Under the pieces are notes generated by a model. It worked only from the letters and a program-made list of their open reading frames with translations, was not told the DNA's origin and searched no databases. Positions 1-64,000 of a DNA stretch of 64,000 nucleotides are shown here, piece after piece (the first letter of the stretch is position 1; each line of letters begins with the position of its first letter). The position numbers and the translations under genes were made by a program. Origin of the DNA: Candidatus Latescibacterota bacterium (GTDB lineage Bacteria; Latescibacterota; UBA2968); assembly GCA_965208125.1 (NCBI GenBank), contig OZ242320.1, positions 3,360,001-3,424,000 of the forward strand. Reading direction: 5' to 3'.

Positions 1-2789
1 TCTCCCTGTTGCTGTGCGAGTTGGGCCATTTTTGCCATCATTTCTTCAAAACCCGTGCCCGATTCTGACGACGCGAGTTGTCCCAGTGCTTGTTGTACCA
101 TCATGGCTGTGCGGTTGATTTCTCCCATGGCTTCGCGGGCGAGTTGAGCCGCCTGATTGGCATTGCCCGCATTGAGTTGTTCGGCAGCGCCTTCCATTTT
201 GTTCAGGGCCTGACCCAGGGATGCCTGTGCGCGGGGGGGCATGAAGAAGGTTTTTTGCGAGGCGTCCATCAGGCGTTGTGCCATGCGCGATGCCCCGGTT
301 ATCGCACGCGCCTGGTCCAGCGCGAGGGGAGCGGCGTCATCGCGGCTTCCCGCCTCATTGGCGCGCTGTGCCGTGCGTTCCTGCGCCTGGGATAAGGTGA
401 GGAGATCGTGCAATACGCGGTTGAGTTCTCTGGCGATTTCTTCTTTTTGAAGCTGGATAAATTGCTGTCGGGTGTGTGCGAGGTTCTGGCTCAGGTCTTG
501 CAAGTCCCGGGCGAGAGAATCGCTGCCTGAGCGCGCACTTTGTCGTTGTCCTTGTGCGAGGTCCTGGCGCACTTGATCCATGCGGGGGGTGAGTTGTTTA
601 TTTTTTATTGCATTGGCGATTTGGTCGAGTTCGCCATCGGTGGGGCTGTCCATTTTTTCCGATGCCTGTTGCAGTTCTGTGTGCAATTGTTCGGTGTCTC
701 GGGCGATTCGCGTCTGGCGACGGATGAGGTCTTCGGCGGGTTCGCGTTCGATATTTTGCGTGATCTGATCCTGAGCATGGGCGAGTTCTTCGAGTTTTTG
801 GTTGAGCGCGTCGAGGGTTTGTTGTTGTTGAACGCGCCGCAAAAGGGCGAGGGTGCGGTCGATGCTTTCTCGGAATTTTTCGCGCTCCATCTGAAATTCT
901 TCAAGGGCTTCGCGCACCCTGTTTGCATCGGCACTTTTGATGGCTTCGTCCAGTTTTTTCATGACGTCTTCGAGTTCTGGCGTGCGGATTTGTGAGAGCA
1001 ATGTTTGTAGTTCTTCGAGTTTTTGCAGGGTATCGTCTTCGAGTAATCCGCTTTCTTGCAGGCGGTCGAGGGCGCGTTCGAGTTGTTCGGCTGTGGACTC
1101 AATTTGTTCGGCGAGTTGTTCTTGCGTTTGGCGCGCTTTTTCGAGTTCGCGTTTTTCCTGCCAGTCGAGTTTGTCTTTGGAGAGCATATCGCGGGCGAGT
1201 TCTTTGAGGCGCGCGTCGAGTTCGCGCCCGCGTTGTTGCACGGTTTCGATCTCGTCGATGCCCTCACGCTGTATTTTATCTACTTCCCGATGAATTTCAA
1301 ACAGGCTGGGCATGCGAATTGTAAAGGTAGCTGTTTCACCATAAGAGGGCCTGGGGTTGTTGTCATAAGCGCGGATTCTGTAGGTGATTTGATCGCCCGG
1401 TAGCAAGTCGAGGTTGGACAGGTCCCAGTGATAGGATGTTTCGAGTTCTCGCCCGGATGTTGTGACAATTGGAAGGATGTGGTCTGTGTCGTCGTCTTTC
1501 TGGTATCTGAGTTGTAGGTGCGATATGCCGTAGTCGTCAAAGGCTTCGATAACGAGGGAGACGCGCATTGATTCTGTGAGATCAATGTCTTGTCCCGGTC
1601 GCAACAGGCGCACATCGGGTGGTTGATCGGGCAGCGCGACAATGCGATATGCCACGGGGTCTTTGTTGGCGATCATCTGGTGATCGCGCAAATGTACGCG
1701 ATAGCGTCCATCTTTTTTTATTGACAGAGTTGCCCGCGCAAGCGATGAAGATACTGTGGCGGATAATTCGGTTGCGTCGTCAAATACGAGCGAGGCCGAT
1801 TCGAGAGATTTGTTGGTTTCAATCGTCAATGAGACTTCTGTGCCGGTTGGTACAATTATGTCGCCGCCCTGTTGATCGATGCGGTCGGGCATGGCTGTGT
1901 GCGGCGGAAATCGGTCGCGATGCGAGATGCGCGTGACAATGGGACGCGGATGTACGGTTGTGGTGTAGGTGGGCGTTTGCGCGTCGTGGGCAGATAGGCG
2001 GTAATCAAAAGATCGCGTGACACTGGGAAAGTGGTGAGATGCGCCCGCTTGTTTGATAGGCAAGACAAAAGAGGCCCATGTTTGTACGTCTTTTTCGCGT
2101 ACATACAGGCGCGCAGTACGCGGAACAATGCCCGCAAATTGTGCGGTGAGTGTAAGAGGCTCCCCACCGACGATTTCGATATTGCCCGGTTTTAAAATTA
2201 TATACGTGTCCGGCGGGCGGGTGTATGGGGTTTGCGGGTTTGCAAGGCGTTGGGCAGCGTCGGATAAGGCCGTGGGCCATCCCGCGTGGAGTAATAGCGC
2301 GACGAGGGCGAGCACGACAACTGCCGTGGCAGCGCGAATGGGTGGCTTGCGATTGATGAGGGATTCATACGAAAGATGCTGTGTGGCGCGTTCTGCCTGG
2401 ATGATTGCGGCATCGACGAGTGCGGTGGCGTGTTCTTCGCGGTCTCTTTGTCGCCACAATTGGAGCGCGTTGATCAGGTGTTGCTGGAGGCCACCAAAGT
2501 GTTGTTCCACACGCAGTGCGATCTGGTCGAGGCTGGGAGGTTTGATAAATGGCAGGACGCAGAAGCGAGCGAGCAGGTATAAGAGGCACAGAGCGCACAA
2601 ACTCTCTAAGACAATTTTGAGAATCGGGCGCAGGTAGAATATCGATTCGAGGATGACGAGGGCGGTACCCGCGCTGAGGATAAATACCAGCGCGAGGCCC
2701 ACGCCTGTTAGTGCCCGATTTGCCGCGAGCAGTGTGCGCAGCCTTGTGAGGCGGTGGATGAGTTTTTGATGTGCGGAGTGCGAGGTCAT
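1..2789 (-). CDS. DUF4175-like large membrane-anchored coiled-coil protein (3' end runs off the window)
   Basis: Not in the ORF track because there is no stop inside the window. Manual translation from ATG 2789: MTSHSAHQKLIHRLTRLRTLLAANRALTGVGLALVF... with N-terminal TM helices; the same frame reads Q/E/A-rich at the window edge (INRTAMMVQQALGQL...AQQQG). Follows DUF4159 as is usual. Confidence 0.7.
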   Translation of the reverse strand, partial: MTSHSAHQKLIHRLTRLRTLLAANRALTGVGLALVFILSAGTALVILESIFYLRPILKIVLESLCALCLLYLLARFCVLPFIKPPSLDQIALRVEQHFGGLQQHLINALQLWRQRDREEHATALVDAAIIQAERATQHLSYESLINRKPPIRAATAVVVLALVALLLHAGWPTALSDAAQRLANPQTPYTRPPDTYIILKPGNIEIVGGEPLTLTAQFAGIVPRTARLYVREKDVQTWASFVLPIKQAGASHHFPSVTRSFDYRLSAHDAQTPTYTTTVHPRPIVTRISHRDRFPPHTAMPDRIDQQGGDIIVPTGTEVSLTIETNKSLESASLVFDDATELSATVSSSLARATLSIKKDGRYRVHLRDHQMIANKDPVAYRIVALPDQPPDVRLLRPGQDIDLTESMRVSLVIEAFDDYGISHLQLRYQKDDDTDHILPIVTTSGRELETSYHWDLSNLDLLPGDQITYRIRAYDNNPRPSYGETATFTIRMPSLFEIHREVDKIQREGIDEIETVQQRGRELDARLKELARDMLSKDKLDWQEKRELEKARQTQEQLAEQIESTAEQLERALDRLQESGLLEDDTLQKLEELQTLLSQIRTPELEDVMKKLDEAIKSADANRVREALEEFQMEREKFRESIDRTLALLRRVQQQQTLDALNQKLEELAHAQDQITQNIEREPAEDLIRRQTRIARDTEQLHTELQQASEKMDSPTDGELDQIANAIKNKQLTPRMDQVRQDLAQGQRQSARSGSDSLARDLQDLSQNLAHTRQQFIQLQKEEIARELNRVLHDLLTLSQAQERTAQRANEAGSRDDAAPLALDQARAITGASRMAQRLMDASQKTFFMPPRAQASLGQALNKMEGAAEQLNAGNANQAAQLAREAMGEINRTAMMVQQALGQLASSESGTGFEEMMAKMAQLAQQQG

Positions 2790-2801
2790 GGAAATCAGTG
2801 G

Positions 2802-3464
2802 TCAATGCGTCAGTGCCCAGACAATGACGTTGGTGCCCATTTTGAGGGCTTCTTGTCTTTTTGCGGGCGGGTCGTTGTGTACGTCGGGATCATCCCATCC
2901 ATCGGCGATGTCGCTGCTCGTGTTGTAAAAGACGATCAGGCGGTTTTCGTGAAATAGACCCAGAGCCTGAGGTGGGTCGCCGTCGTGTTCATGGATTTTT
3001 GGCAAGCCGTTTGGAAAGTGAAACGGCGTTTTGAAGAGGCCAAAAGACGGGGGCAATTGGACGAGTTTTTTGTCGGGGAATGCGCGTTTGAGTTCCCGGC
3101 GAAAGGATTCGTCCAGGCCGTAGTCGTCGTTGGCAAAGAGAAATCCGCCGCGTTCGAGATAGAGGCGCAAACGCCGCAGTTCTTCTTCGGAGAATCGGAT
3201 GTTGCCATGTCCGGTGAGAAATAGAACGGGATAGGCAAAGAGGTGTTCGTCAGTAAGCGCGACCTGGGCTTCTTGCTCGGCGGTGTGGATGGGCGTGTGT
3301 TGTCTGATAAATGCGAGCAGGTTGGGAATTTCTGTTGGGCCATTATACCAGTCACCGCCACCGTCGTATTTGAGACGCGCTATGGTGAATGCCGCGGGCG
3401 GGTCTTGCAATTGGGCCAGGCTGGGCGCAGAGATTATCAGGAGTAGAAGGATGAAATGGCGCAT
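2802..3464 (-). CDS. DUF4159 domain protein
   Basis: Signal peptide; IARLKYDGGGDWY, LFLTGHG, GGFLFANDDYG and KIHEHDG motifs. Confidence 0.85.
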   Translation of the reverse strand: MRHFILLLLIISAPSLAQLQDPPAAFTIARLKYDGGGDWYNGPTEIPNLLAFIRQHTPIHTAEQEAQVALTDEHLFAYPVLFLTGHGNIRFSEEELRRLRLYLERGGFLFANDDYGLDESFRRELKRAFPDKKLVQLPPSFGLFKTPFHFPNGLPKIHEHDGDPPQALGLFHENRLIVFYNTSSDIADGWDDPDVHNDPPAKRQEALKMGTNVIVWALTH

Positions 3465-3502
3465 GGTTTTTATGACGCGAAAAGGCGGCTTTCGGTTCCG
3501 TT

Positions 3503-3557
3503 GTAGGGGCGGTGCCTCCGTATAAAATCATTACGGAGCAGGCTCCTGTGCCCGCCC
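3503..3557 (+). repeat. GTAG-type REP-like element, variant with internal hairpin insert
   Basis: GTAGGGGCGGTGCCTCCGT...GTGCCCGCCC, related to the copies at 5086 and 9591. Confidence 0.55.
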
Positions 3558-3569
3558 ATCGGAGGTCTC

Positions 3570-3911
3570 TTATGTTTCACTTTTTACGTTGTCTATTTGC
3601 AATATGGAGGGCGCTGTGCCAAAGGTGTAAGAGCAGTCGAAGTCAACTTCTGATAAACACCGCGTGTCAATTGGAAATGCCGCGCATTGTTTGGGGCGGT
3701 TTTCGTAGATGCTACAGAGGGTTTCTCCGGTGTCATTTTTGATGAGAAACGGACATTTGAACAGGAGTTCACAGCAGTTGCCACACTGGTTGCATTCGCC
3801 CTGTCGGTTTTTTTCTTGTTGCGCGACATAGGCTTTGCGAAATCGCAGCAGCAAAAAGCGTCGCACTTTGCCGATGGCTTGTTCGCACATTTTGCCAAAG
3901 GTTCTGGGCAT
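3570..3911 (-). CDS. Cys-rich YkgJ-like (CxxCxxCC) metal or Fe-S binding protein
   Basis: CNQCGNCC...CPFL...CSIYENRPKQCAAFP. Confidence 0.75.
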   Translation of the reverse strand: MPRTFGKMCEQAIGKVRRFLLLRFRKAYVAQQEKNRQGECNQCGNCCELLFKCPFLIKNDTGETLCSIYENRPKQCAAFPIDTRCLSEVDFDCSYTFGTAPSILQIDNVKSET

Positions 3912-3927
3912 GGGAAAGTCCCGTTTC

Positions 3928-5070
3928 TTATTTTATTTGTTCGATTTCACGCTCTGCAGCCTGTACGCTGCTTTTGGTGTCGTGAACGGCGATGGTGAGG
4001 TCGCAGTGCTGGGTTTCGCCGCCGTTGAGTGTGATGACGCGTCCGGCTTCGCGTTCAACGCTTTTGGCGTTGGGATAGTTGGTGGCGGGTTCGAGGCCTA
4101 CAACGTATCCATCTGGGGTTGCTGCGGTGTTTTTCCAGAGGGTAAAGTACGGCATTTGTTTGAGTGCGTAGTGGAGCGAAGACCCGAGGTTGCCTTCGGC
4201 GTTTTTGAGCAGGACAGATGTGTTACCTTCGCTGTTGCCGGCGAGTTTGTAAAAATAAACTTGTTCGATATAACCCGGGGTGGGGGCGAGGCATTTGTCG
4301 AAAGTGTCGATGCCTTCCTCTGCGCGTGGGTCGCGTGGAGAGACGGTTTTGTGCGGTGTTACGATGGACGCGCCTTCTTCGAGGAGAGGTGCGCCGTAGT
4401 TGCAGTGGTAGAGCAGTTCCATTTCAGCGGGTTTGTCGTTGAGGTTGGTGACTTGATCGGCTATGGTGAAGTTGTTGCTGCCGAGTTCGGTCGATATGGC
4501 TGTGGTGAGGCGCAGCGCAGGACCAAACATCATGGTTTCATCGACGATGCCCAATACGGTGATGCGATGGGGCGGTGTCAGTTCGATTTGCACTTCGACA
4601 TGGCGCGCGGGTATGTTGGCGATTTTGCCGTGCAGGGGGACAAAGACTTCGGCTTCGTTGCCGTTGTTGTCGATGACGATGTCTTTGCCGGGTGCGCCAT
4701 TGCTGTCGAGGCCACAGCGCACGATCCATTCGTTAAAGCCTTTGAGCCATCCCAGGCCACCCCGGTCGTTGAGTTCGACAAAGGCCGGGTTGACGAGGTC
4801 GCGCACGGGCGATTTCCAGCCCAGGGGTATGCCGCGATAAGTGCCTTTCCATATTCCCATGCCGCGCGTGGGGACGATGAATACAGAGAGTGCCCCGTTG
4901 TCGAGTTCAATGAGGTCAACCCCGTCTTGTGTGCCGCCTTTGAGAGCGGTTTTTTGCACGCGCCATGTGTGTTCTGTGCCAAGTGGTAGGGTGGATTCAT
5001 CAAGGGCCCACGATTCTGTCCAGAGTGCGCGTTCGACATCGGTGAGAACAAAGCGATAAGTGCCTTCCAT
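3928..5070 (-). CDS. Aldose 1-epimerase family protein (DUF4432)
   Basis: PTRGMG, PLHG, YHCNYG and GLEP motifs; start placed at ATG 5070 after an AAGGA RBS. Confidence 0.8.
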   Translation of the reverse strand: MEGTYRFVLTDVERALWTESWALDESTLPLGTEHTWRVQKTALKGGTQDGVDLIELDNGALSVFIVPTRGMGIWKGTYRGIPLGWKSPVRDLVNPAFVELNDRGGLGWLKGFNEWIVRCGLDSNGAPGKDIVIDNNGNEAEVFVPLHGKIANIPARHVEVQIELTPPHRITVLGIVDETMMFGPALRLTTAISTELGSNNFTIADQVTNLNDKPAEMELLYHCNYGAPLLEEGASIVTPHKTVSPRDPRAEEGIDTFDKCLAPTPGYIEQVYFYKLAGNSEGNTSVLLKNAEGNLGSSLHYALKQMPYFTLWKNTAATPDGYVVGLEPATNYPNAKSVEREAGRVITLNGGETQHCDLTIAVHDTKSSVQAAEREIEQIK

Positions 5071-5085
5071 GAGATTTCCTTCTGT

Positions 5086-5112
5086 GTAGGGGCGGTGCCC
5101 CCGTGCCCGCCC
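5086..5112 (+). repeat. GTAG-type REP-like palindrome
   Basis: GTAGGGGCGGTGCCCCCGTGCCCGCCC, identical to 9591-9617. Confidence 0.7.
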
Positions 5113-5216
5113 GTCGTAGGGGCAGATGTCCTTTTTTGTTCGTCTGAATATACGGGAAAATGCGCGAGGTGAAAAGCGCAACGTATGGGCGACGCGGCCT
5201 GATGCTACCGGGTTGG

Positions 5217-5245
5217 TTGTCAAAATGGGTATAAGGTCTTAATTT
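5217..5245 (+). promoter_or_regulatory. Putative sigma70 promoter of the Mur ligase operon
   Basis: TTGTCA-N17-TAATTT. Confidence 0.4.
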
Positions 5246-5288
5246 TATATTGATTTTACGCAACTTCTACAGCATTGGCGATTGTAAA

Positions 5289-6671
5289 ATGAAAAAGCAA
5301 ACTTTCTTTTTTTGCGGTATTGGTGGCAGCGGCATGAGTGCTATTGCACAAGTGTTGCTGCATCAAGGCCATGCGGTGCGCGGGTCGGATCGCAGTTATG
5401 ACCGCGGGCAAAATGCGGATTTGTACGCGAGATTGCAGGCACTTGGGGTGGTGTTGTTTCCGCAAGATGGGTCGGGTGTGGATGCAGATGTGGATGTGCT
5501 GGTGGTGTCAAGTGCGGTCGAGCCGACGATTTTAGATGTACAGGCGGGGCTGGATCGCGGTATTGCTATTCGCAAGCGGGCTGAGGTGTTGGCGGACTTG
5601 TTTCATCGGGGGACGGGGATTGCCGTGGGGGGGACGAGTGGAAAGTCAACGGTGACGGGGATGATTGGGCATATTTTGAGCAGGACGGGACGAGAGCCTA
5701 CGGTGATCAATGGGGGGATGATGCGCGATGCGGTGCAGCCTCCGCGATTGGGCAATGCATTATGCGGCGATGCCGAGTTGGTGGTGATTGAGGCAGATGA
5801 GAGCGATGGTACGATTGCGCTGTACGAGCCGACGGTGTCGGTGTTGACGAATATTTCGCTGGATCACAAGCCGATGGCGGAGTTGGAGGCGCTTTTTGGG
5901 GCGTTTTGCGCGCGGGCAAGAGATGCGGTGGTGGTGAATCGTCTGTGCGAGCGGTCAATGGCTTTGACGCAGGGGGTAAAGCGGCGGGTGACTTTTGGGG
6001 TGGATTGCGAAGGGGCAGATGTGCAGGCTGCCGATGTCGAGTTGTTGCCCGATGGTGTGCGGTGTGTTGTCAATGGGTATTCTTGTGGGTTGCGCGTGCC
6101 TGGACGGCACAATGTTGCCAATGCGGTGGCGGCTATTGCCGCGTGTGGGGTGCTTGGGGTAAGCGCGAGAGATGGAGCAGAAGCATTGGGTGATTTTCGG
6201 GGGATTGGCAGGCGGTTGGAGGTGGTGGGTAAAGCACAGGGGGTGACAGTGATCGATGATTTTGCACATAATCCGGATAAAATTGCCGCGAGTTTGGCAA
6301 CGCTGAAGGCGCAGCCCGGGCGCGTGTTGTCGGTGTTTCAACCGCACGGTTTTGGGCCAACGCGGTTTTTAATGGATGGGCTGATTTCGGCATTTGTCAA
6401 TGGGATGGATGGGGATGATCTGGTGATTATGTTGGAGATTTTTTATGCGGGCGGGACAGCACAAAAGGATATTTCGTCGGGGGATTTGATCGCGCAGATT
6501 GCGCGTGCTGGGCGACGGGCTGAGTATATTGAAAGGCGCGAGGATATTATTGTGCGGTTGGCGGAGGAGGCGCGGGAGGGCGACCGGGTTGTGGTGATGG
6601 GCGCGCGGGATGATTCGCTGACGGTTTTTGCAAGAGATATATTATTACGGATTGAGAGCAGAGTGCGATGA
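5289..6671 (+). CDS. MurC/Mpl-family Mur ligase
   Basis: GIGGSGMS, GTSGKST, EADESDG, DDFAHNP and VFQPH motifs. Confidence 0.85.
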   Translation: MKKQTFFFCGIGGSGMSAIAQVLLHQGHAVRGSDRSYDRGQNADLYARLQALGVVLFPQDGSGVDADVDVLVVSSAVEPTILDVQAGLDRGIAIRKRAEVLADLFHRGTGIAVGGTSGKSTVTGMIGHILSRTGREPTVINGGMMRDAVQPPRLGNALCGDAELVVIEADESDGTIALYEPTVSVLTNISLDHKPMAELEALFGAFCARARDAVVVNRLCERSMALTQGVKRRVTFGVDCEGADVQAADVELLPDGVRCVVNGYSCGLRVPGRHNVANAVAAIAACGVLGVSARDGAEALGDFRGIGRRLEVVGKAQGVTVIDDFAHNPDKIAASLATLKAQPGRVLSVFQPHGFGPTRFLMDGLISAFVNGMDGDDLVIMLEIFYAGGTAQKDISSGDLIAQIARAGRRAEYIERREDIIVRLAEEAREGDRVVVMGARDDSLTVFARDILLRIESRVR

Positions 6672-7558
6672 GTTTGCCTCCTGAATTGCAACCGGGCGAT
6701 ACGGTGGGGGTGATTGCGCCGTCCGGGTCTTTTGAGCGCGAGCGGTTGGCCCCCGGGCTGGCGTTTTTGCGCGCGAAGGGGTTTGATGTGCGCGAAGGGG
6801 CGTCGCTTTACGCTCAGGATCGGTATTTGGCGGGGGCAGATCGGGCGCGTGCGGATGATGTGAATGCGATGTTTGCCGATGGAGATGTGAAGGGTATTTT
6901 TGTTGCGCGCGGCGGGTATGGGGCAGCTCGCATTTTGGAGTTTTTGGATTGGGCGTCTATTGCCCAAAATCCAAAGGTGCTGGTGGGGCTGAGCGATACG
7001 ACGGCGTTGCAGTTGGCGATTTTTGCGCGAACGGGATTGGTGACGTTTTCCGGGTTTTTGCTGTGTTCGGATGCGACGGCAGAAGGCGTTGATCAGGAGA
7101 CGGAGCAGGCATTGTGGACGGCTGTGTGTTCGCATCGGTTTGAGGGCGTTGGTTTAACGCCTCTGCGCGGCGGCGAGGTGAATGGTCCACTCATTGGGGG
7201 GTGTTTGTCGCTGGTGGCGTCGCTGGTGGGTACACAGTTTTTGCCAGTACTGGACGGTGCTGTGCTGGTGCTGGAGGATGTGAATGAGCCGCCGTATCGC
7301 GTGGATCGGATGCTGAATCAGTTGGCGATGGCCGGGGTGTTTGATCGCGTCGCAGGTGTGGTGTTTGGCGAGTTTGTGGATTGCGAACCCGAGCGTGAGA
7401 CAGAAGGCCGTATTGAAGATGTGATCGATGATTTTGTTGCGCGGGTATCCTGTCCGGTTTTTTGTGGTTTGCCTTATGGACACGGCAAAGCGCGGCGGGT
7501 GCTACCTATTGGTCTGGGCGTCAGGATTGCACGGGATGTGTTGGAATTTGATCTATGA
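6668..7558 (+). CDS. ldcA: LD-carboxypeptidase (peptidase S66)
   Basis: ARGGYG, GLSD nucleophile, LEDVNE and YGH motifs. Confidence 0.9.
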   Translation: MSLPPELQPGDTVGVIAPSGSFERERLAPGLAFLRAKGFDVREGASLYAQDRYLAGADRARADDVNAMFADGDVKGIFVARGGYGAARILEFLDWASIAQNPKVLVGLSDTTALQLAIFARTGLVTFSGFLLCSDATAEGVDQETEQALWTAVCSHRFEGVGLTPLRGGEVNGPLIGGCLSLVASLVGTQFLPVLDGAVLVLEDVNEPPYRVDRMLNQLAMAGVFDRVAGVVFGEFVDCEPERETEGRIEDVIDDFVARVSCPVFCGLPYGHGKARRVLPIGLGVRIARDVLEFDL

Positions 7559-8355
7559 AAAAAATACCCCTGATATTGATCATTGCCTTGACGATGTCGT
7601 GCGCGGTGATAAATAAGCTAAATTTGTTGACGCCCGAGCAAGAGGTGGAGCTTGGCAGGCAAGCCTCGCGAGAGGTGGAGCGGTCCGTGCGATTGTACAG
7701 GGATCCGCTGGTGCGCGCTTATATAGATAGTCTGGGTCAGGCTCTGGTGCGGGTGTCGGCACGGTCGCAGTTTCGATATTATTTTAAGGTGGTCGATGCA
7801 CCCGAGGTGAATGCATTTGCTCTGCCAGGGGGATTTATATATGTGAATCTCGGGTTGATTAAAGTAGCTGAGACCGAGTCGGAATTGGCCGGGGTGATCG
7901 GGCATGAGATAGGGCATGTGGAGATGCATCACGGGGCTAAGAAAATTTCACAGCAGTATGGTGTTGCCGTGCTGGTCGATGTCATAGCCGGGGGCGGAGA
8001 TCCATCGCTGAGGCGAAAAATTATCGCCCAATTGGTGGGATTGGGCGGGGGATTGGGCGTGCTGAAATACGGGCGGGAAGCAGAGCGCGAATCCGATAAG
8101 TTCGCGGTACATTGCATGGTAAATGCGGGTGTTGATCCCGAGGGCATAGCGCGTTTTTTTGAGACGCTGTTGAAGTTGCACAAACGCGCACCCAAAGGGG
8201 TTGAGGTGTGGTTTGCAACGCATCCACCAACGCAGTCGCGCATCGATTTTGTGCGATCTGAAATTGCCAAACTTCCGAATACTTCGGAACTGAAAAAGAC
8301 ATCTGTGCGGTTCAAACAAATTCGCGCCCGCGTCGGCGGAGGTAAAGGCCGTTAG
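7555..8355 (+). CDS. M48 family metallopeptidase, lipoprotein
   Basis: NAFALPGG, HEIGH and ATHP motifs; lipobox-like TMSC. Confidence 0.9.
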   Translation: MKKIPLILIIALTMSCAVINKLNLLTPEQEVELGRQASREVERSVRLYRDPLVRAYIDSLGQALVRVSARSQFRYYFKVVDAPEVNAFALPGGFIYVNLGLIKVAETESELAGVIGHEIGHVEMHHGAKKISQQYGVAVLVDVIAGGGDPSLRRKIIAQLVGLGGGLGVLKYGREAERESDKFAVHCMVNAGVDPEGIARFFETLLKLHKRAPKGVEVWFATHPPTQSRIDFVRSEIAKLPNTSELKKTSVRFKQIRARVGGGKGR

Positions 8356-8369
8356 TAGCCTTTGCGAAA

Positions 8370-8404
8370 TTCACACTTCCTACTTCACACTTCCTACTTC
8401 CTAT
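8370..8404. repeat. Heptamer tandem repeat (TTCACAC/TTCCTAC x5)
   Basis: ttcacac ttcctac ttcacac ttcctac ttcctat. Confidence 0.7.
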
Positions 8405-9413
8405 GGTTCGTTTTCTCAAATGGTTTTTCCCGATTAGCACGGCGATTCTGATTGTTTTAGTCGCCAGTGCATACTGGTATGTGACGCCGCAACGATTAAA
8501 GGCGATTGTGCAGCCGCGTTTGTCCTCGGCTTTGGGCAGAGAGGTGATGTTTGATCATATAGATTGGGGGCTGTCTGATGGTGTGGTGTTTTCGGGTTTA
8601 AGAGTGGAAGGTCGGACTGGCGTCGGTCCCTTTTTAGTCGCGGAGCAGGCTCAGGTGTATATGTCTCGATGGAAGTTGTTGTCGGTTTTGGGCGCATTGG
8701 TGCTGGAAGGTGAGATGCCTGGGATGGGTGAGCAGAGCGATGCCGAAGGTGCGCCAATTCTATCCATAGATCGCATCCGGTTTCAGGATGGTACGTTGCG
8801 GGTGAGACGCATTGCGATTGTTTTTGATTATTTGGAGACGACTTTACTTGCCGAGAATGGGCGTGTAAATCTGGAGGCAATTCAGGGGCAGGTGTACGAG
8901 GGGACGCTTGAGGGGTCTCTGGCGTGGGATAATGGTGTGTGGGATGGGGCTGTGTCGCTTGCGAATGCCCAGGCAGAACAGGTGGCGCGTTCGATTGGCT
9001 GGGCTATTCCGCTTTACGGTGTGGTTGATATAACGGCTCAGGTTTCGGGTGCAAATGTGCGTGGCACCGCGAGTATGGACGAGGGGCGCATTGTGAAGTG
9101 GGATTTTTTGCAGCGGTTGTTGCACCCGATGGCACAATGGGGTTTGATAAATGCCGATGAGGTCCCGCTCAAAGATGTGAAGGTGATTTTTCAGGTGCAG
9201 GGCGATGAGGTGATTCTCGATGGGACACAGTTCACTGCTTCAGATATAGCTTGTGTATTAAATGGTAAGAGTGCTCAGGATCAGTTGGATTATGTGCTGG
9301 ATGTGGAAATGCCCATTCAATTCGCCGGGTTTCGCCTGGGCAGAGCCATTCCCATACGAGTAAAAATTACCGGTGCGGCAAACGCACCAGAAGTGACGGT
9401 GGAGATAAAATAG
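8403..9413 (+). CDS. AsmA-like protein
   Basis: N-terminal TM anchor, LSSALGREV segment, beta-rich body, C-terminal ITGAANAPEV. Confidence 0.65.
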   Translation: MVRFLKWFFPISTAILIVLVASAYWYVTPQRLKAIVQPRLSSALGREVMFDHIDWGLSDGVVFSGLRVEGRTGVGPFLVAEQAQVYMSRWKLLSVLGALVLEGEMPGMGEQSDAEGAPILSIDRIRFQDGTLRVRRIAIVFDYLETTLLAENGRVNLEAIQGQVYEGTLEGSLAWDNGVWDGAVSLANAQAEQVARSIGWAIPLYGVVDITAQVSGANVRGTASMDEGRIVKWDFLQRLLHPMAQWGLINADEVPLKDVKVIFQVQGDEVILDGTQFTASDIACVLNGKSAQDQLDYVLDVEMPIQFAGFRLGRAIPIRVKITGAANAPEVTVEIK

Positions 9414-9420
9414 ATTTTTT

Positions 9421-9534
9421 TTAAAGAGCCAGCACGATGACGATGACTATACCGAGCACGATCAATCCGCCAAAAAATACGATGCAGAAACCCCTGACAA
9501 ACCCGCCTACAAAACCATTGTTATTGTCGCTCAT
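9421..9534 (-). CDS. 37-aa small membrane protein
   Basis: MSDNNNGFVGGFVRGFCIVFFGGLIVLGIVIVIVLAL with upstream GGAAGGA; below the ORF-track cutoff. Confidence 0.55.
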   Translation of the reverse strand: MSDNNNGFVGGFVRGFCIVFFGGLIVLGIVIVIVLAL

Positions 9535-9585
9535 GTTTTATTCATTTCCTTCCATATCGCCGCGAACAAAACCCTGCGGGATATA

Positions 9586-10020
9586 TCATCGTAGGGGCGG
9601 TGCCCCCGTGCCCGCCCGCTTTCCCATGTCGCAGTGAACAAAGCCCTGAGAGACACTGGCCTTCAGCAGAACGGCTGGTAGCCGTTTCAGTTTTTCATTT
9701 CTCGGATCAACCTCGAATCCACCGGATTCCAAAGCGGTAACGCCGAGCAATGGTTCCGCTCCTTCTTCTCCGTACACAATGGTCCCACCGACGATTTCTC
9801 CCTCAAACTCAATCTCGGCGATGGTTATATCCATGGCCACAGGATTCCCGTCTGCAAGCACATAATCGCGACTACCCCTCGGTTCAAGTCCAATCTCTTC
9901 AAGGCGCACCCTCGGCACGAGCGAGTCGAATGCGCCAGTATCGACTAAAAATTTGCCGGTCCAGCTGCGTTGTCGATCCGCGGGATTGCGGATCGTTACG
10001 TCAACATAAGTCGCCCCCAT
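9586..10020 (-). CDS. Clan AA (retropepsin-like) aspartic protease
   Basis: FLVDTGA and PLLGVTALE motifs; AGGAG RBS before ATG 10020. Confidence 0.85.
   Translation of the reverse strand: MGATYVDVTIRNPADRQRSWTGKFLVDTGAFDSLVPRVRLEEIGLEPRGSRDYVLADGNPVAMDITIAEIEFEGEIVGGTIVYGEEGAEPLLGVTALESGGFEVDPRNEKLKRLPAVLLKASVSQGFVHCDMGKRAGTGAPPLR
9591..9617 (+). repeat. GTAG-type REP-like palindrome overlapping the protease 3' end
   Basis: Identical to 5086-5112. Confidence 0.7.
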
Positions 10021-10148
10021 GGCGATTCTCCTATTTGAAGATATAGGACAAAATTGAGTCTGTATAGGACCACCGAGCAGAATAAGAATATGGGAAAACG
10101 GACCGCAATGCAAGGTTCGATTCTTGTTCTGGCGGAATATCCTTATGA

Positions 10149-13100
10149 GTTTCAATCCGCTCCCTGTAGCGAGGTGCAGGGAGATAGACTTGTCCGCATA
10201 GTACTCGAGCAAGTCTTTCATGTTTCAATCCACTCCCCCAACTAGAGTTAGGGAGGATTGCGATTACAGAGCCTATCTCACAGATAACTATGAAGTTTCA
10301 ATCCGCTCCCGCACCGGAGTACAGAGAGATTCGCGTTCCTTGGTATTCTTAATCTCATTATTCTGGATGTTTCAATCCGCTTCCTGCACCGAAGTACAGA
10401 GAGATACTACGATCCCCTCCCTGAGTGGGCTGGATGGTGCAGTTTCAATCCGCTCCCTACACCAGAGTACAGGGAGATCTTATACAGCGCATCCTTTATG
10501 AGCCAGTGCTTGTAGTTTCAATCCGCTTCCCCAACTGGAGTTAGGGAAGATTTTGGAGATGCCAACACTGCCGGACAATTCGACGTGTTTCAATCCGCTC
10601 CCTGCACCGAAGTACAGGGAGACCCTGCGGCTGGTCGTGAACCCAGACAATATTGTCATGTTTCAATCCGCTTCCCGCACCGAAGTATAGAGAGATTTTA
10701 CGCCCGAACCGCGCTCGTTTTGTTGCTCTTCGTTTCAATCCGCTCCCTGCACCAGAGTACAGGGAGATATGGGGTTATATCCATAACGAAAGAAAAATTC
10801 ATTGTTTCAATCCGCTCCCTACACCGAAGTATAGGGAGATGTTTGCCCGATATTTGGGACAAAATATCTGTGTAGTTTCAATCCGCTCCCTACACCGAAG
10901 TATAGGGAGATCCATGATCTTGTCCTGGTCACGTTTTGGGAAATGGGTTTCAATCCGCTCCCTACACCGAAGTATAGGGAGATCACCACACCACCAGCGT
11001 CCATGCGCGTGATTGAAGGTTTCAATCCGCTCCCTACACCGAAGTATAGGGAGATAACTCAGAATATCCCCGGCGTTCCAGGTGCTGATGTTTCAATCCG
11101 CTCCCTACACCGAAGTATAGGGAGATCGGTGAGTATTGGGCTGGACGGAGAAGATGAGGACAGTTTCAATCCGCTCCCTACACCGAAGTATAGGGAGATG
11201 AAGTCACAACCGGTTGGTCAGTTGATTTTGTAAATGTTTCAATCCGCTCCCTACACCGAAGTATAGGGAGATACTGCCTGTTGCGAGCACATTGGTCCAT
11301 CCACTCCAGTTTCAATCCGCTCCCTACACCGAAGTATAGGGAGATAGGGTAAATTTTGTCATGGGGTTTCCTTTACTGGTGTTTCAATCCGCTCCCTACA
11401 CCGAAGTATAGGGAGATTGTCTGTTTGGTGGTCGCTCATCGGGCAAGACGTGGTTTCAATCCGCTCCCTACACCGAAGTATAGGGAGATTCCCCGCCCGC
11501 CTTTGTGTATGCTGGCGCGTAAACGTTTCAATCCGCTCCCTACACCGAAGTATAGGGAGATCCACATGCGGTGCCCTATTCCCGACACGGATATAGGTTT
11601 CAATCCGCTCCCTACACCGAAGTATAGGGAGATTAGTTTGCCATGATTGTGAGACAAAAGGGTGTGCAGAATGTTTCAATCCGCTCCCTACACCGAAGTA
11701 TAGGGAGATCGAGGCGAAGCGCGGCATTAAGGTGCTTCGTGATGAGGTTTCAATCCGCTCCCTACACCGAAGTATAGGGAGATCCGGCCATTCTCGGTCA
11801 GGTAATGGTTCATTCTTTGTTTCAATCCGCTCCCTACACCGAAGTATAGGGAGATAAATGGAATTACCGAAATCTAATCGTCGCTATGTATGTTTCAATC
11901 CGCTCCCTACACCGAAGTATAGGGAGATTGTGAGTAGGCATGTTTTGAAACCGCTGGAAGTGGGTTTCAATCCGCTCCCTACACCGAAGTATAGGGAGAT
12001 CTTACCGGGGCGGTCAGTGATGATGTGGTCACATTGTTTCAATCCGCTCCCTACACCGAAGTATAGGGAGATATGGACTCCATCGCGTATTTCAACTTTG
12101 TGTGGCGTTTCAATCCGCTCCCTACACCGAAGTATAGGGAGATTTCACAGATATAGAGTGTGGAAACATTATTAACACGTTTCAATCCGCTCCCTACACC
12201 GAAGTATAGGGAGATAGATTTCATTAGAATACCTTTTGGAATAAGTGTAGTTTCAATCCGCTCCCTACACCGAAGTATAGGGAGATTTTCATATTCCTTC
12301 ACTAGACCGCTCTGCAGAGGCCCTGGTTTCAATCCGCTCCCTACACCGAAGTATAGGGAGATATTCCGTGGTTCGGAGAGGATGCTTGGGAATGGGCGAG
12401 TTTCAATCCGCTCCCTACACCGAAGTATAGGGAGATGTGTTAAATACTTGGGTATATAGTCTGTCAACCGACGTTTCAATCCGCTCCCTACACCGAAGTA
12501 TAGGGAGATGGTAAACCATAATAGCCTTCCATGCCCGGAATTGCAGTTTCAATCCGCTCCCTACACCGAAGTATAGGGAGATCCCGTCCATCTTGTCCAA
12601 ATCTGCTTACAATTCGCGTTTCAATCCGCTCCCTACACCGAAGTATAGGGAGATACAAAACACTAAAACAAAAAATCTTCAGTGCGGCAGAGTTTCAATC
12701 CGCTCCCTACACCGAAGTATAGGGAGATCGTTGGATACTGGGAAGAGAACAATAATTGACAGGTTTCAATCCGCTCCCTACACCGAAGTATAGGGAGATT
12801 CCATTTAGGGATCTTTCTTCAGGTGAAGAATAAATGTTTCAATCCGCTCCCTACACCGAAGTATAGGGAGATAGATAATCCCAGAACAATCAGAGAACGA
12901 CTATCCCTGTTTCAATCCGCTCCCTACACCGAAGTATAGGGAGATGATCGTGTTTTTGAAGTATAAACAAACTGAATGAACGTTTCAATCCGCTCCCTAC
13001 ACCGAAGTATAGGGAGATCATCGTCCAAACTGTAGTGGCTGTGATTATGCAGGCTGTTTCAATCCGCTCCCTACACCGAAGTATAGGGAGATTCGCGTTC

Positions 13101-13822
13101 AGCGAAGCCAATAAACCACATGTAATGGAGTTTCAATCCGCTCCCTACACCGAAGTATAGGGAGATAAATATGATGTTTAAATCGCCAGCCGCGTCACAA
13201 AGTTTCAATCCGCTCCCTACACCGAAGTATAGGGAGATCATCGATGGATATGAGGATCACCAGAAAATAATGAAGTTTCAATCCGCTCCCTACACCGAAG
13301 TATAGGGAGATTGGGACCTGGGGTATAACCCGGCGGGACTGAAAGAGTTTCAATCCGCTCCCTACACCGAAGTATAGGGAGATTCAAGGAACAGGGGTTC
13401 TTGTCGAATGAATCAAAATGTTTCAATCCGCTCCCTACACCGAAGTATAGGGAGATGTCGCATAATCTGCAAGCCCAGCATCGACATGTGCGGTTTCAAT
13501 CCGCTCCCTACACCGAAGTATAGGGAGATTTTTCATCTGCGCTTGATATGTCGAAAACAGAGACCGGTTTCAATCCGCTCCCTACACCGAAGTATAGGGA
13601 GATATCATATCAATGTTCAAACGGGGAAAATCTATTACCAGTTTCAATCCGCTCCCTACACCGAAGTATAGGGAGATAAATAACAAGCATCTGAACCTTG
13701 AATCGCCAAAAGGTTTCAATCCGCTCCCTACACCGAAGTATAGGGAGATGCCTCATTCATTGTCAGACGTTTCATCTCGCAATATGTTTCAATCCGCTCC
13801 CTACACCGAAGTATAGGGAGAT
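10149..13822 (-). CRISPR. CRISPR array: 51 repeats and 50 spacers (34-39 bp); 37-bp repeat ATCTCCCTATACTTCGGTGTAGGGAGCGGATTGAAAC on the crRNA strand
   Basis: 42 identical repeats from 10804 to 13822 plus 9 variant repeats from 10149 to 10768; ATTGAAAC end; leader adjacent to cas2. Confidence 0.98.
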
Positions 13823-14002
13823 ACTGGTTGTTGTAACCAGCGTAATACCAAAAGGTTATACAAGTGGATGCGCGAATCTCCTTTCTTACACATCCTTCGA
13901 TTAAAGTGAGAGCAACAAACTTGCTGTAAATAGTTGTTAGTCATAGGTTTGTAAATTGCGCGAAAGTAGGGGCAAAACGCCGTCACTTTACTTTCGCGCC
14001 AG
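13823..14002 (-). promoter_or_regulatory. CRISPR leader
   Basis: Non-coding segment between cas2 and the first repeat; inverted repeat GCGCGAAAGTA/TACTTTCGCGC; two IHF-like sites. Confidence 0.8.
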
Positions 14003-14290
14003 TTAAAAAATCAGTGGTTCGTTTAAGTCCACGGGTTCTTTAAGCCCGTGATGCTCTATCTTGTTTTTGGCGTCTTCGTCCAGGTGATAGATCCTGAGAG
14101 AATCTTGCTTGGGATCTATTTCTTCCAGCAGACGGGTCTTGAGTTCCGCCCATTCTGTTTTTCCCACCTGACATTCAAAAAGCGATTTTTGAGCACGGAC
14201 ACCATAATCCTTACAGGCTCTCGCCACTCGCCGCAGCCGCCTTTGTCCTGCTCGGTCAGTTGTGGAAACATCATAAGCAATCAGTTTCAA
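14003..14290 (-). CDS. cas2: CRISPR-associated endonuclease Cas2
   Basis: IAYDVST...RRLRRVARACKDYGVRAQKSLFEC...DSLRIY; TTG start with AAGGAG RBS. Confidence 0.95.
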   Translation of the reverse strand: MKLIAYDVSTTDRAGQRRLRRVARACKDYGVRAQKSLFECQVGKTEWAELKTRLLEEIDPKQDSLRIYHLDEDAKNKIEHHGLKEPVDLNEPLIF

Positions 14291-14326
14291 TTTTTTCTCC
14301 TTACCGAAACAAGTGGCGATACTGCG

Positions 14327-15412
14327 TTATTTTATGATAAATGGAATATAGTCGGGAATATCGCCGCGGAGTTTTCGGGCCAATAATTTAGCTTGAATGC
14401 TGAACACTTGCCCTATGCGGATATTCTGCTTGAACAAAGGGTGCTTTACTTCTGTTTGCTTGCGCCGTTGCCAGGCCTGAATAACCTCTCTTCTACCATG
14501 ATCGGTAAACTCTACGGCACCGCCCTCTCGTTCGCGGAAGTGCTTAGGCTCGATTTGGCGGCGGTTGATCAGAGTCAGTGCCAGCCGCTCTGCCAAACAG
14601 GGACGAAATTCTTCCATCAGATCCAGGGCACAAGCCGGCCTTCCCGCGCGTGTTGCATGAAGCCAGCCGACATAAGGATCTAACCCGGCGGTTGTCAATG
14701 CGGCCAGGCAATCGTGACGAACCAGGGCATATATAAAGGAAAGCAAGCAGTTTACCCGATCTCGGGGCGGTCGCCGTGTGCGGTTTACAAATTTGAAGTT
14801 TTCTCGTTGCTGTTTGAGCATGTATTGGAATACCGAAAAATAGATTTTTGCTCCCAGACCTTCCAATCCTCTGATAGGATCAAGTGTCTCCCGAAGTCCG
14901 CAATCTGGATCAACGGACGAAGCGTCTTCCGGCTCAGCCTCAAGTGCAACTGAAAGTTGGCGGATCAATCGGGCGAGTTCATCAGCCGCTCCCGCCAATT
15001 TCGCTCGGTCCGAATCTATATCGGCTTCCCGAGCAGATCGCAAGAGGTTGGAACGCGAGTTCTGTAATTTCCCGGCGACAAATTGCCGAGCCAGACGAGC
15101 CGCGTCTTCTGGGCTGTCCGCTGCTGCGTACTGAGCACGACGCAGCAAGTAGCGGGTATCTCCGCTTCCTATGACTTGTGCCAGCAGGTAGCCATTTTCT
15201 GTATGATAATGTACGGCCACTTGATGCGCCCAGCACAAAGCCATAGCTGGCGGCGTAACCACGACCTGCCCGAAAGCGCAAATACTTTCCAGATGGTGAA
15301 TCGGAACGGTCAGACGGGTTTGCTTTTCGATCTCAATCCGAAGCGTTAAGTGGTCTCTGAGCACTACGGTTTTTGGTGTCGTCAGATAAAGTGTATTTTG
15401 AATGATAGCCAT
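14327..15412 (-). CDS. cas1: CRISPR-associated endonuclease Cas1 (I-C type)
   Basis: NTLYLT, RGLEG, RRPPRDRVN, GLDPYVG and LALDLMEEFR-like motifs. Confidence 0.97.
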   Translation of the reverse strand: MAIIQNTLYLTTPKTVVLRDHLTLRIEIEKQTRLTVPIHHLESICAFGQVVVTPPAMALCWAHQVAVHYHTENGYLLAQVIGSGDTRYLLRRAQYAAADSPEDAARLARQFVAGKLQNSRSNLLRSAREADIDSDRAKLAGAADELARLIRQLSVALEAEPEDASSVDPDCGLRETLDPIRGLEGLGAKIYFSVFQYMLKQQRENFKFVNRTRRPPRDRVNCLLSFIYALVRHDCLAALTTAGLDPYVGWLHATRAGRPACALDLMEEFRPCLAERLALTLINRRQIEPKHFREREGGAVEFTDHGRREVIQAWQRRKQTEVKHPLFKQNIRIGQVFSIQAKLLARKLRGDIPDYIPFIIK

Positions 15413-15420
15413 ACGTGGTT

Positions 15421-16059
15421 TTAATCCCCTCCCGATGAATCGGCAGTATCAAAAACTTGCCGATAGGCACGCGCCAGCGTGGGAGGAACGCTGGTGATCT
15501 CGGGAAGACAATAATCAAAAAGCGAACACTCAGAACACTGGGGCTTATGGATGGCATTTGGGACGACTTCCTTTTCAATGAGCCGATGCATGGCTTCAAT
15601 GGCCTGTTCGGTAAAATGGCGCAATTTCTCTGTGAACACTATCTTTCGGCGGCGTTTGCTCCTGGCGTGAAAGATGGCACCCTGAGAAATATCCAACCCG
15701 AACATTTCTTCGAGGCACAGAGCCTGCGCGCAAAGCTGGGCGTCGTCATTGTCGAATTTGCGCCGTCTGCCTTTTTTGAACTCGACAGGAACCAACGAAC
15801 CATCGGAATGACGTTCAACAATGTCGCATCTGCCGCTGAGACTGAGCCGATCAGACCAGATGGGCAAAGCACGCAGCAAGGTGACGCCTCTGATGTTTTC
15901 ATAACCCGAAACATCGGCCTGTTCGTGAACACTACCGCCGATCACGGTGTGCTCGTTGGTCCCTCGCCACCCCTCAATCGCCTTCAATGCCGCCCGACGT
16001 TGACAATAGAGGTAGTCGTTGAGGAGTGAGAGGGGAATGGGATCGTGGAGATTTATCAT
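15421..16059 (-). CDS. cas4: CRISPR-associated exonuclease Cas4
   Basis: YCQRR, DIVE..PVEFKKG, QLCAQALCLEEM and CSECSLFDYC motifs. Confidence 0.95.
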   Translation of the reverse strand: MINLHDPIPLSLLNDYLYCQRRAALKAIEGWRGTNEHTVIGGSVHEQADVSGYENIRGVTLLRALPIWSDRLSLSGRCDIVERHSDGSLVPVEFKKGRRRKFDNDDAQLCAQALCLEEMFGLDISQGAIFHARSKRRRKIVFTEKLRHFTEQAIEAMHRLIEKEVVPNAIHKPQCSECSLFDYCLPEITSVPPTLARAYRQVFDTADSSGGD

Positions 16060-16133
16060 ATTGACACTTCACTATTCCTAAACGCATTGAGTTCCACAAC
16101 ATCCTTTATTATTTTATTCAGGTTAGTATTAAT

Positions 16134-18371
16134 TCATAACATGTACCCGTCTGCGCCACCATCAACGAGCGGGAGCACACCCGCCATGAATCCTAAAAAG
16201 GGATCGTAATCAAGTTCCCATGAGAATAGTCCAGGCAGGCGGTCGAACTCGCGCAGTGCCCATTCTGTGGCGCGTGATCCATATATCTGTACGCTTCCAT
16301 TTTGAAGATCTTGAGTCAGAACATGTTGGTCGTATTCAATTTTTTCTTTTATGGACTCATCAACTACGGCTGTCAATGTTGGTGAATCTATGACTCGAAA
16401 TAGTTCGGCAACCTTTGGAAAGTTCAGAGCATCCTCGGCTTTTAGCAACTCATCCTTTTGCAGCCGTGATCGACGAATCTCACGTCGTAGTGCCTCGGTA
16501 CAGGCACTCACTCCAACTTGCCTTTCATTGAACAACTCTCCCAATACTGCGGATGAATATTCAAATGTCGGATGGGGTCGGAGCCACGAGTCATGGGCCA
16601 ACTGAATGTCCCAAACATCGGCAGACTCATATTCCCTTCCACGGTTTACTCGACCAGCGATTTGCAAGAGACTATTCAAGCAAGCACGCTCGCGGATGCC
16701 CGTCCGAAATGAAAAATCAACTCCAGCTTCAACACAGGAAGTCGCTACGAGTGTCCAATCTCGATCATCATCGTTCGATAACCGATCAATAACTCGATTC
16801 AGAGTAATCGCGCGGTCAGTTGGTATGAGTGCCGTTGAGAGATGTTCTACTTGAGGGTGATTCGATTGCCAGTTGTTTTGATGCTTCCAGTTAGCAAGAT
16901 GTCTTGCGATAACGGCAGCCGATTGCACAGTGTTCACAATGAGCAGACGTGGACCTGGCAGTTGAAGTAACCACGGCTTTAGTGTTTTCAAACTCATGGG
17001 TTCAGGATGAGATTGATAGGTGACACGCGTCGCCTCGCGATCCAGACTTTCATCTCGCACGCGCATATCTACCAGATCAGGCACAGTCGGGAGGGGATCA
17101 ACAAACTCAGGCAATTCCCAGAAGCGGCTCAATGAACCTGACCCAACAACGAAGTAACAGCCCCAGTCGGTTTTCAAGTCCTGTAACCACTTCCATGTGA
17201 TCGGCCACAAATGCGCTGGCAGCGCGGCGTGGGCCTCGTCGACAAAGATCGCAGAGCCAGCGACTTGATGGAGTTTTCGCAATGCTCCAGTTCGACAGGC
17301 GGCAAGAGTTTCAAAAAACTGAACGGCGGTTGTCACAACGATGGGAGTGTTCCATAGATAGGTCAGATGTCGAGTCGCAAGACTGTTGAATTCCGCACGG
17401 TGATGGTGGGCTGCGACAACACGTTCGGGATTCTCATCTGCTCTGACGAGTGATTCTCGATACACCCGGACTGACTGGTCAATGATATTTGTATATGGCA
17501 GGACTATAAAAATCCGACGTAGTTTTTGTGTAGCCGCTACATTCAGTAGATGTGCCATGATTGCCGTTGTCTTTCCAGAACCAACTGGTGAATCGCAGGC
17601 CACCAATGATTCACTAAATGGATCTGCATTGCGGCAAGCGCGATAAACATCCTGTCTCAGTTGCGTGCGTTCGTCTTCTTTGTTCTCAGATAATCCAGCG
17701 ACGTATTGATCCAGAAGCTCGAGCCGTATAGCTGGCTCAAGTTTCGGACTCGTAACAGAAAAAGCTTGTCCATAATTCCGCGCTGTATCAAAATGATCGG
17801 CATCAACAAGACAGGACAACGCCAAACGGAGCAATACAGATAGATCGCTTTGGCGTTGCTTATTTAAGTCTATTGATTGCCTTGTGCTTGCGAATACCGA
17901 TTGGTGCATACGCAAGTATTCGTCTAACTGTTTGTCAGTGTGATCTTTTGTCGTTCGTCCAGATTCGTCCCGCTCTAAATCGCGAAATGGTCGCCCAGCT
18001 TCTCGTGTACTATGTTCGGTGATATCCGGTAGTCCACGGTGGTGTGAGAAGATGAGAATGGCCGCCAACTGTGCGGCCATTTGCGGCGGATCTTTCAGTA
18101 AATTAGCCACTCCCGCATCAACGTGATTCACTGGCAGACGACCACTGCCACCTACTGAAAGAACCGCTTGGTTCTCAGGATCAAGTTTGCCGAGATCGTG
18201 AAATTCGGCTGCCAAATCAACAGCTAACTTGAATAATTGACCATCAGTAGCGGTAGCAGTCAGTTCATTAGCATGTCGGACTGCCAACTTAATAACGTTC
18301 TCCAGATGTTCGGAATACGGTTGAGCTGGAATCTCGTTCTCTGGCTGCGGACTATGTGCGAGCAACATCAC
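16134..18371 (-). CDS. cas3: CRISPR-associated HD nuclease/helicase Cas3
   Basis: AHS..EHL, HDLGK, SHH, LVDAD, PVGSGKT, DEAH and QIAGRVNR motifs. Confidence 0.95.
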   Translation of the reverse strand: MMLLAHSPQPENEIPAQPYSEHLENVIKLAVRHANELTATATDGQLFKLAVDLAAEFHDLGKLDPENQAVLSVGGSGRLPVNHVDAGVANLLKDPPQMAAQLAAILIFSHHRGLPDITEHSTREAGRPFRDLERDESGRTTKDHTDKQLDEYLRMHQSVFASTRQSIDLNKQRQSDLSVLLRLALSCLVDADHFDTARNYGQAFSVTSPKLEPAIRLELLDQYVAGLSENKEDERTQLRQDVYRACRNADPFSESLVACDSPVGSGKTTAIMAHLLNVAATQKLRRIFIVLPYTNIIDQSVRVYRESLVRADENPERVVAAHHHRAEFNSLATRHLTYLWNTPIVVTTAVQFFETLAACRTGALRKLHQVAGSAIFVDEAHAALPAHLWPITWKWLQDLKTDWGCYFVVGSGSLSRFWELPEFVDPLPTVPDLVDMRVRDESLDREATRVTYQSHPEPMSLKTLKPWLLQLPGPRLLIVNTVQSAAVIARHLANWKHQNNWQSNHPQVEHLSTALIPTDRAITLNRVIDRLSNDDDRDWTLVATSCVEAGVDFSFRTGIRERACLNSLLQIAGRVNRGREYESADVWDIQLAHDSWLRPHPTFEYSSAVLGELFNERQVGVSACTEALRREIRRSRLQKDELLKAEDALNFPKVAELFRVIDSPTLTAVVDESIKEKIEYDQHVLTQDLQNGSVQIYGSRATEWALREFDRLPGLFSWELDYDPFLGFMAGVLPLVDGGADGYML

Positions 18372-19225
18372 TCCTCCATCAAATCCCGAATTTTTGCGAC
18401 ACGAGCGGCTAATTCACCAGGCAACTCTGTGGGCACAATGTAATCAGCCCAAGCATTCGAAGGTGAGTCGGAATTGCCATTCTTCTTTGGCGTCAATGCT
18501 TCTATAATCGCGAAATCGGAGCAGGATCCCAGCACTGATTTGTGTTCAACTACCCAGGCGTGACGTAGATCGACAAGCGGTCGGGCATGAGACCGAGTAT
18601 GTGCGTAGGCGTGAGGGATGACTTTGAACAACAAGTCAATATCTTGCTGTGTGCAACCCGATTTGTGGGCCACGGATGGGTTAATAAAAAACGGCATGCA
18701 ATAGACACCATGTGGTACAAAGCGATATCCCATCGGTGCCATGCCACGGTCTTTACCTTCTTGCACTCCAGCTTTATTTGTATTAGTATGGCGACTGATT
18801 TCGATAGGGGCTACGCTTAGTCCAAGACCGAATTGAGCCACACCTGTCTTGATCGTGTCAGCGGATCCTTCTTCCAAGAAAGTGTTCCCGAACACGCGGC
18901 CATCCCAATATTTGGCTTGAAATGATCCGTTTTTCAATTCACCTTCAATCGTCTTGCGAACCCGCCCACGCGACTCAAGGATCGCAAATTGTTCATCATT
19001 CAGGTTCATTTCCTTCTTCATAACTTGCCAAACAGTCCCATCCTTTGATTCGATCAAATCACGCACTTTGCGTTTGAATGAAACAGGAGAAATTTCTCCT
19101 CGACCATCAGGGCGTTGCCGAGGATCGCTCTCACGGTCTGGATCGCCGTTGGGATTGGAATTGACGACTTCTATGACCAGAAGTCCCGTAAATCGTTTTA
19201 CGTCATTGGCGTTAGTATCTGTCAT
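18368..19225 (-). CDS. cas7: Cas7 (Csd2/Csh2 family)
   Basis: NSNPNGDPD..PR, SFKRKVRD and DGRVFG motifs. Confidence 0.92.
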   Translation of the reverse strand: MTDTNANDVKRFTGLLVIEVVNSNPNGDPDRESDPRQRPDGRGEISPVSFKRKVRDLIESKDGTVWQVMKKEMNLNDEQFAILESRGRVRKTIEGELKNGSFQAKYWDGRVFGNTFLEEGSADTIKTGVAQFGLGLSVAPIEISRHTNTNKAGVQEGKDRGMAPMGYRFVPHGVYCMPFFINPSVAHKSGCTQQDIDLLFKVIPHAYAHTRSHARPLVDLRHAWVVEHKSVLGSCSDFAIIEALTPKKNGNSDSPSNAWADYIVPTELPGELAARVAKIRDLMEE

Positions 19226-19226
19226 T

Positions 19227-19631
19227 CTACTCTCCTTCAGTTAAGGCATTAGACGAATCGTCGTTAGATTTTTCCTTTTCAGAACGGGCGAGGTACCCAA
19301 GCAGCATGGCGACCTTGTCGGTATCTGAACACCGACTCGGCACATCCGTGTCGGAAAGTGACGCGCATACGCGCCCCATCTCACTGAGGAAATACTTGGC
19401 GAGACGCACTTCATCACCGCCTTGGACTGTTTGTGCCCAAGCGTGATAGGGCTTGATGCGCTGCCACAACAAGGCGAGAGCCTTTTCGGGTGTTTCCATC
19501 GCACTTGTCATGAGGGCGTTGCCCACCAGTTGAGGTGGTATTTGGTCCTTGCGTACTTCACGACAATACTGAACATGTAATTGATCGGCTAAACTCAGTA
19601 GGCGACCAATCAGATAAGGTGGGCTCTTCAT
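19227..19631 (-). CDS. cas11: Putative internally translated Cas11 small subunit (134 aa) within cas8c
   Basis: In-frame ATG at 19631 preceded by AAGAAAGGA-atttat; reads MKSPPYLIGRLLSLAD... Confidence 0.65.
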   Translation of the reverse strand: MKSPPYLIGRLLSLADQLHVQYCREVRKDQIPPQLVGNALMTSAMETPEKALALLWQRIKPYHAWAQTVQGGDEVRLAKYFLSEMGRVCASLSDTDVPSRCSDTDKVAMLLGYLARSEKEKSNDDSSNALTEGE

Positions 19632-21356
19632 ATAAATTCCTTTCTTGTAGTCGAGTTTTCCAAGTAGTAATCCGAGAATCTGGGGAAGCAACAGTGCTTG
19701 CTTACCGTAAATCTTTCCTATAGGGTGAACCTTTCCTTGGTGGGCAGCTTGTCCGAGCGTAAGTAGAAGTGATAACGAATTACTGGTGATCGCCCGAACT
19801 GCCCTCATAGTGACCGCTTGCAGGATTGGCCCCTCTTCTAAGAGTAACGCTAGGCCATCCGAAATCTGGAAGTCAAAAGCAATTTCCGCATGTGTGCCCA
19901 TTCGCTTCCAGATCGTGTTTAGACACCAAACCACTTCAGATGGATAGGGTATTAGTGGACGCTTCCAGACGGATTTCTCACCTTTCTGAGAACCGAATTG
20001 ACGAATCATTACTGGCGGCGAATCGCGACATAGTGCTTGCCATTCGTCAGCACTGTTGAGCAGATGTTGAACGGTATAGCGACTGCTGTGTAGCACCTTG
20101 GTCCGAAAGCCATCAGGCTTAGTTAGGACAAAAATGCGCAGTTCAGCATTTCGTGACGATGCAGATTGTCCCTTGAGAGTCTCGGTAACACGACGTGCAC
20201 ATGCCTCAAAACGTAAACCATCGGGATCGGATTGTTCTCTTTTATCGCCGAATAACCCCGCGAGCTCAGGTGTTTCTGTAGGCAGTTCGGAGGGATAGAC
20301 GATCAACATTGCCGACGCATCACCACCGAGCGAGGAAACGTCACACCATGTTTTGCCACGTCGTTCATCTCTTGTGATCCATTCCAGAGCGTTTTTCAGG
20401 TTTTGACGTACTGGCTGCGAGACTTGGAAAGATTTGGCTTCAGCCAGACCATACCGCCGCTGACACGGCGATTCGCCAGACATTGCATGGAGTTTTACAT
20501 TACCCATTACCGACATCTTAACTTCGGGAAACTTGTCATTCATTCCACCGCCTTCCATCGCAAAGGCATCTGTCGCACCTTCGTATCTCTCTTTTTCTAA
20601 GGTTTCCATAGCTAGCAGGCGGTCACTTACCCAAGTTTGAACTTCTGGATGGTTGGCTGGATACGCAAATTGTGATTGATCAACGAGTTCCAGGGTGATC
20701 GCTATATTCTTTGGTGTCTTCCCGGAATGGAAGAACAAAACATCCATCCATTCAGCAGCTTCTGATTGGTCGGACTTTATCCTCTGGATCGCGATTTCTT
20801 TCAATTGTTCATGCAGTGCAGCCCCATTCGTCTTCTTCGCGCGACGCAACAATTCTACAAATGATCGTGATTCAGGGGTACCTTCATCCAAAACTACTGT
20901 TAGATCTTGAGTGACTGAGGATAAACAATCATTCAATTTGTCCATTGCATCTTTGCTGCGTGCGCTTTTTTCGGGGCGAATCCAACCCGACGTACTAACC
21001 GACAGTAGGTGTACCAATTCCTCGTCACGCATCAAGGCATCCGGAGGCTTTTTCGATCCCAATAATTTTTTAAATTTAGCCGCACGTTCCTTTTTCTCAT
21101 CGTTTTCGAACTGTAGCAATGGCGGTACATTGAACGATGGAAACGAGTAACCAGCCGCTTTTTCGTATTTCCGCAATCCTGCACGAATTTGCGGATCGGT
21201 AATCGGCGAAACTTGGGCAACCTGTCCTTGAGTATCGAGTTCGACAAAGAATGCTTTTCCTCCTTGCGGGCATTCTTTGAAGTGCCGATGCCAAGACTGA
21301 AGTTTGACGCCGGTCCGTTCCAGACTCTTGTAAAGAAGAAAGAGTTCATTTATCAT
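19227..21356 (-). CDS. cas8c: Divergent Cas8c-like large subunit
   Basis: Lies between cas5 and cas7; MINEL N-terminus; C-terminal YLIGRLL helical domain. Confidence 0.75.
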   Translation of the reverse strand: MINELFLLYKSLERTGVKLQSWHRHFKECPQGGKAFFVELDTQGQVAQVSPITDPQIRAGLRKYEKAAGYSFPSFNVPPLLQFENDEKKERAAKFKKLLGSKKPPDALMRDEELVHLLSVSTSGWIRPEKSARSKDAMDKLNDCLSSVTQDLTVVLDEGTPESRSFVELLRRAKKTNGAALHEQLKEIAIQRIKSDQSEAAEWMDVLFFHSGKTPKNIAITLELVDQSQFAYPANHPEVQTWVSDRLLAMETLEKERYEGATDAFAMEGGGMNDKFPEVKMSVMGNVKLHAMSGESPCQRRYGLAEAKSFQVSQPVRQNLKNALEWITRDERRGKTWCDVSSLGGDASAMLIVYPSELPTETPELAGLFGDKREQSDPDGLRFEACARRVTETLKGQSASSRNAELRIFVLTKPDGFRTKVLHSSRYTVQHLLNSADEWQALCRDSPPVMIRQFGSQKGEKSVWKRPLIPYPSEVVWCLNTIWKRMGTHAEIAFDFQISDGLALLLEEGPILQAVTMRAVRAITSNSLSLLLTLGQAAHQGKVHPIGKIYGKQALLLPQILGLLLGKLDYKKGIYMKSPPYLIGRLLSLADQLHVQYCREVRKDQIPPQLVGNALMTSAMETPEKALALLWQRIKPYHAWAQTVQGGDEVRLAKYFLSEMGRVCASLSDTDVPSRCSDTDKVAMLLGYLARSEKEKSNDDSSNALTEGE

Positions 21357-21993
21357 AGAGTAGGACTCCATTTTCGATTACGACGTTTTGTCGAAATGTG
21401 GGCTGATAAGTACCAAATTTTGGTTCGGAGAAGACGGAGTGTAGCATGCTTGGAATGACGGTGTTGATTTTTTGACAGACCTTAGTCTCGTCACGAAATG
21501 GTCCTACATAACTTGGCGTAAACTCCTTCCATCCCAAGCAGGGAATAGAATGCCATTGACCACGCATCAATCGGCGTCCAAATATATCTCGATATGCGTG
21601 TGCCCCATTGCGAGAAAGAGTAGGCGATTGCTTCGCGCGTTCTGACAGTCTCCGCATGCCAGGATCCACGGTGACCACCTCAGCGTATAGCCGATAGTTG
21701 ACATTGATCAACACTGTCGCCAGTAGTTGGTAGCTACTTCCCTGCTGCATTATTCTGCTCTTACGCAGAGGCCCGCCATAGTTTGTCGAATATGTGTGGA
21801 ATACAAGAGGTGTGCAGATTTCAACCTTAATTGGCACGACGTGAGCAGACTTGAGCCAACAGATTGATTCAAACATGCCCTTTGCTGCTGAAAATGTTGG
21901 CACCGGATAGCTAACAGGAGCATCACCAGTATCAGGCCGAGTCCACATGGCCGTTGGTCCGGCGATTTCGAATTGCACTGTGTAGGATTTCAT
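21346..21993 (-). CDS. cas5: Cas5 (I-C type, likely pre-crRNA processing)
   Basis: GPTAMWTRP..SYPVPTFSAAKGMFESI and PCLGWKEF; GGAG RBS before ATG 21993; no cas6 in the locus. Confidence 0.9.
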   Translation of the reverse strand: MKSYTVQFEIAGPTAMWTRPDTGDAPVSYPVPTFSAAKGMFESICWLKSAHVVPIKVEICTPLVFHTYSTNYGGPLRKSRIMQQGSSYQLLATVLINVNYRLYAEVVTVDPGMRRLSERAKQSPTLSRNGAHAYRDIFGRRLMRGQWHSIPCLGWKEFTPSYVGPFRDETKVCQKINTVIPSMLHSVFSEPKFGTYQPTFRQNVVIENGVLLYDK

Positions 21994-22106
21994 TATATTC
22001 TCCAAATGTATTACCGAAATTTCGAGCTGGAAGGATTTGCAGAATTCACCAAATATAGTGCAAATATGTTCACTAAACAAGAAAATTTTGAACCTACGAT
22101 ATCCTC

Positions 22107-22171
22107 AAAAGAAATGGTAGAGGAAGGATGTGTATAGAATGGATTGGAGACTATGACGTTGTTCTGATTCC
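22107..22171 (+). repeat. Imperfect ~65-bp direct repeat, left copy
   Basis: Roughly 80% identical by eye to 22667-22731; core AATGGATTGGAGACTATGAC is identical. Confidence 0.8.
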
Positions 22172-22228
22172 ATGATAATTCCGTGCAAAAAAGTTGCTTT
22201 TCGTTCCGAAGTTGGCTATATCTTATTC

Positions 22229-22288
22229 GGCGACCAGATGGGCCGGTGTCAACCGACCCAGGACAATGTCCCTGGCCGCTACTTTTTT
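22229..22288. ncRNA. Candidate three-way-junction structured RNA
   Basis: Three nested helices followed by a T6 tract (details in findings). Confidence 0.4.
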
Positions 22289-22345
22289 GATCTCCTGCTC
22301 ATATATTTTCCCTTTACCGCTTGCGTGAAAAAAGAGGAGTTATTC

Positions 22346-22546
22346 ATGCTCCGCACAGCTTTGGGCATTGTGAGAGACGGTAAAATCGAAATTTTAGAAC
22401 ACATTGCATTACCTGAAGGACAAAGGGTATTGGTCACCATGTTGCCCAACGATGATATTTTTTGGCGGGAAGCCAGCCAGGAAACCCTGAAACAGATTTG
22501 GAACAATAAAGAGGACGATGTGTATGCCCGATTACTTGATAAATGA
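22346..22546 (+). CDS. DUF104/AF2212-like antitoxin
   Basis: GIVRDGKIEILE...LPEGQRVLV; C-terminal W..KEDDVY; GAGGAG RBS. Confidence 0.7.
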   Translation: MLRTALGIVRDGKIEILEHIALPEGQRVLVTMLPNDDIFWREASQETLKQIWNNKEDDVYARLLDK

Positions 22547-22697
22547 TATTAAACCATTGTTGAAGCAGAATGGACAAACGACAGACGCCGATATTGCAAA
22601 ACAGCGGGAAACTGCTCGGCGTATGCGCGAAGCACGCGATAAAATGCCTCCACTTGATATGTCAATAAAAGAGATGGTGGAGGAAGGGCGTGTGTAA
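22524..22697 (+). CDS. 57-aa antitoxin-like protein
   Basis: MPDYLINDIKPLLKQNGQTTDADIAKQRETARRMREARDKMPPLDMSIKEMVEEGRV; the 'IKEMVEEGR' tail resembles Phd/VapB-type antitoxin C-termini. Confidence 0.5.
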   Translation: MPDYLINDIKPLLKQNGQTTDADIAKQRETARRMREARDKMPPLDMSIKEMVEEGRV

Positions 22698-22731
22698 TAA
22701 TGGATTGGAGACTATGACTTTGCTCTGATCC
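22667..22731 (+). repeat. Imperfect ~65-bp direct repeat, right copy (includes the WYL stop codon)
   Basis: Matches 22107-22171. Confidence 0.8.
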
Positions 22732-23704
22732 TCTGATTACTTCCCTTCTCATACATCCTCCCCGCCGCGATCATATCCTTTGCGATGACCTGTCGCAATT
22801 CCTCTGGTTCTATCACCTCGCAATCTGCGCCCCAGCCCCTGATCCAGGGTTTCATTTCCAGCGTGTGACTCACGGTTAATGTCATGAGACAGCCGCCGTC
22901 TGGCAGGTCGTCAATGGTATCGACGCAGGGCCAGTCCGATTCCCGCACGCGGTAGGCCACATTGGGCGAGAATCGGAGTTTGACGACAATGCGTTCATCG
23001 CCACCCATGACGCCCCAGGCTTGCGTGAGATAATCGTAGGGGTCAAAATTGTCGCGAATCTCATAAGATGATTCGAGGATTTTGACCTGCTGCACGCGCT
23101 CGATTTTGAACTCTCGGATGTCGTGGCGCAGATGGTCATACCCGATTACATAACAGGCATATCCCACGGGCGAAGGTTCGATAAAATAAGGGTCAAAGAC
23201 GCGCCTGGTGGTTTCATCGGTGTATGGATTGTAATACGTCAAACGCACCTGTTTGCGTTCAGACCACGCGCTGGTGAATGTTTCCAAAATGCGGATGTAC
23301 TCGCGATGCGGTCTGCGCTTGTGCGTGGCTTCGGCGGTTCGGGTGATGTGTTGACCGATTGATTCGGGAAGCGCGCTGGCGAGTTTTTCAAGTGCCGAGA
23401 CGACATGGGGATTGTGTTTGTCGCTGTGCGCTGAGAGCAATCGGGCTGAGAGATACAGTGCGAGGGATTCGTGCAAGTTCACGCGCACAGATGTGATATA
23501 GCGATCTTTCACAACGCCAAAATGGTGGTCTTCTTCCCAAATCGGCACGCCAGATCGCTCAAGAGAACGCAAGTCGCGATAAGCAGTTGTGCGGTGATAC
23601 CCAAAGCGTTCAGCAATTTCACGAGCAGTTAGCCCTCGAGAAGATTGAAAAAGCAAGTTTTCCAGCATTTTGAGTCGTTCTGCGCGGGTTTCGTCGCGGT
23701 CCAT
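22712..23704 (-). CDS. HTH-WYL-WCX transcriptional regulator
   Basis: N-terminal HTH (TAREIAERFGYHRTTAYRDL), R.FDPY, YVIGYD..REFKIERV and WIRGWG; GGAGG RBS. Confidence 0.92.
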   Translation of the reverse strand: MDRDETRAERLKMLENLLFQSSRGLTAREIAERFGYHRTTAYRDLRSLERSGVPIWEEDHHFGVVKDRYITSVRVNLHESLALYLSARLLSAHSDKHNPHVVSALEKLASALPESIGQHITRTAEATHKRRPHREYIRILETFTSAWSERKQVRLTYYNPYTDETTRRVFDPYFIEPSPVGYACYVIGYDHLRHDIREFKIERVQQVKILESSYEIRDNFDPYDYLTQAWGVMGGDERIVVKLRFSPNVAYRVRESDWPCVDTIDDLPDGGCLMTLTVSHTLEMKPWIRGWGADCEVIEPEELRQVIAKDMIAAGRMYEKGSNQRIRAKS

Positions 23705-23736
23705 AAAACCTCCTGTGTGACAATATAAGACATGGG

Positions 23737-23755
23737 TGTTGCGACTTTCGCTACA
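23737..23755. promoter_or_regulatory. Imperfect palindrome, putative WYL operator
   Basis: TGTTGCGA-CTT-TCGCTACA about 35 bp upstream of the WYL start. Confidence 0.45.
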
Positions 23756-23833
23756 TATAATAAAAAAATCGTGGGATGGGATAAACGGAATCAAAATAGA
23801 GCGCGTTGAGGGTGGGGTTTTAGAGAGGGAAAG

Positions 23834-24319
23834 TTATGGCAGGATAGCGTATTGATCGACAAATTCAGCAGGAGACAAGATGGGAATATTTTGGTATGAA
23901 CCCAAATTCTTAAGATGACGGTCACCAGAGACAATGCACTCGGCTTGAGACTCAACCGCGGCGATGATGACAGTATCGTCTTCGGAGTCGGCTTCAATAG
24001 TTTTGATATCTAAAACGCCAGGGGTGACTCGTGCCTGTCGGCGTAAGGAGCGTAGAAAATCTTGAATTTGTTCGCCAACATCATCAGGGGAAAAGCGGGC
24101 CGAAAGAAACCGGAACAGTGCTGGGCGGTGCAAAACCTCATCTATTTTGTCTATCATAGACTCGGATAGTGCGATAACGAGTTCATCTCGCTTCCAGGCA
24201 GATAAAATACGAGCCGGGGGAGCGAAGTCCTCCCGCCGGCTAATAAGAGCAGAGATCAAAACATTAATATCAAGCACCACCACGGGGCGCGGGTTATCAG
24301 GTGGTTGGGTATTGGGCAT
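23834..24319 (-). CDS. PIN-domain putative toxin
   Basis: VVLDINVLISA, DSEDD and IVSGDRHL motifs. Confidence 0.88.
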   Translation of the reverse strand: MPNTQPPDNPRPVVVLDINVLISALISRREDFAPPARILSAWKRDELVIALSESMIDKIDEVLHRPALFRFLSARFSPDDVGEQIQDFLRSLRRQARVTPGVLDIKTIEADSEDDTVIIAAVESQAECIVSGDRHLKNLGSYQNIPILSPAEFVDQYAILP

Positions 24320-24339
24320 TTACTCGCTTTGCATATGAG

Positions 24340-24612
24340 TTAGCGTTTCACTTCATCTACAGCCTGATCTATCCTGGCGGATAAGTCATCCACATCTTTG
24401 AAAGCTTCTGCTACGCGATCAAAAACGGCAAAATCTTCAGCTTTCTGACGCATATAAGTCCTGTAAGATGCGTAGCGTTCTGCTGGCAATAAAACAGCTA
24501 CTGTTTGGCCTCGGTCATTTTTGACTTCACAGGTTTCGTCAGTAGAACAAAGCGATTGAACAAGCTGACGAAATTTGCTATCACTGTCTTTGAGGTTTAA
24601 AACTTGAGACAT
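24340..24612 (-). CDS. Phd/YefM-like antitoxin
   Basis: F.QLV...RGQTVAVLLPAERY; directly upstream of the PIN gene. Confidence 0.7.
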   Translation of the reverse strand: MSQVLNLKDSDSKFRQLVQSLCSTDETCEVKNDRGQTVAVLLPAERYASYRTYMRQKAEDFAVFDRVAEAFKDVDDLSARIDQAVDEVKR

Positions 24613-24755
24613 AACCAATCCCCCGAGGTTTCGGCCTATTCATCAAAGATTAAAGCACATATAATTGAGAATATACTACAATACACAGGTAGATGCAACG
24701 CACGTAATAAAGTAACCCATTTACGCTTGCCAAGCTGCCGAACCTGCGCGCGGTT

Positions 24756-26126
24756 TTAACTCGGCTGGAACCGAAACGCAAATAGATCCGCGTCCTTGAG
24801 GGTGAAGCGTAACCGCACTGGCTGACCTGCCAGCAGACGCATATCTCCCCTACTCTCCCAACGGACTGTACCGTCAATGGCATCGCCGAATATCTCAGGG
24901 CACTCGTCCAGTGAGAAGCCCGGCTGCGGATGCCCTTCCGTATCCTGGATCTCAACGCGCACAAGTCCCACCGCTGATGTCGAAAAGTTCAATCTCAGAC
25001 TGTCGCCTGTGAAAATGAACGGACGGGTGACGAACTCGCCGCCAGCGTAGCCTGCCCGGACCGACACGAACCCGTCGGTTCGGAGCGAGAATCGACGAAT
25101 ATGGACAGTTGGCAGGCGCCAATTTTCCATACCGTACAGCGAGAGTTCATCGGGTGAAGTTTGCAGAATGCCCCGCTCCATGTACATTCCGCGCTCATGC
25201 CAGTTGCCCTCATCGAGCCCGGGACGGACAAAAGCCTCCATAAAGCTGCGGTCAAAGTGGCGTCCATCGCGGCTGGACATAAACACGATGTCATTCACGC
25301 CTGAACCGTATTTCCAGCCCGGAATTGGCTCGCGTTCTGGCACGAAGCGTGACGGAAACATCAGATATATGCCCGGCGCCCGCTCATAAGGCACGCAGGC
25401 ATTGGTGTAGAGATGTTCATAGGGAATCTCGCCGGTGTCAATCAGTTCAAGCGGTGTCCAATGGCGAAAGTCTTTGGAGGTCGTGCGGCGAATCCAGCGC
25501 ACCCCGTTTATGAAGTTGCCCTTACCCGCCACGCCGCGCGTGTACGCGACATATTCCTCCCGTTCCGCGTCCCAAAAGGCGATATTGTGTGAATCAAAGG
25601 GTTGATCGGTCAGGATTGGTGCATCCTGCATCAGTCGCCAGCGGAGACCGTCAGGCGAGGCCAACGCGAGTACATCACTGGTACGCACAATGGCTTTGTA
25701 CCGTTCTTCGTCTAACGCGTTGGGATTGCCGTCGAGAAACGGCGACATGTTCTTACCCGGTCCCGCCCAGACGAGGTTATTCTCTTTCGAATCTTGAAAT
25801 TCAATCAGTCCGAGTCGTGGCTTCTCCCAATGAACGCCGTCGGTGCTTTCAGCATAGGCGATGAGCGGTTGACGCGTACCGCGAATCGGCATCTTCGGGT
25901 CGCAGCGATACCACGCGCGGAACCGGTCGCCTTCGCGGAACGTTACCATATAGGAAACACCGCCCAGTTCCCACGGATGCTCAGCGGAAATTACAACCTC
26001 GCGACGCACAGGTTCATGCAAGTGCTGCGTAACACCCTGCGCTTCAGCAATCCAGAAATTGTCCACGAATAGTTGGCGGTCTGTGCCGATGTGGATAGGT
26101 GAACTGTTGTTATCTTGTCGTTCCAT
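24756..26126 (-). CDS. Beta-propeller glycoside-hydrolase-like protein (GH32/43-like, uncharacterised)
   Basis: Asp-boxes SxDGxxW (STDGVHW, SPDGLRW, SRDGRHF); C-terminal LRTDGFVS...VRLRF. Confidence 0.6.
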   Translation of the reverse strand: MERQDNNSSPIHIGTDRQLFVDNFWIAEAQGVTQHLHEPVRREVVISAEHPWELGGVSYMVTFREGDRFRAWYRCDPKMPIRGTRQPLIAYAESTDGVHWEKPRLGLIEFQDSKENNLVWAGPGKNMSPFLDGNPNALDEERYKAIVRTSDVLALASPDGLRWRLMQDAPILTDQPFDSHNIAFWDAEREEYVAYTRGVAGKGNFINGVRWIRRTTSKDFRHWTPLELIDTGEIPYEHLYTNACVPYERAPGIYLMFPSRFVPEREPIPGWKYGSGVNDIVFMSSRDGRHFDRSFMEAFVRPGLDEGNWHERGMYMERGILQTSPDELSLYGMENWRLPTVHIRRFSLRTDGFVSVRAGYAGGEFVTRPFIFTGDSLRLNFSTSAVGLVRVEIQDTEGHPQPGFSLDECPEIFGDAIDGTVRWESRGDMRLLAGQPVRLRFTLKDADLFAFRFQPS

Positions 26127-26152
26127 TTTGGACTCTTTCGTTTATAAAAAAA

Positions 26153-27127
26153 TTAAAAAAGGGAGAGTTGAACGGGGTCTTGTTCTGTTGTGGGTTGTGG
26201 GGTGGGTTGTCTGGCGGGTCTGTCCTGAGGATAGCATACGGCTTTGAAGGGACAGGTGGTACACAGGTGGGTGTTTGTCGTCATTGGAAAGGTGTCTTGC
26301 GATGCGGTATTTTGCTCGGTATCGTTGAGGAGGGCGCGCATTTTCTGGACGCTTTCGGTGACGAATATACGGGTCTGGGCGAGGTCGTCAGGAGAGAGGT
26401 CCAGGGTGCGTTCGGCGCTGGTTTGCAGGTAGATGTCCTGGAGTTGCAGGTCGGATAATGCGACGTCCCACTGCGAGGTGGCGTACAGGGCGTACACAGC
26501 GAGTTGGTGGCGGTCGGCCTGGCGTTCGCGCCCGGTTTTCCAGTCGAAGATATAGACCGATGGATCGCGGCGAATTGCCACGTCGAGCACGACCCAGATT
26601 TTGGTACTGGCAAGGGTAAAATCTGTGAGGTCCTCAATGGTGAGATAGTCTTCGGGGCGGGCAGATTGCAGGGTGGTGTAGGCTTTGGAATCGAAAAAAG
26701 CATTGAGACTTGTCGAGATGTGATTGGCCGAATTGATCTGGTCGGTTTCTGTAAAGGGTTCGTTGTAATAGTGTTCAAACAAATTGGTGTATTGAGAGGC
26801 CGAATAGCGCCAGAGATGATCTTTGGATTCTTGCAGACGTTGGTGAAATAAATTTTGCGCGTAGGTCTCGACGGCAAAGGGGAGAATATCGCGTCCCAAT
26901 TTCAGTGCATTGAGTACGTTGCTGATGGCGTCGTGAACCACGGTACCGACAAGTTGCGGTACTGTGGTTATTTTTTTTAGGCGATAGAGCAATTGGGTCT
27001 GCGCGTCTGCGCCTTTGTCCCAGCCACCCCAGCTGCCGTAGTAGTTGAAGTAGTATTGTCGCTTGCACGATTCAAACATGCGATGGCGCGAAGGCGACCA
27101 GGAAAATTCGTTTTGGAAATTGGACAT
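26153..27127 (-). CDS. PD-(D/E)XK nuclease (AddB/Cas4-like with Fe-S Cys pattern)
   Basis: SPS..C.RQYY, GTVVH, LD..IFDWKTG, QLAVYA and CTTCPFKAVC; C-terminal QLSLF. Confidence 0.85.
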   Translation of the reverse strand: MSNFQNEFSWSPSRHRMFESCKRQYYFNYYGSWGGWDKGADAQTQLLYRLKKITTVPQLVGTVVHDAISNVLNALKLGRDILPFAVETYAQNLFHQRLQESKDHLWRYSASQYTNLFEHYYNEPFTETDQINSANHISTSLNAFFDSKAYTTLQSARPEDYLTIEDLTDFTLASTKIWVVLDVAIRRDPSVYIFDWKTGRERQADRHQLAVYALYATSQWDVALSDLQLQDIYLQTSAERTLDLSPDDLAQTRIFVTESVQKMRALLNDTEQNTASQDTFPMTTNTHLCTTCPFKAVCYPQDRPARQPTPQPTTEQDPVQLSLF

Positions 27128-27130
27128 GTT

Positions 27131-28405
27131 TCAATAAAGCGCGTTTAAGACATCGAAATACGTCGGAAATGTTTTGTTGACGCAGTCGGGGTCGTTTATG
27201 ACAATGCCGGGGATTTTTAGTCCGATCAGCGATAGGCTCATCGCCATGCGGTGATCGTCATACGTGTCCAGTGCCGAGGATTGGATGTGGTCTGCTGGAT
27301 AGACTGTGAGGCCATCGGCGCGGGTATCAACGCGCACGCCGAGTTTGTTCAGTTCGGTTTTGAGTGCGGCGATGCGGTCGGTTTCGTGGAGGCGGAGGAC
27401 GGCTACGTTGCGTACGCGGATTGGAGCAGACGCAAATGGAGCCATCGCGCACAGGGTTGGCACGATGTCGGGCGTGGCGTTCATGTCGATGTCGAGTCCC
27501 GACAGGCGGCCTGTTCCGCGCACTTCAATGCCTTCGGGGTCTTTGTTTACCTCACATCCCATTTTGGAGAGGATATCGACAAAGCCAATGTCGCCTTGAA
27601 TGGATTGCGCCGTTAAATTGGGTATGCGCACGCGACCACCTGTGAGTGCGGCTGCGGCAAAAAAGTAAGAGGCGTTGGACGCATCGGGTTCGATCTGGTA
27701 GGTGCGGGAATGATAGCGCTGGCCTGCGCGTGCTGTGAAAGAGCGGTAATTATTATTGGTGACTTCAATGCCAAAATCGCGCATGACGGCAATGGTGAGG
27801 TCGATATACGGTTTGGATACGAGGTCGCCTTTGACGTGGATTTCGACATCACTTTGGGCATAGGAAGCTACCTGAAGCAGAGCCGTGAAATACTGGCTGC
27901 TTTTGTTGCCGTTCATGGTGGTGCGGCCGCCCTTGAGGCCAGAGGCGACGATGAGCGCGGGGGGGCATAGCCCGTCTTTGCCTTCACAACGCGCGGTTAC
28001 GCCGAGGGGGGTGAGGCCGTCGAGGAGGTCCTGGATAGGGCGCTCGCGCATCCGTTCGACGCCGTCTATGGTATAGGTTCCAGTGCCGAGGCAGAGATAT
28101 GCCGCGAGAAAGCGCGCTGAGGTGCCCGAGTTGCCAATGTGGAGTTCTGCGCGGTCAGCGGGAATAAGCCCGCCTGTGCCATAGACGCTAAATGCGTTAT
28201 CTGATTCATCTACGCGAATGCCCAGATCGCGCAAGGCATTTGCCATATACCGCGTGTCATCGCTCATGAGTGCGTTGTTGAGGTGGCTGATACCATCTGC
28301 AAGGGCGGCAATTAGCAGAACGCGGTTGGTGATGCTTTTAGAACCCGGAATCGCGACATCTGCATCAACTGGGGCTTTCATGGATCGGATTTTAAGAGTT
28401 TTCAT
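27131..28405 (-). CDS. aroA: EPSP synthase
   Basis: PGSKSITNR, GNSGT, SSQY, RLHETDR and DDHRMAM motifs. Confidence 0.97.
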   Translation of the reverse strand: MKTLKIRSMKAPVDADVAIPGSKSITNRVLLIAALADGISHLNNALMSDDTRYMANALRDLGIRVDESDNAFSVYGTGGLIPADRAELHIGNSGTSARFLAAYLCLGTGTYTIDGVERMRERPIQDLLDGLTPLGVTARCEGKDGLCPPALIVASGLKGGRTTMNGNKSSQYFTALLQVASYAQSDVEIHVKGDLVSKPYIDLTIAVMRDFGIEVTNNNYRSFTARAGQRYHSRTYQIEPDASNASYFFAAAALTGGRVRIPNLTAQSIQGDIGFVDILSKMGCEVNKDPEGIEVRGTGRLSGLDIDMNATPDIVPTLCAMAPFASAPIRVRNVAVLRLHETDRIAALKTELNKLGVRVDTRADGLTVYPADHIQSSALDTYDDHRMAMSLSLIGLKIPGIVINDPDCVNKTFPTYFDVLNALY

Positions 28406-28525
28406 AAGTATGAAAATAAATTAAAAATCAAAAATGAACAAGGCACAATAGTTTCCCTGTCGGTGTTTTTTCGATGTCCTGTTTTAATGGCGCATACGCA
28501 CGTTCTCACCCTGCCATTCTGACGC

Positions 28526-28554
28526 TTGATTTTTCTAGATACTGGTTTTAGATT
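28526..28554 (+). promoter_or_regulatory. Putative sigma70 promoter of dnaE
   Basis: TTGATT-N17-TAGATT. Confidence 0.45.
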
Positions 28555-28658
28555 AAAGAGCAGATTGTGATATTCTCTCCTAATTCTTTTCCTCTCTCCA
28601 ATTTCTTTGTTTGTCCGAGATGCCTTCCCCCAACATCTCCATTTACGGGAGTGTGTTG

Positions 28659-31600
28659 ATGAAATCCTCTGACTTTGTCCATTTGCACAGCCACACCATG
28701 TATAGCTTGCTCGATGGTGCGTCGAGAATAGAAGATATTGCCCAAATAGCCGCCGAATGGGGCATGCCTGCGGTTGCAATGACCGATCACGGCAATCTTT
28801 TTGGTGCCATTGATTTTTATCGCGCGATGAAAGATGTGGGCGTCAATCCGATTATCGGGTGCGAAGTGTATTGCGCGCTCGGAAGTCGATTTGACAGAAA
28901 ATCTATGCCGGGTCTTCAGGGCAGTTCAAACCATCTGGTTTTGCTGGTCAAAAATTATACGGGATATAAAAATCTGATCAAGCTGGTGTCTTCGGGGTAT
29001 CTCGAGGGCTATTATTATAATCCGCGTATAGACAAAGACTTGCTGCGCCAGCATTCGGAAGGGCTGATTTGCCTGTCGGCATGCGTCGGAGGCGAGGTTC
29101 CCTATTTGATCGAACGCGAGGGATACAAGGCGGCGCAAAAGGCAGTGGAAACATATCTCGATATTTTCGGCGATGATTATTATCTGGAGATTCAGCGACA
29201 CGGCATTGACAAAGAAAAAAAGATCAATCCCGGATTGGTCAAGCTGCACGAGGAGATGGGCGTGCCTCTGGTGGCGACCAATGATTCGCATTTTACGCGC
29301 GCTGAAGACCACGAAGCGCATGCGGCTCTGGTCGCTATTCAGACGGGTAAGACATTGGACGATCCCAAGCGCATGTGTTATCCCGAAGGCGTGTATTTTA
29401 AGTCGGCAGAGGAGATGTACGAGCTGTTTCAGGATATGCCACACGTTCTGGAACCCACGCTTGAGATTGCCGAAAAATGCAATCTCGAGATTGCATTTGA
29501 GGAATCTCACGCGCCTGATTTCCCTTTGCCAGAGAGGTATGATTCGGCCAGCGATTATCTGGGCGATCTGGCGCGCGAGGGCATGGAAACGCGGTGCAAA
29601 CAGGTGACCTCTGAGCATGAGGAACGCTTGAAGTTTGAGTTGGGCGTGATCGATCAGACGGGATATCCGGGCTATTTTTTGATTTTGCACGATCTGGTGC
29701 AATTTTCCAATGCCTCTGGCATCCGCGCAGGCGCGCGTGGGTCTGCTGTGAGTAGTCTGGTGGCTTATGCACTGGGTATTACGGCTGTGGATCCCATCGA
29801 ATACGGGCTGGTGTTTGAGCGATTTTTGAATCCCGAGCGGATTTCGCCGCCCGATATTGATCTCGATATTGCCGACCGCGACCGCGAGCAGATCATCGAT
29901 TACGTGGTGGAAAAATACGGGCGTGACAATGTATGTCAGGTGATTACGTTTGGAACCATGGGGGCGAAGGGTGTGATTCGCGATGTGGGACGGGTGTTGG
30001 ACCGGCCATTTGCAGAAGTCGATGGAATTTCAAAACTGGTGCCCGCAGAGTTGAAGATGACACTCGATAAAGCACTCGATCAGGTGCCCGAGTTGCGTCA
30101 GATTGCGGAAGATGGGAGCACGGGGCAAAAGATGATCGGCATAGGAAAGCAACTCGAAGGTCTGGCGCGCCATGCGTCGATTCACGCGGCTGCTGTGGTG
30201 ATTACGCCCGAGCCTGTGACCGAGTTTATGCCCGTTTACAAAGCGCCCAAAGGCGGGGAGGTGATGACGCAGTACAATATGCACCACGTGGAAGACCTGG
30301 GCTTTTTGAAGATGGACTTTTTGGGGCTTCGCAATCTGACAGTGATTGACGATGCCGTGAAGATGGTGAAGGAAAATTACGGCGTGGATGTGGATGTGGA
30401 TAACTTGCCTCTGGACGATGAGGCGACCTATCGCCTGTTTGGCCGGGGCGATACGACCGGGGTGTTCCAGTTTGAAAGCGCAGGGATGAGGGGCTATTTG
30501 GAACAGTTGAAGCCGGATACGATTGGCGATATTATTGCGATGAACGCGCTTTATCGCCCGGGACCGATGAAATATATTCCCAATTACGTTGACCGCAAGC
30601 ACGGGCGGGAAGAAGTGACGTATGACGATGAGAAGATGTGCCCGGCTCTGGAGGAGACGTACGGCATTATTACTTACCAGGAACAGGTACAACGCCTGTG
30701 CCGCGATCTCGCCGGATTTACACTTGCCAAAGCCGATGGCATCCGCAAAGCCATGGGGAAGAAGTTGGCCGATGTGATGGAAAAGTATCGGCTCGAATTT
30801 TTAGATGGGGCCACGACCAATGGCGTTGAAAAAGCGGTTGCAGAACAGATATGGAGGGATATTGAGGTTTTCTCGGGTTATGGATTCAACAAGGCGCATA
30901 GTGCGGGCTATTCGATGGTAGCTTACCAGTGCGCGTATCTCAAGGCGCATTATCCGGCTGAATTTATGGCGGCGAACCTCAACAGTGAAATTGGCAATAT
31001 TGATCGTCTGGTCGTTTTGATTGAAGAATGCCGGCGAATGGGTCTGGATGTATTGCCCCCGGATGTGAATGAAGGGCAGGGCGATTTTGTGGCGGCCAAA
31101 AACGAGATTCGAATGGGTATGGCTGCCATTCGCAATGTGGGGCGCAGCGCGGTTCAAGCGATTGTTGCAGCGCGTGAAGCAGACGGCCCCTTTGAGTCGC
31201 TATTTGATTTTTGCGACCGCGTGGATTCTCAGGCTGTGAATAGGCGGTGTATCGAAAGTCTGATTAAAGCCGGTGCTTATGATTGCGTGCCCGGGCATCG
31301 CGCGCAGTTGCTCGAAGCCTTAGACCGCGCACTGGAGATGGCGCAATCTGTACAGATGGATCGCGCGCGCGGGCAAATTTCCATGTTTGAAATGGTCGAG
31401 ATGCAAACGCAGATGGTGAACGACCAATCGTTGCCCGAGGTTGAGGAATGGACTGAGCGCGAACACCTCGCTTTTGAAAAAGATATGCTGGGCTTTTATC
31501 TTTCGGGGCATCCGCTGGAACGCTACAGAACCGATTTGGCAGAAATGGGTATGAGATCGGTAAATGATCTGAAGGAATTGCCCGATGGTGCTGAGGTCCA

Positions 31601-32165
31601 GGTGGGAGGCGTGTTGGCCGAGGTAAAACCGCATACGACACGTGATGGCCGGCCCATGGCTTTTGGTACGCTGGAAGATTTGAGCGGCGCGGTTGATCTG
31701 GTGGTGTTTTCCGATACTTTTGAAAAATTGCGCGAGCAACTGCTGGTCGATGAAATGGTGGTTTTACAAGGTCGGTTTTCCGCACGCAATGGACGGTCTT
31801 CGGTGCAGGTTGAAAATGTGATGCCTATTGAGCAAGCGCGCGAGCAATTGGCCGATACCGTCAATGTGTTGTTGCCGGGTGATTTAATTCGGATGGAGCC
31901 ACTCAAATCGCTGCATACCCTGTGTCTGAAACATCCGGGCAACTGTCAGTTGCGGTTACATCTGAAATTAGAGCGCGACCATTCCACCATCGTCCTGTCC
32001 CGTCAGGTTCAGGTGTTGCCTTCCGATGTCTTGTTGCGAGAAATTGCCGAACTCACGGGCGGCAGGGCCAATGCATGGGTATCAACCGAGGCGGGACGCG
32101 CTCGACGCGCGGCGAGACGCCAATCCGATGAAATGGTCTTTGAGGGGGGTCTTGTAACGGCGTGA
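28659..32165 (+). CDS. dnaE: DNA polymerase III alpha subunit
   Basis: PHP HLHSH..SLLDG, PDIDLD, KMDFLGL, YGFNKAH and internal QISMF. Confidence 0.98.
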   Translation: MKSSDFVHLHSHTMYSLLDGASRIEDIAQIAAEWGMPAVAMTDHGNLFGAIDFYRAMKDVGVNPIIGCEVYCALGSRFDRKSMPGLQGSSNHLVLLVKNYTGYKNLIKLVSSGYLEGYYYNPRIDKDLLRQHSEGLICLSACVGGEVPYLIEREGYKAAQKAVETYLDIFGDDYYLEIQRHGIDKEKKINPGLVKLHEEMGVPLVATNDSHFTRAEDHEAHAALVAIQTGKTLDDPKRMCYPEGVYFKSAEEMYELFQDMPHVLEPTLEIAEKCNLEIAFEESHAPDFPLPERYDSASDYLGDLAREGMETRCKQVTSEHEERLKFELGVIDQTGYPGYFLILHDLVQFSNASGIRAGARGSAVSSLVAYALGITAVDPIEYGLVFERFLNPERISPPDIDLDIADRDREQIIDYVVEKYGRDNVCQVITFGTMGAKGVIRDVGRVLDRPFAEVDGISKLVPAELKMTLDKALDQVPELRQIAEDGSTGQKMIGIGKQLEGLARHASIHAAAVVITPEPVTEFMPVYKAPKGGEVMTQYNMHHVEDLGFLKMDFLGLRNLTVIDDAVKMVKENYGVDVDVDNLPLDDEATYRLFGRGDTTGVFQFESAGMRGYLEQLKPDTIGDIIAMNALYRPGPMKYIPNYVDRKHGREEVTYDDEKMCPALEETYGIITYQEQVQRLCRDLAGFTLAKADGIRKAMGKKLADVMEKYRLEFLDGATTNGVEKAVAEQIWRDIEVFSGYGFNKAHSAGYSMVAYQCAYLKAHYPAEFMAANLNSEIGNIDRLVVLIEECRRMGLDVLPPDVNEGQGDFVAAKNEIRMGMAAIRNVGRSAVQAIVAAREADGPFESLFDFCDRVDSQAVNRRCIESLIKAGAYDCVPGHRAQLLEALDRALEMAQSVQMDRARGQISMFEMVEMQTQMVNDQSLPEVEEWTEREHLAFEKDMLGFYLSGHPLERYRTDLAEMGMRSVNDLKELPDGAEVQVGGVLAEVKPHTTRDGRPMAFGTLEDLSGAVDLVVFSDTFEKLREQLLVDEMVVLQGRFSARNGRSSVQVENVMPIEQAREQLADTVNVLLPGDLIRMEPLKSLHTLCLKHPGNCQLRLHLKLERDHSTIVLSRQVQVLPSDVLLREIAELTGGRANAWVSTEAGRARRAARRQSDEMVFEGGLVTA

Positions 32166-32185
32166 TTGGAGACAAAAAAGAAAGA

Positions 32186-32219
32186 AAAAGGCGAGAGGCC
32201 ATCCGGCCTCTCGCCTTTT
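32186..32219. terminator. Bidirectional intrinsic terminator between dnaE and rodA
   Basis: AAAAGGCGAGAGGCC-ATCC-GGCCTCTCGCCTTTT, a perfect 15-bp inverted repeat. Confidence 0.85.
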
Positions 32220-32239
32220 GCGTTTTACATCGTACATCT

Positions 32240-33460
32240 TTAATAATCCTCATATCTATTGGCGTAAATGTTGAGTAACAGACCAACGAGAATCATATTT
32301 GTGATGAGGGTGGAGCCTCCGTAGCTCAAGAAAGGCAACGGGAGGCCCGTGACGGGCATGATGCCGATGGTCATGCCGATGTTGACAAAAATGTGGAAGA
32401 GGAGAATGGTCGCCAGTCCGATAGCAGTCAAGCTGGAGAAGCGGTTTTTGGTCTGTATGGCAATGGACAAAGCACGCCATAAGATGAACATAAACAATGC
32501 CAGAACAAAAAAGGCACCGATAAATCCAAATTCTTCGCATATAACAGAAAAAATAAAATCGGTGTGTTGTTCGGGTAAAAAGGCGAGTTTGGTTTGTGTG
32601 CCTTCTAAAAATCCTTTGCCCTTGAGGCCACCAGACCCGATGGCGATTTTGGACTGAATGACCTGATAACCCGCGCCGAGTTTGTCCATATTGGGGTCGA
32701 GAAAGGTGAGGATGCGGCGTTTTTGGTAGTCGTGGAGTTTGTTTTCCCACACATAAGGTGCGACGATAGCAACCGAGAGATTGACCAATAGCAAGATGCT
32801 TGCGGTGAATAAGCGGGGGCGTTCATAAAAAAGGATCCCAATGAGCAGGAGTACCACCGCGACTAACATCCACGGGTGAAAGGCACATATCAAGGTGAGA
32901 GCAGGGGAAACTAAAAAAAATAAATGTATGGGTCTGGCACCGGCCCAGAAAAGCATGGGCAGGATGAGAATGCTAAAAACCAGAGCGGTACCCAGATCGG
33001 GTTGCTTAAAAACGAGTAAGATGGGTACGAGAACGAACAACAAAGGTATAATAAAGGTACGTACGCGGGTCAGGTCGCGGTTGCGATAGGCCAAAAAGCG
33101 CGCGAGTACCAGGACGGTCGTTATCTTGGCAAATTCAGAAGGTTGTATTTGAATAGGACCAATGTTGAACCAGCGCCGGTCGCCCAATTCGAGCACGAGT
33201 ATCAAAAGTGTAACTGTCAGGCCATACAGGACATACGCAAAGGCATAAAAAAGTTTAAGGGGAATGACCATGGTGATGATCATGGCAATAAACCCGAATA
33301 AGGCCCAGAGAATTTGCTTTTCATAAATGTTGCCGGCCAGGCCCAGATCCCAATTGTAGCTGGCACTGTATATGGTGGTAATGCCCACACCAATGCCCAG
33401 GCATATCGCTGAGAGGAGGCCGATGTCGAGGTCGCGTCGAACAAATAGAGAAAGATTCAC
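32240..33460 (-). CDS. rodA: Rod shape-determining protein RodA
   Basis: IQPSEFAK, QPDLGT, LPEQHTDFIF and PVTGLPLPFLSYGGS; GTG start after GAGG. Confidence 0.95.
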   Translation of the reverse strand: MNLSLFVRRDLDIGLLSAICLGIGVGITTIYSASYNWDLGLAGNIYEKQILWALFGFIAMIITMVIPLKLFYAFAYVLYGLTVTLLILVLELGDRRWFNIGPIQIQPSEFAKITTVLVLARFLAYRNRDLTRVRTFIIPLLFVLVPILLVFKQPDLGTALVFSILILPMLFWAGARPIHLFFLVSPALTLICAFHPWMLVAVVLLLIGILFYERPRLFTASILLLVNLSVAIVAPYVWENKLHDYQKRRILTFLDPNMDKLGAGYQVIQSKIAIGSGGLKGKGFLEGTQTKLAFLPEQHTDFIFSVICEEFGFIGAFFVLALFMFILWRALSIAIQTKNRFSSLTAIGLATILLFHIFVNIGMTIGIMPVTGLPLPFLSYGGSTLITNMILVGLLLNIYANRYEDY

Positions 33461-33482
33461 AACTACCTCTAAAAATGAGAGG

Positions 33483-35348
33483 TTACTGGTTATTGACCGC
33501 AATCAATTCGTCAGTGGATTTTGGCACCGCGTGTTCGAAATAGGCTTCGAGCGTTTTTTGTGCAATAGGCGCGGCAACACTGCCCCCCGAACCACCGTTT
33601 TCAACAATTACGGCAATGGCAATGCGCGGGTTTTCTGCCGGTGCATAAGCGACAAACCAGGCGTGGTCTTCACCATGGGGATTTTGTGCGGTACCCGTTT
33701 TTCCCGCAACTACAATATCGGGTAAACTGGCGCGATGACCCGTGCCGCCAGGGCTGTTGACCACATCTACCATCATGCTTCGCACGGTTTTGAGAACCTC
33801 TTGTGAGAGGGGAATTGGCGCGGTTTCGCCCTGAGCGCCTTTGATCACATGCGGAGTGGGTAACTGACCGGTTGCCAGCGCGCTTGTATAGCGCGCCACC
33901 TGAAGGGGCGTTGCCAGAAGTTCCCCTTGTCCAATGGTCAAGTTGAGCATATTGCCGTCAGTCCAGAAGCCGTGCCTTTGTTTGTAATAGGCGTGGTTGG
34001 GCAGCAGACCGCGTGCTTCACCATCGCCTCCCGAAGCGATGTCGATGTTTGTCAATTCACCAAATTTGAACATAGCGGCATACCGATGCCAGTCGTCAAT
34101 ACCCACTTTGAGGCCGAGTTGATAAAAGAATACATCACACGATTTTACGAGTGCTTCTCGCATGTTGATAGGCCCACAGCCTTTTTTGTTGTGACATCCA
34201 AACCGGCGATCGCCGAAAGCCATGCTTCCCATGCATGGTTTCAAACGATATTCATCGGCTTTGATTATGCCCATGTCCAAAGCGGCAATCGATGTGATCA
34301 TTTTGAAGACCGAAGCGGGTGGATATTCGCCTTTAAGGCTGCGGTTGAGCAAGGGTTTGGATGGGTCTGTTTGCAAGTGCTGCCAGGCTTTGGGGTCCCG
34401 GATGGATTGTGGATGAAAACCGGGTTTGCTGACCATGGCTATAATTTCGCCAGACTGTGGATGCATGGCAATCAGGCTGCCGCGCATGCTATCTGCAAAG
34501 GCGTGTTCGGCGGCATGCTGTACGCGCCAGTCGAGCGTCAGCCACAGATCTTCGCCAGAAATGGGGGGGTCTGTTTTTTCGGGGAAAATGCCCACCTCGC
34601 GTCCCTTTGCATTTACTTCGATGTATCGGATACCTTTATGACCCCGCATCCGGTCTTCAAATATGCGCTCAATACCTCGTTTTCCAATCTGATCGTCGTA
34701 GCTATATCCCCGCGTTTTCATGTGGGTATATTGAGATGCGTTGATAAGCCCGACATAGCCCAAAATATGGGGGGCTAAGACCAGGGCGTTACTGGCGTTG
34801 TGCTGCGCGTGCGAAAACTCGGTGGATCTCGCCGAGGGTGTGTCAAAGATGGGATAGCCCCTGCGAGATTCGATTTGAATTTCTACGCCTGGAAAGTCAT
34901 AGCGGTTTTCTTCGATAATGGAAATGGCTTCAAAATCCACATCGAGTTTGAGTTTGACCGGGTCGTAAAAATACCGGTTATGCAATTGCAATTTTTTTCT
35001 TATTGTTTCACAGGGCAGATCCACAATTTGCCCGAGGCGTTCGAGGAGTCCATTGCATTTGTCTTCTTCAATATTTGCCAAAAAGCGAGGGGGAATGACC
35101 GAGATGTTATAAGCTGGTCTGTTATCGACCAAAATGATATCATTGCGGTCGCGGATCAGACCGCGACCGGCCTGGATGATGACGGGCTGCATGGTATTTT
35201 TTTCGGATTTAATGCGATACTGTTCCCATTCGGCAATCTGCAACATATAGAGGCGGACACCCAATATGCCAAAGAGGAACGCCATTACACCGAAAAGAAT
35301 GCGTGCGCGCTGTGCGCGAATGCCGTTATGTGTGAAGTCATTCTGCAT
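33483..35348 (-). CDS. mrdA: Penicillin-binding protein 2
   Basis: SVFK, SCD and KTGTAQ motifs; lies between mreD and rodA. Confidence 0.95.
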   Translation of the reverse strand: MQNDFTHNGIRAQRARILFGVMAFLFGILGVRLYMLQIAEWEQYRIKSEKNTMQPVIIQAGRGLIRDRNDIILVDNRPAYNISVIPPRFLANIEEDKCNGLLERLGQIVDLPCETIRKKLQLHNRYFYDPVKLKLDVDFEAISIIEENRYDFPGVEIQIESRRGYPIFDTPSARSTEFSHAQHNASNALVLAPHILGYVGLINASQYTHMKTRGYSYDDQIGKRGIERIFEDRMRGHKGIRYIEVNAKGREVGIFPEKTDPPISGEDLWLTLDWRVQHAAEHAFADSMRGSLIAMHPQSGEIIAMVSKPGFHPQSIRDPKAWQHLQTDPSKPLLNRSLKGEYPPASVFKMITSIAALDMGIIKADEYRLKPCMGSMAFGDRRFGCHNKKGCGPINMREALVKSCDVFFYQLGLKVGIDDWHRYAAMFKFGELTNIDIASGGDGEARGLLPNHAYYKQRHGFWTDGNMLNLTIGQGELLATPLQVARYTSALATGQLPTPHVIKGAQGETAPIPLSQEVLKTVRSMMVDVVNSPGGTGHRASLPDIVVAGKTGTAQNPHGEDHAWFVAYAPAENPRIAIAVIVENGGSGGSVAAPIAQKTLEAYFEHAVPKSTDELIAVNNQ

Positions 35349-35817
35349 GGGATTCAATATTGAGAAGTGAGAAATGGGTGAGGACAGACGACAATGCCGT
35401 ACCCAACACGGCTGTATAAAGGCCCGTACCCAATCCGATGCTCAGAATTTTGAGCGGTTGCAAAGTAACGAGAAAAAAAATGATATCGTGTAAAAGTGTT
35501 GCCAAAAACAAAATGGCAGCCTGTGCTCGTAGAGCTTCTGCGGCAATACTCACACGGCTATAACCTGCAAAAAAACCAATCAGACTGTTGCCGAGGGCAT
35601 TGGTGCCCAAACGCGTGCCGGGGTCGTATATGTCGATGAGCAATCCCGATAAAAAACCCAGTACAGTCGCTTCAATTTGCCCTCGGGTAAAGGCAATAAA
35701 AACCAGTATGATGATGACGATGTCCGGCGCAATGCCGTAAATGGCGAGGCTATTAATCCAGGATGCCTGGAGAAGCAGTGCCAAACAAATAAGCAAAATA
35801 TTGCGGGCGATAATCAT
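35338..35817 (-). CDS. mreD: Rod shape-determining protein MreD
   Basis: Hydrophobic; PD...GFLSGLLID; upstream of mrdA. Confidence 0.85.
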   Translation of the reverse strand: MIIARNILLICLALLLQASWINSLAIYGIAPDIVIIILVFIAFTRGQIEATVLGFLSGLLIDIYDPGTRLGTNALGNSLIGFFAGYSRVSIAAEALRAQAAILFLATLLHDIIFFLVTLQPLKILSIGLGTGLYTAVLGTALSSVLTHFSLLNIESHAE

Positions 35818-35904
35818 ATGGGAAGCGGTCAGTCAGCTATCAGTCCCTAAAACACAACACATCAGCGATCAGCAGTTAACTTCTCGCCATCCAAATAGGG
35901 CGAA

Positions 35905-37806
35905 TTAATCCGCAATTTCTCTAACGCGAATGCGGGTGCCGGGCCGCAGACGCGATGGACTTCGAATGTCATTCCAGGATTGTAGGGCTGCAACACTGGT
36001 ATCAAAGGCACGCGCGATGCTCCACAGGGTATCACCCGTGCGTACTGTATAAAAGATGGGAGATTCCGATGTTCCATCTTTGGGTACCCACAATGTGAGG
36101 CGATCGCCCGGGTGAATGGGACGATTGGTATTCAGATTGTTCCAGGCGCGCAGGTGTGAAACCGTGATGCCTTTTCGTTTGGCTATATCCCACAGAGTAT
36201 CACCTGTACGCACCGTGACATTGATCTGGCGATAGTGTTCAGGGTCGGGCTTGTGGGTAATATTTTTTATTTGTATTGCTGGGCGTGTCTGTGTTGCGGT
36301 AGCCAAGCGTTGGGCGTGGGGATACATTGGAATGCTGAGTTTCTGGCCGATTTGCAGGCGGCGAGGGTTGGTGATGCCATTGGCCGCTTGCAGGTCGGCT
36401 GACGACACCCCCACGCGGGATGCGATACCATATAAGGTGTCGCCGCGCTTGACCACATAGTCGATGAGTTGGATTTTTTTATGTGCTGGTATTTGCGCGT
36501 AATTGGCTCTGAATTTCGCGCCTGCGCCCTTTGGTACGCGCAAATTATAGGCGTTTCGCCGCATGGCAGGCGGTGTATATGGGCGGCGCAGTTCGGGATT
36601 AAGATAGCGCAGATAGGTGTAGGTAGTGCCCGCACATTCCGCAGCCAAACGCAGGTTCACAGGTTCTGTTAAAGCGACTTTGTCATAAGACATGGGAGGT
36701 TGATAGACAACATCTTTAAAGCCAAAAAAAGCGGGATCTTTGGCGATGATGACCATGGCCATGAACTTGGGTACATGATTGCGAGTTTCTCTGGGTAATG
36801 CGCCAATTTCCCAAAAGTCACGGGTTTTAGATCTTGCAATGGCGCGATCCATACGGCCCTGTCCACAGTTGTAGGCTGCGACAACCAGACGCCAATCTCC
36901 AAAGTAGGTGTATAGATGATTGAGATGTCGCGCAGCAGCATGTGTGGATTTTTCGGGGTTCATGCGATCGTCGATATAGGTGTTGCGCCGCAGGCCATAG
37001 AGCAAGCCAGTGCGGTACATAAATTGCCACATGCCCAGGGCGTATGCACGCGAGAGGGCGCGGGGATTAAATCCGCTTTCGATCATGGCTTTATACGCGA
37101 GGTCCAAAGGCAGGCCCTGTTCGCGGAAAACAGTCTGGATCATGGGCAAATAGGCGGTGGAGCGAGACAGACTTCTTTCAAAGAAGTCGCGCTTTTCCGT
37201 GAGGAAATATTGGATATAAGCCATGACTTCGGGTGTCAGGTCAATAGGTACATCAGCTTGCCCTGCCAGTACTCTTATTTTTAGTTCTCGATAGTGCGGA
37301 TGATGCAACAAGTCGGCAACCACAGATTCGGGAAGGGCATTGAGCAAGGTTGCCAGTGGTGCATGCGGTGGTATGGTTGCACGGGACATAATCGCGTAAT
37401 AGCGTTCGAGTGTGAAACGCATCAACGCGGTCCATTTTTTTGCTGTTTTCGGTTCAGAAACAAAACGATGGTGCAACATGTGCGCTGCCGTATCGAGCAA
37501 AGCTCTTACGCGAAGAGTGTGAGTTTCGACTGCGGCTTTTTGAAGCAGTTCATAGAGATGATCACCCGTGGGTTCAATATCTTCTATCAATACGGGCTTT
37601 GGTAGTATAATGGGTTCCACAACTTTTGGCACATTTACGGGTGCAGGTGCAGGTGCAGGTGCAGGTGCAGGCGCAGGTGCAAGAGGCGTGCGTGCAGTGG
37701 TTGCACAACCGCCAAAAATTAGAACTGCAATAAGACACAGGTTAGACCGCAGGGCAGTCTTCGCGTTATTGAGAAGATTTTGCCTGTACAATGAATGCTG
37801 TTTCAT
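35905..37806 (-). CDS. mltD: MltD-like lytic transglycosylase with three LysM domains
   Basis: IESGF, GMWQF, AAYNCG, ETRNHVPK and three GDTL LysM repeats; lipobox FGGC. Confidence 0.9.
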   Translation of the reverse strand: MKQHSLYRQNLLNNAKTALRSNLCLIAVLIFGGCATTARTPLAPAPAPAPAPAPAPVNVPKVVEPIILPKPVLIEDIEPTGDHLYELLQKAAVETHTLRVRALLDTAAHMLHHRFVSEPKTAKKWTALMRFTLERYYAIMSRATIPPHAPLATLLNALPESVVADLLHHPHYRELKIRVLAGQADVPIDLTPEVMAYIQYFLTEKRDFFERSLSRSTAYLPMIQTVFREQGLPLDLAYKAMIESGFNPRALSRAYALGMWQFMYRTGLLYGLRRNTYIDDRMNPEKSTHAAARHLNHLYTYFGDWRLVVAAYNCGQGRMDRAIARSKTRDFWEIGALPRETRNHVPKFMAMVIIAKDPAFFGFKDVVYQPPMSYDKVALTEPVNLRLAAECAGTTYTYLRYLNPELRRPYTPPAMRRNAYNLRVPKGAGAKFRANYAQIPAHKKIQLIDYVVKRGDTLYGIASRVGVSSADLQAANGITNPRRLQIGQKLSIPMYPHAQRLATATQTRPAIQIKNITHKPDPEHYRQINVTVRTGDTLWDIAKRKGITVSHLRAWNNLNTNRPIHPGDRLTLWVPKDGTSESPIFYTVRTGDTLWSIARAFDTSVAALQSWNDIRSPSRLRPGTRIRVREIAD

Positions 37807-38497
37807 AGCCTTTCTTTGTTACCTCCTCGAGTAATATTTCTGCATCATTGCGCGTCTGAAAATTGCCGACGCGTACCTTGAAATAAGGGGGTTCAAAATC
37901 GATAAAAACATCGTCGCGCGTCAGTTGAACACGCGCTTGCCTTTGTACATTTTCCGCTGAGCTTTGCGTCGATGACGAAAAAATTTGAACTCTAAACCGC
38001 GATGTGGCATCGCTTTCAGATTGCACGTTGACAATTTGTGTGCGAACCACATAAGCATCGGGAAAGCCTAATGCTCTGATGGCATCGCGCAGTATTTTGG
38101 CCGATTCAGGCGTGCGGCTGTTGCCCGCTTGAATTTTGTAGAGTTGTATGTCTTCGTCGAGATGAATATATGTCAAGACCTGAGCCTCGCGCTGAATTTG
38201 TTCGCGCAAGGCTTCTGCCCGGTTGTGATCGCGAAGGGCTGCAACTTGAACGCGGAAGCCTTCAATTTGTGATACTTTCGCAGGGGGCATTGCTTCGGCG
38301 CGTTCAGGTGTTTGCAACACCAGATCGTCGTCCATGAGGGTCTGCGGGTCAAATTCTTCTCGCGCCGCCGATGAATCAACTGCTGATGAATCAGCCATCG
38401 GAGAATCAGCCGGAGGAGCGAGTTGGGTCTGTTGTGCGACACAGCCGATCAGGAACACGACAAATAAGACAAATAACAAGATATTTTTTCTTATCAT
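37766..38497 (-). CDS. SPOR-domain lipoprotein (two SPOR domains)
   Basis: LIGC lipobox; GFRVQV, FRVQIF and PYFKVRVGNF. Confidence 0.85.
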   Translation of the reverse strand: MIRKNILLFVLFVVFLIGCVAQQTQLAPPADSPMADSSAVDSSAAREEFDPQTLMDDDLVLQTPERAEAMPPAKVSQIEGFRVQVAALRDHNRAEALREQIQREAQVLTYIHLDEDIQLYKIQAGNSRTPESAKILRDAIRALGFPDAYVVRTQIVNVQSESDATSRFRVQIFSSSTQSSAENVQRQARVQLTRDDVFIDFEPPYFKVRVGNFQTRNDAEILLEEVTKKGYETAFIVQAKSSQ

Positions 38498-38598
38498 TTT
38501 GCCTCCACGAGCAGTTATTCAGTTTATTTTTTAACCTTTACCCGTGCCATCTACCTCTACTCATTGTTCAGACATAATTCTACATGTTAGACCCTCAC

Positions 38599-38627
38599 AC
38601 TTTAAGAATACATGCAAAATTTGTCAA
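38599..38627 (-). promoter_or_regulatory. Sigma70 promoter of the SPOR-mltD genes
   Basis: TTGACA-N17-TAAAGT. Confidence 0.6.
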
Positions 38628-38730
38628 CGACTTATATTGCGCAATTTATCGAAAATTGCTCTATTTTCCCCAATATCTTGTATATCTAAAAAAATAATAA
38701 AGTCGCTTAATTATGCAATAAACCAGAGCA

Positions 38731-39771
38731 TCACTCTCCAAACCACCGCTTAAATATTTCTGTGTAATTGTCTTTTGCTACGCCTTTTTCCGTTATGATC
38801 GCCGTGACGAGGTGGTTGGGGGTCACGTCAAAGGCGGGATTGTACACCTGGATGCCACTGGGCGCGGTTTTCCGGCCCATGCCGTGTGTGATTTCTTCTG
38901 TTTCGCGCTCTTCTATGGGAATTTGCGCGCCAGTATCGCGTTTCATGTCAATGGTAGATAAGGGTGCGGCTACGTAAAAAGGCACCTGATGCGCTTTGGC
39001 CAAAATGGCCAGTCCATAGGTACCGATTTTGTTGGCGACGTCTCCGTTTTTGGCAATGCGATCTGCTCCGACAACGATGCTGTCGATGTTTTTTTCGCGC
39101 AGCACTGCAGCGGCCATGCTATCGCATATTACGGTGACATCTACACCGCTTTCATTCAGTTCCCAGGCCGTGAGGCGCGATCCCTGTAAGAGTGGGCGGG
39201 TTTCGTCGGCATAGACCGCGACTTGTTTGCCCGCTTCAACCGCGGCGTAAACCACTGCGAGGGCCGTGCCGTAGTCGGCCGTAGCCAGGCCGCCTGCATT
39301 ACAGTGGGTCAATACAGTCGCTTGCGAAGATAGCAATTCGGCACCATTGCGGCCAATTTGGCGACATATTCGTTTGTCGTCTTCAAAAATTTCATGGGCT
39401 TTTTTGAGCAGGCGATCGCGTTTTTCAGCGGGTGAATGGCCGGCTGCTTTGGCGAGGACCTTTTTTTGGCGGTCGAGTGCCCAAAAGAGGTTGACGGCTG
39501 TGGGGCGCGTTTGCGCCAATTTTTGAATACTTTCTGCGACATACTGGTCAAAGTCGGCATTTCGTCGCGCTATGGCTTCTTGCGCTGCAATCACGACGCC
39601 ATAAGCAGCCGCTACGCCAATGGCTGGCGCACCGCGCACCCTCAAGCTGACAATGGCTTCTGCCACCGTGTTGACATCGCGGCAAGAGATGAATGTGTAC
39701 TCTTCGGGCAATAGGGTCTGGTCGATGAGGCGCAGGGCATCATTTTCCCAGGTGATGGTTGGAACGGGCAT
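38731..39771 (-). CDS. mtnA: S-methyl-5-thioribose-1-phosphate isomerase
   Basis: VRGAPAIG, RPTAVNL, THCNAG, ETRP and NPAFDVTP motifs. Confidence 0.95.
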   Translation of the reverse strand: MPVPTITWENDALRLIDQTLLPEEYTFISCRDVNTVAEAIVSLRVRGAPAIGVAAAYGVVIAAQEAIARRNADFDQYVAESIQKLAQTRPTAVNLFWALDRQKKVLAKAAGHSPAEKRDRLLKKAHEIFEDDKRICRQIGRNGAELLSSQATVLTHCNAGGLATADYGTALAVVYAAVEAGKQVAVYADETRPLLQGSRLTAWELNESGVDVTVICDSMAAAVLREKNIDSIVVGADRIAKNGDVANKIGTYGLAILAKAHQVPFYVAAPLSTIDMKRDTGAQIPIEERETEEITHGMGRKTAPSGIQVYNPAFDVTPNHLVTAIITEKGVAKDNYTEIFKRWFGE

Positions 39772-39786
39772 TGGCCATCTCTTGTG

Positions 39787-40173
39787 TCACTGGTCGTGGT
39801 GGATTAAGTTGTCCATCAATACGTCGTCTTCAATGCGTTCTATCGGCGCGTCGCGCCACAGGCGTTCCAGACCGTAAAATTGGCGCGATTCTTGTTGAAA
39901 AATATGTACGACAATGTCGAAAAAGTCGATCAGTACCCATTTTCGCACATCATACCCTTCGACCTGATAAGGGGGCTGCCCTTCTGATTTGAGACCCTCG
40001 ATTACCGCATCGGCTAAGGCGCGAACATGTACATCGGATGTTCCCGTACATATAATAAAATAATCGGCAAAGTCGGCTGTTTGACGCAGATCAATGGCAA
40101 TGAGGTCTTCGGCTTTGCGCGATAGCAACTGTTCAATACAGGTACTGCGAACGTTTTCGGTGGTATCTGACAA
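39787..40173 (-). CDS. rsfS: Ribosome silencing factor
   Basis: KAEDL..IDL, DYFIICTG, WVLID and FYGLERLW; TTG start assumed. Confidence 0.92.
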   Translation of the reverse strand: MSDTTENVRSTCIEQLLSRKAEDLIAIDLRQTADFADYFIICTGTSDVHVRALADAVIEGLKSEGQPPYQVEGYDVRKWVLIDFFDIVVHIFQQESRQFYGLERLWRDAPIERIEDDVLMDNLIHHDQ

Positions 40174-40189
40174 AGTAGGCTCTTTCTCC

Positions 40190-40606
40190 TCATTTAAATA
40201 TTTCCAGTCCTCGATAATCGCGTCCAATGATGACGGTGACTTCCTCGATGCGAAAGGGGTCGGGTGTCTTTTGCTGAATCACATTGGGCGTACCGAGCAC
40301 ATTGGCGACTTGCTGAGCATATTCTATTTTGCCCAGGCGATCTATGACAATGGTTTCGGGAAAGTTGAAATTTTCAGCATTACCCAGGGTCATGACATCT
40401 ATACCATAATCGCGCAGTTTTTGCCCGACCTCGTTGGCTATGCCGCCTGTGCCACAGCCATTGAGAATTTCAACGCGAATATTCTGAGAGACCTGGGGAG
40501 CTTCGGGCACGACATCAGGTGCCCTTTGCGGTTCCCAAAAGGCTTTTGTAGCAAAGACCAGACCGGCGATGATCAGGGTGCCGAGAATCCATAACCAGCG
40601 TTTCAT
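40190..40606 (-). CDS. LytR C-terminal domain protein
   Basis: VEILNGCG..GIA and VTVIIGRDY motifs. Confidence 0.85.
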   Translation of the reverse strand: MKRWLWILGTLIIAGLVFATKAFWEPQRAPDVVPEAPQVSQNIRVEILNGCGTGGIANEVGQKLRDYGIDVMTLGNAENFNFPETIVIDRLGKIEYAQQVANVLGTPNVIQQKTPDPFRIEEVTVIIGRDYRGLEIFK

Positions 40607-40624
40607 ATTGATAAATATAAGGAT

Positions 40625-40659
40625 AAAAAAAAAAGACGCCAGCCTTACGTGCTGGCGCC
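40625..40659 (-). terminator. Intrinsic terminator
   Basis: GGCGCCAGC-loop-GCTGGCGTC followed by T10 on the minus strand. Confidence 0.75.
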
Positions 40660-40681
40660 CCTATCTGTTCAGGTCAGTCCT

Positions 40682-41149
40682 TTAATAACGTCTGTACCTG
40701 TCGTTGTAATAGTAGGGATAGCCATAGCCATTGAAGGTGCTGAATCCAAATTCGATGCGAATATTGGGTTTGGGCTGATACAAAAGACTGACGTTGGGAA
40801 CGACGACTTGAACGCCGCCCGATGAAGTCGATCCGTAGCGCGTATTGCTCGACATTTGATTGACCAGGCCAACTTGCGCTCTGACGATGAGCGGTTTGGA
40901 TATCTGGTAGGTGATGTCGTTGAGATAATACTGGTTCAAGCCACCGCCGTATCCCGAACTGTAACTGATTCCAATGGTGTGGTTAAATTTGAGTTTTTTC
41001 AGGTCGAACAAACCGCTGGTGGTTTTTAACCCATTTACAAGGTTTTCACCTGCGAGCGGGATTTTGTTTTGCGGCTGAATGCCAATGTCTGCCCGTGCCT
41101 GTGTCGCAATCAAGGCTATAACAGCAAGTGTACAAATCCATTTGTGCAT
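40682..41149 (-). CDS. Secreted hypothetical protein
   Basis: Signal peptide; G/Y/N-rich beta-like sequence; has its own RBS, promoter and terminator. Confidence 0.75.
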   Translation of the reverse strand: MHKWICTLAVIALIATQARADIGIQPQNKIPLAGENLVNGLKTTSGLFDLKKLKFNHTIGISYSSGYGGGLNQYYLNDITYQISKPLIVRAQVGLVNQMSSNTRYGSTSSGGVQVVVPNVSLLYQPKPNIRIEFGFSTFNGYGYPYYYNDRYRRY

Positions 41150-41175
41150 GTGTAGCCCCCTTTTCTCTATAATAC

Positions 41176-41204
41176 AGAATACGGAAACTGAGGTGCGATG
41201 TCAA
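41176..41204 (-). promoter_or_regulatory. Sigma70 promoter
   Basis: TTGACA-N17-TATTCT. Confidence 0.6.
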
Positions 41205-41279
41205 GTGTTCTGTTTTCTTAGACACCTGAGCATATCTGTGTGTTCCACAATAGAAATTGCGCTTGAAAGAGGACTATTT

Positions 41280-42401
41280 TTACGCGTTTTCCATCAATTT
41301 TGCAAACTCATCGAAAAGATAATCGGCATCGTGCGGGCCAGCGGAGGCTTCGGGGTGGTATTGGACGGAGAAGGCGGGCAATTCGCGGTGGCGCAAGCCC
41401 TCAAGGGTGTTGTCGTTGAGGTTGATGTGGGTGAGCACTACGACTTCCTGGTCGAGGGTGTTGAGATCGACGCAGAAACCGTGATTTTGTGCGGTGATTT
41501 CGACTTTGCCTGTGCCGGCGTGCTGCACGGGCTGGTTGGCACCCCGGTGACCAAATTTGAGTTTGTACGTTTTTCCACCCAGTGCCAGGCCGAGGAGCTG
41601 ATGGCCCAGACATATTCCAAAGGTGGGGCGTTCGCGGATCAATTTGCGGATGTTTTCGACCGCATACGTCACGGGTTCTGGATCGCCCGGGCCGTTGGAT
41701 AAAAAGATGCCGTCGGGATCGATTTCGAGGAGTTGCTCTGCAGGTGTGTCGGCGGGGAAAACAGTTACATCACAGCCGCGGTCAACGAGGTAGCGCAAGA
41801 TGTTGTGTTTGATGCCAAAGTCGTAAGCCGCCACGCGGTATTTGACGTTTTGTCGCAGGTGCCTGGATCGACCGGTTTTGAGATCGCAAAGGCCCTCGGT
41901 CCAGTGGTAGGGTTCTGTGCAGGTGACGTTTTGCACGAGGTCGCGGCCTATTAGGCCGGGGAAGGCGCGCGCTTTTTGAACGAGGCTGTCGGAATCGAGA
42001 TCGATGGTTGATAACACGCCTTTCATCGCGCCTTGCTGGCGAATGTGCCGCACGAGGGCGCGGGTGTCAATGCCCTCAATGCCGGGTATGTTGTGTTCTT
42101 TTAGAAAGTCGCCGAGGGCAATGGTCGATCGCCAATTGCTGGGATATGGACAGTATTCTTTGACCACAAAGCCAGAGACCTGGGGTTTTTGCGATTCGAA
42201 GTCGGATGGGTTGATGCCATAGTTGCCAATGAGTGGATAGGTCATGGTTACGATCTGGCTGTTATAAGACGGGTCTGTGAGGATTTCCTGATATCCCGTC
42301 ATGCTGGTGTTGAAGACAACTTCCCCTTCGCATTCGACTTCTGCGCCAAAGGATTTGCCTTTGAAAATGGTGCCGTCTTCCAATGCGAGAATCGCTTCCA
42401 T
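41280..42401 (-). CDS. carA: Carbamoyl-phosphate synthase small subunit
   Basis: [28 protein letters not shown] and QYHPEA motifs. Confidence 0.97.
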
Positions 42402-42414
42402 GAATGTTGTTCCC

Positions 42415-43686
42415 TTACTGTTTGTACGTTATCCGACCACCTAATATCGTCATTGTGGCCCGGCCTTGTAATGTCCATCCGTGAAAGGGCGTGTTGCGAG
42501 ATTTGGATTTGAACCGATTGGCATCTACAACCCATTCGAGATTGGGGTCGATGACTGTAATATCGGCAGGTTTGCCGAGGGAGAGGCTACCGCCTTCAAT
42601 GCCGAGGATGCGCGCGGGTTCTATGGTGAGTTTGGCTATTGTATCTGAGAGGAGAAGCAAGTTGGTGTGGACGAGTTTGGTGAAGATGACGCCGACAGCG
42701 GTTTCGAGGCCGAGTATGCCATTGGGTGCGCTGGTAAATGCACCCAATTTTTCTTTTGTCGTATGTGGCGCGTGGTCTGTGGCGAGTGCGTCAATGGTGT
42801 CGTCCTGTAAGCCCGCGATTACGGCTTCCCGGTCTTCACTGGAACGCAGTGGTGGACTCATTTTACCAGCCGTGCCGAGAATGCGTACGTCTTCATCGGT
42901 CAATGCGATGTGATGGGGCGAGGCTTCGCAGGTGACGGGCAGGCCCTCTGCTTTGGCGCTGCGCACGAGTTCGGCGGCGCGTTTGACGCTGAGGTGCAGG
43001 ATGTGGAGGCGCCCCCGGGTTTGGCGCACGAGTTCGATGTCGCGCGCGTTCATGGCGGCTTCGCCTTCTGCTGGCATACCCTTCAGGCCGAGTTCTCGGG
43101 AGACTGCGCCTTCGTGCATGTGTCCGCCGCGCGTGAGTTCAAAGACTTCGGAGTGGGGATAAACTGCAAAATCGCTGGCGGCGGCGCGCTCCAAAAGTTG
43201 GCGCATTAGAGTTTCGGATTCTATGGGGAGGCCGTCGTCGGAAAATCCAACAGCACCTGCTTTGAGCAGGGCATCGGTGTCGGTGAGTTTTTCGCCCTGC
43301 ATTTTTTCGGTTGCACAGGCGATGGGATACACGCGGGCATCTGCCGATTTTGCCTGTTGGGCGATGTATTGGACAATTTCCGGGCTGTCCATCGGCGGTT
43401 CTGTATTGGGCAAACAGGCCACAGATGTGAAGCCTCCGGCGGCAGCGGCTTCACATCCGGTTTTGATGGTTTCTTTTTCTGGAAAACCCGGATCGCGCAG
43501 GTGTACGTGCATATCGATGAGGCCGGGTGCGACGATCTGGCCTGAGACATCAATGGCTTTGGCACTTGCGGCGATATGCGGTTCAATACGCGCGATGTGA
43601 CCGCGCTGGATGAGCAGATCGGCTATCTCATCACGATTGTTAGCCGGGTCGAGGATGCGACCGTTTTTGAGCAGGAGATCGGACAT
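42415..43686 (-). CDS. pyrC: Dihydroorotase
   Basis: [10 protein letters not shown] and ATDHAPH motifs. Confidence 0.93.
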
Positions 43687-43710
43687 TAGAAAGGTTGTAG
43701 ATATCCTCTC

Positions 43711-45012
43711 TCAATCTGCGAAAACGGATTCGGGTACGCGGTCGCGGTAGGCTTCGATGGGCGGTAGATTGCCGTCGGCTTCGGTTTCGAGGGGGCGCAG
43801 TCCAGTGAGGATTTCGAGGTCGTCGCGGATGTCCGCCTGTGCCAGATAGGCTTCAGAGGCTTCGACTTCACCCAGGTCGAGCGTGTTGGGAATCCAGAGT
43901 ACGCGGGCGTCTTCCGGCGCGATAAGGCCAATGGATTCGAGGGCGATGTCGAGGACATCGGCGTCTGTGTCGCAGTGTAGTGGGACCGCCCCTGCTGAAA
44001 CGTGTTGTCCGGTGATGACGTTGGTATAGGTGGCGTGATAGTCGATTTTATCGACGAGGCGCCGGGTGGCAAATTCGGCCATGCCGATGCCGGTGGCGTT
44101 GCCGTGCGTGGCTTCGGTGAGGTCGCGCACAAAGATGCGCAAGACGCGCGGGGTTTCGTCGCCCATTGCGCGTCGGTCATTGCGTTTGCGTCCGATGACG
44201 TTGGTGTCCATGCCAGAGCCGGAGATGTTTTTGCCCATTTCGTCTATGATGAGGAGATCGACATCATCAAAGGGCAGTGAGGGACACCACTCTTTGGATT
44301 TTGCCTGAAGTACTTTTTCGCGTTCTTCAAAATCTGCCGCGGGAATGGCTTCGATGAGCGCGGTTTCGTCATAGCCGTTTTCAAGGGTGGCTACGCCAAA
44401 GGTGATGGGCATTTCCTCGCGTACGACTTTGCCGACTAAGCGCACGATTTTGTCAAAGGAATGGTGGATGATGGCGCGGTGATACACCGAGGCACCTTTG
44501 TGTTTGCCCAGGCCAATGAGCATCATTTTCATCAGTCCGCTTTCAATTTCACCGGCAAATCCCGTATGTGGTTTGACGCGGTTGACCACAATGACGTGAT
44601 CGGCTTCGGATGCGTGTTTGTCAAAGTAGATGGGCATGCCAAAATCCGATACGCCGATCTGGACGACGTCCATCGACGATTTGATCGGACAGCCCATTGT
44701 GCCTTCGGTGATGCCGTATCCAGCCAGGACCTGGGTCTGTCCCTCGGCTGTGCCGCCGCCGTGCGATCCCATTGCGGGTACGATGTAGGGAACAGCGCCA
44801 ATGGCTTTCATTTCTTCGACGATAGTCTTGATGATGGTGTCGATGTTGGCGACGCCGCGGCTGCCTGCGGTTATGGCGACGGTTTGACCGGGTTTGATCA
44901 CAGAACTGGGATTGATTCTGGCGATTTCATCGCGCACAGTACCGGCGATGTCATCGACGCGAGGGGCGTCGAAGTGCTGGCGAATGCGGAACATTTGTGG
45001 GTAAGTCGGCAT
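43711..45012 (-). CDS. LarA-N/DUF362-like protein (lactate-racemase domain family)
   Basis: GSRG, PAMGSHGG, NRVKPHT, GLGK and GKNISGSGMD motifs. Confidence 0.7.
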   Translation of the reverse strand: MPTYPQMFRIRQHFDAPRVDDIAGTVRDEIARINPSSVIKPGQTVAITAGSRGVANIDTIIKTIVEEMKAIGAVPYIVPAMGSHGGGTAEGQTQVLAGYGITEGTMGCPIKSSMDVVQIGVSDFGMPIYFDKHASEADHVIVVNRVKPHTGFAGEIESGLMKMMLIGLGKHKGASVYHRAIIHHSFDKIVRLVGKVVREEMPITFGVATLENGYDETALIEAIPAADFEEREKVLQAKSKEWCPSLPFDDVDLLIIDEMGKNISGSGMDTNVIGRKRNDRRAMGDETPRVLRIFVRDLTEATHGNATGIGMAEFATRRLVDKIDYHATYTNVITGQHVSAGAVPLHCDTDADVLDIALESIGLIAPEDARVLWIPNTLDLGEVEASEAYLAQADIRDDLEILTGLRPLETEADGNLPPIEAYRDRVPESVFAD

Positions 45013-45039
45013 GGTTTATCCTCCTGTTGTGATTTGCTA

Positions 45040-46200
45040 TCACATGGATTCTTCGTAAAGGGCGATTACGTCTTTTATCGTTGTTTTGCGCGGGTTGACC
45101 TGGATATTGCCGCTTTTCATCGCGTCTTCGGCCATGACATGGATGCCTTCGGCTTTTGCACCGGCTTCGCCCAATGTGGCGGGAATACCCACGTCGTCGG
45201 ATAGATTTTGCACGGCTTCAACCGCGAGAACAGATGCGTCAACAGCGCCCAATCCATCGACATCTTCGCCCATGGCGGCGGCGATGTCAGCGAATTTCTC
45301 CGGACAGGCGCAGCGATTGTAGTCCATGATGCGGGTGAGCAAGATCGAGTTGGCAATGCCGTGTGGTACGCCGTAGTGACCGCCAACCGGATGCGACATG
45401 GCATGTACGTTTCCCAAACGCGTTTGTGAGAATGCGAACCCGGCCATGGTGCTGCCGATGATCATGTTTTGCGTGGCCTCGTGGTTGTGGTCGCTGTACG
45501 CGGCTTGTCGCAAATTTTGCGAGATGAGGCGAATGGCGTGCAGGGCCATGCCTTCGGAGATGGGGTTGGACATTAGCGACACATAGGATTCAATGGCGTG
45601 TGTCAATGCATCCATTCCGGTTGCTGCGGCAATGGGCAGCGGCAATGCGACGGCCATATCGGCATCGAGAATACCCACATCGGGAATGACATGGGGACCT
45701 GCGACGGTGCCTTTGAAGAGGTTGTCGTCGGTAATGACGGCAAAGGGCGTGACTTCGCTGGCTGTGCCATAGGTGGTGGGGACGCACAGGAGAAAGGGGA
45801 TGGGACCGGGAACGGGTTTTTCGCCGATAAAATAATCGGTAATTTTCCCCCCGTGATTGACGAGTACGCCCGAGGTTTTTGCCACGTCCATCGAGGATCC
45901 CCCGCCAATGGCGAGCAGGAAGTCACAATTTTCCGACTGGTATTGCGCGGCACAATCCTCGACGTTGCGAATGGGGGGGTTGGGTTCAACGCCGTCGTAG
46001 ATGCTGTAGGAGATGTGTGCCTTGTCGAGTATTTCTGTAACGCGCGCGACAACGCCAGCCTGAACGAGGCCCCTGTCGGTGACGATTTGTGCCTTTTTCA
46101 CTTGCTGTTCGTTCAAAATTTGGGGGATGTCGCCAATAGTCCCTCGCCCCATGATGAGGCGCGAGGGACCGTAATAACTAAAGTGATCTTGAAACGCCAC
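45040..46200 (-). CDS. Iron-containing alcohol dehydrogenase
   Basis: GGGSSMD, PTT.GTASE, DALTHAIE and HAMSH..HG motifs. Confidence 0.92.
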   Translation of the reverse strand: MAFQDHFSYYGPSRLIMGRGTIGDIPQILNEQQVKKAQIVTDRGLVQAGVVARVTEILDKAHISYSIYDGVEPNPPIRNVEDCAAQYQSENCDFLLAIGGGSSMDVAKTSGVLVNHGGKITDYFIGEKPVPGPIPFLLCVPTTYGTASEVTPFAVITDDNLFKGTVAGPHVIPDVGILDADMAVALPLPIAAATGMDALTHAIESYVSLMSNPISEGMALHAIRLISQNLRQAAYSDHNHEATQNMIIGSTMAGFAFSQTRLGNVHAMSHPVGGHYGVPHGIANSILLTRIMDYNRCACPEKFADIAAAMGEDVDGLGAVDASVLAVEAVQNLSDDVGIPATLGEAGAKAEGIHVMAEDAMKSGNIQVNPRKTTIKDVIALYEESM

Positions 46201-46304
46201 GAGCAAACTCCTCCGCGATTTTTATTCTTCCGATAGTAGCTAAAAAAAGAAAATGGTTTTTGATGGTGTTGTCAATCAGATAAAAACACACCCGTGGCAT
46301 TGGT

Positions 46305-49232
46305 TTAGAACGACATGCCGACGCGGACATAGTAGCCGACGCCTTCTGGATCGGTGAATCGGTATGCCACGCCGAGGCGGTAGCGGATTGCCGAATAGAG
46401 GACGTAATAGTCGATGATAATCTCGGTGCCAGCCGAGAAGAGTGGGTGCGACTGCGATGTGTCGCGTCCCCAGGTGTTGGCGGCGTCGGCGAAAAATGTC
46501 CAGAAGATGCGGTTGTAGTGTATCGGCCACGCCCGCAGGCCGCGATTCTCTAATGCGAGGGGGGCGCGGTATTCCAGGGATGTGGACCAGGCGTGCGGTC
46601 CCGACCGCGTAGATGTATCGTATCCTCGTGCCGGGAAAGTGATCGGCTCAGCGCCTCCGAGGTCGAAGTAGCCGTTATCACTGCCCGGACCTCGAGATGC
46701 GCCAGCACTCGCGCGCAGTGCCAAGACGGGTGCCGCGAATCGGCGTCCTGGAAACCAGTGTGGCAATCGCACGTAGGTCCTGAAGGTGCCTCTGATATCA
46801 TCTACGGAGCGGTTGTTTGAGGCAGGAGAGAGGTCGTGGCGTCGCCTGACGCGGACGGAGAATGATGTGCCGGTCGCCGGTCCCATCTGAAAGGCGTGTG
46901 AGCGAGCATTGGTGGCGGAGAATCGCACCGATAGTTCGCCCAGAGTGCTGTGCGGATCGTCGAGGCGAAAGCGATCTGTTGTCTGTAAATCGGAGTCCAA
47001 TGTCTCCCGATGCTCTCGCACGAGTCCGCCGGAGACGATGAGTGAAACACCGCTCCGCGCCCTTGGCCGCACCAGCGTCATTGATGCTGAGGCACGGCGT
47101 TGCCGCTCGAGGATGAAGAATGTGTTGTCGGTCTCTTGTTGTATTCTGGTGCCGTCTTCGTCCCAGTCCTGCGATAGCGATAATCCGATCACGGGGTTCC
47201 CCAGTCCGTAGTAGCGGTAAGACAAATTGCCTGCTGCTCTTCCGGAAGAAGAGGATTTAGCTGGCAGGAAGATACGCGCGCCAACATTATATGAATGACG
47301 GCGCACGAGGTCGATCCCGGAAGTGCGAGCGCCTATGGATGTGCCGAGTACTTTAGTGCGGGGTATCGCAGTTTCTCCCTTGCGGTGCGTGGGTACTGCT
47401 ATGGAGTGATTCCATACGGGCATCCAGTAGTAGGGCCGCAGGGTCTCAAGAGGTGAGTAGGCACGCACCGATCCTTCTGTGCGTCCGCGCGATCTGTTGG
47501 CGACCTCGATGTACGTAGAGTCCGCGCGAGGCGCGGGTGGTGCAGCAGTGGGATTGAAGGGGATCCGTTCGATCTCCCAGCCATTGACGTGGTAACCGGA
47601 AAAGTAGAGCCAGCGGTCCGACGGATCGACGCTGGGATACGCAGCTCCCGTGCGGAGATTGGTCAGCATAACGGGGGGCGAAACTTGTCCGTTATCGATT
47701 TTTGCGGCGAGTACGTTTGGGATGCCGCTGCGGTCAGATGCCCAGACCAGCCACTGTCCGTTGGTACTCCAGGAGGGGGCGAAGTCGAGAGCGCGGTCAT
47801 GGGTCACTTCGCGGACGAGATTGCCGTGTGCGTCGAGGAGGACGATGTCGTGGTGCCCCTGAGTCCAGCGGGTCGCCGCAATCCATCGGCCATCGGGTGA
47901 GATTGCCGGGTGTGCCCAGTGGATATCCGGGTCGGGGGAGACCAGCACTTCGATGGCGCCGCTGCCGAGATTGACTCGCGCCAGTCCGCTGGTTCCCCCG
48001 CCTTCGGCGACTGCAACTGCCCAGCCTGCGGGGCTGACTGATGGGGCGGTTAAGCGCGCGCGCGTTGTGATACGTCGTACGGCACTGCCCGGGATCACGC
48101 GGTAGAGATCTCTAAATCTGCGGTGCGGACCAGCAAATTCATATTGCGCGAAGACGATGTCGCCATCGGGGGCGAATGCGAATGTGGTGCCGCTGATCAG
48201 GGTTATGGTCGATTCTCCGCCGCCATCTAATCTGGCCGATACCAGTTTTGGGTCTGACCGCCCGTCTGATCGGATGTAGTACAGTGCTGCGCCATCGGGC
48301 GATACTTTTGGGTGGTATGCATAGCGGGCACCGCGGGTTATCGCCTGGGGCTCGGTGATAGCGCCGAATCTGGCGAGACGGGTGTCCAGTCCCTCTGCTG
48401 CTGTTCGCTGTGTGTCTGCCCACGCTTTCCACTCATTCGTCAAGGTAGTGCCAAAGGCGCTGCGCCCGGCGGCATTGAGGCGGTAGGGTATCCACTGTTT
48501 CTCCACTGCTTCGACGAAGGCTATCATGCGATCGCGCCCGTATTTTTGTATCAGGTGTTCGAAAAAGAGCGATCCATAAGCATAAGCGCGGGTGCCACCC
48601 GGCCATTGGGGCGAGTTGCCACTCGTCTGACCGATGGATTCAAATCGCCCTTCGAGAGCTGCTGTTCGCAGGACCATTTTGTGAAATGTTCCCTGAACGC
48701 GTCCGGTGCCAGTCAGTGCAGATTCGTACCAGGTGGCGATGCCTTCGATGTTCCACAGCGGGGTGGTGATCGCTGGGAACACCGGCACGCGCCCGAACAG
48801 CTTGCGAAAGAAGCTATAACGACCCGGTCGGTCTATGTGGAAGATGTGCGTCAATTCATGTGCGATGAGGTTTTCCAGCCAGTCGTTGAAGTAGGCAAGT
48901 CCGAAAGAGTCGATAGGAGGGCGGGCGTAGATGACGATTCGGTTTGAGGGTAGCGGACTCGCGAAGCCATTCGAGACGTCGATGTGATCGGTTAATACAA
49001 GGTCGATTATTCCGCGCGGCGCGGCGATGAACTGTTCGGATAGCCGGGCATGCGCCCATTCTGCGCGTTCCGCTGCCCTGCGTCCCATGTCTTCGAGATG
49101 TGCGGGAAAAGTGACGCGAAAGTGTTCTGTATCGAGCGTGTGCCAAGATTCGTCCGGCGCAATGCGTTGTGCCGATACCGATGCCGTGCATAAGACGATG
49201 ATGGCGAGTACAATTTTTATTCTTGCACCCAT
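46305..49232 (-). CDS. HExxH domain + PD40/TolB-like propeller + Omp85-like barrel outer-membrane protein
   Basis: Signal peptide, AHELTH, SPDG repeats, SLEYRAP and C-terminal Phe. Confidence 0.7.
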   Translation of the reverse strand: MGARIKIVLAIIVLCTASVSAQRIAPDESWHTLDTEHFRVTFPAHLEDMGRRAAERAEWAHARLSEQFIAAPRGIIDLVLTDHIDVSNGFASPLPSNRIVIYARPPIDSFGLAYFNDWLENLIAHELTHIFHIDRPGRYSFFRKLFGRVPVFPAITTPLWNIEGIATWYESALTGTGRVQGTFHKMVLRTAALEGRFESIGQTSGNSPQWPGGTRAYAYGSLFFEHLIQKYGRDRMIAFVEAVEKQWIPYRLNAAGRSAFGTTLTNEWKAWADTQRTAAEGLDTRLARFGAITEPQAITRGARYAYHPKVSPDGAALYYIRSDGRSDPKLVSARLDGGGESTITLISGTTFAFAPDGDIVFAQYEFAGPHRRFRDLYRVIPGSAVRRITTRARLTAPSVSPAGWAVAVAEGGGTSGLARVNLGSGAIEVLVSPDPDIHWAHPAISPDGRWIAATRWTQGHHDIVLLDAHGNLVREVTHDRALDFAPSWSTNGQWLVWASDRSGIPNVLAAKIDNGQVSPPVMLTNLRTGAAYPSVDPSDRWLYFSGYHVNGWEIERIPFNPTAAPPAPRADSTYIEVANRSRGRTEGSVRAYSPLETLRPYYWMPVWNHSIAVPTHRKGETAIPRTKVLGTSIGARTSGIDLVRRHSYNVGARIFLPAKSSSSGRAAGNLSYRYYGLGNPVIGLSLSQDWDEDGTRIQQETDNTFFILERQRRASASMTLVRPRARSGVSLIVSGGLVREHRETLDSDLQTTDRFRLDDPHSTLGELSVRFSATNARSHAFQMGPATGTSFSVRVRRRHDLSPASNNRSVDDIRGTFRTYVRLPHWFPGRRFAAPVLALRASAGASRGPGSDNGYFDLGGAEPITFPARGYDTSTRSGPHAWSTSLEYRAPLALENRGLRAWPIHYNRIFWTFFADAANTWGRDTSQSHPLFSAGTEIIIDYYVLYSAIRYRLGVAYRFTDPEGVGYYVRVGMSF

Positions 49233-49246
49233 CCTCAATCTCTTAA

Positions 49247-51235
49247 TTAAAAATTATGGAAACCGTGTCCAGATCCAGGGAACCAGATGAGGTCTATGAC
49301 CATTCCGACGCCAATGCCGGTGCAATAGCCTATTACTGTGCCGTAGAAAAAGGGTTTTGCGCGTTCGTAGAGGCGTGGACCGCCAAAATGGACGATGAGG
49401 AGTTTGGCTGCCCAGACCATGAGTATGCTCAGGGCGTAATAGCGTGGTCCCGTTGTGTATTGAAATGCGAGACCAAGGGGATGCAGTGGCCAGCGGGGAA
49501 ACCAGGTGCGCAGGCCCGCCAATAATGCGGCTATTCCCGCCCCCAGAAGCCAGATGCCGAGTTTTTGGGGGTCGAAAGATGTTTTTTCGGTTTCGCCCAA
49601 TGCGCGTCCAATTCCGCCAAAAATACCCAGTGGACCTTCCCAGAGGGTCCAGGAACGCAGGAAGAGCGCGGAGTCGCGATAACAATAGTAGATGATGGTG
49701 GCGGCACAGACAAAGAAGCCCATGGTGAATGCGAGAAAGACGACGCCATTCGTCCAGTGTTTGCCGCGTTCTGCGGGCACGTCGTCCATGGCTTTGAAGT
49801 GGTGGGGCAATACCTGCATGGTTTGTATGCGTCCGCCGCCGTAGAATACGCCGCTGTTGACCAGGTGCATTGCGGTCATTTCGCGGGTCGATAGGGTGGC
49901 TGTGCCGAGAATTGCGTTGACAAAGCCCGATCCTTTGATCCATACGGGGAAGAGGTATCCAAATCCGCTGGCAGCAATGAATTTGGAGGTCGCAAAATAC
50001 GCGATGAACATCATTAGTAGATGGACAATTGCGAGAGATAGCGACATGCCCAGGGATATGAAAAAGCTACAGAGGTATAACACGGAAATGAACAGGCCGA
50101 TAACGGCGAAGCGATAGGAGATGGGGCCATCGCCACGGTCGCCTTTTAAGGCGGTTTTTGCGACATGTATCAGATGTCGTCGTGCGATCCATACAGACCA
50201 GACGACGAGTACTGTCATTGCGCCGTGGCTTTCGAGGTTAACGATTTCTCCGCCTTTGGCAACTTGTCCTTCTAACCCGACTGTGAAACCGGTGCGGTTG
50301 ATGATGCCCATTTTGACCACGGCGAAGAGGCCAAAGAACCAGAAGCTGAACAGAAGATCCAGGCTACACAAATACCCGAGGCCAATGACCAGGGGTAAGA
50401 CGCGCAAATAGACAGGCGGAAAGCTCTGCGCAACGGTCATGGATTTGGTGTTGATGCTGTCAAAGAGCGTGATGCGGGGTACGTTGGGAAACCAGAAGTT
50501 GATGATGTTCCAACCAATGATGCCCGCAGTCCAGGCAAAGCCAGCCCAGAAGACGGGGTCGCGGAAAATTTTGGGCAATGCACGGCCTTCGCCAAAGCCT
50601 TCCATGAGGTCCATGGGGAAGTTGACGAGTGGATAGGTCAAGCGCTCGGCATCGGCCCATTGGCGGTGAAAAATGGCGATGACAAAAAATCCAGCGGCCA
50701 TGAAGGCCAGTACGCCAGAGAACCACCATAAGACGGATGGTATCCAGCCTGTCCAGGGGACAAATTCGCCCGTGTGCAGGCCGAAGTAGAAGCGGTCCAT
50801 GATCCAGGGGGTGGGTTCGGGAAATGCCCAGCGGGGCAGTTCATCTAAGAACAATTCTGCCCAGCGATTTTCCGGTGACGCAAAAAAATGGGGTGCGGGC
50901 AACGCGCCGACAAAATATCCCATCCAGCCGACGCCGGGCATCATGCCCACAATCCACATGGTGGCAAAGATGACCATCATTTCGTGACGCGAGAGCACAG
51001 ATTGAGGCGCTATCCGGGCGATGATCATGTTGACCACGACCCATAGGAGAAATCCCAGGATGAGGGCGACGGGAAAACTGGATTTGACCATCGATCCCGC
51101 GTGGAGTACGATTTCGAGGACATTTTGAGAATAGGCCATCAGGCCAGCGGTGAGCAGGCCGAGGAGGATGGATCGTCCGGTGATACGCGGCGATTCGGTT
51201 GGTTGAATTTGGGGATCGGGTTGCGAAATAGCCAT
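49247..51235 (-). CDS. DUF6785/DUF6784-like polytopic membrane protein (putative transporter)
   Basis: Many TM helices; PENRW, QW...ERLTYP and WPLHPLG motifs. Confidence 0.75.
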   Translation of the reverse strand: MAISQPDPQIQPTESPRITGRSILLGLLTAGLMAYSQNVLEIVLHAGSMVKSSFPVALILGFLLWVVVNMIIARIAPQSVLSRHEMMVIFATMWIVGMMPGVGWMGYFVGALPAPHFFASPENRWAELFLDELPRWAFPEPTPWIMDRFYFGLHTGEFVPWTGWIPSVLWWFSGVLAFMAAGFFVIAIFHRQWADAERLTYPLVNFPMDLMEGFGEGRALPKIFRDPVFWAGFAWTAGIIGWNIINFWFPNVPRITLFDSINTKSMTVAQSFPPVYLRVLPLVIGLGYLCSLDLLFSFWFFGLFAVVKMGIINRTGFTVGLEGQVAKGGEIVNLESHGAMTVLVVWSVWIARRHLIHVAKTALKGDRGDGPISYRFAVIGLFISVLYLCSFFISLGMSLSLAIVHLLMMFIAYFATSKFIAASGFGYLFPVWIKGSGFVNAILGTATLSTREMTAMHLVNSGVFYGGGRIQTMQVLPHHFKAMDDVPAERGKHWTNGVVFLAFTMGFFVCAATIIYYCYRDSALFLRSWTLWEGPLGIFGGIGRALGETEKTSFDPQKLGIWLLGAGIAALLAGLRTWFPRWPLHPLGLAFQYTTGPRYYALSILMVWAAKLLIVHFGGPRLYERAKPFFYGTVIGYCTGIGVGMVIDLIWFPGSGHGFHNF

Positions 51236-51263
51236 TTTGTGCTCCGTATTTAGAATGCGCGTT

Positions 51264-51292
51264 AATATACGATGCCCGAATAGAGGTGTCAA
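51264..51292 (-). promoter_or_regulatory. Sigma70 promoter
   Basis: TTGACA-N17-TATATT. Confidence 0.6.
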
Positions 51293-51340
51293 ACGCATGG
51301 GGTAGTATTTGTCAATTTGTGCTATTGGGGTTATTATGAG

Positions 51341-51463
51341 GGAGTTGGGGGTTGGGGACTGGGGGCTGGTGAGTTGGGTTGTTGGGCGGGCTGGGTGCCG
51401 ACCGCTGACTGCTTGGGGGCTGGTTGGGTGGTCGTCTTACGTCTCACCTTTTACGTCTCACCT
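51341..51463. repeat. Degenerate heptamer tandem repeats
   Basis: ggagttg ggggttg gggactg ggggctg ... cgtctta cgtctca cctttta cgtctca. Confidence 0.55.
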
Positions 51464-51470
51464 GAATCTT

Positions 51471-51725
51471 ATGGCACGCAAAGATATTCGAACCATTTCG
51501 ATTTTTTGTGCGAAATGTAAAACACTGCTGTACAAATACCGCAAAGGTGGACGAGGCGGGTTGGTGAAGTGCATGGTGGAGCGGATTGCCGAAGACCATA
51601 CCCGGGGGGATATGAAGTGCCCAAAATGCAGACAGGTGTTTGCGAGGTTCAGGATGTATGGCGGGCAGGCCGCGCATAAGATTATACAGGGAAAGGTTTT
51701 TACGAGGGGTATGGCGAGGCGGTAG
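51471..51725 (+). CDS. Small zinc-ribbon protein
   Basis: CAKC...LYKYRKGG.GGLVKC...CPKC. Confidence 0.75.
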   Translation: MARKDIRTISIFCAKCKTLLYKYRKGGRGGLVKCMVERIAEDHTRGDMKCPKCRQVFARFRMYGGQAAHKIIQGKVFTRGMARR

Positions 51726-51752
51726 AATGAAAATATAAGGAGCGAAAACACG

Positions 51753-52949
51753 ATGGCTAAATTTGTCGCGAATTACGATGAAGACAAAGTGCCCGATTAC
51801 ACATTGCCCGATCCGTTGATTTTTGAAGATGGGACAAAGGTGGAAAACGCGGCTATGTGGGAAAGACGGAGGGCAGAGGTTTTGTCTTTGTTTGAGACAC
51901 AGGTGTATGGCAAGATGCCGGGGGCAGCGGCGGGCATGCATTTTGAGACGCGGTTTGTGAATGGGGATGCTTTGGAGGGGATTTGCAAGGAAGTTCGGGT
52001 TTTCTTTGTAAAGGATGCAGAAGAGCCGCGAATGGATACTTTAATTTTTTTGCCAAAAGATGCTGATGGACCCGTGCCTTTGTTTGTGGGATTGAATTTT
52101 GGAGGGAACCATACCGTTCATCCCGTTCCCGCGATTACATTGTCCGAGCAGTGGATGCGTTCGAAGACGGAGGGGGTTTTGGATCATCGGGCGACGGAAG
52201 CAGCGCGCGGTAAGGCTGCAAGCAGGTGGCCTGTGGGGAGGATTTTGGCAAGGGGGTACGGTCTGGCTACGATTTATTGCGGCGATCTGGATCCGGATTA
52301 TGACGATGGGTTTCAAAATGGTGTGCATCCGCTTTTTGATAGGCAAGACACCGGGGATGACTGGGGGGCTATTGGTGCGTGGGCATGGGGATTGAGCAGG
52401 GCGATGGATTATTTTGAAAGCGATGAGGCGATTGATCACGCACGGGTTGCTGTGATGGGGCATTCGCGATTGGGTAAGACAGCGTTGTGGGCCGGTGCGC
52501 AAGACGAGCGGTTTGGTCTTGTGATTTCAAATAATTCGGGTTGTGGAGGCGCAGCGCTTTCCCGCCGTCGATATGGCGAAACTGTGGGGCGGATTAATAC
52601 CAGTTTTCCCCACTGGTTTTGCGATAATTTTAAGCGGTATAATGAGCGCGAAGACGATTTGCCCGTTGATCAGCATTTGCTCATTGCTCTGATGGCGCCT
52701 CGCCCGGTTTATGTTGCCAGTGCAGAAGAAGACCGCTGGGCGGATCCCAAGGGGGAGTTTTTGGGCGCGAGACACGCCGATGCGGTTTATCGTTTGTTGG
52801 GAACAGATGGTCTGGATGTTGAAGATATGCCGCGTGTTCACGAGCCGATTATGAGTCGCATTGGGTATCATATTCGCGCAGGTGGGCACGCAGTGACGGA
52901 TTACGATTGGGATCGGTATATGGATTTTGCCGATAAACACTGGCAGTGA
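51753..52949 (+). CDS. CE15 glucuronoyl esterase-like protein
   Basis: AWAWG, GHSRLGK, SGCGG and DQH motifs. Confidence 0.85.
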
Positions 52950-52983
52950 AGTTCGACGCGTGGTTGAACAGAAAGGTATAGTT

Positions 52984-54036
52984 ATGGCAACTCAAGTAGA
53001 ACGATCTTACGCGCTTAAGGTGGTGCAGGGATTTTATTCGACGTATTCGGGTATTCAGATTGCGGCGCAGACGTCGGATAATGCGAGCGATGAAGATTTG
53101 CAGTTTATGCAGCAACTCGGCGTGGAATGGATGATGGTGGGCGTTGACGACCAGGAGAATCAGAATGCCGATTATTACAAGGCTCTGAAAGACAGGTTTG
53201 CAAAATACGGTTTGCAGATTTATCGCATTGCCAATCGCAGTGTACACAATATGCCCGAAGTGACCCTGAATTTGCCGGGGCGAGATGAGAAGGTCGAGGA
53301 ATTTATTACTTTTATTCGCAATCTGGGCGAGGCGGGTATTCCATACAATACGTATGCACACATGGGTAATGGGATTTGGAGTTCGGGGCGCACAACTCGG
53401 CGTGGGGGCATGGATGCGAGGACGCTCGATATCGAGAATGCCACAGGGCATTGGGACGGTCAAATTTATGAGGGCAAATTGACACATGGACGGGTATATA
53501 GTGAGGATGAGCTTTGGGAGAATTACGAATATATGATTCGCAAGGTCGCGCCTGTTGCCGAAGAATCGGGTGTTTATATCGGTATTCATCCCGATGATCC
53601 CCCCGTGTATTCTCTGGGTGGGATTCCGCGCTGTATGTTTGGCAATTTTAAGGGGTACAAGCAGGCGATGGATATTGCGGATAGTCCAAATATCGGGGTT
53701 TGTTTGTGCGTGGGGTGCTGGCTCGAAGGGGGTAAAGAAGGCATGGGCGTGGATGTGATTGAGGCTATTCACTATTTTGCCAGCCGCAAGAAGTTGTTTA
53801 AGGTGCATTTTCGCAATGTTTCAAACCCGATGCCAGAGCCGTGGGCAGAGACTTTGATGGACGATGGGTACCAGGATATGCATGCGGTGATGAAAGCACT
53901 GCGGGAGGTGGAATTTGACGGGGCGATTATTCCCGATCATATCCCGCAGATTCTGGGAGGTAATCGCGCGGGGGTGGCGTATTCGATTGCCTATATGCGC
54001 GCGCTGGTTCAGGCGGTGAACAACGAAGCGGGTTGA
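52984..54036 (+). CDS. uxuA: Mannonate dehydratase family protein
   Basis: HPDDPP, HFRNV and PDH motifs. Confidence 0.75.
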   Translation: MATQVERSYALKVVQGFYSTYSGIQIAAQTSDNASDEDLQFMQQLGVEWMMVGVDDQENQNADYYKALKDRFAKYGLQIYRIANRSVHNMPEVTLNLPGRDEKVEEFITFIRNLGEAGIPYNTYAHMGNGIWSSGRTTRRGGMDARTLDIENATGHWDGQIYEGKLTHGRVYSEDELWENYEYMIRKVAPVAEESGVYIGIHPDDPPVYSLGGIPRCMFGNFKGYKQAMDIADSPNIGVCLCVGCWLEGGKEGMGVDVIEAIHYFASRKKLFKVHFRNVSNPMPEPWAETLMDDGYQDMHAVMKALREVEFDGAIIPDHIPQILGGNRAGVAYSIAYMRALVQAVNNEAG

Positions 54037-54047
54037 GGCGATAGGTA

Positions 54048-55508
54048 TTACGGTCCTTGTTTTCCTGTCGCGATGATTGTACCGGCGGGCAATAAGGTAT
54101 CAAGTCGGTTTGGCAGATCGTCGCCTATGCTGTGCAGCCATGTCATGAGTTGGTCGTGCAGGTCGTTTTCTGCGGTTGATATGTGGGGTTGCCCACTCAG
54201 GTTTTTCATTTCGTGTGGATCGGTTTGAAGGTCGTAAAATTCGTCGATGTCTTGCGGATTCCACACGTATTTGTAACGCTCGTTGCGAATGGCGCGCACT
54301 TCAAAGCTGTAACCGTTGTAGCGATAGTAGGTGCCATGTGCGATTTGAGGCCAGTCTGGGGGACGGCTTTGCGTACCGACAAGAGGGAGAAGGTTGCGCC
54401 CCTGGCGCGGTTGGTCAGGGGATGGTTTGGCACGGATGAGAGAGAAGAGGGTTTCGCCGATGTCGAGCAATGAGACATAAGCATCCTGGGTTGCAGGCGG
54501 TGTGTTGGGCGCGCGAATGATGAGCGGGATGCGCCAGACTTCTTCGTAAAAATAAGCCCCTTTGTCAAACCGGTTGTGCGCGCCTTCCATGTCGCCGTGG
54601 TCAGATGTGAAGACAACGGTTGTTGTATCGGCGAGTTTGAGCCGATCTATGGCGTCGAGTATGCGCCCGATGGCTTCATCGACCATTGTGATGTGTGCAT
54701 GGGAATAGGCGATAACGGTTTTCCATTCTTCTTCGTCGAGGGGGGATGTGTCCATGCAACCCCACCAGGGTGTCGAATGGAACCAGGGGCGTCCTTCGCA
54801 GTTGTCGCTCAGGTTTGCAGGCAGTTCGACGTGAGTGCGGAGTTCTTCGGCGAGTTTGACGTATTCTTTGGGCAGGTGATGCGGAAAGTGTGGTGGTGCA
54901 GAAGATACGGTGAGAAAGAAGGGTTTGTTGTGATGGCTCCGCGCCCATGTTTCGAGAAATTTTACGCCTTTGTTCACTATGGGAAAGGGTTGGATATTTT
55001 TTTTGGGTTGCGGTGAGTCTCCCCAAAATGGCGCGCGTCCTTTGATGAGGTTTTTGGTTTGGTTGGCGTAGTTGGCAACTGTTTTTGCGTAGGTGTGATC
55101 ATTTGTTTGTAGGTGGTATGGCTTTGAGTGTATTTCGATATTGGGATCAAAGCCGTGTGCGCCGCGTTTTTCCGGGTTGATATGCCCGAGGTGCCACTTG
55201 CCGTAGTAACCGACGTGATAGTCGAGGCGTACGGCTTCGTCGATCCAGGTTTTTTGATGGAGTGGCATGGATTCCTGGAGGGAATAGCCGACGGATTGGT
55301 TGTCGTAAACGCCATTTTGGTGCGGCCAGCGAGCCGTGAGTAGTGTGCCCCGGGCGGGTGTGCAGAGGGGACAAGATGTGAAAGCATTTGTGAATACCGT
55401 GCCTTCGGATGATAGGCGATCAATATTCGGCGTGGGTATGTCGGCACCGAGAAAGCCAAATGCCCATGCAGGCCATTGGTCGGTGAGGATGAATACTGTG
55501 TTTTGCAT
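54048..55508 (-). CDS. Sulfatase (Cys type)
   Basis: CTPARGTLLT, GKWHL, PHFP and SDHG motifs. Confidence 0.92.
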   Translation of the reverse strand: MQNTVFILTDQWPAWAFGFLGADIPTPNIDRLSSEGTVFTNAFTSCPLCTPARGTLLTARWPHQNGVYDNQSVGYSLQESMPLHQKTWIDEAVRLDYHVGYYGKWHLGHINPEKRGAHGFDPNIEIHSKPYHLQTNDHTYAKTVANYANQTKNLIKGRAPFWGDSPQPKKNIQPFPIVNKGVKFLETWARSHHNKPFFLTVSSAPPHFPHHLPKEYVKLAEELRTHVELPANLSDNCEGRPWFHSTPWWGCMDTSPLDEEEWKTVIAYSHAHITMVDEAIGRILDAIDRLKLADTTTVVFTSDHGDMEGAHNRFDKGAYFYEEVWRIPLIIRAPNTPPATQDAYVSLLDIGETLFSLIRAKPSPDQPRQGRNLLPLVGTQSRPPDWPQIAHGTYYRYNGYSFEVRAIRNERYKYVWNPQDIDEFYDLQTDPHEMKNLSGQPHISTAENDLHDQLMTWLHSIGDDLPNRLDTLLPAGTIIATGKQGP

Positions 55509-55520
55509 GATCAGAAGCCT

Positions 55521-55550
55521 TTCTTCTGCGTTTATCTGCGTTCATCTGCG
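55521..55550. repeat. Decamer tandem repeat
   Basis: ttcttctgcg tttatctgcg ttcatctgcg. Confidence 0.6.
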
Positions 55551-55609
55551 GATAGTTCTTTTCGATAATAAACCGATCTTTGCGGTATTTCGCAATCTCA
55601 GATTTGCCC

Positions 55610-55638
55610 TTGATAGATGCACATATAGTCACTATATT
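55610..55638 (+). promoter_or_regulatory. Putative sigma70 promoter of parE with overlapping palindrome
   Basis: TTGATA-N17-TATATT; ATATAGT-C-ACTATAT at 55623-55637. Confidence 0.5.
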
Positions 55639-55732
55639 ATATCACCTTTTATTCTCCTCCCCTGAGCTGTTTTTCCTTCCCCGCATGTCTTTTCTGTTAT
55701 CTTCACCTTCCAAACAAGGGTAGGAATATATT

Positions 55733-57613
55733 ATGGCAACGGCAATAAAATCGCGCACTTCCAATGCTACACAACTCGATTTGCTCTCGCAACCGAGGAC
55801 CAATGGGAAAACCAATGGCAAGAAAAATGGTGCCCATAATTACGACGAGAGTAAGATCAAAACCCTTTCATCGCTCGAGCATATTCGGTTGCGCACGGGT
55901 ATGTACATTGGGCGGCTCGGCTCGGGTACCGATCCCGACGACGGTATATACGTTTTGCTCAAGGAGGTTGTGGATAATGCCGTCGATGAATTTATTTCGG
56001 GTTTTGGCACAAAAATCGATGTGACTATTGACGCCAATCACGTCAGTGTGCGCGACTATGGGCGCGGCGTTCCGCTGGGCAAAATTGTCGAATGCGTTTC
56101 TGTGATCAATACCGGTGCCAAATACAACGACGATGTTTTCCAATTTAGCGTGGGCCTCAATGGCGTGGGTAGCAAAGCGGTCAACGCGCTTTCTACTGAT
56201 TTTCGCGTGGTGGCCTATCGCGATGGCAGGTACGCCGAAGCCCGCTTTACGCGCGGGAAACTCATTGGCGAAAAAAAGGGGAGGACTCGGGAACCAGATG
56301 GCTCCCTTTTTGAGTTCACGCCCGATCCTGAGATTTTTGAGGAATACGATTACAATTTCGAATACGTTGAGCGCCGCATGTGGAACTACGCCTGCCTCAA
56401 TAGCGGTCTCACGCTCGTTTTTAACAAACAGAAATTCGTCTCCAGGCGCGGCTTGCTCGATTTTCTCAGCCGCGAGGTCGATGATTCGGCGCTTTATGAA
56501 CCCGCGTATTACAAGGGGCAATATCTCGAATTTGCATTTACCCATACGTCCAATTATGGGGAAAATTATTTTTCTTTTGTCAATGGGCAATACACTATTG
56601 ACGGTGGTACGCATCAAAGTGCTTTTCGGGAGGGTATTTTAAAAGGCGTCAATGAGTTTTACAAGAAGAATTACAGTGGCGTGGATGTGCGGGAATCTAT
56701 CAATGGCGCTGTTGCAGTCAAGCTCAAAGAACCCGTTTTTGAGTCGCAAACAAAAAACAAACTCGGCAATACCGAAGTGCGCTCGTGGATTGTTTCTGAA
56801 ACGCGCAGTGCAGTGGTCGATTTTTTGCACAAGAATACCACGGCGGCACAAAAGCTTCAGGAAAAGATCAACCACAATGAGCGCCTGCGGAGAGAACTCA
56901 ACGATGTTAAGAAAAAGGCAAAGGAAGTCGCCCGCAAAGTCTCCATCAAAATCCCGCATTTCAAGGATTGCAAATATCATAAAGGCGATAAAAAACGCGG
57001 CAATGAATCTACTATTTTTATTACCGAAGGTCCATCTGCTGCCGGGTCTATGGTTGCCGCGCGGGATGTGGAGACTCAGGCTATTTTTGGTCTGAAGGGC
57101 GTGCCTCTCAATGTATTTGGAAAAACAAAAGCCGCAATTTACAAGAATGAAGAACTCTACAATCTCATGACGGCTTTGGGTATTGAAGACAGCGTTGAGA
57201 ATCTCCGTTTTAACAATGTGGTTATTGCCACTGATGCCGATTACGATGGTTTCCATATCCGCAACCTGCTGATGACTTTTTTCCTCAATTACTTCGAAGA
57301 ACTCGTTACTTCTGGTCATGTCTATATTCTGGAGACGCCAATTTTTCGCGTGCGGAATAGCCGTGAGACGCGCTATTGTTATAGCGAAAAAGAACGCAAT
57401 CAGGCCGTTGCAGATTTGCGAAATCCCGAGGTTACGCGCTTCAAGGGGTTGGGGGAGATCTCTCCCGGTGAATTTGGACAATTCATCGGAGAGGACATGC
57501 GTCTGATCAAAGTCGGCGTGCGCGCGCTCGCCGAGGTTCCGACTACCCTCGAATTTTACATGGGAAAGAATACACCTGACCGCAGAGATTATATTGTGGA
57601 GCATTTGATTTAG
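55733..57613 (+). CDS. parE: DNA topoisomerase IV subunit B
   Basis: EVVDNAVDE, GLNGVG, TEG.SA, TDADYDG and RFKGLGE motifs. Confidence 0.9.
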   Translation: MATAIKSRTSNATQLDLLSQPRTNGKTNGKKNGAHNYDESKIKTLSSLEHIRLRTGMYIGRLGSGTDPDDGIYVLLKEVVDNAVDEFISGFGTKIDVTIDANHVSVRDYGRGVPLGKIVECVSVINTGAKYNDDVFQFSVGLNGVGSKAVNALSTDFRVVAYRDGRYAEARFTRGKLIGEKKGRTREPDGSLFEFTPDPEIFEEYDYNFEYVERRMWNYACLNSGLTLVFNKQKFVSRRGLLDFLSREVDDSALYEPAYYKGQYLEFAFTHTSNYGENYFSFVNGQYTIDGGTHQSAFREGILKGVNEFYKKNYSGVDVRESINGAVAVKLKEPVFESQTKNKLGNTEVRSWIVSETRSAVVDFLHKNTTAAQKLQEKINHNERLRRELNDVKKKAKEVARKVSIKIPHFKDCKYHKGDKKRGNESTIFITEGPSAAGSMVAARDVETQAIFGLKGVPLNVFGKTKAAIYKNEELYNLMTALGIEDSVENLRFNNVVIATDADYDGFHIRNLLMTFFLNYFEELVTSGHVYILETPIFRVRNSRETRYCYSEKERNQAVADLRNPEVTRFKGLGEISPGEFGQFIGEDMRLIKVGVRALAEVPTTLEFYMGKNTPDRRDYIVEHLI

Positions 57614-57623
57614 AGGATTAAAA

Positions 57624-59525
57624 ATGGCTTATATCGACAAGTTATTTGACCAGTATTTTTTAGAACACGCTTCTTATGTCGTGAAGGACCGGGCGATTCC
57701 GGACATTGACGATGGTCTCAAGCCCGTACAGCGCCGCATTTTACACGCGCTCAAAGAGCAGGACGATGGAAAATTTCACAAGGTAGCCAATGTCGTGGGA
57801 CAGACGATGAAATACCACCCCCACGGCGATCAGTCGATTTACGGCGCGCTGGTTCATCTGGCGAACAAAGATATGTTTATCGACAAACAGGGCAATTTCG
57901 GCAATATTTATACCGGCGACGAAGCCTCGGCTGCGCGTTATATCGAATGCCGATTGACCCCGCTCGCCAAAGATGTGTTGTTCAATCCGGAAATTACCGA
58001 ATACATCGAATCCTACGATGGTCGCAATAGCGAACCCGTTGTTTTTCCGGCGAAAATTCCCGTGCTCCTCGCGCAGGGTACCGAGGGTATTGCGCCGGGC
58101 ATGACCACGCGGGTATTGTCCCACAATTTGATCGAATTGTTGCAGGCACAAATTGCCTATCTCCAGGGGGAGGATTTTCAGGTCTTTCCCGATTTTGCGA
58201 CGGGTGGTTTTGTCGATGTGACCGAGTACGCCGATGGCAATGGCAAAGTGCTCGTGCGTGCCAAACTCGATACCAAAAATTCCAAACGGATTGTCGTGCG
58301 CGAATTGCCTTTTGGATCTACGTCTGACTCTCTCATCGCTTCGATTGAAGGTGCAGCCCGAAAAAACAAGCTCAAAATCGCGGGTATTAGCGATTATACG
58401 GGTGAAGAAGTCGAGATTGAAATTCGCCTTGCCCGAGGTGTGCATACCAAAGATACGGTGGATGCGCTTTACGCTTTTACCGACTGCGAGCAATCTATCA
58501 GTGTCAGTGCTCTCGTTATCAAGGATAATCGTCCCCATATCGCCACGGTGAGCGATATTCTCAAACACAATGCCGACCGATTGGTCGATATTCTCACGGC
58601 AGAGCTTAAAATTGAGCAGAGCCAGGTGCGGGACAGGTTGCACGCCAGAACCCTCGAACAGGTTTTTATTGAGAATCGCATTTACAAGGCAATTGAGGAA
58701 GTCGCCGATTCCAATGCGATGCACGAGGCGATACGCACGGGGCTTGAGCCTTTTTTCAGTTCAATTAGACGCCAAGTTACGGCAGAAGATCTCGATACGC
58801 TTTTACAAATTCCCATTCGGCGCATTTCGCTTTACGACATCACGAAAGCGAAAAAGGAAATGCGTGGGATGCGTGCGCGGCTCAGAGAGATCAAGACCAA
58901 TCTTGAGAATATCACGGGCTTTACTATTGATTTTCTGGAATATCTGATTGATCAATACAAGGACAAGTACCCCCGTCGCACCGAGGTCACTTCTTTTGAT
59001 CAGGTAGATGCACGCGAAGTGGCACAGCGCAATCTCAAGTTGCGCTATGATAAGAAGACGGGCTATCTCGGTTATGATGTCAATGGCAGCACGCTTATGG
59101 ATGTGTCGCAATACGACCGCGTGCTCGTGATTCGAAAAAATGGCACTTATTCTCTGCACGAAGCCCCCGACCGTCTCTTTGTGGATAAAGGTATGCTATT
59201 TTGCGATTTTGTCGATTCCGAACGGGTGTACACGGTTATTTACCGGGATAAGAAGACCAATTATCCCTGTATCAAACGCTGTAAGCTGGACACATTTATT
59301 CTGAATAGAGGATATGAACTCGTGCCACCGGGATGCCGATTGCTCAAGCTCACAACCGATCGCGATGTCGAGGTTCACGTATCGTATAAACCCAAACCCC
59401 GCCTGCGTATCCTCAATGAAGAATTTGCGATCGAAGACTATGCGGTTCGCGGCAAGACCGCCAAAGGCATGCGCCTATCAGCGCGCGAGGTCAAAAGCGC
59501 CAAATTTGTAAAGCCTAAAGTTTAA
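57624..59525 (+). CDS. parC: DNA topoisomerase IV subunit A
   Basis: DGLKPVQRR, YHPHGD and AARY; short C-terminal domain. Confidence 0.9.
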   Translation: MAYIDKLFDQYFLEHASYVVKDRAIPDIDDGLKPVQRRILHALKEQDDGKFHKVANVVGQTMKYHPHGDQSIYGALVHLANKDMFIDKQGNFGNIYTGDEASAARYIECRLTPLAKDVLFNPEITEYIESYDGRNSEPVVFPAKIPVLLAQGTEGIAPGMTTRVLSHNLIELLQAQIAYLQGEDFQVFPDFATGGFVDVTEYADGNGKVLVRAKLDTKNSKRIVVRELPFGSTSDSLIASIEGAARKNKLKIAGISDYTGEEVEIEIRLARGVHTKDTVDALYAFTDCEQSISVSALVIKDNRPHIATVSDILKHNADRLVDILTAELKIEQSQVRDRLHARTLEQVFIENRIYKAIEEVADSNAMHEAIRTGLEPFFSSIRRQVTAEDLDTLLQIPIRRISLYDITKAKKEMRGMRARLREIKTNLENITGFTIDFLEYLIDQYKDKYPRRTEVTSFDQVDAREVAQRNLKLRYDKKTGYLGYDVNGSTLMDVSQYDRVLVIRKNGTYSLHEAPDRLFVDKGMLFCDFVDSERVYTVIYRDKKTNYPCIKRCKLDTFILNRGYELVPPGCRLLKLTTDRDVEVHVSYKPKPRLRILNEEFAIEDYAVRGKTAKGMRLSAREVKSAKFVKPKV

Positions 59526-59596
59526 AATAAAAAAACGACCCCAGAAGAGTCGTAAAGAAAAAAGATGTCTATGGCATTGTAAGACGGAGAAATTTC

Positions 59597-61060
59597 ATGG
59601 AAGTTGCTGAATTAACACTTGAAAGTGCGCCAACTCTGGAAGATGAGTGCAGAAACGAAAGCCACACACTGCACAGAGACCTGTTAGAAAAGAAATACGA
59701 GAGCCTGATTACCCACAATCCGAAATTAACAAGAACCCTTGTCAGCTTTCAGGCGAATAAAAACACGCCGTATTATCGATGGTTTAAGTACAAAGAAGGC
59801 TTCTCGGCGCAGATGGTTCAGTATCTTCTGAACACATTGACGGAGAAGCGGGGCGCATTGTTGGATCCGTTCTCAGGAACAGGAGCGGCTTTATTTGCCT
59901 CGCAGGAATTTGGATGGGAAGCTACGGGTATTGAGCTTCTTCCTGTAGGATGTGCGATTACCGAAGCCAGACAAGCAGCCGAGCAAGTAGATATTGTACA
60001 GTTAAAAAAAGAAATTGAGGCCTTGGATAGCATTGATTTTTCGACGATCAAATCCGATAGCCCGATCCAACATATTGCGATTACGGAAGGTGCGTTTTCT
60101 CGGCAGACGGAAGACCAATTGAATGGTTATTTAACTTATTGTGAAAATCAGATAGAAGATTCTCATATTAAGACACTATTGCGCTTTGCCGCTTTTTGTA
60201 TTCTGGAAAGGATCAGCTATACCAGGAAGGACGGTCAATATCTCCGCTGGGATTATCGCGCTGGCAGGACGAGAGTGAAGTCGAAATTTAACAAGGGTAA
60301 AGTCTATACTTTCAATGAAGCACTTCAGCAACAGCTCAATTTAATGGTTGATGATCTTCTCCATGAGGACATGGATCTTTTTAAAAAGGGAAATGTGCAA
60401 AAAAAAGAACAGAACATCCGGCTGATTCAAGGATCCTGCCTTGAAGAACTGTGTAAATTCAGTAAGGAGAATTTTAACTTTATTTTGACGTCTCCGCCTT
60501 ATTGTAACCGCTATGATTATACGCGTACTTACGCGCTTGAACTGGTATTTCTCAATAAGAACGAAGAGGAAGTCAAGCACCTGCGACAACAAATGCTATC
60601 CTGTACTGTCGAAAACAAAGAGAAAATTGAATCGTTGAAGACGCAATATGCGGACATGAAAAGAGAAGACTTTTTGCAGAAGGCTATTTTTGCTTTTGAG
60701 AACCATAATGCACTGCAAGAAGTCCTCTATTGGCTGAACGTATATAACAGGGAAGGCCAGTTGAATAATTCGAATATTCCGCGAATGATCGCAAATTACT
60801 TCCTCGAAATGGCTCTGGTCATATTTGAAATGAGTAGAGTGCTGAAGCCGGGTGGAAAGGTCGCGATGGTGAACGACAATGTCAGATATGCGGGAGAAGA
60901 GATTCCCGTTGATTTAATTCTTTCTGACTTTGCTGAAGCAGCGGGCTTATCCACAAGGAACATCTGGGTTCTGGGAACTGGCAAGGGGAATAGTAGCCAA
61001 CAGATGGGCAAGTACGGTCGCGCAGAATTGCGGAAATGCGTGTATGTTTGGGGTAATTAG
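59597..61060 (+). CDS. N4-cytosine-type DNA methyltransferase (M.AvaI/M.BsoBI-like)
   Basis: DPFSGTG precedes TSPPY; GKGNSSQQMG near the C-terminus. Family assignment is from recall. Confidence 0.8.
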   Translation: MEVAELTLESAPTLEDECRNESHTLHRDLLEKKYESLITHNPKLTRTLVSFQANKNTPYYRWFKYKEGFSAQMVQYLLNTLTEKRGALLDPFSGTGAALFASQEFGWEATGIELLPVGCAITEARQAAEQVDIVQLKKEIEALDSIDFSTIKSDSPIQHIAITEGAFSRQTEDQLNGYLTYCENQIEDSHIKTLLRFAAFCILERISYTRKDGQYLRWDYRAGRTRVKSKFNKGKVYTFNEALQQQLNLMVDDLLHEDMDLFKKGNVQKKEQNIRLIQGSCLEELCKFSKENFNFILTSPPYCNRYDYTRTYALELVFLNKNEEEVKHLRQQMLSCTVENKEKIESLKTQYADMKREDFLQKAIFAFENHNALQEVLYWLNVYNREGQLNNSNIPRMIANYFLEMALVIFEMSRVLKPGGKVAMVNDNVRYAGEEIPVDLILSDFAEAAGLSTRNIWVLGTGKGNSSQQMGKYGRAELRKCVYVWGN

Positions 61061-61147
61061 CAGTTGAGTAAGATGAGTTACGTAATCTAATGGGAAAGCA
61101 AGAAATAAAAACAAGCATCCGTTACGCCAAAATTAAGGAAAATTTTG

Positions 61148-62050
61148 ATGCGGGTCTTTGATATTTTTTCGAAACGACAGAAGCGACAGCGGGGCGAAAT
61201 TCCCGACGTGTATCAGTACGAGACCATTCCTCAAGAATTGCGGGTTCAAGTTGTCCATATCTTGCGGGATGCCCTCGGAGAAGGTAGCGAAGCTGATCCG
61301 TACAAGTTCATCCATGAGACCTTATGCCGTGAATATGGCAAGTTCACACTTGGTGAATCCTATGATTCTGACCAAGAGGCAGTCCTCAACTTCTTTCTTC
61401 GGACAAAAGAAATAGAAAAAGCAATTGATGTTATTGAACTTACATTTCAATATATAGATCGTTACGTCCGTGAAAATGCACATTACTTCTATGAACAAAA
61501 GCTTACACCTGACCAGGCGATTGATGAGCTAAATCATCGGTTCCATGAACACGGAGTAGGATATCAGTATGAATCTGGTTTTATCGTTAGGGTTGATTCT
61601 CATTTGATCCACGCTGAAGTAGTGCGGCCTGCATTGACTATGCTTTCCAATCCGATGTACAAAGGCGCGAATACAGAATTTCTGAGCGCACACGAACACT
61701 ATCGAAAGAGAAGATACAAAGAATGCTTAAATGAATGTCTCAAGTCATTTGAGAGTTGCATCAAGGCGATTTGCGAAAAAAGGAGATGGCCTTACAATGA
61801 CAGCGATGGTGCCAGTCGCTTGGTTAGTATCGTGTTCGAGTGCGAATTGATCCCAACGTTTATGCAATCACACTTCTCAGCACTGAGGAACACATTAGAG
61901 GCGGGCGTTCCCACTGTTCGCAATCGCCTGTCGGGTCACGGGCAGGGAAGAGCAGAAGTACCCGTTCCAGAATCCATCGCCGGATACGCACTTCACTTGA
62001 CCGCATCAAACATCCTTTTATTGGCGCGAGCCGATGAGGAGATGAAATAA
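61148..62050 (+). CDS. STM4504/CBY_0614-like abortive-infection protein with C-terminal HEPN-like motif
   Basis: IFSKRQK..PDVYQY..LRVQ N-terminus; RNRLSGH (Rx5H). Confidence 0.75.
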   Translation: MRVFDIFSKRQKRQRGEIPDVYQYETIPQELRVQVVHILRDALGEGSEADPYKFIHETLCREYGKFTLGESYDSDQEAVLNFFLRTKEIEKAIDVIELTFQYIDRYVRENAHYFYEQKLTPDQAIDELNHRFHEHGVGYQYESGFIVRVDSHLIHAEVVRPALTMLSNPMYKGANTEFLSAHEHYRKRRYKECLNECLKSFESCIKAICEKRRWPYNDSDGASRLVSIVFECELIPTFMQSHFSALRNTLEAGVPTVRNRLSGHGQGRAEVPVPESIAGYALHLTASNILLLARADEEMK

Positions 62051-62059
62051 GGATTATAT

Positions 62060-63166
62060 ATGCCCGAAAAGAAAAAACAGCATTATGTCCCTGTCTTCTA
62101 TCTAAAGCGTTTTTCATCGGATGGGAGAAGTATCGGGCTGTGGAATATCCAAGCTAAAAAAAAGGTACTTTCAGCGAGCTTAAAAAGCCAATGTTGTGAA
62201 AATTTTTTCTACGAACAGGGCGAAAATATAGAGAATTCGCTCAGCAATCTTGAAAGTCCTGCATCAAAAATCCTTAGATGTATTGATCGGGACAGCTCTC
62301 TGCCTCCCGCCTGGCATCAAGACTATGAAATTTTAAGGCGGTACATTTTTACGCAGCTTTTTAGAACTAAGTATATGACAGACGAAATAAATAGTATGTT
62401 AGATCAATTCAAGGGCACGGTTACACAAAATAATCCTCATCCATTACACATAAATGGACATACAAAAGAAGAATTTGAGGAGATCGTAGAAGAATTTAAG
62501 GAGAATACCCCGGAATTTTCTATAGTTGTTGCTTACTCTGATAGGGTGAAAAAGACAACTTCAGATTTAGAGAGTAAATTGTTAATTAACAAGACTAAAG
62601 TAGAATTTTTAACGTCTGATCATCCTGTTATTTTATACAACCAATTACTGAATTTTATGTCATCTTTTGGGATACCTGGTTCTCGTGCGGGATTGCCTGC
62701 AAAAGGACTTCAAGTTTTCTTTCCTATTAGCCCAACGAAGTTATTGTTGTTTTATGACCCTACCTCATATCAGGTTGGTCATAGTCAAGGGAGAAACGTA
62801 ACAATACGTCATAAGCAGGAGGTTTTAGATATAAATGTTCTTCAGATGTGCTCTGCCCATGAAAACATTTATTTTAAAAATGAAACTTTTGACATCAACA
62901 CTTTATACAATCGAGCCAAGCCATATATGAGAAGAATGCAAAATGCTTTTAATAAGCAAAACTTTAATGTCCAAAAAGAAAAGGAACGTGGGCTTATCCC
63001 CATGCATGGCTCAAGACCAGATATAAACACCGATTTGAAATCGTCCTTTATTCGTATAATGCAGGACGCCAAGCTTTACCGAACGAATCTCAAAAAGAAA
63101 ATAGAGGCTGGTCACAGTATTCCGGCTATTCTCCTACGAGAATCTTTGGGTAATTTAAGCATATAA
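62060..63166 (+). CDS. DUF4238 domain protein
   Basis: KKQHYVP.FYLK.F, TSDHPV and FPISP motifs; AT-rich. Confidence 0.8.
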   Translation: MPEKKKQHYVPVFYLKRFSSDGRSIGLWNIQAKKKVLSASLKSQCCENFFYEQGENIENSLSNLESPASKILRCIDRDSSLPPAWHQDYEILRRYIFTQLFRTKYMTDEINSMLDQFKGTVTQNNPHPLHINGHTKEEFEEIVEEFKENTPEFSIVVAYSDRVKKTTSDLESKLLINKTKVEFLTSDHPVILYNQLLNFMSSFGIPGSRAGLPAKGLQVFFPISPTKLLLFYDPTSYQVGHSQGRNVTIRHKQEVLDINVLQMCSAHENIYFKNETFDINTLYNRAKPYMRRMQNAFNKQNFNVQKEKERGLIPMHGSRPDINTDLKSSFIRIMQDAKLYRTNLKKKIEAGHSIPAILLRESLGNLSI

Positions 63167-63215
63167 TTTCCGGATATATTGGATTCCCAACAATCCTATA
63201 TAAGGAGTTTATCGA

Positions 63216-64000
63216 ATGAAAACAGAATTTTATCCCATTTCCTTATCAGCGATATCCATGAAGGTTGCACAAAAAAATGGCAGACGAAGAAAATCTCAAA
63301 AGGAAGGTCAACCTTTTTTATTTGAACATCAATTCGTGGATAACACAAAAAAGATTAAGAATGAGTTTGGAGAGGAGATTATTCGAGTGGATGGCGATAT
63401 CCCTGTGAATTTACCCGTCAATGATGGGGATAGATTTCTGTTTATCAGTTACGACCAGAGTATCCTAACACATGGGTTGCACAAGTATCCAGCCAAATTC
63501 TTTCCAGAATTGCCTCGCTGGTTGATTCAACGATATTCTAAAAAGAAAGACCTCATACTTGATCCCTTTTCTGGGAGTGGGACCACAAATGTTGAAGCTC
63601 TGCGATTGGGCCGGAACTCTGTTGGGATTGATGTAGATCCCTTTTCCCGCTTCCTTTCAAAAGTCAAAGTAACGCCTTTAGATGCGGCAGAACTCAAATC
63701 GTCTCAAGAATCTCTTTTACAGGCAGCCTTGAATTACCAACCCTCACTGGTTGCAGAATCGGATATACCCGACTTCCCATATAGGGATAACTGGTTCAAT
63801 CGAGAGATTACCCTCGAACTGGCCTATTTAAAAAAGTGTATTGATTCCCTTGATACAAGTCAGGATATCAAAGACTTCTTCAAAGTTTGTTTTTCCTCGA
63901 TCATCCGCTCGGTGTCCAATGCCGACGATAATTGCACGCGAACTGTGATTCGTAAAACATTGGGCAAAAAGGTATGTCCTGCCGATGCACTGAAAAAATT
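63216..64000 (+). CDS. DNA methyltransferase (partial, runs off the window)
   Basis: Manual translation gives [15 protein letters not shown]...[11 protein letters not shown]...GIDVDP; AAGGAG RBS before ATG 63216. Confidence 0.85.

Follow-up and report, generated by a model that had tools for sequence, protein, structure and literature searches.

A CRISPR trailer of nine unlike repeats as a probable palimpsest of formerly live repeat alleles in a Latescibacterota genome

The nine leader-distal repeats of a type I-C-like CRISPR array of Candidatus Latescibacterota are all unlike each other and unlike the modern repeat (allele A), and one of them, allele B, is the repeat in current use in two other lineages. 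We consider this trailer to be, on balance, probably a palimpsest of formerly live repeat alleles, produced by turnover of the leader-side allele, recombination between arrays and collapse of blocks of identical repeats. On this evidence the variants mostly did not arise by decay in place of the modern repeat. The array lies in a stretch of 64,000 nucleotides (the window) of contig OZ242320.1, and its features are collected in Table 1.

Table 1. Features of the array and its surroundings (window coordinates; differences are counted from the modern repeat, allele A)
Feature	Position	Strand	Remarks
Possible relic of a second repeat type	10114..10137	+	Such a repeat type is found beside such arrays in relatives
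CRISPR array, type I-C-like	10149..13822	-	50 spacers (34-39 nt) between 51 repeats, all of 37 nt but one (36 nt)
Trailer block	10149..10768	-	Nine mutually different repeats with spacers; old, leader-distal end
Repeat T, terminal	10149..10185	-	6 differences; 8/10 pairs; folds as 7-bp stem with 10-nt loop; handle intact
Repeat D' (TAAC/GTTG family)	10222..10258	-	12 differences; 9/10 pairs
Repeat C*	10295..10330	-	36 nt; bulge from one-letter deletion; G-C at pair 9-20
Repeat E	10369..10405	-	4 differences, with one C.A mismatch; oldest intact G004 repeat is 2 letters away
Repeat B'	10442..10478	-	Full hairpin, with G.U at pair 9-20; allele B is 1 letter away
Repeat D (TAAC/GTTG family)	10515..10551	-	10 differences; 10/10 pairs kept
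Repeat C	10587..10623	-	3 differences; G-C at pair 9-20; full hairpin
Repeat E'	10660..10696	-	4 differences; repeat E is 2 letters away; two mismatches; minimum-energy fold is not the canonical hairpin
Repeat B	10732..10768	-	Identical to live repeat of G004 (32 copies) and L024 (5 copies)
Allele-A block	10804..13822	-	42 identical repeats and 41 spacers; repeat starts 10804 to 13786
Leader	13823..14002	-	Between cas2 and first repeat
Adaptation genes	14003..16059	-	cas2 14003-14290; cas1 (I-C type) 14327-15412; cas4 15421-16059
Interference genes	16134..22080	-	cas3 16134-18371; cas7 18368-19225; cas8c-like 19227-21371; cas5 (Cas5c/Cas5d kind) 21346-22080

The locus is identified as a CRISPR array by direct repeats that keep a constant length and alternate with unique spacers, themselves similar in length; its leader end is at 13822 and its crRNA strand is the minus strand. 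The 50 spacers include no duplicates, and a search for a further decayed repeat past 10149 found none, 729 of 2,000 shuffles scoring equally well. The leader is adjoined by cas2 (58 bits; cut-off 24.5) and cas1 (414 bits), and Cas1 is of the I-C kind, its TIGR03640 score exceeding the curated cut-off of 385. The Pfam cut-offs were exceeded for Cas_Cas5d (39.7; cut-off 23) and Cas_Cas7 (176; cut-off 33.2), the Pfam Csd1 match (21.2) fell short of its cut-off of 27, and the NCBIfam scores were below the curated values for Cas5c (42.8; 85), Csd2 (125; 182) and Csd1 (43; 219). No Cas6 family match was seen among the 13 window ORFs scanned (8403-26126). The operon runs cas5, cas8c-like, cas7, cas3, cas4, cas1, cas2, whereas the canonical type I-C gene order begins with cas3. 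The system resembles type I-C in its Cas1 score, in having Cas4, Cas7 and a Cas5 of the Cas5c/Cas5d kind and in showing no Cas6, and differs from it in the place of cas3, between cas7 and cas4, and in Cas5c, Cas7 and Cas8c matches that stay below the NCBIfam curated scores. The folds predict the 2-nt 5' overhang, hairpin and 11-nt 3' overhang that PMC8524198 gives for Cas5c processing in type I-C (Dvulg), although the window repeat has 37 nt, a 10-bp stem and a tetraloop, compared with the 32 nt, 7-bp stem and pentaloop of the I-C repeat characterised there.

A reading made from the sequence alone (the sequence-only reading) had described nine mutually different trailer repeats followed by 42 identical ones, and the repeat count over 10149-13822 agrees with this. 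The consensus repeat forms a 10-bp stem that itself includes one U.G pair. The A-U to G-C double change reported for repeats B and C was found, and the G-C state at pair 9-20 is actually present in five repeats, with a G.U intermediate in B' and an A.C mismatch in E'. Repeat D is fully paired despite four altered pairs, D' shares its TAAC/GTTG family and is separated from it by three repeats belonging to the other, and mismatches or a bulge occur in T, D', C*, E and E', all as had been described. D' is also altered at position 4 and is the only repeat altered at position 27, the first letter of the 11-nt handle. Minimum-energy folding gave the full canonical hairpin for four of the nine repeats (B', D, C and B) and a partial one for another four, whilst E' folds differently.

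The nine repeats carry 51 differences from the modern repeat, comprising 41 transitions, 9 transversions and one deletion. None of these falls in the last ten letters of the handle, which are, as had been claimed, invariant in all nine. Placing the changes at random spared these ten letters in 0 of 10,000 simulations, and a conservative count of 22 distinct column states gave P ∼0.001. Stem cells are paired in 83 of 90 cases; pairing of at least this extent was reached in 7 of 10,000 simulations with changes confined to columns 1-27, and in 207 of 10,000 with changes over all 37 columns. In a separate pair count, 93.9% of 99 cells were paired and 4 pairs were changed on both sides; none of 500 shuffles matched the paired share or the covariation score, and slid controls were 45-58% paired.

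The repeat at 10732, allele B, is identical to the repeat that occupies, in 32 copies, the leader end of the orthologous array in a genome of the same genus (G004). The flanks of the two arrays are 83-87% identical, and over the 1,967 nt that run from the leader via cas2 into cas1 the identity is 89.6%. All five repeats adjoining a homologous leader on a metagenome contig (L024) are also allele B. The older block of the G004 array is made up of allele A, in six exact copies and one with a single change, so the allele order is reversed between the two genomes: B then A in the window genome, A then B in G004. This reversal, together with B being live in L024, places shared alleles in an order that is impossible for a single line of descent. 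In G004, the repeat at the junction between the oldest allele and the A block is an exact left/right hybrid of both, and the block of identical repeats contains one duplicated spacer, which shows unequal recombination at work in that block. A simple example of the mechanism proposed for the trailer comes from two further relatives (G031 and G048): the repeat in their trailer units is the live one of G043 and G045. No spacers are shared between the window array and nine loci of relatives, G004 included.

Across the class, the live repeats of this family vary in the same stem with pairing kept, and the handle is common to all. Handle changes were found in the terminal repeats of G004, G018 and G043 and in two relics of G004; true decay at this locus thus looks different from the nine variants. 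Close foreign counterparts were seen only for B (exact), B' and E, the latter by way of the G004 trailer repeat, whilst C, C*, E' and T lie 2-5 letters from any foreign repeat seen (C*, compared separately, is 3 from B). Searching for arrays that have one of the variants as their consensus, as had been suggested, succeeded for B and yielded none for D and D' in the collections searched; exact matching to alleles A, B and C covered metagenomes. Two genome-contig scans and one metagenome-contig scan gave 0 exact matches to a live array with a D/D' repeat, and at up to three mismatches the repeat was absent from 52 other genomes of the order and 131 of the class. With a covariance model of the ten repeat versions, 55 genomes out of 132 in the class were found to have the family, with no D-like allele among the 30 loci listed from its matches (3-kb samples), where the nearest allele was 5 letters away. 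The closest live allele to D is the repeat of G031 and G048, and its 5 differences are two fully compensated pairs and one loop letter. A D/D' family with no live counterpart in the collections searched is a point against the palimpsest.

The order of the variants within the trailer was also compared with array dynamics described elsewhere. According to the parts of Ou and McInerney (bioRxiv 10.1101/2022.05.19.492656) that treat repeat mutations, such mutations track the history and rearrangement of arrays; once the leader-side repeat changes, every repeat added afterwards inherits the change, and non-monotonic patterns are attributed to flip-flops, internal insertion and recombination within or between arrays. 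Their first pattern, a variant carried by all leader-side repeats, holds for allele A (42 in a row) and fails for the nine, because alleles recur at a four-unit offset and pairs of sites are incompatible. By the four-gamete test, 13 of 28 informative column pairs show all four combinations, although in sequences of 37 nt reticulation can also stem from recurrent mutation at a few sites. The mean distance between repeats is 3.6 at an offset of four units and 7.0-9.0 at other offsets (permutation P = 0.005, or 0.016 allowing for offsets 1-5), a periodicity that five pairs underlie. An old tandem duplication of a four-unit block was rejected as its source: spacers four units apart match in only 7-16 of 35-36 letters, and the best pair (16/36) is equalled or exceeded by 16 of 1,225 pairs. 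Allele B live in two lineages, the reversed order, the reticulation and the four-unit period together support the earlier suggestion that recombination put the trailer together from different arrays. A more elaborate version, in which two consecutive runs with the same four-allele succession (D', C*, E, B' and D, C, E', B) are stacked trailer segments of diverged lineages and selection keeps them as a deletion-proof store of old guides, has in our judgement a small chance of being correct; if it were, the array would contain an organised 'archive' compartment with evolutionary rules of its own.

The palimpsest can be understood from how arrays grow. New repeats are copied from the leader-side repeat, and propagation requires a repeat that folds and keeps the 11-nt handle read by Cas5c and Cascade. 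Since only versions that fold and keep the handle propagate, the differences between successive alleles are loop changes and compensated changes in the stem, with the handle always spared. We infer a history in which one leader-side allele would have given way to another several times, in part at least through recombination with the arrays of related lineages. Repeat-repeat recombination would then have collapsed the blocks of identical repeats to about one unit each, unlike neighbours surviving, and two runs with the same allele order would have been joined. A few changes made in place, the mismatches and the bulge, may have been added afterwards, with recent growth then supplying the 42 allele-A repeats. 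Most trailer units would presumably still be processed.

Several other origins were weighed against the palimpsest. The sequence-only reading had favoured a sub-array maintained by structural selection and possibly containing long-lived or regulatory guides. In the form of this idea weighed here, the nine trailer crRNAs are still useful as such guides, and compensatory changes arose in situ under purifying selection. The untouched handle (set against the handle changes in the terminal repeats of three related arrays) and pairing above that of random placement are in its favour. There are also ∼6 pair-breaking events in the 20 stem letters and 0 in the ten handle letters, where, by our own arithmetic from the simulations, ∼3 handle changes would be expected if the pair-breaking events had arisen in place neutrally (P ∼0.05), leaving room for some constraint in place. 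Covariation is, however, expected if each variant once worked on the leader side, and live repeats covary likewise; mismatches or a bulge affect five of the nine repeats, one of which lacks the canonical fold, and the identity of allele B with a live repeat elsewhere excludes an in situ coincidence. Special guides are also unsupported: the nine trailer spacers gave no self-targets above chance in their own genome of 5.7 Mb, their 12 exact self-matches of 14-15 letters occurring at about the rate of the other 41 spacers and of chance, and the whole array had no match in phage and plasmid collections. We therefore regard maintenance by selection in place as unlikely. Adaptation of another kind, heterogeneous repeats selected as an anchor that blocks repeat-repeat recombination and protects the array from collapse, has a slighter chance still. 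All neighbouring trailer repeats do differ (by 3-14 letters), and the review PMC8047081, where it deals with terminal repeats, discusses polymorphism there as lowering the chance of array collapse. Survivorship yields the same pattern without selection, however, the first 16 plus-strand letters are intact in six of the nine variants, which leaves slippage possible, and arrays of 109-256 repeats in relatives persist with 0 to 3 variant repeats. The suggestion that the trailer was 'diversified to resist deletion' is thus better explained by survivorship than by adaptation.

A further possible origin is neutral decay, in which copies of the modern repeat would owe their preserved pairing and handle to chance and transition bias. 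In its favour, 41 of the 50 substitutions are transitions, which often preserve wobble pairs, and degeneracy at the trailer end is common in the accounts of PMC8047081 and PMC4466440. The simulations of handle and pairing and the identity of one variant with a foreign live repeat make it very improbable, and for the block as a whole it was rejected on these grounds; a handful of pair-breaking changes may nevertheless be of this kind. An assembly or sequencing artefact, which had been named as a way in which the variants could prove spurious, is scarcely credible. Arrays are hard to assemble, and in the short-read contigs the 42 identical repeats are indeed collapsed, leaving loose ends, but the variant repeats lie between unique spacers, and contigs from two runs reproduce 10030-10832 and 10030-10840 letter for letter, both runs being from one sample, possibly the source sample, and so not fully independent. 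Runs containing the stretch came from this one sample only, and no second strain of the species was found. No RNA data set was listed as containing the stretch, and in runs X4 and X6 the matches were confined to repeat-like pieces of other organisms, with 2-3 letters changed.

The palimpsest is a well-documented instance of known array dynamics and no new kind of system. Polymorphism of terminal or trailer repeats is treated in the review PMC8047081 and in a Streptococcus agalactiae survey (PMC4466440), and the features shared with those accounts are leader-distal variants, a location in the oldest part of the array and unlike repeats expected to resist loss by recombination. As those sources present it, the usual case is a single terminal repeat with a degenerate 3' end, whereas here nine consecutive repeats vary, the 3' handle is untouched and most keep a hairpin. 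Compared with the patterns in Ou and McInerney, the window adds an outside reference in the opposite allele order of a related species, a four-unit period, and alleles that differ by compensated pairs at several sites instead of by single point changes. Compensatory base changes among clusters of CRISPR repeats were reported by Kunin et al. 2007 (PMC1896005), whose comparison, as set out there, was between genomes, each represented by its consensus repeat; both cases show a conserved repeat 3' end and covarying stems in which G.U pairs occur, whilst in the window the covarying versions stand side by side within one array. In Legionella pneumophila (Deecker and Ensminger 2020, as reported in PMC8047081), repeat polymorphism was read as array collapse and regrowth; the trailer likewise resembles a trace of collapse, here of blocks only, with no collapse to a single repeat implied.

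Together with its sister lineage, this one array displays repeat evolution under the double demand of copying and processing: alleles differ by compensated pairs and pass from one lineage to another. The old end of an array can be a mosaic and not a simple time line, which calls for caution in taking spacer order as chronology. The nine natural repeat variants could also be used for testing the tolerance of Cas5c and of the integrase. A promoter-consensus scan gave 0 matches inside the trailer block or at its edge; 13 of the 15 matches depended on a -10-like hexamer within the allele-A repeat.

The array comprises 51 repeats and 50 spacers, and on the minus strand its repeat ends 3′ in a motif typical of processed 5′ handles. 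After the leader, the minus strand carries cas2, cas1, cas4, cas3, cas7, a weak cas8c-like gene and a cas5 of the Cas5c/Cas5d kind; cas3 occupies an unusual place, between cas7 and cas4 and not at the operon head (16134-26126). The cas1 match exceeds the curated score for type I-C, the matches of the effector genes to I-C families score under the NCBIfam cut-offs, and no cas6 was seen among the scanned neighbour genes; the system is here called type I-C-like. Folding gave the repeat a 2-nt 5′ overhang, a 10-bp stem including one U.G pair, a tetraloop and an 11-nt 3′ overhang (the handle), which is the overhang and hairpin geometry described for Cas5c substrates in PMC8524198. The source genome is one 5.75-Mb contig with this repeat in a single array.

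Features of the array and its surroundings (positions in the window)
Feature	Coordinates	Strand	Remark
Aspartic protease-like ORF	9586-10221	minus	clan AA match from residue 72; extends into the last repeat units
Match to second repeat type	10114-10137		24 letters, 11 nt beyond the terminal repeat
CRISPR array	10149-13822		
Trailer block	10149-10768	minus	nine leader-distal repeats
Identical repeats (allele A)	10804-13822	minus	
Leader	13823-14002		adjoins cas2
HTH-WYL-WCX regulator gene	22712-23794		upstream of cas5
PIN-domain gene	23834-24319		upstream of cas5

Forty-two of the repeats are identical (the modern repeat, allele A), and the nine at the leader-distal end are all mutually different. 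What the sequence-only reading had said of these nine, including their stem pairs, families, mismatches or bulge and invariant end, proved correct in every detail on repeat listing, folding and alignment. Pair 9-20 is in the G-C state in five of them, with a G.U intermediate at 10442 and an A.C mismatch at 10660; repeat 10295 is one letter short, and 10222 has the first letter of its handle changed. The best predicted fold is the full canonical hairpin in only four variants and is partial in four more, that of 10660 not being canonical. An assembly artefact is ruled out, as contigs from two runs of one sample, which may be the source of the assembly, equal 10030-10832 and 10030-10840 with zero differing letters.

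The differences are not placed at random. Compared with the modern repeat, the nine trailer repeats show 51 differences, and the last ten letters have none; 0 of 10,000 random-placement simulations left these ten letters untouched, and P was ∼0.001 when the differences were counted conservatively as 22 distinct column states. Stem cells are paired in 83 of 90 cases; when changes were allowed only in the 27 columns outside the handle, 7 of 10,000 simulations reached this value. The handle and pairing simulations reject a neutral decay of modern-repeat copies. In the alignment of ten repeat versions, 93.9% of the cells pair and four pairs are changed on both sides; none of 500 shuffles equalled the alignment in pairing or in covariation score, and in slid controls 45-58% of cells paired. 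Independent covariation events are few, namely the switch at pair 9-20 and, in the D family (10515 and 10222), four altered pairs common to both repeats.

The repeat family is widespread, with a covariance model of the ten versions matching 55 of 132 genomes of the class (loci taken as 3-kb samples). Whole arrays of relatives show much less variation than that of the window: variants number 3 of 193 repeats in G010, each one letter off, 1 of 256 in G018, 2 of 31 in G043, 3 of 20 in G031, and none among the 109 of G057 or the 37 of G045. Altered terminal repeats in G018, G043 and the same-genus genome G004 have their changes in the handle, and two further relics in G004 have heavily changed handles; the nine repeats of the window are therefore unlike decay in this family.

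Repeat 10515 has 10 differences from the modern repeat and 10222 has 12, but compared with the live repeat of G031 and G048 the counts drop to 5 and 7; the five letters by which 10515 departs from it make up two pairs, both fully compensated, and one loop position. The D family is therefore a sister allele within the repeat family, its nearness to that live repeat excluding both a decayed copy of allele A and an alien repeat. No array with D as its live repeat turned up in genome contigs, metagenome contigs, genomes of the order and class or the 3-kb covariance-model loci; the genome-contig scans were for the D family, and alleles A, B (10732) and C (10587) were sought in metagenomes and genomes of the class. 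A simpler case of a sister-live allele preserved in a trailer is seen in G031 (L017 2056-2165) and G048 (L020 reverse strand 2229-2265), whose trailer-most units have the loop variant that G043 and G045 use uniformly as their live repeat, every later repeat differing by one letter, and this is a clean example of a propagated leader-side repeat change.

G004 has the orthologous locus: identity to the window is 87.2% and 83.3% in the trailer-side flanks and 89.6% across leader, cas2 and cas1. From trailer to leader, its array holds the two relics, an old allele two letters from window repeat 10369, a hybrid repeat, a seven-unit block that is exactly allele A (one unit with a single change) and a leader-side block of 32 copies that is exactly allele B. 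A metagenome contig (L024) with a leader ∼92% identical to those of the window and G004 has five copies of allele B at its leader end. Four positions separate alleles A and B, two of them forming a compensated pair and two lying in the loop. Each allele is live in this group, and their order is opposite in the window and G004; the two arrays have no common spacers. The opposite order cannot arise by point mutation on one line of descent, but can by replacement of array segments through recombination. Two successive allele-A units of G004 (L016, reverse strand 2935-3078) share an identical spacer, a tandem unit duplication in an identical-repeat run.

Further signs of a mosaic came from within the repeats, where four-gamete combinations occur in 13 of 28 informative column pairs (window versions and G004 variants). 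The G004 hybrid is the exact product expected of a within-repeat crossover between its two neighbours' alleles, although a mutational intermediate would look alike. The nine trailer repeats also have a four-unit period: 10222/10515 and 10295/10587 differ by 4 letters each, 10369/10660 by 2 and 10442/10732 by 1, and the mean distance is 3.6 at this offset versus 7.0-9.0 at others (permutation P = 0.005; 0.016 allowing for offsets 1-5). Because spacers at the four-unit offset are unrelated (7-16 of 35-36 letters match), a recent tandem duplication of a four-unit block is ruled out. On the simplest account, drawn from few pairs, two trailers that had one allele succession in common but different surviving spacers would have been joined.

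Each acquisition copies the repeat from a leader-side template, and that template is therefore under strong selection. This copying is restated by Ou and McInerney (bioRxiv 10.1101/2022.05.19.492656), where repeat mutations are tracked and non-canonical patterns taken as recombination. Alleles that spread would keep handle and hairpin, and replacement of the leader-side allele would have happened several times, with recombination responsible in at least one case. Identical-repeat blocks would shed units by repeat-repeat recombination, which is visible in a uniform block of G004 as the duplicated spacer, and units flanked by unlike repeats would persist, as discussed for terminal repeats in PMC8047081. 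The mismatches and bulge would be a few changes in place. Since 8 of the 9 trailer repeats keep the cut-site pairs and handle (Cas5c rules), most crRNAs of the trailer are probably still produced.

The nine units could instead have been kept by selection acting in place on useful guides, and the handle shows somewhat fewer changes than expected from the ∼six stem-breaking events; however, self-targets of the trailer spacers in their own genome are not above chance, and the array has neither known targets in phage and plasmid collections nor conserved spacers, leaving this explanation without positive support. Nor is an adaptive anchor of unlike trailer repeats needed, as survivorship suffices. 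Terminal-repeat polymorphism has been linked to array stability (PMC8047081) and compensatory changes among repeat clusters are known (PMC1896005); we rate the trailer block as a clear, somewhat unusual case of known array dynamics. An untargeted search of full-text literature outside subscription journals gave no description of opposite allele order in sister species or of a periodic trailer allele succession.

Beyond the terminal repeat, the 19/24 match to a second repeat type (equalled by 5 of 2,000 shuffles) may be a relic of a neighbouring array; in G031 this type has an array to itself next to the I-C-like one, and single copies occur near the I-C-like arrays of G048 and G043. The aspartic protease-like ORF likelier starts at an in-frame ATG at 10020 with GGAG upstream. 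The stretch holding it does not align to G004, where ∼260 nt with two decayed repeats lie between the shared flank and the array, versus ∼580 nt in the window. The 5′ stem arm of allele A, unlike that of B or C, contains a -10-like hexamer, and a promoter consensus scan gave 15 matches (shuffle mean 5.8), 13 of them using this hexamer. Spacers 10331-10368 and 13093-13129 are alike in their first eight letters and at 19 positions overall, the top of 1,225 spacer pairs, a likeness that is probably chance.
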